This document shows, piece after piece, positions 1 to 32,000 of a stretch of DNA of 32,000 nt. Origin of the DNA: Desulfotalea psychrophila LSv54. Lineage in GTDB: Bacteria > Desulfobacterota > Desulfobulbia > Desulfobulbales > Desulfocapsaceae. Numbering within the stretch: the first letter of the stretch is position 1; each line of letters opens with the position of its first letter. A program made the translations under genes and the position numbers. Under the pieces are notes generated by a model that was given only the letters and a program-made list of their open reading frames with translations, made no database searches and had not been told where the DNA came from. The stretch is from NCBI RefSeq assembly GCF_000025945.1, contig NC_006138.1, positions 3,060,001 to 3,092,000 of the forward strand, in the 5' to 3' direction.

Positions 1-405
1 ATTCAAAGCGAAAACAAAGAGATCGATTTTGACACCCTAGCCACCATTCACCGCAGCAAAACGGGAGCCCTAATAACCTGTTCTATAATGAGCGGGGCCA
101 TTGGTGCCGGAGCAAATGCCAAACAACTCCACGCCTTGGAAGAGTACGGCAATAATATTGGTCTTGCCTTTCAGATCATCGATGATCTGCTGGATGCAAC
201 GGCGACCACAGAGGAGTTGGGCAAGACGGCAGGCAGTGATGCTGAACATGGCAAGGCCACCTATCCCCTCTTTTTCGGTATCGACAAGACCCGGGAAAAA
301 GCAAAAGCAGCCGTTGACAATGCCATAAAAGCCCTCACCTTATTTGATCATAGGGCAGATCCTCTGAGAGGACTTGCCAACTATATATATTCCCGAACCA
401 ACTAG
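1..405 (+). CDS. ispA: Polyprenyl (farnesyl/geranylgeranyl) diphosphate synthase, C-terminal part; the 5' end lies outside the window
   Basis: Frame 1 is open from base 1 ([19 protein letters not shown]) and runs into the listed ORF. It carries the second Asp-rich motif FQIIDDLLD and the GKTAGSD..KATYP signature of trans-prenyltransferases. dxs follows 23 nt later. Confidence 0.85.
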
Positions 406-428
406 CCACAACCCAAGGCTATAAAACT

Positions 429-2366
429 ATGTTACAACAAGCACAGACCACCTCCAGGAACACGCTACTTGACAGAGTTGACTCCCCAAAAGATATCCGT
501 CAACTGACTCATGATGATCTCATCATTCTTGCAGCTGAAATCCGTGAAAAAATCATTGACACCGTTTCCAAAACTGGTGGCCACCTTGCCCCAAGCCTCG
601 GAGTTGTTGAGCTCACCCTCGCCCTGCACTATGTCTTCAATACCCCAACGGACAAACTGGTCTGGGACGTAGGACACCAAAGTTACGCCCATAAAATTTT
701 AACAGGGCGCAGGAAACAATTTGATACCCTGCGCCAGTACAGAGGTATGAGTGGTTTCCCCAAAAGGGGAGAGAGTGACTACGATGCCTTTGAGACAGGA
801 CATAGCTCCACCTCTATCTCTGCCGCCTTGGGCATGACCCTCGCTATGGATCTGCTTCAACAGGACAATAAGGCTATTGCTGTTATCGGTGATGGCTCCA
901 TGACGGCAGGCATGGCCTTTGAGGCACTCAACCACGCAGGCCATCTCGACAAGAATCTGATTGTTATCCTCAACGATAACGAGATGTCCATCTCGCCCAA
1001 CGTCGGCGCCCTCTCCAGTTTTCTCAGCAGAAAACTTACCGGTAAGACCATGCGCCGAGTAAAATCCCATCTGGTAGAAAAATTACAGGATTCGGATGTG
1101 GGAGAAAACATCCTCAACGTCCTGCGTAAGAGTGAAGAGAGCTTTAAAAGCTTTTTCACCCCAGGAATGCTCTTTGAGGCCTTTAAATTTGACTATATCG
1201 GCCCCATCGATGGCCATGATATTGACGCTCTGATCTCCACCCTGAATACCGTTCGCGATACAGCAAAGGGCCCTGCCCTCATCCATGTCCTCACAAAAAA
1301 AGGCAAAGGGTACCTGCCGGCAGAAGAAAACCCCGACGCCTTTCATGGTGTTGGCCCATTCAACCGACAGACAGGCAAGATTATTAAAAAGAAGGGACCG
1401 GCAAGCTACACCACTGTTTTTGGCCAGACCATGCTTGAGCTGGGGAAAAAAAATAAAAACATTGTGGCTATCTCGGCCGCCATGGTTGCCGGCACCGGTC
1501 TTACCCCGTTTTCTGAGGCCTACCCCGATCGTTTTTTCGATGTAGGCATAGCAGAACAGCATGCCATAACCTTTGCAGCAGGTCTTGCCTCGCAGGGAAT
1601 GCGCCCCGTAGTGGCCATCTATTCCAGTTTTTATCAACGGGCCATGGATCAAATTATCCACGATGTCTGCATCCCCAATCTGCCCGTTACCCTAGCCATA
1701 GACCGGGCAGGAGTGGTCGGCGATGATGGGCCAACCCATCACGGCATATTTGATATTTCTTTTTTACGATTTATCCCCAATCTAACCATCATGGCGCCAA
1801 AAGATGAGGCCGAACTCCAACAGATGCTGGTTACCGCAACCGGCCATGATGGCCCAACGGCAATTCGCTATCCGCGAGGTGCCGGGGAAGATGTAAGCAC
1901 AAGTCAAGAAATAGAGAGTATCCCCATCCTTGAAATAGGCAGGGGCGAACTGCTACGGGAAGGCGACGACATCCTCCTCCTCCCCATCGGCAACCGTGTT
2001 TATCCGGCAATGAGAGCAGCAGAGGAGTTGGCCAAACAGGGCATCTCTGCCTCGGTGATTAATCCTCGTTTCATCAAACCCCTAGATGCAGAGCTTATCT
2101 GCCAACAGGCAAAAAAAACGGGCCGAATTATTACCATCGAAGACAATACCCTCTGCTCCGGCTTTGGCAGTGCCGTCCTTGAGCTTCTCAGCCAAAAAAG
2201 CCTCTACGGTATCAAGACCAAAATTCTTGGCCATCCCCATGCCTTTGTTGAACACGGCCCACAAAAAACACTGTGGGAGAACAGCGGCATCACTAGCCGG
2301 GGCATTATCATGGCGGCACTCGATCTGCTCCAAAAAGAGACAGACCCTTCAGTAGCAAACGAATAA
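429..2366 (+). CDS. dxs: 1-deoxy-D-xylulose-5-phosphate synthase
   Basis: 645-aa ORF with typical DXS motifs: [27 protein letters not shown], the TPP-binding [16 protein letters not shown], and transketolase-like pyrimidine-binding and C-terminal domains. Confidence 0.95.
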
Positions 2367-2397
2367 AAATAGGGGAGAGAGCATAAGCCCCCTCCCC
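2362..2397 (-). terminator. Intrinsic terminator candidate for the PAS-GGDEF gene (minus-strand specific)
   Basis: On the minus strand GGGGAGGGGGC-UUAU-GCUCUCUCCCC can form an 11-bp stem (two G.U pairs) followed by UAUUUUUAUU, about 40 nt after the stop at 2437. On the plus strand the G.U pairs become A.C mismatches. Confidence 0.5.
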
Positions 2398-2436
2398 CAT
2401 TTACCAATACCGCTAACCTTACCGGGTCTCAACAGA

Positions 2437-3609
2437 CTAACCACCACCAAGGAGAGGATCGGAATAGGCCACAGTGCAGTTGCGCCCCCTCCCCTTTGCC
2501 TGGTAAAGGGCCCTGTCCGCACATTTAAGCCACTGCCGGAAATCACCCTTGCCATTATACTGAGCAAGGCCAACACTCACCGTTATTCCGCCCATATCCT
2601 CAAAAGAGATGGCCGCAACAACCTGACGTATTTTATTTGCCAGCTGTACCGCCTGAACCAGATCTGTGTCCGTGGCAAGTACCACAAATTCCTCGCCACC
2701 CCAACGAACAATGCTGTCTGTGATCCTAATCGAATTCCCAACCTCTTTAGCTGCGGCAGCAAGTACCCTATCCCCTGCAACATGCCCATACTGATCGTTA
2801 AACTGCTTAAAATAATCAATATCAAAGATAAGCAGGCTAACAGAATATCCTGAACGCCTACTCCTCGCCATCGCCCTTTCAGCAAGAGGTTCAATGGCCC
2901 GCCGATTTAACAGACCGGTAAGACTATCCGTCAAAGAGAGGCGACAGAGCTCTTCATTCTTTTTTTCCAACTCTTCCTGGCTTAACCGAAGTTTTTTATT
3001 CATCAGCTGGAGCTCTTTTTCCACCTGCTTAAACCGGGTAATATCGTGGGAAAAGCCACAGACACCAACGGTGTTGCCCTCCACATCCTTGAGAGGAAAG
3101 GCAAGAAGCAAATAATGACGTTCTTCTGCTCCCTTAGCCATTAAAAGTTGCCCCACCTCTTCGAATTCAATACTCTCACCAGTATCTAAAACAAATCTAT
3201 CCTTTTCTCTGAGTCGCTCTGCCATTTTGACATCAAAAAAATCAAAATCATTATATTCCCTCTTAGATAAATCTTCCCTGTTCATAGCAAAGAGGCGCTC
3301 ACAGCTCTTATTAACAAAAAAATAATTACTCTGAGAATCCTTTATATAGACATAGGCAGGAATATTATCATAATAATAATTAATGAGTTCTTCAGATACA
3401 ATCAGGGCCCGCTTGGAAATATCATATGCATGCGCACAGGTCCCTTTCAAGATTGAAACCTTCTCCAAGAGATGTCTTATCTCTTCCGCAAGTTCTTGTT
3501 TGGATTTATTCTCAAACTCATCCATCAAACAAACCCCATTTAGCCCTGTTTTATTGCACCGATGAGCACCAAAAAAAAAGCCTGACAAGCTCAACACAAC
3601 CAATAACAT
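2437..3609 (-). CDS. PAS-domain diguanylate cyclase (GGDEF)
   Basis: C-terminal GGDEF domain: LTGLLNRR, DIDYFKQFNDQYGHVAGD, RWGGEEF, with an RITD I-site five residues upstream. A PAS-like region and a coiled-coil linker lie upstream. The start is uncertain: ATG at 3609 or the internal ATG at 3525 (MDEFENK). Confidence 0.85.
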   Translation of the reverse strand: MLLVVLSLSGFFFGAHRCNKTGLNGVCLMDEFENKSKQELAEEIRHLLEKVSILKGTCAHAYDISKRALIVSEELINYYYDNIPAYVYIKDSQSNYFFVNKSCERLFAMNREDLSKREYNDFDFFDVKMAERLREKDRFVLDTGESIEFEEVGQLLMAKGAEERHYLLLAFPLKDVEGNTVGVCGFSHDITRFKQVEKELQLMNKKLRLSQEELEKKNEELCRLSLTDSLTGLLNRRAIEPLAERAMARSRRSGYSVSLLIFDIDYFKQFNDQYGHVAGDRVLAAAAKEVGNSIRITDSIVRWGGEEFVVLATDTDLVQAVQLANKIRQVVAAISFEDMGGITVSVGLAQYNGKGDFRQWLKCADRALYQAKGRGRNCTVAYSDPLLGGG

Positions 3610-3812
3610 CAGTATACATTAATATAATTCATGATTTACAGAAGAAAATCACCCTGAGCCGTTTTAGAGCTGGGACATGGGTTCATCTGCTCCTGCAACA
3701 ACAGGAAGGACACATTATAAAAACAGTCAACAATCTTTTCTTATTCAAAACAACGCTATATTAACGGCAATCTTTTGCTTTTAAAAAACCTTAAGTAGTT
3801 ATACAATATAAT

Positions 3813-3840
3813 TTCTGACAGTTAGATTCTGTCACCCCAG
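3813..3840. repeat. Upstream copy of a roughly 28-nt direct repeat bracketing the omptin gene; contains the inverted repeat TGACAG-N7-CTGTCA
   Basis: TTCTGACAGTTAGATTCTGTCACCCCAG aligns with 4902..4930 at 26 matched positions with a few single-base gaps. It lies immediately downstream of a TATAAT hexamer at 3807..3812. Confidence 0.45.
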
Positions 3841-3926
3841 CAGGGCCAACCTCAAGTTGGCACCGCCACAACCGGTACGTTTGTTTTTTATCAAGACTGC
3901 TTACAAAGAAAGCCAAGAGGAGAGGT

Positions 3927-4907
3927 ATGGGCAAGGGTATTTTGATTACGGCCGGGACTGTCATTGCCCTTATGGGCATAGTAACCGGCACCAGTGCCAC
4001 CCCTCTTCCGACGAATCAATCGATTGAAGGAAACAGAACCGTCCAGCTCGGTAAAGAGCAGATTGAGGTAAGCGGTCGACTCGGTTTTGGCAGGATCTGG
4101 GGAGAATCCAGGGAACTGGTATATGAAAAGAACAGAAAGGTCAGCGAATTAATCTGGCCCTTGGACAACGTCTATATGCTCAACGCCGGAGTTTCCGTAC
4201 AGCCCAGTTCGTGGTTAAAGCTCAATGCAGATATCTGGTTTGCCGTCAGCAATGGCGGCGGCAAGATGGATGATTATGACTGGACTGCCCAGGGCATGGA
4301 CTGGACCCACTGGTCACACGATGAGGATACCCCCCTTGATAGAGGTATTATGTTTGACATTAACGCTGAAATTCCCTTTTACCATATAAACAGAACCACC
4401 TTCTCCGCATTTTTAGGGCTGAAACAGGATAACTGGAAGTGGAATTCCTACGGAGGAAGTTACATCTATTCCCATAATGCTTTTCGAGACTCTACCGGCA
4501 CCTTTCCCGATGATGAGCTTGGTATAAGCTATGAACAGTGGTGGACAGTACCCTATATCGGACTTGGTTTTGCATCAAGTTTAAGCAATTGGGATTTTTC
4601 GGGACGCCTTATCGCTTCGCCCTTTGTCCAGGGAAGGGATGAGGACATGCATCATCTCAGAAACCTTTTCTTTGAGGAGGACTTTGACAACAGCTTTATG
4701 TGGAGTATAGATCTGGCAGCAAACTATAAAATTGACCCTCAATGGGGGATTATCGGGGCCTTTAAATACCAATATTACCAAGAGGCCTTGGGCACAACAA
4801 CCATGACCAATATGGTCACCGGGGAACAAGTGTTTTTTGGCGGAGATGCTGCCGGAGGCGATAACAGAGCACTCTTACTTACCCTTTCCCTGGACTATCA
4901 GTTCTAG
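3927..4907 (+). CDS. Omptin-family (peptidase A26, OmpT/Pla-like) outer-membrane protease
   Basis: It has a signal-peptide-like N-terminus and blocks that align by eye with E. coli OmpT: ELVY..KVSELIWPL, GGKMDDYDW (Asp-x-Asp catalytic pair), GGSYIYS..FRDSTGTFP, VPYIGLG, GRDEDMHH (Asp-x-His catalytic pair), and a C-terminal aromatic residue (..LDYQF). GAGGAGAGG Shine-Dalgarno sequence upstream. Confidence 0.8.
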   Translation: MGKGILITAGTVIALMGIVTGTSATPLPTNQSIEGNRTVQLGKEQIEVSGRLGFGRIWGESRELVYEKNRKVSELIWPLDNVYMLNAGVSVQPSSWLKLNADIWFAVSNGGGKMDDYDWTAQGMDWTHWSHDEDTPLDRGIMFDINAEIPFYHINRTTFSAFLGLKQDNWKWNSYGGSYIYSHNAFRDSTGTFPDDELGISYEQWWTVPYIGLGFASSLSNWDFSGRLIASPFVQGRDEDMHHLRNLFFEEDFDNSFMWSIDLAANYKIDPQWGIIGAFKYQYYQEALGTTTMTNMVTGEQVFFGGDAAGGDNRALLLTLSLDYQF

Positions 4908-4930
4908 ACAGTAGTTCTGTCACGCCCCAG
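4902..4930. repeat. Downstream copy of the direct repeat bracketing the omptin gene; overlaps its TAG stop
   Basis: TTCTAGACAGTAGTTCTGTCACGCCCCAG; see 3813..3840. Confidence 0.45.
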
Positions 4931-4969
4931 TCATCTGGTGACCACACGCCTCAAAAATATCTCCACAAA

Positions 4970-5965
4970 TTAATCCGCTATATGAACAATGGTTCGGCCC
5001 CTGAGCCTGCCGGCAAGCATCCCAACAATGGCATCATTGAGCTCAGACAGTGATATTTCCCTACAGATTTCCAGCAGACCTGCGGGCTTCCAAATCGTGG
5101 CAAGCCTATTCCAGAGGAGCTCTCTGGTCTGTAGCGGACAGTTCTGTGAATCAATACCCAAAAGAGAGATACCACGGAGAATAAAGGGATAAACGGTTAT
5201 ATCAAGATCAGCCGAGGCCACGTTACCGCAACAGGTCACGGCCCCCTCTGCCTTGGTCAGCTTGATAAGGTTGCTTAAGACTGTTCCGCCAACAGTGTCA
5301 ACGGCACCGGCAAAACACCCCTTTAACAGAGGACGCGGGCTGGCTGATTCAAGGTCCACCCGGGGAATAATTGCATCGGCTCCCAAAGACAAGAGAAAGG
5401 CCTCCTCTGCCTGTTTTCCTGAAACAGCCAAAACAGTATAGCCCAGCTGAGCAAGGATCGCCGTTGCCAGAGAGCCCACACCTCCCGAGGCACCGGAAAC
5501 AGCAATGGGTCCATCCTCGGGAGCAACAAACTGACTCAGCTTGAAAACAGATAGGGCTGCCGTTAAGCCTGCTGTGCCAAGAATCATTGCCTCCCTATGG
5601 GTCAGGCCCTGAGGTAGACGGACAAGCCAATCGACAGGCACCCTAATATAGTCGGCAAAACCACCAGCTGTATTCATGCCAAGGTCATAACCGGTGACCA
5701 CCACCCTATCCCCTGGCCTGAAAAGGGACGATTTTGAAGAGACAACGCTTCCCGTCGCATCAATTCCCGGAGTGTGGGGATAATTACGGGTAATCCCCCT
5801 GTTGCCGGAGACAGAGAGGGCATCCTTATAGTTCAAAGAAGAGTAACAGACCTTAACCAATACATCATTGTCGGGAAGATCACCAAGAGACCTTGTCTCC
5901 AGGCGACCGACAAAGCCATCAGCCTCTTCGCGGACAACAAATGCCCTAAAGGTATTTTCAACCAT
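4970..5965 (-). CDS. YhdH/AcuI-type MDR-family NADPH:quinone oxidoreductase / acrylyl-CoA reductase
   Basis: 331 aa, collinear by eye with E. coli YhdH: SSLNYKDAL..G, PGIDATG, GTAGLTA, VSGASGGVGS (Rossmann motif), AVSGK, DTVGG, EISLSE..GR near the C-terminus. Confidence 0.85.
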   Translation of the reverse strand: MVENTFRAFVVREEADGFVGRLETRSLGDLPDNDVLVKVCYSSLNYKDALSVSGNRGITRNYPHTPGIDATGSVVSSKSSLFRPGDRVVVTGYDLGMNTAGGFADYIRVPVDWLVRLPQGLTHREAMILGTAGLTAALSVFKLSQFVAPEDGPIAVSGASGGVGSLATAILAQLGYTVLAVSGKQAEEAFLLSLGADAIIPRVDLESASPRPLLKGCFAGAVDTVGGTVLSNLIKLTKAEGAVTCCGNVASADLDITVYPFILRGISLLGIDSQNCPLQTRELLWNRLATIWKPAGLLEICREISLSELNDAIVGMLAGRLRGRTIVHIAD

Positions 5966-6009
5966 TTTTCCTCCAAGAAAAAAATATAAGGTGCTAACTC
6001 ATCAGGGTT

Positions 6010-6210
6010 CTATTCAAGCTCAGATCCCTCAAGATCACTGCCCGCTCTTTTATTGATAAAATAACCCAGCACCAAAGATACGGGAAGAAAAACGGCCATA
6101 AAAGCAAGAAAGGCCTGCAGGCCCTGCAGATGTAACAGGTGCCTAGAGACCAAAACGCCAGCCCCACCAGCTATAACTGTCTTTAAAAAATTCATCCAAC
6201 TCAACTCCAT
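6010..6210 (-). CDS. Small hypothetical membrane protein (two hydrophobic segments)
   Basis: ORF only. It has hydrophobic stretches VIAGGAGVLV and AFLAFMAVFLPVSLVLGYF. The likely start is the internal ATG at 6195 (MNFLKT), preceded by GGAG. No family recognised. Confidence 0.3.
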   Translation of the reverse strand: MELSWMNFLKTVIAGGAGVLVSRHLLHLQGLQAFLAFMAVFLPVSLVLGYFINKRAGSDLEGSELE

Positions 6211-6341
6211 TTAAGGTAAACAACAAAAGTTTCATACGATCTCTTATTTACTCCATATGGAAACAAAATGCACGGGAGGGGAGGGTCTTGAATATTACTG
6301 ACTGAGCCCCCAAACTCTTCACTGGGCAGAATATCGGACTA

Positions 6342-6626
6342 ATGAGAAAACTGATAAAGGCGAAAGATGCGCAAAGCTGTACCTGGGATTATACAGAGTC
6401 TACCAAAGACCATGATATCTTTAAGATAAGCGCCAACACAGCGCTTTACAAGCAAAAGAGAATAGGTCTAGCGCTCCCCTACAAATTGCGTCATACCGTA
6501 TGGGCTATGGCTGGAATCTATCTTGCCTTCTACCTCTTCTCATACCCACTATTTGACCTCTACAAGGTCGCTATGCCACAATCAGTGATTAAAGAGAACA
6601 TGTACCGATATGATATCCTCACCTGA
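6342..6626 (+). CDS. Hypothetical protein with one predicted TM segment
   Basis: ORF only, with hydrophobic segment VWAMAGIYLAFYLFSYPLF. No family recognised. Confidence 0.25.
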   Translation: MRKLIKAKDAQSCTWDYTESTKDHDIFKISANTALYKQKRIGLALPYKLRHTVWAMAGIYLAFYLFSYPLFDLYKVAMPQSVIKENMYRYDILT

Positions 6627-7201
6627 AATCCTAATTATAGGGCAGATTCCACCTATCGTGGCACGCCGAGTTCTATAAAGTTCAGCTTCATAGATGTTGG
6701 GTCCCTAATGATTGGGTGCTCAAAATGGAGAATAGATTAAGGCCTACTGTTAAGCTATAGGAATAATCTGTTAGAAATTGAAAATAGCATAGGGTCTGAA
6801 GAAGAGACAGTCCAACAGGCCTTGTTAACCAATAACCCCTACCCAGTTTTTCACGATACAACCTTGCCCAAGGCGGCCTCCACAATCAGCCTCCCTTTGC
6901 AGCAGAAATCTCCTGGCAAATCAGCATCATAATGAGACATGTCGTTAAGCTAGCGGTTTTTTCTTCGCCCATGACAGAGCGGACATAGCTGATACCATAA
7001 AATTTATCACCCATCATTTTCGAGTTTAACCTTCGCCACAGAAACAGCACCATCTCCCCAAAAACAGTGGACATATACAACAAAATCGTGTAACTAGCAC
7101 CCTGACTAATCTGTCAGTAGCAAGATAGATCAAGCCCCCATAAAGATTGAAGAAACGAAAGCTGGAACTACTTCCTGCTCTATATACTGGAGAAATACGA
7201 C

Positions 7202-9283
7202 GTGTTGAAGAAAATGAAGTTAAAAACCAGAATGTTGCTCATCATCTGCACAGTGATGGCCCTGGCCCTTACCACCACCATCGGTATAGTGACCAGCATG
7301 TCCGGAAAATTGGCAAAGCAAGAGGCCCTCGAAAAGGCGGAGGAGATGGCCTACCGCTACGGTGGAACTGTGAGGGCGGATGTGAACATCGCAGCAAATG
7401 CGGCCCGCACCCTGGCCCAGGTTTTTGAGGGGATAAAAACCAGTTCGGCAGGATTAGAGAACGACAGGACGCTCCCCCAGCGACAGCTCATGAATCAACT
7501 ATTGAAACAGGTTCTTGTTAAAAACCCACATTTTTATGGAGTATGGTCGATTTGGGAGCCCAATGCCCTGGATGGCAGAGATAAGGTCTTTGCTAATACA
7601 GAGGGCCATGACAGCACCGGGCGATTTGTACCCATTTGGGATCGATACTCAGGCAGGCCAGAATCGAGGATCTGTTCGAAGTATGAGCATGAAGGAGAAG
7701 GCGATTACTACCTTATTCCGCAGAGAACAGGAAAAGAGGCTATTACCGAGCCCTATACCTTCAACGTCGCCGGCCAGGATTATCTGATGGCCACGGTAAC
7801 CGTTCCCATCATAGTTGACGGCAGAGTTTTAGGCGTGGTGGGTATCGATATCGCCCTGAAAACCTTCCAAGAAACCTTCGCTGGAATTAAGATCTACGAA
7901 ACGGGATATCTCTCCATCGTCTCCAACAGCGGCCTGTATATTTCCCATCCCAATGGGGACAGACTTGGAGAGGACTTCTTTGCCATGGATCCATGGGCAA
8001 AGGAGTTTCGCCAGAAGATTAAGAGCGGAAAACCCTTTATAACAGAGAACTTTTCAAAAACCCTGCACGACAGGGTCATCAGAATCAGTGCCCCAATCTC
8101 TATTGGCCGAAGCGACAGCCCTTGGGCGGCCATCATCAATATTCCCGAGAAGGAGGTCTTAAAAGATGCCCACGCCATCAAGAACACATGCATTCTCGTC
8201 GCCATCATCTCAATGATTGTCCTTATGATAACAGTCTACTTTTTCACAGGACAGATCATCAGACCAATTCTAAGGGCCATAACCTTTGCCGAGACTGTAG
8301 CAAAGGGTGATCTTAGCAAGACCATTACCACCCGGAGAGAGGATGAGATAGGCACCCTTATTACGGCCCTGAACAACATGGTAACAAGACTGAGCTCCAT
8401 GTTCCGGGATATTTCGGCAGACGTGACCCAGCTCTCATCGTCATCGGCGGACCTCTCCGCGGTCTCCACTCAGATGTCTACGGGTGCCCATGACACCACG
8501 GAAAATACAGATAGTGTGGCAGCGGCCGTAGAAGAGATGAGCACCAATATGAGTTGTGTGGCAGCAGGTGCCGAGCAGTCCTTCCAGAACATCAACAGGG
8601 TAGCGGCGGCAACGGAACAAATAACAGGGGCCATTGAACAAATCGCCCGCAATTCGGAAGAGGCGCGGAACGTCAGCAAAGAGGCCGTATTCAGCGCCCA
8701 GAGATCCTCGGCCAAGGTAAAGGCACTGGGAACCATAGCCCACGAAATCAATACGGTGACGGAGGTAATCACCGAGATATCCGCCCAGACAAATCTTCTT
8801 GCCCTGAATGCCACCATTGAGGCGGCACGGGCCGGAGACGCGGGTAAAGGTTTTGCCGTGGTGGCAAACGAGATCAAACATCTGGCATATCAAACCGCCG
8901 AAGCCACCCAGGAAATAAAAGAAAAGATCGAGGGCATCCAGACCTCCACCGATGAAACTGTCACGGAGATAGGACATATTTCCGAGGTAATTTTTTGCAC
9001 AAATGAAATTGTCTCCTCCATCGCCGAGGAGGTAAATGAACAATCGGCTGCCACCCGGGAGATATCCGAGAGTATAAGCCAAGCATCCCTCGGCCTGAAA
9101 GAGGTCAGCGACAATGTAGCCCAGAGCTCCAATGTAGCCAAGATGATCTCAGAGGACGTCGGGCACGTACATCAGGCAGCCGAAGAGATAGCCGACAGCA
9201 GCTCCGATGTTAAAAGAAACGCAGAAGAACTCTCCGACCTGTCGACCCAGCTAAAGAAGATGGTTAGTCAGTTCAAGGTATAG
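7202..9283 (+). CDS. Methyl-accepting chemotaxis protein with a periplasmic Cache-type sensor and a HAMP domain
   Basis: N-terminal TM, then about 300 aa of Cache-like periplasmic region, a second TM, and HAMP ([19 protein letters not shown]). It carries the highly conserved signalling hairpin [41 protein letters not shown] start at 7202 with GGAG 9 nt upstream; an alternative ATG lies at 7214. Confidence 0.92.
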
Positions 9284-9331
9284 ACATTAAGCGTAGTACA
9301 ATCACTGCAAAAAGCATGAGTTAATGCCAGA

Positions 9332-9360
9332 GCCGGTGTCCAGCCCCCTTGGACACCGGC
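9332..9360. terminator. GC-rich hairpin between convergent genes (possible bidirectional terminator)
   Basis: GCCGGTGTCCA-GCCCCCT-TGGACACCGGC forms a perfect 11-bp stem between the MCP stop (9283) and the nitroreductase stop (9453). Neither side has a clear U-tract. Confidence 0.4.
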
Positions 9361-9452
9361 CAGCCATCCAGACAAATTTCGAAAAATCCACCCTTGTTAT
9401 TACACATGGAGCCCATGTTCCCCCTCCAATCAATGACGGTTGCCAATAAGGT

Positions 9453-10082
9453 TTAAAATGAAATTATGATTTCATCATAGTTTCTTCTCCACTTGGCTGG
9501 CTGTAACTCCAAACCTGGCTTCCTATAACCTACGGCCAACAACAGAGGAACCCAATAGTTATTGGGGATCTTGAACTCCTTACGAACAGCCTCATGATCA
9601 AAGCCGTCCATGGGATGTGTTTCCAGGCCAAGAGCTGTGGCTGCGTACATAAGACTCATGGCAAAAAAACCGGCGTTCTTGGCTGCAAAGGCAAGGTTTG
9701 CGTCGGGACTCCAGTTATAGAGAGAGTTTGTGGCACCGAGGAACCAATCCCGTTGTTCCAGTTGCATGGCGCCGGATTTGACCATCTCTTCCCAGTTTTT
9801 TTCAAATACCGGATATCCCTCCTGCCAACCACTTTTATCAGCAAGGACAATGAGCACAACCGGTGCCTCAGCAACCTTGGCCTGATCCCAGGCCAGGGAT
9901 TTCAGCCTTTCCTTTTCTTCCACATTTCGTAGCACCATCAGATTCCAGGGCTGGAGATTGAAACTGGAAGGTGTGTCTGCTGAAGCATCTATCATCTCCC
10001 GCAAAAGGTCTTCTGGTACGTCTCTATCACTGTCAAAAAAATTTATGGCCCGCCTCTTTTTGCTTATCTCTTGAAAATTCAT
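9453..10082 (-). CDS. Nitroreductase-family NAD(P)H-flavin oxidoreductase
   Basis: Nitroreductase-fold motifs RRAINFF and PSSFNLQPW. I prefer the ATG at 10082 (MNFQEISKK), preceded by AAAGGAGAGAGGGA, over the listed TTG at 10115. Confidence 0.85.
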   Translation of the reverse strand: MNFQEISKKRRAINFFDSDRDVPEDLLREMIDASADTPSSFNLQPWNLMVLRNVEEKERLKSLAWDQAKVAEAPVVLIVLADKSGWQEGYPVFEKNWEEMVKSGAMQLEQRDWFLGATNSLYNWSPDANLAFAAKNAGFFAMSLMYAATALGLETHPMDGFDHEAVRKEFKIPNNYWVPLLLAVGYRKPGLELQPAKWRRNYDEIIISF

Positions 10083-10370
10083 CTCTATCCCTCTCTCCTT
10101 TGGCTGGTTTAGCAAACGTCAGAGCCACTACGCCTATCGAGGTTTGTAGCCTGATCATCTGCGGAAATGCTTCATAAGAAGCGTCGCACAAAATGAAGAG
10201 AGGTGTCAAGCTTGAGGCCTGTCCCTGCCAATCAATTGAGGAATTTTTGGTCTTTCATGGGATTTGCCCTGAGATAACCATCCCTGCCCATATAGAACAG
10301 GGAAAGTTATCTCTTTTTAGGGGGCAAACCCGGTGCCCTCAAACCAAGTCAGGCAGAATCAGGCCCAAAC

Positions 10371-10637
10371 TCATCTGCCATCTACAACAGGAACAAGCAA
10401 AGCAATTACATAAAGATCTCCTTCACTTCTAAGAGAATGCATTGTTCCAGCAGGGGCAATAAAAGATTCTCCTACATTCAATTCTACTTCTCCATCTTCT
10501 AAAACTCCAAAGCCGGAGCCTTTTATACAATAAAATATTTCATCCTGTTTCGCGTGTTTATGCAGAGGAACTTTTTTTTCTGAGGGGATATGATATACAT
10601 TTTCCACAATAGACTCTTTAATAGAATTCAAATCCAT
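10371..10637 (-). CDS. Cupin-domain protein (small, single domain)
   Basis: Cupin motifs PLHKHAKQDEIFYCIKGSG and APAGTMHSL. I prefer the ATG at 10637 (MDLNSIK), with a perfect AAGGAG 7 nt upstream, over the listed start at 10679. Confidence 0.75.
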   Translation of the reverse strand: MDLNSIKESIVENVYHIPSEKKVPLHKHAKQDEIFYCIKGSGFGVLEDGEVELNVGESFIAPAGTMHSLRSEGDLYVIALLVPVVDGR

Positions 10638-10892
10638 ATTCTTACTCCTTAGTTGTTTGATTACACGTTGATACCACAAAATTTTATGAAGTTTACTAAC
10701 GTGTTAAATCCATTTTAGATTATTTTATCCTAGCTACCTTACTACAGATAAACTCGTCCACTTATCTTCCTGGCATGGGGTGTTTTTATTTGCAGGAACG
10801 CTCTTTACATGGCAAGGATAACACTATAGGCGTTATGATCAAGTACGCACTATTTTGTGCTATAGTATCAAAAAGGAAACTTAGAGGATAAA

Positions 10893-11216
10893 ATGATAAT
10901 AAAAAGCCCCTGCCCAGTAACAACAACTCTTTCTGTCATCGGTGGGAAATGGAAACTCATTATTTTATATATTATCAGAGACGAGAAGAAGCGATTCGGG
11001 GAAATAAAAAAAATCATTCCAGCCATTACCCAAAAAATGTTGACCAAACAACTCCGGGAATTAGAATGTGACGGAATAATACATCGAAAAGTATATCCTG
11101 TTGTACCGCCCAAAGTAGAGTATTCACTGACGAAACATGGCCATTCACTGACACCAATAGTAGATGCAATGGCTATATGGGGTGAGGCTCATAGTCAATT
11201 TGGCCCTGAAAAGTAA
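10893..11216 (+). CDS. HxlR-family winged-helix transcriptional regulator
   Basis: [65 protein letters not shown] is the canonical HxlR pattern. The gene is divergent from the cupin gene. Confidence 0.9.
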
Positions 11217-11242
11217 CAGTAGGGTCAATATAGGAAATCTCT

Positions 11243-11499
11243 CTATGGGTCGAATGGCCCCAGCACAATAGAAAAATCATATATACAAAAATTCTGCCCT
11301 GAGCCGCCCCAGCCCCTTCTCTCCACATTGGCATGGCCGCTGATGATCAAACCGACCTGCCCATGGATCAGGGCAAGCAGGTAGTTCGTAAGTCCAGGGG
11401 TAACATCAGTATCGGCAATGGTCTGACAGGGGTCCGAACGGACAAGGCGATTATTGCAACGCCAGATTACCGATGAAGGTGGCCAAACAGTGACGTCAT
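11243..11499 (-). pseudogene. Truncated, frameshifted remnant of an Old Yellow Enzyme (YqjM-type NADH:flavin oxidoreductase) N-terminus
   Basis: The minus-strand frame reads ..NNRLVRSDPCQTIADTDVTPGLTNYLLALIHGQVGLIISGHANVERRGWGGSGQNFCIYD... B. subtilis YqjM (from memory) reads KNRIVMSPMC....[32 protein letters not shown]..LGIW. The ATG (11497..11499) overlaps the TAA of the upstream gene (TAATG) but is in another frame (MTSLFGHLHR*). The reading frame ends at 11243, only about 85 codons in, whereas this family runs to more than 330. Confidence 0.6.
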
Positions 11500-12155
11500 T
11501 AGTTCAAGCCCTTAATTTTTTTTAGGGCGAGCAGAGTCTCTTCAGGCTCCGTACGGTAAGAGTAATCGGGGTTGACATCAACCGAGGCAATGACACCATC
11601 CTGATCGATAAGATAGCGGGCAGGCATGGCCAAAGTCCAGGAGTCGTCTCCGTTGAGACGTTCCAGATCCACCTCAAAGGAGCGATAAATCTCCTTGAGA
11701 TCTTCAGGGATGGGGTAAACAAGACCGAAGAGTCCGGCTACCCTGTTGCCGGTGTCGGTAAGGATTTCAAAACCAAGTTCCGAGTCCCGGACAATTTGCC
11801 GACTAAAGGGCTGCCTCTGGGGAGAGATGGCCAGAATGGTTGCTCCCTCCAATTTAATTTGCGGAAGGACCCCGTTCAGAGCTTCCAGCTCTGCAAGGCA
11901 GTAAGGTCACCACTGTCCTCGGAAAAAGGTGAGCACAAGAGGCCCCTTCTCCAAATAGGAGGAGAGGGGGATAGCGTTGCCAGTAGTATCGGCAAGGGTG
12001 AAATCTGGCACCTGATCTCCAACCTTCAGCACCTTGCCGAGGATACCGGAGTGCTTCAGATCTTCATTGACTCGGTGCATGATCTTAATCACCTCTACAG
12101 ATGCACTCTCTGCGAACTCGGTGCGGATGGCGTCAAGTTTGTCTTGTAGTTTCAT
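11499..12155 (-). CDS. Peroxiredoxin-like (AhpC/TSA thioredoxin-fold) selenoprotein; the TGA at 11907..11909 is read as selenocysteine (W-U-P-Y-C)
   Basis: The two listed ORFs are in the same frame (657 nt = 219 codons) and are separated only by TGA. Read-through gives ..GPLVLTFFRGQW-U-PYCLAELEAL..ILAISPQ.., which matches the WCPYC active site of the roughly 215-aa peroxiredoxin-like family. GAGGA Shine-Dalgarno sequence upstream of the ATG at 12155. Confidence 0.8.
11877..11893 (-). promoter_or_regulatory. SECIS-like hairpin downstream of the in-frame UGA
   Basis: On the minus-strand RNA, UGA is followed by 13 nt and then CAGAGC-UGGAA-GCUCUG, a perfect 6-bp stem with a G-containing apical loop that starts 19 nt after the UGA. 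Confidence 0.5.
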
Positions 12156-12424
12156 GGAACTGTCCTCTGCTTAAGAGTTAGTCTAATCTCTTCTCAACTG
12201 GCTTCGCCAGAATGGCACGGCCGAGACAAGCCAAAGAATCCCCCTACTGTGCTCATTGCCCAGAATCCAGCTGGTCATCTCGTTCTCTTTCAGTATACCT
12301 CCCCCATGATATCACGATGTCCCTGCAGGCTCAAATCCAGGCCGAGGAGAGACCGTTAGCAAAGGCAAGCATCCTCTCTGAGAGAGAATACCTGCTCTAA
12401 TGCTGAACAGCTATCCTGAAGCGA

Positions 12425-13006
12425 TCATCGCCTTACACTTACCATGGCCAGACCAACCACCTCGTCAATGGATGGCCGATCGGCGCCGCCCTTGACCATA
12501 ACAAGCACGCCAACCAAGAGGGCAAAAAGGTAGTTTGTCAGGCCCTTAATATGCTTCTCTTTGGGGATATGCCCCTGGACCTGAGCGGCGCGGAGGCAGA
12601 GCTCAAAATCAGCCTTTTGCAAATCCCAGTGGTACTCTAACAGCTTTAGGGCCATCTCACCAAGCTGCGACCTCTCAACCACCGTGGTGACCAACAGACA
12701 ACCATTGCCGCTTCTTGCGTAGGCATAATCAAGCCGATAACGAAAGAACTCCTCGATATTTGCCAGACCCAGGGGCTGGCGACGCAGCACATGCCCCCCC
12801 CCCTGATCAATGGCCCGGACATAATTATCAAGACATTCACTAAAAAGACCATCTTTACTACCGAACTCCTGATACATGCTATGCTTATTAAGCTTGGTCG
12901 CCTTAACCAAGTCATTAACAGAGGCCCCTTTATAACCCTTATCCAGAAACTCTAAGGTAGCTGCGTCCAGAACTTTCTGGGTATCATACTCTTTATGTCT
13001 ACCCAT
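12425..13006 (-). CDS. TetR/AcrR-family transcriptional regulator
   Basis: N-terminal HTH: FLDKGYKGASVNDLVKATKLNKHSMYQEFGSKDGLF. I prefer the ATG at 13006 (MGRHKEY), preceded by GAGGAGGAGAG, over the listed TTG at 13024. Confidence 0.9.
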   Translation of the reverse strand: MGRHKEYDTQKVLDAATLEFLDKGYKGASVNDLVKATKLNKHSMYQEFGSKDGLFSECLDNYVRAIDQGGGHVLRRQPLGLANIEEFFRYRLDYAYARSGNGCLLVTTVVERSQLGEMALKLLEYHWDLQKADFELCLRAAQVQGHIPKEKHIKGLTNYLFALLVGVLVMVKGGADRPSIDEVVGLAMVSVRR

Positions 13007-13025
13007 CTCTCTCCTCCTCTTCAAC

Positions 13026-13040
13026 TGTCACTATATGACA
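13026..13040. promoter_or_regulatory. Palindromic operator candidate upstream of the TetR gene
   Basis: TGTCA-CTATA-TGACA lies 20 nt upstream of the preferred TetR start codon, a typical position for TetR autoregulation. Confidence 0.35.
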
Positions 13041-13095
13041 AAAGGTCCTTCTAACATGAAAAATTAAAGGGCTAAAAAATCACCCTCTGGCAACG

Positions 13096-14175
13096 CTAAT
13101 CCCGCTCAGCGCCACAGTGCTGGCAGTGAGGCAGAAGGGCATGACGAATCTTATGGCAAACCGGACACTCCTCATGAAGGCAGGTACCGCAGGCAGGACA
13201 GGTATATGCCTCATCCTCACCGAGGTACTCCCTCTGCAGGGCTACCTTACCCACTGTCCTTCGGGTCCAGTAGAGAAACTTACGGGGCCCGCGCCGGATG
13301 GGATACTCACAGACCGGACAGAGAAAACATTCATAGGCCTCTCGATACTGTTTTGTCAACCACTGTGCCTTAGGAAAGGCCACCACCCTGATAAAGTGGA
13401 TAAGGAGTCTGGCCACCGCAATAAGGAGAACGCCGATGAGAATATACTTAAAATATTTTTTAGGGAAATACTCATGGATGACCAGGGTGACCTTGAGCAG
13501 GGTCGCTCCCCCGAAGGCGAAAAAAAGTGGGAAATAGATACTTCCACGTTTTTTAAGGATCAAAATGGCGGCCAGAACGAGAAGAGGAAGGAGGATAAGG
13601 AGTTGCAGAGCCGCAAGCTTCAACCTATGGGCCCGATTGAGCCTATTATACTCTGCCCGAGCGGGTTTGCGTTGCTTATCCAGGCTCTGTTCCAGGGCCC
13701 TCTTCTCCCCTTCAAGCCCTTGCTTTTCGGCCATCAACTTCGACAGCTCCGTACTAAAGCCCTGATAGTTTTCCTGACTCTGGAGAAATTTGCTCAGGGT
13801 GGTTGAGAGATCACTCTGCTCCGTATCCGGCAGGGCAACTCCCTTCTGAATGCTCAGTTTCTGCAGCTCAATAAGCTGCTGGATGGTCTGCTGAAGGTTC
13901 TGGGAGCTATCGCCGACAACCCGCTGATCCTCCTTCATGCTGACAATCCGCCGGCCCAGATCGGTTATCTCCCCCTTAAGGGTTGTGCTCTTCCCCACCA
14001 GAGCAGAATCTATATGCTGTTTCTCAATCTCCACATAACGCGGCCCCCTGATGGACTTGATATCCTGCACCAGAAAACCAAGAGACCAGAAGATCAGAAC
14101 GGCCAGACTCAGGGTAAAAAAATGGGTGGCAAAACGATTTATCCACGGCCCCTTGGGCTTCTGTTCACTCTTCAT
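13096..14175 (-). CDS. Hypothetical 4-TM membrane protein with a roughly 150-aa coiled-coil loop and a C-terminal Cys-rich double zinc-ribbon-like tail
   Basis: TM1 is FATHFFTLSLAVLIFWSLGFLV. A heptad-like Q/L/E/K-rich segment follows, then three more hydrophobic segments. The tail carries CFLCPVC, CPACGTC, CPVC and CQHC. No family recognised. Confidence 0.7.
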   Translation of the reverse strand: MKSEQKPKGPWINRFATHFFTLSLAVLIFWSLGFLVQDIKSIRGPRYVEIEKQHIDSALVGKSTTLKGEITDLGRRIVSMKEDQRVVGDSSQNLQQTIQQLIELQKLSIQKGVALPDTEQSDLSTTLSKFLQSQENYQGFSTELSKLMAEKQGLEGEKRALEQSLDKQRKPARAEYNRLNRAHRLKLAALQLLILLPLLVLAAILILKKRGSIYFPLFFAFGGATLLKVTLVIHEYFPKKYFKYILIGVLLIAVARLLIHFIRVVAFPKAQWLTKQYREAYECFLCPVCEYPIRRGPRKFLYWTRRTVGKVALQREYLGEDEAYTCPACGTCLHEECPVCHKIRHALLPHCQHCGAERD

Positions 14176-14229
14176 CCCTCATCCCCTCTTCTATGTTTTG
14201 TTGATTGATCTGGTGATCCTGCCGTTTAA

Positions 14230-14335
14230 CACCGATTTTGCAATAGGCTTTGATGGGCACGCTCCGCTTCGCCACTTCGCCACTTCGCTACCGCTTCGCT
14301 GTTGCCCATCCTACGGGCTGTGCCCATAAGGAGGG
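14230..14335. repeat. REP/MITE-like structured intergenic repeat, copy A (full length, with a 33-nt internal degenerate 8-mer tandem insert at 14270..14302)
   Basis: It shares a 19-mer, CACCGATTTTGCAATAGGC, with copy B. It shares a 25-mer, AGGCTTTGATGGGCACGCTCCGCTT, plus TGCCCATCCTACNGNCTGTGCCCANAAGGAGG (29 of 32 positions) with copy C. Confidence 0.8.
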
Positions 14336-14357
14336 CGTAGAATCGTGCTAATCCAGG

Positions 14358-14981
14358 CTAGTTAAACTCTACCATAATCTGATATACCTGTGGATTCAGT
14401 CTCTGCATATATTTATTGTCCGAGGAGAATCCCCCATCTCCCATGATCTGCCTGTAATCCTCCCCATCCCTATCTCCTGTGGCGCGGAGCCTGATAATTA
14501 CCCGATTTGCAGTCCCGCCAAATGCCTGCTCAAGAAGACCACTTTTCCAGGAAAGCACCGTTCCACCATAATCCCAGCCAAATCCTGCCAGCTTAAATGG
14601 CCTGCCATTCAGCTCTTCTATCTCCTGCAGACTGCTACCCATGGCGATGCCGTGGACTGATCTCCATAGACGGCCATTAAGAGTTAGCCGAGCCGGAGCC
14701 GTCTGTCCCTGATCTTGCCAGAGTATCTCGACAGAGTCACCGGAGTCGGCAAAGAGAACCTCTGTGCCTGTCTCATACATACCCTCCCCCAGGCTTATGG
14801 GCGTATCCTTAACGGCCTCCTCTCCATAGATCCTTATCAGGTCAGACCTACCTGTCTGAGGCCCTATCTCCCCAACCTGATCCTTTGAGAAGAGAAAATT
14901 TCCTGCCAGGGCCGGGGCGGAGCAGAGGAGGATCAATAAAAGAGAGATTAAAAGAGATCTGCGGTGGATAGTTCCTAGCAT
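14358..14981 (-). CDS. Hypothetical secreted protein
   Basis: 207-aa ORF with a signal-peptide-like N-terminus (RRSLLISLLLILLCSAPALAG) and an AAAGGA Shine-Dalgarno sequence. No family recognised. A decayed copy of its 5' end lies at 15285..15429. Confidence 0.7.
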   Translation of the reverse strand: MLGTIHRRSLLISLLLILLCSAPALAGNFLFSKDQVGEIGPQTGRSDLIRIYGEEAVKDTPISLGEGMYETGTEVLFADSGDSVEILWQDQGQTAPARLTLNGRLWRSVHGIAMGSSLQEIEELNGRPFKLAGFGWDYGGTVLSWKSGLLEQAFGGTANRVIIRLRATGDRDGEDYRQIMGDGGFSSDNKYMQRLNPQVYQIMVEFN

Positions 14982-15067
14982 GTTTTTCCTTTATGTGATT
15001 TATGATTTTTTGAGATTATATTAAATTGGTGGTTCAAGGGTCTGGCTTGGCAAAATGGCGGGATTAC

Positions 15068-15135
15068 CACCGATTTTGCAATAGGCATTGATGTAGGCTG
15101 GGCAGCAGTGCAACGGCGAAGCGGAGTGTGCCCAT
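15068..15135. repeat. REP/MITE-like repeat, copy B (left arm direct, GC-rich core inverted)
   Basis: CACCGATTTTGCAATAGGCATTGATG is followed by GGCGAAGCGGAGTGTGCCC. That core is the reverse complement of the GGGCACGCTCCGCTTCGCC core of copy A, with one mismatch. Confidence 0.75.
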
Positions 15136-15223
15136 CTTCTGCTCATCGCCAAGACAGACTTATTTTTTGAATTTTAACAAAAATAGTCTGCGCCCTTTTC
15201 AACAACACCTTAGCAGATCGGCA

Positions 15224-15279
15224 GGCTTTGATGGGCACGCTCCGCTTTGCCCATCCTACAGACTGTGCCCACAAGGAGG
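15224..15279. repeat. REP/MITE-like repeat, copy C (lacks the left arm and the tandem insert)
   Basis: GGCTTTGATGGGCACGCTCCGCTTTGCCCATCCTACAGACTGTGCCCACAAGGAGG. Its internal complementary arms are GATGGGCA/TGCCCATC and GGGCAC/GTGCCC. Confidence 0.8.
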
Positions 15280-15284
15280 AATCT

Positions 15285-15429
15285 CTCATCAAACCATCCC
15301 TGCCCGCCTGAACTACCATCTCACCCGCCTAATCTTTTGAAGAAAGAAAATCACCTGCCGAGGCAGAGGACAGAGAAGAAAAACAGGGAGAAATATTAAA
15401 ATAAATATGCGGTGCGCAGTTCCTCACAT
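15285..15429 (-). pseudogene. Decayed partial duplicate of the 5' end (signal-peptide region) of the 14358..14981 gene
   Basis: Nucleotides 15331..15435 align with 14881..14985, for example CTTTTGAAGAAAGAAAATCACCTGCC against CTTTGAGAAGAGAAAATTTCCTGCC, and GCGGTGCGCAGTTCCTCACAT against GCGGTGGATAGTTCCTAGCAT. The second codon is TGA (M*GTAHRIFILIFLPVFLLC against MLGTIHRRSLLISLLLILLC). Confidence 0.6.
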
Positions 15430-15514
15430 TTTTTAGTAGCGTTGTATCTGAGGGTATATACCCACAGGTTGAGCAATTCTTGAATAGCATTTTGTAGTGC
15501 AATTAGTATATTTT

Positions 15515-16426
15515 CTATTTAAGAAACCCATAGAATTTACTAATAGATGACGCAAGAAGGCTGCCTGCTACACCCACATTTATATCCCACGCAGTTGTAC
15601 CCGTTTTAGAAATCATTTTTTTTACCCAAGTTGACACATTGCTACCGAAATTTCTTATTTTATGTTCTTCACAATCCTTGTCTAAGACTATAGCATCATT
15701 TAATTCATTTATATCTTTAGTACTTACACCATTTTCTCTAAGCAATGACTTCAAAGATTCTAAATCTTTTTTACTAACAACGTTGTTTATATTTTGCGAA
15801 TTAGAATTACCTACAACTATTGTAGTATTATCGCCAAATACTGCGTTATTAAATAGCTCGGACACACCAACCTCCTTTGACCTTGTTTTCATAGATTGAG
15901 AATCTAACTCTTCCGTAAAATTTTCAGAAACATCAAGCATAAACCCAAGCAGCCTCGAGGTCACCTCAGTTATAATTTGAGTCATTGCACCAGCTGAATA
16001 ACACCCCCAAGCTGATTCCACATAGAATTTGTCAGCCAGCCCGTTAGCTATATAACTATACATTTCAGGGGCTATTGTCATTTTAATATCACTTCCCCTA
16101 GAATACTCCTCTACAACAGCAATACTTTTTGTCATGTATGCTGTTTCAATTTTATCTCTGAGGTCATCTTCTAAATGCAAAGTTGGAAGAATATGATTTG
16201 TGGCTCGACAAAAACCATTACTGATATTGCCTTGTACTGTTAATCGCAGAATTCTATATTCAGGTAGCAAATCTTTGTTTGGATATCCTTGAAGCTCCCC
16301 GTTTACCCATTCAAGTAATTTTTTCTCTCCAAGTTTATGAAGCAACACTTTTGTTTTTAGCAAAGCCCCTGACAAATTAGACTCACCTGAGCTAAGCAAT
16401 TCAATTATATCTTCAATTATTTTCAT
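15515..16426 (-). CDS. AbiTii-domain-like protein (putative abortive-infection / anti-phage protein) on an AT-rich insert
   Basis: The N-terminus, IIELLSSGESNLSGALLKTKVLLHKLGEKKLLEWVNGELQGYPNKDLLPEYR, matches the pattern I associate with Pfam AbiTii (..LLrKakvLA.rLg...l..Wv..ELnGY....lPdYR). It also has a mid-protein Asn/Ser-rich stretch and a C-terminal G/S-rich hydrophobic helix, GVAGSLLASSISKFYGFL. The gene is clearly more AT-rich than its neighbours by eye. No obvious Shine-Dalgarno sequence. Confidence 0.65.
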   Translation of the reverse strand: MKIIEDIIELLSSGESNLSGALLKTKVLLHKLGEKKLLEWVNGELQGYPNKDLLPEYRILRLTVQGNISNGFCRATNHILPTLHLEDDLRDKIETAYMTKSIAVVEEYSRGSDIKMTIAPEMYSYIANGLADKFYVESAWGCYSAGAMTQIITEVTSRLLGFMLDVSENFTEELDSQSMKTRSKEVGVSELFNNAVFGDNTTIVVGNSNSQNINNVVSKKDLESLKSLLRENGVSTKDINELNDAIVLDKDCEEHKIRNFGSNVSTWVKKMISKTGTTAWDINVGVAGSLLASSISKFYGFLK

Positions 16427-16956
16427 ATTTTTATGTATGACGATTAGATAATTGTATTATTGAGTGACAAGAAATTATTTTTCCTCTTTTATATGTTTTG
16501 CGATAAATCAATTTACAGAAAATGTCCATCTACACCTACCAACAGCCTCTCTACCCCAACTATTTAAAACCTAAAAAATACTAGCACCACCATTACTCCA
16601 TCGCAAGGATATTGACAAGAGGGGGTTAGTAGCACAGGGAGAGGTGGAAGCAGAGAAAGTGCGCGATTCACAAAAAAAAGGTTCGGGAGGCAATGAGGGC
16701 GAAAATATGGGAGGAAAACTTGACTCAAAAAGGGGCTGGTCTAAATTTTATCTCTACATTTCAAATGTTTGTCCAGACAAACAGTATTTAGCAACGACAC
16801 AATGAGCAGATAGTCACTACTGAATGGCTCTGTTAGCAATGAACAGGCCTTACTTTTTCTAAAATTTTACTGTTGCCTATTTTTCATTTTCCCTGTCATA
16901 TCGATTGTTCTGTAGATAAGGATTTTTATGTAATTTTATTTTGAAAGGAAGAGACA

Positions 16957-18105
16957 ATGGTGAATATGCTCAGGTGCTCTATTATTTTATACATCATACT
17001 CCTCCTCTCTCAATGCCTTCTCCTACTCTTAGTTGAAAGCGACGGGCTCAAACTCCTCGTCCTAGCAAACTGCATCCTCACCCTCCTGCTGAGCGGCGTA
17101 CCTTACCTCCATCATCGGCAGAGAGAGTTGGCCGACAGGGACCATGAGGCAAGCCCGGCGAAGAGGGAGATCTCTTGGCCAGTATTTCAAAAAATAGTTG
17201 AAGATATGCCCATCATGTTTGATGCTGTGGATGAAAACGGGGTGGTCCTCTTCTGGAATCGGGAATGCGAGAAGGTTACCGGATACAGCAGTGAAGAAAT
17301 TGTCGGCAACCCCCATGCCCTGGAGCTCTTCTACCCAGATCGGCTTCAGCGCGCCAGAAACCTTGCAGAGTTCCTTCAGTTCAACGGCAGCTACCGTGAC
17401 TGGGAGGTGGACCTCCTCTGCAAAGACGGTACAACGCGCACCATCTCCTGGTCAAATACCAGTCGTGAAGCCCCCATCCCCGGCTGGTACACCTGGGGTA
17501 CGGGCATAGATATCACCGAAGACAGAAGAGCAGAGCAACTCCTTATGGAGCTTGCCAGCCGGGACGAACTGACAGGACTGCTTAACCGACGAAAGATAAT
17601 GGAAATTCTTGATACAGAGATCAAAAGGGCCGCAGACAACAAGACAGCCCTGACCCTCTGTCTGGTGGACATCGACCACTTCAAGAAGGTTAATGATGTT
17701 CATGGGCACAGTGCCGGAGATACAGTTCTTAGATATGTGGCTGATACCATCAGAAGAGGCATTCGTAAGGCGGATAGGGTGGGACGTTATGGTGGTGAAG
17801 AGTTCTGCATCCTCCTGCCCCATACCTCCATTTCCGAGGCCAGCTTAGTCTTAGAGCGCATCCGCCAAGACATAGCAGCCATGACCTTTCCCCTGGATTC
17901 AAGTGACGAGCTTTCCCTCTCCATAAGCCTTGGACAGGTTCAGTATGCTCCAGCCATAAGAAGCCCCCGCCAACTGATCGACCTTGCCGACACCGCCCTC
18001 TACCGGGCAAAACGATCCGGCAGAAACAGACTCTGCACTGCTGAAGCAGATCTACCATTCAGCAAGCTACAAGAAGGGGCTGATTGCTCTCTCAGCGGGG
18101 TATAG
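16957..18105 (+). CDS. Membrane-anchored PAS-domain diguanylate cyclase (GGDEF)
   Basis: Two N-terminal hydrophobic segments. PAS region: MFDAVDENGVVLFWNRECEKVTGYSSEEIVG. GGDEF domain: LTGLLNRR, DIDHFKKVNDVHGHSAGD, RYGGEEF with an RKAD I-site. AAAGGAAGAG Shine-Dalgarno sequence. Confidence 0.9.
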   Translation: MVNMLRCSIILYIILLLSQCLLLLLVESDGLKLLVLANCILTLLLSGVPYLHHRQRELADRDHEASPAKREISWPVFQKIVEDMPIMFDAVDENGVVLFWNRECEKVTGYSSEEIVGNPHALELFYPDRLQRARNLAEFLQFNGSYRDWEVDLLCKDGTTRTISWSNTSREAPIPGWYTWGTGIDITEDRRAEQLLMELASRDELTGLLNRRKIMEILDTEIKRAADNKTALTLCLVDIDHFKKVNDVHGHSAGDTVLRYVADTIRRGIRKADRVGRYGGEEFCILLPHTSISEASLVLERIRQDIAAMTFPLDSSDELSLSISLGQVQYAPAIRSPRQLIDLADTALYRAKRSGRNRLCTAEADLPFSKLQEGADCSLSGV

Positions 18106-18168
18106 AGACATGATTCTACTTGCCCCGGCCATTCCACCGAAGGAGAAATGGTCGAGGAAGACAAAAAA

Positions 18169-19188
18169 CTAAAGGTGATAGTAGTCGCGAAACCAGGCTA
18201 CGAACTGCTGAACACCGTGCCGGAGTGAGGTGGCCGGTTTATAGGCAAAATCACGGACCAGATCATCGACATTGGCATAGGTGGCCCGGACATCGCCCGG
18301 TTGCATAGGCATAAAATTCTTAATCGCCTTTTTCCCCAGGGCCTCCTCTATGAGCTCAATAAAGTAGAGGAGTTTCTCCTTATTGTTATTACCGATATTA
18401 TAGACCCTATAGGGGCAGTAGGAGGTGGCTGGATCTGGATTCTGGCCAGACCAATCAGGGTTTGCCTCCGGCTGTTTCTCTATAACCCGGCAGACACCTT
18501 CAACAATATCATCAATATAGGTAAAATCCCGTTCCATATCACCATTATTAAAGACATCGATGGCTCTCCCCTCAAGAATCGCCTTGGTAAAGAGGAATGG
18601 GGCCATATCAGGTCGACCCCAAGGGCCATAGACGGTAAAAAAGCGAAGACCGGTGGTGGGCAGGCCGTAGAGATGACTATAGGCATGGGCCATCAGCTCA
18701 TTGGCCTTCTTTGAGGCGGCATAGAGAGAGACGGGATGATCAACATTATCATGCACCGAAAATGGCATATTGGTATTGGCACCGTAGACCGAACTGGAAG
18801 AGGCATAGACAAAGTGTTTCACCCCGCTATGCCGGCATCCCTCAAGCAGGTTAACAAAGCCGACAATATTACTGTCCACATAGGAGTGGGGATTTTTCAG
18901 GGAGTAACGCACCCCCGCCTGGGCGGCAAGGTTTACCACCGCATCAAAGGAGTGGTCACTGAAGAGTTTTTCCATGGCGCCCCGATCGGCAATATCCAGC
19001 TGCAAGTGGGTAAAGCCCTCCCCCACGGCCTGGGTCTGCATCCGGTCACGCTTGAGTTGAGGATCATAGTAATCGTTAAGATTATCAAGCCCCACCACCT
19101 CGGCTCCGGCGGCAAGTAACTGACCTGAAAGACGCGCTCCAATAAAACCTGCTGCCCCCGTGACCAAGACCTTTTTTCTTATTACCAT
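18169..19188 (-). CDS. NAD-dependent sugar-nucleotide epimerase, most like UDP-glucuronate 4-epimerase
   Basis: Extended SDR fold: [30 protein letters not shown] (YxxxK). At 339 aa the overall pattern matches the Cap1J/LpsL-type UDP-GlcA 4-epimerases. Confidence 0.8.
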
Positions 19189-19220
19189 TTCCCCTCTCCT
19201 CTCAGCCCAATGGGGCCATT

Positions 19221-19247
19221 AAAAAACCCCGGAAATAGGTTCCGGGG
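19221..19247 (-). terminator. Rho-independent terminator of the aldolase gene
   Basis: Minus strand: CCCCGGAA-CCUAU-UUCCGGGG (perfect 8-bp stem) followed directly by UUUUUU. It sits 39 nt after the stop at 19286 and upstream of the epimerase start. Confidence 0.75.
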
Positions 19248-19285
19248 TTCCCCTGTTTCAAACATGCAAAGAGCTCCGACGGAGA

Positions 19286-20557
19286 TCAATCGTCGAAATC
19301 CCCTTCCGGTCCCTTATCGACCACCAGGGTCTTGGCTCGGGCAATAATTTTTTCCTTGGTCCACTCTGCCGGATCTTCAATTTGCTCTGCCTTGGCCTCT
19401 AAATCATAGGTATCCATTTCAACCAGAAGCTTACGGGCAATGGCACCAGTTCCAGCAGCATTGAATACATTTGTCAGCAGATCATAGGAAAAATCGGCTA
19501 CCAACTTAATCATTCGTTCCCGAATGGGCTTTGGTTGGGCCATGATCTTCTTCTCAAAGTGAAGATTGAGCCACTTATAGTTATCGGCACTGACACCATC
19601 GGCATCAGCATAGGCAACCATCTCCTCCCAAAGTTCTTCAGAGAGTCCTGCCCCCTCTATCTTTTTAAAGTGACCAGCATCGTCAATAATGGCATTGCCA
19701 TAGTCATTGACCTCAACACCCCAGGCAACCATCTGCAGGGCCGTTGCTACATTGGCCTTGGTGGTATGAGTACCTGCAGCAATGGCACGAAGCTTTTCAG
19801 AGTTATTACCAGAGGTTCCATGCTGAGCACCGGACACGCCATAGGGTGCCAAGGCCTCGTGAATCTGAGAGGTAAGCTCCACCTGAATTCCCTGACCACT
19901 GGACTCAATACCATGGGTAGAGCCATTATTAAGTGCGATCCAATCGGCAAATATTCCATGAGCATTGAGGCCCCTGATCAAAAAAGTGGCATCATCAACG
20001 GTGGAAAGCCCTTGGGCTCCCTTAATCTCACCCACCTCTGTTTCAAGCCCTGCCCAGGTAGGAATATATTGGCAAAGATCAATATTAGCCAACAGATTCA
20101 GGTCGTCAGCCATATGGGAGGCATCAATGGCAACGGAGGTCACACCTGCCTCAAACATAGAGGGCAGTTCCATACGGGCATAGGGTAGATCTGCCTCGGA
20201 TTTGATCACATAGTGATCAGCATGGATGGCAACGGGCACGGTTACACCAAGCTCATTACAAACGGCATCAACCTGTCTGGCAATATTATAAAAATTTGTC
20301 GGGCAGTAGTTACATTCTGAACGGGCAATCTCAATAATCACTGCAGCATCGGCACGCTGAGCTGCCTCTAAAACGCCACGGATAATAATGTGATTCCGGC
20401 CATTAGCCGCAATGGTCATCGCACTTCCCTTAGCCTTCAGGGCCCGATCAACAACCTTGCCACTCACCAGTAATGCCTCAGAATTAGGGAACAACTGTAC
20501 TATATTTGGTGGTCGACCAACCTCCAGTGCCTTTTCAAAATATGCATCCACTGACAT
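19286..20557 (-). CDS. fba: Class II (metal-dependent) fructose-bisphosphate aldolase family protein, long form
   Basis: 423 aa with class II aldolase blocks: AANGRN..IIRGVLEAA, AVIIEIARSE, PVAIHADHY, VAIDASH, GAQHGTSG. AAGGAG Shine-Dalgarno sequence upstream. Confidence 0.8.
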   Translation of the reverse strand: MSVDAYFEKALEVGRPPNIVQLFPNSEALLVSGKVVDRALKAKGSAMTIAANGRNHIIIRGVLEAAQRADAAVIIEIARSECNYCPTNFYNIARQVDAVCNELGVTVPVAIHADHYVIKSEADLPYARMELPSMFEAGVTSVAIDASHMADDLNLLANIDLCQYIPTWAGLETEVGEIKGAQGLSTVDDATFLIRGLNAHGIFADWIALNNGSTHGIESSGQGIQVELTSQIHEALAPYGVSGAQHGTSGNNSEKLRAIAAGTHTTKANVATALQMVAWGVEVNDYGNAIIDDAGHFKKIEGAGLSEELWEEMVAYADADGVSADNYKWLNLHFEKKIMAQPKPIRERMIKLVADFSYDLLTNVFNAAGTGAIARKLLVEMDTYDLEAKAEQIEDPAEWTKEKIIARAKTLVVDKGPEGDFDD

Positions 20558-20829
20558 ATTAAGTCTCCTTATAAAATTGAACTCATTTAAATAATTTTAA
20601 CCTGCTTAGACGACAGGTAGGGGAGATATCTAAGCCCTCCCCAACACCCACACACCATTTAGGGGCCTTGCAAATGCCCCCTACTACACATACCAGGATG
20701 AATTTCATCCCAAAGATAAGCAAAAACTCCGCTGGCAACGCTGACTGTAATAAAATTCCACAGCTCCTCGAAGTCAGGGCTTACCTGATCATTAGCGAAA
20801 TTGCCAATCTTTTAAACTATCCTGTTGCT

Positions 20830-21611
20830 TTAATTTATTTTATCCTCTGTGGCAACACCAAAGCCTTTAAAACCTTTACGGCCAAAAAGCCATACCACCA
20901 CCACACTTATCTCATAGAGCACCATGAGAGGCACTGCCATCATCAGCTGATTAACCACATCCGGAGTAGGAGTCAAAATTGCCGCCACTATAAAATCAAT
21001 TAAAATGGCATATTTTCTATTTTTATTGAGAAAGGCAACATCAACCACCCCTATCTTTGCCAAAAAAAGCATAAATATCGGCATTTCAAAGATAAAGCCA
21101 AAGGCAAGGAGCAGACGGGTTGCAAGGGTGAAATATTCACTCACCCCGGGAAGGGATGTTAAGAAATCATTATTATAACCGACCAGGAATTTAAAGGCAG
21201 GAGGAAATACCACAAAGTAACCAAAGGCCGCACCGCCAATAAAACAGAGCGTTGAAAGAAAGGAGAAGGGAATCAGGATACGTCTTTCGTGTTTATAGAG
21301 ACCTGGGGTAATAAAACGCCAAATTTGTGAGAAGATAACCGGACTGGCCAGGAGAACGCCGCAAACAAGGGCGAGCTTTAGGTAAAAAAAAACCCTTCTT
21401 GATATGAGGTGAAAATCAAAGAGGTATCGCCCGGCAGCACCGCAGTCAGAGGAGCAAAGAACCAAACACCAATCGGTTTTATCACCGAATAAGAGAGGCC
21501 GAAGCCCACTATTATCGCAAGAAAAGAGATCACCAAACAGGAACGCAGTTCCCGCAGATGTTCGGTCAGGGCCTGAGATTCAAAATTTTCACTTGTATTC
21601 TGGGAGTTCAT
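20830..21611 (-). pseudogene. tatC: Twin-arginine translocase subunit TatC, interrupted by a frameshift in an A9 (coding-strand T9) run at 21384..21392
   Basis: The N-terminal ORF (..EHLRELRSCLVISFLAI..LIFTSYQEGFFFT*) and the C-terminal ORF (..FFYLKLALVCGVLLASPVIFSQIWRFITPGLYKHERR..) are both clearly TatC. One extra T in the run would give the continuous sequence ..YQEGFFFYLKLAL... This could be a true pseudogene, a homopolymer sequencing error, or a gene rescued by slippage. Confidence 0.85.
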
Positions 21612-21763
21612 AGGGAAATATTAGTCTATGTCCTTGCAGAAAAAAAAGGACAAATAATTTTTTCATTTTCAGGGGATTTAAAATTGCGTGTCAGCTCTAT
21701 TAGCAGAGGTCTTCTTCTACAGAAAAACTATCCATTAAATACCATTGACTACCTTTTTTTGCA

Positions 21764-22096
21764 ATGAATTGCATCCAGAGGCCCGAGACCGACAGGCCTG
21801 CATGGTTTGTCTACATCGTTCAATGTGCTGATGGCACTCTTTATACCGGAATCACAACCAATATAGCAAGGCGTATTACTGAACACAATAGCTCCGCCAA
21901 GGGAGCCCGTTACACCAGATCCAGAAGACCAGTGATGCTAGTCTACAGGGAGACATGCAGGGATCGTTCTGAAGCCAGCAAACGGGAGTATGCAATCAAA
22001 CAGCTCTCCCCCACCCGAAAAAGAACCCTGGTTAAGGCAAGCGAAAAAGGGTTTTCAGCAATATATTTCCCTAGTTATAGCATAAAAGGACAGTAG
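21764..22096 (+). CDS. GIY-YIG nuclease-family protein (UPF0213/YhbQ-like)
   Basis: WFVYIVQCADGTLYTGITTNIARRITEHNS..GARYT..RRPVMLVYRE.....EASKREYAIKQL is the canonical small GIY-YIG pattern. Confidence 0.85.
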   Translation: MNCIQRPETDRPAWFVYIVQCADGTLYTGITTNIARRITEHNSSAKGARYTRSRRPVMLVYRETCRDRSEASKREYAIKQLSPTRKRTLVKASEKGFSAIYFPSYSIKGQ

Positions 22097-22104
22097 AAAG
22101 ACCA

Positions 22105-23487
22105 ATGGCAAACATACTGGTAGTCGATGATGAACGGAGCATGCGTGAATTTTTCAAGATACTCCTCCATAAAGAGGGATATAAAGCCTATACCACAGCT
22201 AATATTAACGAGGCAAGGGAGATCTTTTCCCAAGAGCCAATCGATCTGATCATCACTGATATCCGCATGCCCAGCGGCAGTGGTTTTGATCTACTTGAAA
22301 ACATCCGGGAAGAAAACCCTCACATTCCCATTATTCTCATTACCGCCTTCACCGAACCCAATGATGCCCTCCGGGCCATGAAGAATGGTGCCTTTGACTA
22401 TATTAGCAAACCATTTAATATTGAAGAAATTAAGTCTGTAGTAAAATCTGCTCTACAAAAAAGCAACTGTTCTGCCCCCCGAATGGTCACCAGTCACTTT
22501 CCAGAAATTATTGGTGAAAGTCGGGAAATGCAGAAAATTTTCGATATAATAAGCCGAGTTGCCCCCACTCCGGCAAACATACTTATCCATGGAGAATCCG
22601 GGACGGGCAAAGAGCTCGTTGCCCGAGCTATCCAGCAAAAAAGTCTGGTTGCCCAAAAGGCCTTTATCCCCATCACCTGTAGTGCAATCCCCGAAGAGCT
22701 GATGGAGAGCGAACTCTTTGGCCATGTCAAGGGAGCCTTTACCGGTGCGATTACCGCCAAGACAGGCCTCTTTGCCGAGGCCAATGGTGGCACCGTATTT
22801 CTTGATGAAATAGGAGAACTCCCCCTTCACATCCAAATCAAATTGCTCCGGGTTTTACAAGAGAGAGAGATAAAGCCAGTGGGAGGCAATCAGATTCAGA
22901 GCATCCAGGTCCGGATCATTGCCGCCACCAACAGAGTTCTTGAAGAGGAGATAAGGGCCGGCCGCTTCCGGGAAGATCTCTTCTACCGTCTGGCCGTTGT
23001 TCCTATCCGAGTACCACCTCTTAGAGAACGTAAGAGTGATATTCCCCTTCTAGCTCAACACTTCCTTAAAAAATACTCACGCCTTCTGGGAAAGAAGGTC
23101 CAGGAAATATCATCCTATGGCCTGGAGGTTTTAATGAAGTATGAGTTCCCCGGCAATGTCCGGGAATTAGAAAATATCATAGAGAGGGCCGTTGCCCTGG
23201 AATCATCCAATATTATCCTCCCGGAAAATCTTAATTTTTCTGCCCCCAATATCCTGCGGGAAGAGAGAGCAAGAGATAATAGCAGAGGTTTCCAAGCCCT
23301 CTCCTGCGAAGAGGAGCTCTTTGACCTTGGTCTTGAAAATATCATGACCCGTCTGGAAAAAAATCTTCTCCAACATACCCTGAAGAAGACCAATAACTCT
23401 AAGATAAGGGCGGCAGAACTCCTGCAGATAAGCTTTCGTTCCCTGAGATATAAAATTAAAAAATATAAAATAGAACCAGCTGAATAG
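22105..23487 (+). CDS. Sigma-54-dependent response regulator (NtrC family: REC, AAA+ and Fis-type HTH domains)
   Basis: REC domain with [10 protein letters not shown]. Walker A GESGTGKE, the sigma-54 contact loop GAFTGA, Walker [10 protein letters not shown], and the C-terminal [22 protein letters not shown]. Confidence 0.95.
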
Positions 23488-23494
23488 GGCCCCT

Positions 23495-25168
23495 ATGACA
23501 AGCCAAAGCCTAACCGTTAAATACTTTGCTGCCAAACAGCTCCAGTGGGTTCTCCTCCTTCGCGCTGTACTCTATAGCTTTTTGCTGGCCATTAACTTCT
23601 TCCTACAAAGCAAGGCTGAGACAATAACAATGCCCTACCCCCTGGCCCTGCTCCTGCTCGGGGCCGTATATTCTAGCAGCATCTACTACGGAAAAAACCT
23701 GGAAAACTTTACCATTATCCCCCAAAGATTTATTCTCGGCCAAGTCTCTTTTGACATTCTCTTTGCCAGCATACTTATCTACTTTACAGGTGCATCCTAC
23801 TCAACCTTTTCCTCGGTCTTCTTTTTCCCCATTATCGCAGGAGCACTGTTACTCCCCGGAATCAGGAGTCTGGCGCCAGCAGCAGCCGCCACATTCTCCT
23901 ATACGATCATCCTCCTCCTTGAGGCAATAGGCATAGTCCCTGCGTATTTTTATCATTTTTCTCTCTTTACCAGCAAAACGGCCATTACCATGCTCAACCA
24001 ATTTTCAACCCATGGTCTCACCTTTTTCCTTGCTGGCAGCCTCAATATGCTTCTAGCCCTTCGCCTGCAAAAAACAGAAACAGCTCTCTCGGACTCTGAA
24101 GAAACACTTGAAAGCCTCTCCCATCTCTATAAGCAAATTTTCGACAACGTCTCCACGGGAATCATAACCATAAACCCCCGTGGCAGCATCACCTCTGCCA
24201 ACAACTCAAGTCTGAAAATTTTAGGTAAAAAAGCCGCTCAGGTCTCCGGGAAAAATATATTCACAGTGCTACCGGAAATTGATTTAACTCCCGGTAAGCA
24301 GAGAAAAAGTTTTGACTACCCCATGGGAGAAAATCTTCTTCGTATTGGCTATTCAGCCATGTTTTTAGAAAATTCTACAGACGCAGAAAAGAGTAGGGAA
24401 GAGAAAGATAAAATAATTACCTTCCGTGATATCACAGAGGTTGAAAGATTAGAAAAACAACTCCGCCAAGCAGAAAAACTTGCCGCCATAGGCACCATGA
24501 GCGCTAGCATCGCCCATGAGTTCCGCAACCCCCTGACCGCAATTTCCGGTTCTGCCCAGATACTGGAGGAAGATTTGATAAACCAAGCAGGGGAGACAAC
24601 TATAAGCTATGAACTCTGCGCCATAATACTGCGAGAATCAGACAGATTACTGGAGACAATTTCAAATTTTCTTATCTTTGCTAAACCTGAACATTCCGAA
24701 TATAATTGGTTTTCTTTGAAAAAATGCGTGAAGGAAATTTTGGCAAGCAACAGAACCAACCCTCTCTGGCCCGAGAGCTGTCTCATTGAGGTAAAAATAG
24801 AGCAACAGCTTGATCTCTGGGCCGATAAAAACCAAATACAGACCACCCTTAACCATCTGCTGGATAATGCCCTCTGTTTCTGCCCCCGAGGTAAGGAAAA
24901 GATAAGAATAGAGGCCCATGAATATTCGATCGGAGCGGGAAAATTCGTCCAAATAAATATCGGCGATAATGGTACGGGGGTGGCATCGGCAGAGATGAGG
25001 AAAATTTTTGAACCCTTCTACACCACCCGAGCGGACGGAACAGGACTGGGACTGAGCATTGTCCACCAATATGTGAGCGCCCACAAGGGCAGAGTAGCAG
25101 TAGGGAAGAGTCCGCTGGGAGGGGCGGAGTTCCAAGTAAGCCTCCCCCTTCCCGAGCCGCCTGAATAA
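23495..25168 (+). CDS. Sensor histidine kinase (polytopic membrane N-terminus, PAS, HisKA and HATPase domains)
   Basis: About six hydrophobic segments, then a PAS region (IFDNVSTGIITINPRGSI). H-box SIAHEFRNPLTAI, N-box NHLLDNAL, G1 DNGTGV, G2 GTGLGLSIV. Only 8 nt separate it from the response regulator gene, so the two are probably co-transcribed. Confidence 0.9.
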   Translation: MTSQSLTVKYFAAKQLQWVLLLRAVLYSFLLAINFFLQSKAETITMPYPLALLLLGAVYSSSIYYGKNLENFTIIPQRFILGQVSFDILFASILIYFTGASYSTFSSVFFFPIIAGALLLPGIRSLAPAAAATFSYTIILLLEAIGIVPAYFYHFSLFTSKTAITMLNQFSTHGLTFFLAGSLNMLLALRLQKTETALSDSEETLESLSHLYKQIFDNVSTGIITINPRGSITSANNSSLKILGKKAAQVSGKNIFTVLPEIDLTPGKQRKSFDYPMGENLLRIGYSAMFLENSTDAEKSREEKDKIITFRDITEVERLEKQLRQAEKLAAIGTMSASIAHEFRNPLTAISGSAQILEEDLINQAGETTISYELCAIILRESDRLLETISNFLIFAKPEHSEYNWFSLKKCVKEILASNRTNPLWPESCLIEVKIEQQLDLWADKNQIQTTLNHLLDNALCFCPRGKEKIRIEAHEYSIGAGKFVQINIGDNGTGVASAEMRKIFEPFYTTRADGTGLGLSIVHQYVSAHKGRVAVGKSPLGGAEFQVSLPLPEPPE

Positions 25169-25183
25169 AGACAGAGAAGAGTA

Positions 25184-25792
25184 CTAATCCTCCTCCGGAA
25201 AAACAAAATTACCCTTTTTACCATCGAAACGAAAATACTCCGGCCGGACATAAAAGGTACCTGTCCCCTCGGGCTGAACCCCTTGAAGCATCCCCTGAAG
25301 CCAAACCTTTTCCCCCGTTTTCATCTTCAGAAATTGGGGATATCCTTCCAGGTCAAGCTCACAGATAATGTTTGCCCCAAAGCCCGTTTCCGAGGTGTCA
25401 AAGGAGACCTTGGCCACAGCACCTTCCACAGAATCAATGGCAAAGAAATAGACAAACCAACCCACGGGCAACAGATCTGGCTGCTCACCTGCCGGTAGAG
25501 CCTGCATATCTCCATATGCCCGGATGCGGTCCAGTATCTCAGTGGGACTTATCTCTGTATAAAAGCCCTTAGCCGAGCCCTTACTCTTTCCCTTATCACC
25601 CTCTCCCCCTTCCTGACCATTGCCTTGCTCCGTTTTTTTCAGTTCTGTAACGGTATCAGCAGGCCCCTGCTTGTCCTTCTTAGAAGAGCCGCCCAGCTTA
25701 TAGCCAACGAAGGCCAAGGCGAGAAAAAAGCAAAATACCAGGACAATGATAATAAATTCTCTGTTTCTCTTCATCCAGCCGCGTAACTTCAT
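25184..25792 (-). CDS. Hypothetical membrane-anchored protein
   Basis: I prefer the ATG at 25792 (MKLRGWMKRNREFIIIVLVFCFFLALAFVGY), preceded by GGGAGA. The listed start at 25903 would overlap the murA 3' end. A low-complexity G/K/E linker follows, then a globular domain. No family recognised. Confidence 0.6.
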   Translation of the reverse strand: MKLRGWMKRNREFIIIVLVFCFFLALAFVGYKLGGSSKKDKQGPADTVTELKKTEQGNGQEGGEGDKGKSKGSAKGFYTEISPTEILDRIRAYGDMQALPAGEQPDLLPVGWFVYFFAIDSVEGAVAKVSFDTSETGFGANIICELDLEGYPQFLKMKTGEKVWLQGMLQGVQPEGTGTFYVRPEYFRFDGKKGNFVFPEED

Positions 25793-25871
25793 CTTATCTG
25801 TCTCCCAGATTGCAAAAGTATAATAAGACTTTATCGGCCAGAAAACAGATATCTTAAAGGGCGGCGAGACA

Positions 25872-27149
25872 TTAGGACTGCTCTTTCCAGACCCGAGCAC
25901 CAAGGCCTGTCAACTTCTCCTCAAGCTTTTCATAGCCACGCTCAAGATGATAGATACGTCTCACCTCCGTTTGGCCGGTGGCGGCAAGACCTGCTATAAC
26001 CAGAGAGGAGCTTGCCCGGAGATCCGTTGCCATAACAGGAGCACCAACAAGTCCCGCGACACCATTGCCGGTAACCACAGCACTGCCGCCGTTAATCTTA
26101 ATATCGGCATTCATCCTTTCCAGCTCGGCAACATGCATGAATCTATTTTCAAAGATAGTCTCGTTAACCACGGAACTACCGGTGGCAAGGCACATAAGGG
26201 CCATAAACTGTGCCTGCAGATCCGTTGCATAACCCGGATATGGCATGGTCTTAATATCCACGCAGGAGAGATCAGAAACAGTTTTCCCCTCGGGAAAGGA
26301 TATAGAAATAGTGCTCTCGTCCGCTTCCAACAAGAGTCCTGTGGCCCGAAGTTTGGTCAAAAGGGCTGAGAGATGTTCAGGTTGGCAATGAGTTACCTTG
26401 CCTGCGCCACCGCTTGCAGCAATGGCGATGAGATAGGTGCCTGCCTCGATTCGATCGGGAATGATAACACAATCTGCTTGGCCAAGCTGTTCTACCCCAT
26501 GAATGGTCAGCTCGTCGCTGTCCCGACCTTCGATACGAGCGCCCATACCCACCAGCATATCCACCAGATTAGCAATCTCAGGCTCACGGGCAGCGTTTTG
26601 CAGTACGGTAGTACCTTCGGCAAGTGTTGCAGCCATAAGCAAATTTTCGGTTCCCGTTACCGAAGGCACATCAAAATAAATTGTCCCTCCCTGCAGGCGA
26701 CCGTCCACCTCGACATCCACATAACCATGTTCCTGGATACACTTTGCCCCCAGGGTTTCAAGACCCATGAGGTGGAGATTGATGGGTCGGTCGCCAATGG
26801 CACATCCACCGGGCTTAGAAACACGAGCCTGTCCAAGACGGGCGACAAGAGGGCCGAGAACAAGCACAGAGGCACGCATGGTGCGGACTAGATCGTAGGA
26901 GGCCTCACAGTGCTTCAGGTGGGTGCTGTCAATGGTAAGAACATCCCCATCACGTTGACTGGTCACCCCAAGCTCAGCCATGACCTGAAGCAAGGTCTTA
27001 GTATCACGAAGTTCGGGAACGTTGCGCAAAATATGCTTACCAGGAGCAAGCAGAGTTGCTGCCATAAGGGGCAGAGCTGCGTTTTTAGCACCACTAATTT
27101 TCACAGAACCGTGGAGTGGGCGCCCACCCTCAATAAACAATTTTTCCAT
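25872..27149 (-). CDS. murA: UDP-N-acetylglucosamine 1-carboxyvinyltransferase
   Basis: [28 protein letters not shown], the active-site Cys context [15 protein letters not shown], and the C-terminal [14 protein letters not shown]. Confidence 0.95.
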
Positions 27150-27190
27150 TTTTCAACCCTTCTCTCTATAAATAAAATATCGGTATATGA

Positions 27191-28066
27191 TTAGTTATGG
27201 GATAGCAAACGAGCGTAGAGCACTCGATCCCGCCGGGCATAATCTTGCAAAACATGCACATCTGTAAAGGATGATCCATCGCTGCCGGGCTCTGCAAAGA
27301 GATCGGCTATGGCAGCACCCTGATCTGCACCGAACTCTATAAAGACCTCACCACCAAGGCTTAAATATTTGGGAAGATCATCCCGCATACGCCTGATAAA
27401 GTCAAGACCATCGCCTGCGCCACCGTCAAGTGCCAGATGGGGTTCATAGGAGGCGACCTCAGGTTCCAGCTCATGGGCGATGGCCCCGCGACTCACATAG
27501 GGAGGATTAGAAACAATCAGACCAAACTGATGCAGGGGCTCAATATTTGCAAAGAGATCACTTCGAATAAAATTAATGGCGACATGGTGACGATGGGCGT
27601 TAAAACGGGCAACCTGCAGAGCCTCCTCGGAAATATCCACGGCCACAACAGGTCGTCCTAACTCCTTGGCCAGGACAACGGCAATAACACCACTGCCGGT
27701 ACAGAGGTCAAGGACAGGAGTTACCGATTCCCGCCAGGCACCAGCGCTTGCCAGAACCTTCTCCAACATAAACTCTGTTTCAGGACGGGGAATGAGGACA
27801 TGGGAATTTACCTTGAAATCCAGGGACCAAAATTCCTGCTCACCAAGAATATAGGCCAAGGGCTCACGCTGCACACGCCTTGCCAACAAAAGGTTAAAGG
27901 CAGCCTCAGACCCAGAAGAGACAGGGTTCTCCGGATAAAGAAAAAGCTCGGTACGTGTCTTACCCAAACAGTGTCCAAGTAATAACTGCACATCCACCAA
28001 AGCACTTTCAACACCGGCTTCAGCGAGGACAAGAACCGCTCTTTGCATCAATTGGGCAACATGCAT
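27191..28066 (-). CDS. prmC: Release-factor glutamine N5-methyltransferase (HemK/PrmC)
   Basis: REPLAYILGEQEFW, SAM-binding DLCTGSGVIA, catalytic SNPPYV. The gene lies directly downstream of prfA. Confidence 0.9.
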   Translation of the reverse strand: MHVAQLMQRAVLVLAEAGVESALVDVQLLLGHCLGKTRTELFLYPENPVSSGSEAAFNLLLARRVQREPLAYILGEQEFWSLDFKVNSHVLIPRPETEFMLEKVLASAGAWRESVTPVLDLCTGSGVIAVVLAKELGRPVVAVDISEEALQVARFNAHRHHVAINFIRSDLFANIEPLHQFGLIVSNPPYVSRGAIAHELEPEVASYEPHLALDGGAGDGLDFIRRMRDDLPKYLSLGGEVFIEFGADQGAAIADLFAEPGSDGSSFTDVHVLQDYARRDRVLYARLLSHN

Positions 28067-28149
28067 TTGATTTATTAGAAAATTTTGATGTTCTGGAAAA
28101 AGATATGGGCCTGAAGAAGATCTAAAATGATCTCCAGGCCCATAGAAAT

Positions 28150-29223
28150 TTACTCGAGGTCTTTAAGCTTTTCTGCCTGATCATGAGTAATAAGAGGATA
28201 GATAACCTCATCAAGGGAACCGCCCATAATAGTTTCCAACTTATAGAGGGTCAGATTAATACGATGATCCGTTACCCTGCCCTGCGGAAAGTTATAAGTT
28301 CTAATACGCTCACTTCTATCACCGGTACCAACCTGGCTCCTGCGAGCCTCGGAAATCTTAGCGTTATGCTCGCTTTCCAGCTTATCAAGCAAACGGGCAC
28401 GCAGTACGGTTAAAGCCTTGACCTTATTCTTATGCTGAGACTTTTCATCCTGACAGATAACCACCAGACCAGTGGGAAGGTGAGTAATACGAACAGCAGA
28501 ATCTGTGGTATTAACACTCTGACCACCCGGGCCCGAAGAACGAAATACATCAAACTTCAGCTCATTCATATCAATATGCAGCTCGACCTCTTCTGCCTCG
28601 GGCAAGATTGCCACGGTAACAGCAGAGGTATGAATACGTCCCTGGGTCTCTGTTTCAGGTACACGTTGAACGCGATGGACACCACTCTCATATTTGAGCT
28701 TTGAAAAGACCTGCTCACCGGAAATAAGGGCAATAATCTCCTTGAAGCCACCAATACCAAGTGGATTCGAGCTCATCACCTCAACCTTCCAACCCATGGT
28801 CTCAGCAAAACGGGTATACATTCTAAACAGATCAGCAACAAAGAGAGCCGCCTCATCACCGCCAGCACCAGCACGGATCTCCAGGAAGGTGTTCTTCTCG
28901 TCGTTAGGATCTTTAGGCAGAAGGATGATCTTGATCGCTTTATCAAGTTCAACAATCCTGACATTCAACTCTTCAAGTTCCGCCTTGGCAAGCTCTTTGA
29001 GATCTGGATCTTCCCCGTCATCATGGAGAATAGCCTTATTATCCTCAACATCCTGACAGGCGGTTTTATACTCCTTGTACACCGTATTGAGCTTACTCAG
29101 ATGGGCATGCTCACGAACCACCTTTTGAAATTCCTTCTGATCATTTACAATTTCCGGATCAGAAAGCTTTCCTTCAAGATGTTCAATTCTATTATCTAGA
29201 TCATCAAACTTATCAAATAACAT
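28150..29223 (-). CDS. prfA: Peptide chain release factor 1
   Basis: RF1-type P-x-T tripeptide ([14 protein letters not shown]) and the GGQ motif ([20 protein letters not shown]). Confidence 0.95.
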
Positions 29224-29392
29224 GGGGCCCTCGGAGAATAGCGCTAATGGAAGCCAAGGCTAGATCCTGTCATTATACGCTAGAGGTATAGGTATCGTAG
29301 CAATGGAATTAGCAACAACAAAAAAGATCACTGCTGGCTAGAATAAGATTTATTCTCTGCCCAAAAAGCAGATTTTAACAGCGGTAACATAG

Positions 29393-29431
29393 AAAAAAGC
29401 CCATGCCAACAACGTTAGCATGGACTTTTTT
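29393..29431 (-). terminator. Rho-independent terminator of rpmE
   Basis: Minus strand: CCAUGCUAAC-GUU-GUUGGCAUGG (10-bp stem with one G.U pair), then GC and UUUUUU, 34 nt after the rpmE stop. On the plus strand the G.U pair becomes a C.A mismatch. Confidence 0.7.
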
Positions 29432-29456
29432 AGTGGTACAACAAACTGCAAACAGC

Positions 29457-29678
29457 TTATGCTTCGGCTTTCTTCTCGAAATGCTTTGCATAACGTTGCT
29501 TGAACTTCTCGATACGTCCTGCTGTATCAATAAGCTTTTGCTTTCCGGTGAAGAAAGGGTGACAAGCAGAACAAATCTCTACCTTCATCTCTGTCTCAAC
29601 AGAACCAAGTTCTACTTCGTTGCCACAGGCACAAACCGCGTTAATCTTGTGATATTCTGGATGTATATCTTTTCTCAT
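29457..29678 (-). CDS. rpmE: 50S ribosomal protein L31
   Basis: [15 protein letters not shown]...[26 protein letters not shown] is canonical L31 with Zn-type cysteines. GGAGGA Shine-Dalgarno sequence. Confidence 0.95.
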
Positions 29679-29858
29679 AACCCTTTATCCTCCAACACAC
29701 CATCAATGTGATATTCAATTTTCAGCAATGTGATATTATTTTTTTAACAATAATTACCTAAACGATAATCACGCATAATACCCTTACATTTATTTTTTTC
29801 AACTAAAAAACTTACAACTAACAGGATGATTATCTTTTTTTATCAAAAAAACAGCCAA

Positions 29859-31109
29859 TTACCCGTTCATATTATCAATAAATTCTGCATTTGTCTTATG
29901 ATGCTTCAACTTATCCATAAGAAAATCCATACAATCTGAGGGATTCATGGCATTAAGAATCTTCCTGAGAATCCAGATACGATTTAGCTTATCCGGCTTC
30001 ATCAACAGCTCTTCTTTACGAGTACCAGAACGTCGAATATCAATGGCAGGAAAAATTCTCTTATCTGCCATCTTACGATCAAGTACCAACTCCATGTTAC
30101 CCGTACCCTTGAACTCTTCGAAGATAACCTCATCCATGCGGCTTCCGGTCTCGATAAGGGCCGTAGCTATGATGGTGAGACTGCCACCTTCTTCGATGTT
30201 TCGAGCAGCACCAAAAAATCTCTTTGGACGATGCAGGGCGTTAGCCTCAACACCACCGGATAGAATTTTACCACTTGCAGGAGTAACGGTATTGTATGCC
30301 CGCGCAAGTCTTGTAATACTATCAAGCAGAATAACAACATCTTTTTTATGCTCTACCAATCTCTTGGCCTTCTCAATAACCATTTCAGCAACTTGAATAT
30401 GTCGCTGTGGTGGTTCATCAAAGGTAGAACTGACAACCTCTGCAGCCTTAACCGAACGGGACATCTCGGTAACCTCTTCCGGACGCTCATCAATAAGCAG
30501 TACTATCAGGTACACCTCTGGATGATTGCGTACAATTGTATTGGCAAGTTTCTGCATAAAAACAGTTTTACCAGTACGGGGAGGAGCTACAAGCAGGCCA
30601 CGTTGTCCCTTACCAATAGGGGCAAACAGATCCATTGCCCGTATGGAATAATTATCTGAATCGCAGTCTAGATCAAAGGCCTCGTCGGGATGAAGAGGGG
30701 TGAGATTACCAAACAGAGTCTTCTGTTTAGCTGCCTCGGGAGAATCAAAGTTGACACTCTCGACTTTCAAAAGGGCAAAATATCTCTCGCCTTCCTTAGG
30801 GGCACGCACCATACCGTCAATGGTATCACCTGTTCTCAAATTCAACCTGCGAATTTGCGATGGAGACACATAGATATCATCTGGACCTGGCAAGTAATTA
30901 TAATCAGGAGCCCGGAGAAAGCCAAAGCCATCTGGAAGAATCTCCAGAACTCCGCTTCCACGCATCTTGCCTTCTTTATCAGCCTGGGCCTGCAGAATTG
31001 CAAAGATCAGCTCCTGCTTACGCAATATGCTATAACCCTCAACATTCAATTGGCGCGCAAGTTGTACCAGGTCTCCAATTTTTTTCAGCTTTAATTCCGC
31101 CAGATTCAT
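29859..31109 (-). CDS. rho: Transcription termination factor Rho
   Basis: N-terminal [17 protein letters not shown]-binding [14 protein letters not shown], Walker [18 protein letters not shown], and the C-terminal RKEELL. Strong GAGGAGAGGAG Shine-Dalgarno sequence. Confidence 0.97.
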
Positions 31110-31533
31110 TAATTCTCCTCTCCTCTAAAGGCATTGGCAGGATACATATCACTCATACGATCAGACATTTTATTTACACTTCAGAGATATTTTTTTAGTG
31201 AAATATATCAAAGACTATCGATATAAATCGTATTCAAGCACATTTATTAGCAAATAAGGAAGAAGCTGACACACAGATAGCTCGGAAAAAAACACGCTAA
31301 AAAAATTTCTGCTGGTTTGGAAAGAAAAATTTCCGGGTCTTCCTAAGGGGATGCAGGCTTATATAAATGAAGAATAGTGGTTTGCGGTTAACAAGTTGAG
31401 TCGGTAATAACCGAATTTGATTTTCAACAATCTTGTTCCTTATACGTAGTACAGCTTGCGGTGTCAAGCACTTTCATCATACAAAGAGGCTTTTAGCTAT
31501 TTTTCACCGGCTAACAAAATGCTAGCCACATAA

Positions 31534-32000
31534 TTACTTCTTTTTTTCTATTCTGTCCGCCACGAAAAACAGAATCTGGCTGTATGTCGCCGCAAAGAGC
31601 CCATCGTTATTAATGATAAAGTCAGCACGGGCCTCCTTAATAGCAAGCGGCAGTTGAGAGGCTATGATGCTCGTGGCCAAACTGGCCCGAACATCATCCC
31701 TACGCATAGCCCTGCTTATGGCAATATCCTCAGCTACCGATACCACAATGACCATATCAAAATCATAGGACTGATCGCTCTCAAAGAGTAGCGGTATTTC
31801 AGCAACCAAATGTTTATCACAGACATCTGCCCGCAAACCAGCATCGACAATCTGCCTATGGGCAAGGGGATGCAGGATGGCCTCTAACTCTTTTTTACTG
31901 GCCGGATCAAGGAAAATTTTTTCCCGTACCGCCTCCCGATCCACCTCTCCATCCTCAGAGAAATAGTCAGGGCCCCAAAGTTCCTTCAGCTGTTGCCAGC
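31534..32000 (-). CDS. coaE: Dephospho-CoA kinase, C-terminal part; the 5' end (P-loop) lies outside the window
   Basis: The minus frame is open to the window edge. LEAILHPL, EIPLLFES, VIVVSV....ISRAMRRD, Q and ADFIINN match the CoaE pattern. Confidence 0.75.
   Translation of the reverse strand, partial: WQQLKELWGPDYFSEDGEVDREAVREKIFLDPASKKELEAILHPLAHRQIVDAGLRADVCDKHLVAEIPLLFESDQSYDFDMVIVVSVAEDIAISRAMRRDDVRASLATSIIASQLPLAIKEARADFIINNDGLFAATYSQILFFVADRIEKKK

What the first reader, a model, noticed from the sequence alone, without database searches (positions are those of the whole stretch)
15440..16956. AT-rich insert carrying a lone AbiTii-like gene: candidate uncharacterised single-gene anti-phage module
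The 303-codon minus-strand ORF (15515..16426) is visibly much more AT-rich than all neighbouring genes. It has no Shine-Dalgarno sequence. Unusually long non-coding DNA flanks it on both sides: about 85 nt downstream and 530 nt upstream. It lies between a cluster of REP-like repeats with a decayed gene fragment and a PAS-GGDEF gene, a layout typical of horizontally acquired cargo.

Its N-terminal 70 or so residues (..SNLSGALLKTKVLLHKLGEKKLLEWVNGELQGYPNKDLLPEYR..) match the signature I recall for the AbiTii domain (Pfam PF18864, from the lactococcal AbiT abortive-infection system). The C-terminus ends in a G/S-rich hydrophobic helix (GVAGSLLASSISKFYGFL) that could act on the membrane.

There is no AbiTi-like partner. 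The only tightly linked candidate is a 32-codon basic ORF (16431..16529, MDIFCKLIYRKTYKRGKIISCHS..) that ends 4 nt before the start codon, and that could be chance in AT-rich DNA. To my knowledge the mechanism of such stand-alone AbiTii-domain proteins is not characterised.
Basis: partly seen in the sequence, partly recalled or inferred. Interest (0 to 1): 0.7.

Follow-up and report, generated by a model that had tools for sequence, protein, structure and literature searches.

The report
Lone AbiTii-domain candidate phage-defence gene
An AT-rich, horizontally acquired single gene in Desulfotalea psychrophila joins a known phage-sensing-type domain (AbiTii) to an undescribed helical domain, and because its relatives travel as integron cassettes and prophage-edge cargo it is a credible but untested one-gene anti-phage candidate.

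Summary
A 303-codon minus-strand ORF lies at 15515-16426. Its GC3 is 0.27, against 0.41-0.61 for 21 neighbouring genes. It has no Shine-Dalgarno sequence and about 530 nt of non-coding DNA on each side.

Residues 2-185 are a full-length AbiTii domain (Pfam PF18864, E 1.8e-34). Residues 190-303 form a separate domain absent from Pfam, with no PDB or viral fold match. It defines about 1,700 clusters at 50% identity and is also fused to other N-termini.

No AbiTi partner or other conserved neighbour exists, and the 32-codon upstream ORF is chance.

The window is Desulfotalea psychrophila, but the closest homologs (63% or less) are marine Gammaproteobacteria. In relatives, dxs directly abuts the epimerase, so window 2367-18168 is lineage-specific.

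Homologs are Vibrio integron cassettes (the first cassette beside intIA in V. cholerae), prophage-edge genes (E. coli CFT073, next to ssrA), or neighbours of CRISPR and PIN genes.

Defence is therefore well supported by context but untested. The proposed membrane helix is too short and too polar for a canonical transmembrane segment, so the effector mechanism stays open. This is a new variant of a known kind, of moderate interest.

The parts
15515..16426 (-). Intact 303-aa gene with an N-terminal AbiTii domain and a new C-terminal domain. It is identical to an NCBI protein named 'AbiTii domain-containing protein [Desulfotalea psychrophila]'.
   Evidence: ORF and translation. 100% match to P0001. 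All 35 columns that are invariant across the 47-sequence family alignment, which includes this protein, carry the family residue here.
15872..16423 (-). AbiTii domain, residues 2-185. It has an alpha+beta fold and contains the invariant Glu44 in the WVxxELxGY motif. It is the presumed sensor or regulatory module.
   Evidence: Pfam PF18864: E 1.8e-34, profile positions 1-182 of 189. PADLOC AbiTii: E 7.3e-32. AF2 pLDDT is about 74-92 over this domain (about 85-92 in its core), with helices and strands. Invariant residues.
15782..15859 (-). Conserved N/G/Q-spaced motif, residues about 190-215: LFNNAVFGDNTTIVVGNSNSQNINN. It is predicted disordered in the monomer.
   Evidence: F192, G198, N200 and G206 are invariant. 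N194, F197, T202, I203, V205, N209, Q211 and N215 are at least 90% conserved. pLDDT is 25-42. The motif is looser in non-AbiTii architectures.
15518..15781 (-). All-alpha C-terminal domain, residues about 216-303, ending in W..I..G.AGSLLA.A...YYGF. It is absent from Pfam and has no fold analogue. It is the presumed effector.
   Evidence: phrog_16090: E 1.5e-19. No Pfam hit. A profile search finds 1,716 clusters, including other fusions. Foldseek best E values are 1.5 and 2.2. Helix composition.
16427..16956 (.). 530-nt AT-rich upstream non-coding DNA, shared with the divergent PAS-GGDEF gene. It has no Shine-Dalgarno sequence, no Rfam family, no tandem repeats and no integron core site.
   Evidence: It has no similarity to any fetched locus.
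16431..16529 (-). 32-codon ORF upstream of the gene, judged to be a chance ORF.
   Evidence: No equivalent ORF in L001, L005, L006, L007 or L009. No PADLOC hit.
14982..15514 (.). 533-nt downstream non-coding DNA. It holds two REP-like copies (15064-15136 and 15223-15279), a 10-bp palindrome (15448-15467) and a terminator-like hairpin with a T-run on the minus strand (15354-15367). It has no attC site.
   Evidence: repeats; terminator-like; 2 found against 1.4 expected, so weak evidence; no R'/R'' pair and no attC-like fold.
2367..18168 (.). 15.8-kb lineage-specific variable region between dxs (429-2366) and the NAD-dependent epimerase (18169-19188). The AbiTii gene is its most AT-rich element.
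   Evidence: In L051, L052, L053, L062, L067 and L082 the dxs ortholog follows the epimerase within 80-340 nt. Other relatives hold 0.7-6.2 kb there. Gene content.

Best explanation
This is a horizontally acquired, self-contained one-gene module of the abortive-infection type.

Shown:
- The protein is a fusion of a complete AbiTii domain (residues 2-185) and a distinct C-terminal module of about 115 residues.
- The gene is compositionally foreign to Desulfotalea psychrophila and sits in a lineage-specific variable region.
- The family moves as a single gene. In Vibrio it is an integron cassette with its own attC site. In enterobacteria it is the outermost cargo gene of prophages. Elsewhere it lies in defence-type neighbourhoods.

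Inferred:
- In other proteins AbiTii sits N-terminal to HEPN RNase effectors, and in Lactococcus it works with the RNase-like AbiTi. By that analogy the AbiTii domain senses or is regulated by a phage product, and the constant C-terminal module is the effector that stops the infected cell.
- The module has no conserved catalytic-type residues (no invariant His, Cys, Ser or Glu). It consists of a conserved beta-prone N/G/Q motif followed by a six-helix bundle with invariant Trp, Tyr and Gly. The most likely action is therefore non-enzymatic: trigger-induced self-association that exposes the Trp/Tyr-rich terminal helices to perturb the inner membrane or another essential target. This last step is a guess, with probability about 0.3.
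- In D. psychrophila the copy is intact, but it lacks a Shine-Dalgarno sequence and cassette boundaries, so its expression level is unknown.
For: - Domain: Pfam AbiTii E 1.8e-34 over the full model; PADLOC AbiTii E 7.3e-32. Glu44 is invariant, consistent with the 'highly conserved glutamate' noted in PMC3710099.
- Modularity: the C-terminal profile finds 1,716 clusters at 50% identity. Besides AbiTii it is fused to pentapeptide repeats, a Zn-ribbon N-terminus and other unannotated N-terminal regions.
- Precedent for a sensor-effector layout: AbiTii-HEPN fusions and the two-gene AbiT system, whose AbiTi partner is predicted to be RNase-like.
- Horizontal transfer: GC3 is 0.273 against 0.41-0.61. 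The best homologs, at 63% identity or less, are Shewanella, Rheinheimera, Vibrio and Photobacterium. The gene is also AT-rich relative to its host in four of five other genomes. Synteny is broken in about 35 relatives.
- Single-gene mobility and defence context: it is the first cassette next to intIA in V. cholerae, followed by a SLATT_5 cassette, and it also lies among ParE/Phd and CcdAB cassettes. attC/R'-R'' boundaries were read directly from the sequence. In IMG/VR, 20 of 29 proviral copies lie within 1.5 kb of the provirus end, against 4.8 expected. In E. coli CFT073 it is the first gene after ssrA. Other copies lie next to Cmr, HNH and Fic genes or next to HEPN_Toprim_N. The pentapeptide+CTD relative lies among PIN_12, RNase H, TIR_2 and Abi_alpha genes.
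- Sporadic occurrence: 40 of 5,426 complete E. coli genomes carry it.
Against: - No experiment on any member was found. One relevant paper, Getz 2025, was not readable.
- In Lactococcus, AbiT is described as a two-component system, so an AbiTii-domain protein acting alone is not established.
- In this genome the neighbours are sensory and metabolic genes, not defence genes.
- No Shine-Dalgarno sequence, convincing promoter or attC site was found, so the copy could be poorly expressed.
- The effector idea has no structural support. Foldseek and PDB sequence searches found nothing.
- The terminal helix has a Kyte-Doolittle score of only 1.26 (family mean 0.93). Its apolar runs are at most 13-15 residues, and 45 of 50 members carry charged residues within it.
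Confidence: 0.55

Rival explanations
1. It is a prophage- or cassette-borne superinfection-exclusion protein. The C-terminal helices hold it at the inner membrane, and the AbiTii domain blocks DNA entry or an early step of incoming phages without killing the cell.
For: The gene sits at prophage edges next to the attachment site, where exclusion genes and morons are commonly found. The C-terminus is conserved, Trp/Tyr-rich and moderately hydrophobic.
Against: In other proteins AbiTii is fused to HEPN RNases, which are typical suicide effectors. The terminal helix is too short and too polar to be a tail anchor in most members. The same C-terminal domain is attached to unrelated N-termini, which suits an effector better than an anchor.
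Confidence: 0.15
2. It is a silent relic in this genome: a cassette or prophage gene that landed in the dxs-epimerase hotspot, lost its expression signals, and now does nothing in D. psychrophila, whatever the family does elsewhere.
For: There is no Shine-Dalgarno sequence. No attC site or integron promoter context is present. No credible promoter signal rises above background (7 found against 5.5 expected). REP-like repeats and a likely broken gene nearby suggest a decaying region.
Against: The ORF is full length and carries the family residue at every invariant column. GC3 of 0.27 shows little amelioration, which suggests recent arrival rather than long neutral decay. Genes without a Shine-Dalgarno sequence, and leaderless genes, can still be translated (general knowledge).
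Confidence: 0.2
3. It is not a defence gene at all. The family is selfish or accessory cargo with another role, for example an addiction-type toxin or a regulator (JGI names one homolog 'predicted transcriptional regulator').
For: One automatic annotation says so (P0054). Integron cassettes and prophage ends also carry many non-defence genes, such as the acetyltransferases and toxin-antitoxin pairs seen.
Against: No HTH or other DNA-binding Pfam domain was detected. The only characterised relative of the N-terminal domain is an abortive-infection protein. Copies recur next to SLATT, HEPN/Toprim, Cmr, PIN and TIR genes. No antitoxin-like partner is conserved.
Confidence: 0.1

Closest known systems
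Lactococcal AbiT (AbiTi + AbiTii), plasmid pED1 (Bouchard 2002, as summarised in PMC13064643)
   Same: The N-terminal 185 residues belong to the same Pfam/PADLOC domain family as AbiTii. AbiTii itself likewise has no PDB structural analogue, according to the 2026 review.
   Different: AbiT needs two genes. Here there is no AbiTi, either in the window or next to any homolog (and the context calls). This protein carries an extra C-terminal domain of about 115 residues that the review does not describe for AbiTii. The host is a Gram-negative sulfate reducer, and the closest relatives are Gammaproteobacteria.
AbiTii-HEPN fusion proteins (c2405 and Ymh families; Anantharaman et al. 2013, PMC3710099)
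   Same: Same architectural logic: an N-terminal AbiTii domain and a C-terminal module in one polypeptide, predicted to act as a stand-alone Abi protein.
   Different: The C-terminal module is not HEPN. There is no HEPN Pfam hit at E up to 1. The domain has no invariant Arg or His. It is a different, all-alpha domain with no fold match.
Single-gene defence cassettes of chromosomal integrons (for example Taranis = AbiJ_NTD5 + Abi_C; Darracq et al. preprint 10.1101/2024.07.02.601686)
   Same: In Vibrio the homologs are one-gene cassettes with attC sites, of the same size class and with the same 'variable N-terminal domain + effector' build as validated cassette systems.
   Different: AbiTii is not mentioned in that study (0 occurrences). 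The Desulfotalea copy has no integron, no attC site and no core sites.
Bab/Agp amyloid-signalling Abi system of E. coli (preprint 10.1101/2024.11.07.622273)
   Same: A short N/G-rich motif that is beta-prone and disordered in the monomer lies next to a small helical domain carrying a short hydrophobic helix, in prophage-borne defence loci.
   Different: Bab/Agp has two proteins that share the motif. Its motif is C-terminal and its hydrophobic helix N-terminal, which is the reverse of the order here. No sequence or fold similarity was detected. The resemblance is by analogy only.

Membership tests
AbiTii domain family (Pfam PF18864 / PADLOC PDLC02334) | Significant, near full-length match to the family HMM | tested here: met
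   120 bits against a cut-off of 27.6, E 1.8e-34, residues 2-185 on profile positions 1-182 of 189. PADLOC E 7.3e-32.
AbiTii domain family (Pfam PF18864 / PADLOC PDLC02334) | Globular alpha+beta domain of about 180 residues with a highly conserved glutamate (PMC3710099) | tested here: met
   The AF2 model shows mixed helices and strands over residues 2-169, with pLDDT about 74-92. Glu44 is the only invariant Glu in 47 homologs. That Glu44 is the glutamate meant in the paper is inferred, not mapped.
Lactococcal two-component AbiT system | An adjacent AbiTi partner gene | tested here: not met
   No PADLOC hit in nine flanking proteins and small ORFs. No neighbour is conserved in nine homolog contexts.
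Lactococcal two-component AbiT system | Confers abortive infection against phages | not testable with these tools
   Requires phage-challenge experiments.
AbiTii-HEPN fusions (c2405 / Ymh) | C-terminal HEPN domain with an Rx4-6H motif | tested here: not met
   No HEPN family among Pfam hits at E up to 1. No invariant Arg or His in the C-terminal domain.
Integron gene cassette | ORF followed by an attC site, bounded by complementary R'' (RYYYAAC) and R' (GTTRRRY) core sites | tested here: not met
   Met for the Vibrio homologs and for L009. In the window there is no GTTRRRY within 620 nt upstream, no complementary pair and no attC-like fold.
Membrane-spanning (TM) effector proteins | A hydrophobic helix of about 18-20 residues or more | tested here: not met
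   The best 19-residue Kyte-Doolittle score is 1.26 (family mean 0.93), below the classical 1.6. The longest apolar run is usually 12-13 residues, and 45 of 50 members have at least one charged residue in the helix. Peripheral or oligomer-dependent insertion is not excluded.
Amyloid-signalling Abi systems (BASS motifs; Bab/Agp) | The same short amyloid motif present in two adjacent gene products (a sensor and a Bell-type executioner) | tested here: not met
   Single gene, no partner. No Bell or HeLo Pfam hit. Only a conserved, disordered N/G/Q motif is present. Amyloid formation cannot be tested with these tools.

The most novel reading that the evidence does not exclude
The C-terminal module could be a new, widespread cell-death execution domain controlled by a built-in prion-like switch.

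In this reading, the invariant N/G/Q-spaced motif (FGDNxTIVVGxxNxQxxxN) is disordered in the monomer. When the AbiTii sensor meets its phage trigger, the motif would zip into an intermolecular cross-beta assembly. That assembly would release the Trp/Tyr-rich terminal helices to attack the membrane.

This would be a single-chain counterpart of HET-S or Bab/Agp amyloid signalling, spread as integron cassettes and prophage cargo across Proteobacteria.
Probability: 0.08. Interest if true: 0.8.

Novelty: new variant of a known kind. Interest (0 to 1): 0.45.

Why it matters
If the family protects against phages, it adds a compact 0.9-kb one-gene system whose effector is neither a nuclease nor a recognisable membrane protein.

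It would also define a new effector domain, found in about 1,700 sequence clusters and reused with several different N-terminal domains.

It would show that the AbiTii domain can work without AbiTi. That bears on how the long-unexplained lactococcal AbiT system senses phages.

Members occur in tractable hosts: E. coli CFT073, Shewanella oneidensis MR-1 and Vibrio cholerae. The question is therefore directly testable.

For Desulfotalea itself the find is modest. It marks one recently imported gene in an accessory hotspot between dxs and an epimerase gene.

Tried and rejected
- PADLOC PDC-S26: the weak hit (E 0.008) suggested a link to a defence candidate. The 390-aa pentapeptide+CTD protein does not match PDC-S26, so I treat the hit as spurious.
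- Abi_alpha: an Abi_alpha gene neighbours that relative, but hhalign gives probability 0.3%.
- Fold searches: the full model against PDB and BFVD, and the C-terminal domain alone against PDB, gave nothing below E 0.1. A profile search of PDB sequences found nothing.
- RNA antitoxin or riboswitch in the flanks: no Rfam match and no tandem repeats.
- tRNA or tmRNA attachment site in the window: none.
- 32-codon ORF as a partner: not conserved.
- attC or core sites in the window: none.
- Deposited phage genomes: no tblastn match.
- Phage genes encoding only the C-terminal domain: the pattern scan recovered only two already-known full-length copies. The phrog_16090 lead is unresolved, and many short database hits look like fragments.
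- The two PAS-GGDEF genes as duplicated island ends: only 39% identical, and only in the GGDEF domain.
- Target-site duplication: not assessable. The nearest available relatives are only about 74% identical in a housekeeping protein, and the reference genome's own species is absent from the collection.
Full report
**Observation**

It is the compositional outlier of the window. Its GC is 0.350 and its GC3 is 0.273, while the 21 other large ORFs have GC3 of 0.41-0.61. The low-GC tract runs from about 15400 to 17000.

The 22 nt before the ATG have no anti-SD complementarity: +1.2 kcal/mol, against -5 to -9 for most neighbours. The start codon is correct, because the N-terminus aligns residue for residue with all homologs.

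The upstream gap to the divergent PAS-GGDEF gene is 530 nt. The downstream gap to the next credible gene is 533 nt. It contains two of the three REP-like copies in the window (0.03 expected by chance). I could not confirm a 'decayed gene fragment'.

**Identity of the protein**

Residues 2-185 match Pfam AbiTii (PF18864) over essentially the whole model (E 1.8e-34, 120 bits against a cut-off of 27.6). They also match the PADLOC AbiTii model. The domain is therefore about 185 residues, not about 70.

The window is Desulfotalea psychrophila. An identical protein on a 3.52-Mb contig is already named 'AbiTii domain-containing protein'.

Residues 180-301 match only an uncharacterised phage family, phrog_16090 (E 1.5e-19). 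Nothing in Pfam or NCBIfam matches them.

The top 120 of the 295 homologs found are nearly all full length (about 300 aa) and are conserved along both halves. The C-terminal half consists of two parts:
- an invariant N/G/Q-spaced motif (FGDNxTIVVGxxNxQxxxN), which AlphaFold leaves disordered;
- a bundle of about six helices ending in W..I..G.AGSLLA.A...YYGF.

**The C-terminal module is a separate, portable domain**

A profile of the C-terminal module alone, searched against 1.84 billion representative proteins, finds 1,716 clusters (928 at E up to 1e-10). Most are AbiTii fusions. Others join the same module to pentapeptide repeats, to a Zn-ribbon/helical N-terminus, or to unannotated N-terminal regions.

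Across all architectures the invariant core is L, L, D, G, V, W, M, K, W, Y, G in the helical part. No His, Cys, Ser or Glu is invariant, so an enzymatic active site is unlikely.

No fold or sequence relative exists in PDB or BFVD. The module is not related to Abi_alpha.

The best 19-residue hydropathy is 1.26 (family mean 0.93). Apolar runs are mostly 12-13 residues. Charged residues interrupt the helix in 45 of 50 members.

**No partner gene**

Nine flanking proteins and small ORFs have no PADLOC hit. The 32-codon ORF is absent from five homologous loci. No Rfam family, tandem repeat array or tRNA lies nearby. Across nine independent homolog contexts, no neighbour is conserved.

**Origin in this genome**

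I anchored on the nearby aldolase gene and retrieved 80 related loci. The block TatC-aldolase-epimerase is conserved in about 35 Desulfocapsaceae/Desulfobulbaceae genomes. None has the AbiTii gene, the GGDEF gene, or the 207-aa and 359-aa genes.

In six relatives, including a Desulfotalea MAG, the dxs ortholog follows the epimerase within 80-340 nt. In others the gap is 0.7-6.2 kb. Window 2367-18168 is therefore a 15.8-kb lineage-specific variable region at a recurrent hotspot.

Its other genes are sensory or metabolic: two PAS-GGDEF genes, an omptin, an ADH, an MCP, a nitroreductase and a TetR regulator. It is not a defence island.

The closest homologs of the AbiTii protein are at most 63% identical and come from marine Gammaproteobacteria. 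The gene is also AT-rich relative to its host in Shewanella, Rheinheimera and Vibrio. Horizontal acquisition is well supported. Exact insert ends and target-site duplications could not be determined.

**How the family travels**

In V. cholerae the homolog is the first cassette of the chromosomal integron, in the order thrS-infC-rpmI-rplT-intIA then AbiTii then a SLATT_5 cassette. In other strains and in V. parahaemolyticus it lies among ParE/Phd, CcdAB and acetyltransferase cassettes.

The sequence shows the cassette boundaries directly. G|TTATGCATTAA lies about 30 nt before the ATG, and TGCATAAC plus a VCR-type attC site follows the stop codon. Remnants of the same complementary pair flank the lone copies in S. 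oneidensis MR-1, Rheinheimera and another lineage. The Desulfotalea copy has none.

Independently, 29 full-length copies occur in IMG/VR proviruses. Twenty of them lie within 1.5 kb of the provirus end, against 4.8 expected. In E. coli CFT073 the 35%-identical homolog is the first gene after ssrA at a prophage end. It occurs in only 40 of 5,426 complete E. coli genomes.

Other copies sit next to Cmr, HNH and Fic genes or next to a HEPN/Toprim gene. The pentapeptide+CTD relative sits among PIN, RNase H, TIR and Abi_alpha genes.

This is the distribution expected of a self-sufficient one-gene defence or competition module.

**Mechanism**

Published analysis treats AbiTii as an N-terminal domain fused to HEPN RNase effectors. 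The lactococcal system pairs it with an RNase-like AbiTi, and escape mutations map to capsid and early phage genes.

By analogy, I take the AbiTii domain as the sensor or regulator and the constant C-terminal module as the effector. The module looks non-enzymatic, so the favoured guess is trigger-induced self-association that damages the membrane or another essential target. Nothing computed here demonstrates this.

The conserved disordered N/G/Q motif next to a small helical domain recalls the validated Bab/Agp amyloid-switched Abi system. However, its defining features (two proteins sharing the motif, and a Bell-type domain) are not met.

**Comparison with what is known, and novelty**

The protein is a member of the AbiTii domain family. 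It is not a member of the two-gene AbiT system or of the AbiTii-HEPN fusions.

No paper in the searchable library mentions this architecture or PF18864. The integron-defence studies I could read do not include it. One relevant paper, Getz 2025, was not held.

I rate it a new variant of a known kind. It is a plausible and readily testable candidate defence gene with an undescribed effector domain. It is of moderate rather than high surprise, and its activity in Desulfotalea itself is uncertain.

Noticed in passing
window 2367-18168; compare L051-L082: The dxs-epimerase junction is a recurrent variable hotspot in Desulfocapsaceae/Desulfobulbaceae. The two genes are adjacent in six relatives. The gap is 0.7-6.2 kb in six others and 15.8 kb in D. 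psychrophila, where its GC is mosaic.
   Followed up: partly
window 14226-14334, 15064-15136, 15223-15279: Three copies of a REP-like palindromic element (core GATGGGCACGCTCCGCTT) bracket the 207-aa signal-peptide gene at 14358-14981. I did not examine their genome-wide distribution.
   Followed up: partly
L001 5960-6940 (S. oneidensis MR-1); L005; L009: Lone copies of the gene outside any integron still carry complementary cassette-end remnants (5' GTTATACG, 3' CGTATAA). This suggests integron cassettes that inserted at, or were stranded in, non-integron sites.
   Followed up: partly
L136 6051-6626; L007 7048-8232: The cassette or gene immediately after the AbiTii homolog encodes a SLATT_5 protein in V. 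cholerae and a HEPN_Toprim_N protein in V. fluvialis. These are further candidate defence cargo at the same spots.
   Followed up: no
window 13096-14175 (-): A 359-aa protein with no Pfam or PADLOC hit. On reading the sequence, it appears to have a long coiled-coil-like region, hydrophobic segments and a C-terminal cluster of CxxC pairs that resembles a Zn ribbon. Its GC is native.
   Followed up: no
window 11499-11852 and 11907-12155 (-): Two adjacent short ORFs read like the two halves of one thioredoxin-fold or peroxiredoxin-like gene, so this may be a frameshifted pseudogene. This is judged from the sequence only and was not tested.
   Followed up: no
window 3201-3600, 10401-11200, 29601-30000, 31201-31600: These are other low-GC patches (0.32-0.38). 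The one at 10401-11200 overlaps small ORFs at 10371-10679 and 10893-11216, which read like cupin-type and HxlR-type proteins (judged from the sequence only, no domain search run). They may be further imported pieces.
   Followed up: no
window 3927-4907 (+): An omptin-family outer-membrane protease gene (Pfam E 7.6e-59) lies inside the variable region of this sulfate reducer.
   Followed up: no
proteins P0124, P0129, P0144 and others; phrog_16090: Many database entries of 110-170 aa consist of the C-terminal module only. Some begin inside the AbiTii domain and look like fragments. Whether genuine stand-alone (possibly phage-encoded) versions exist is unresolved.
   Followed up: partly
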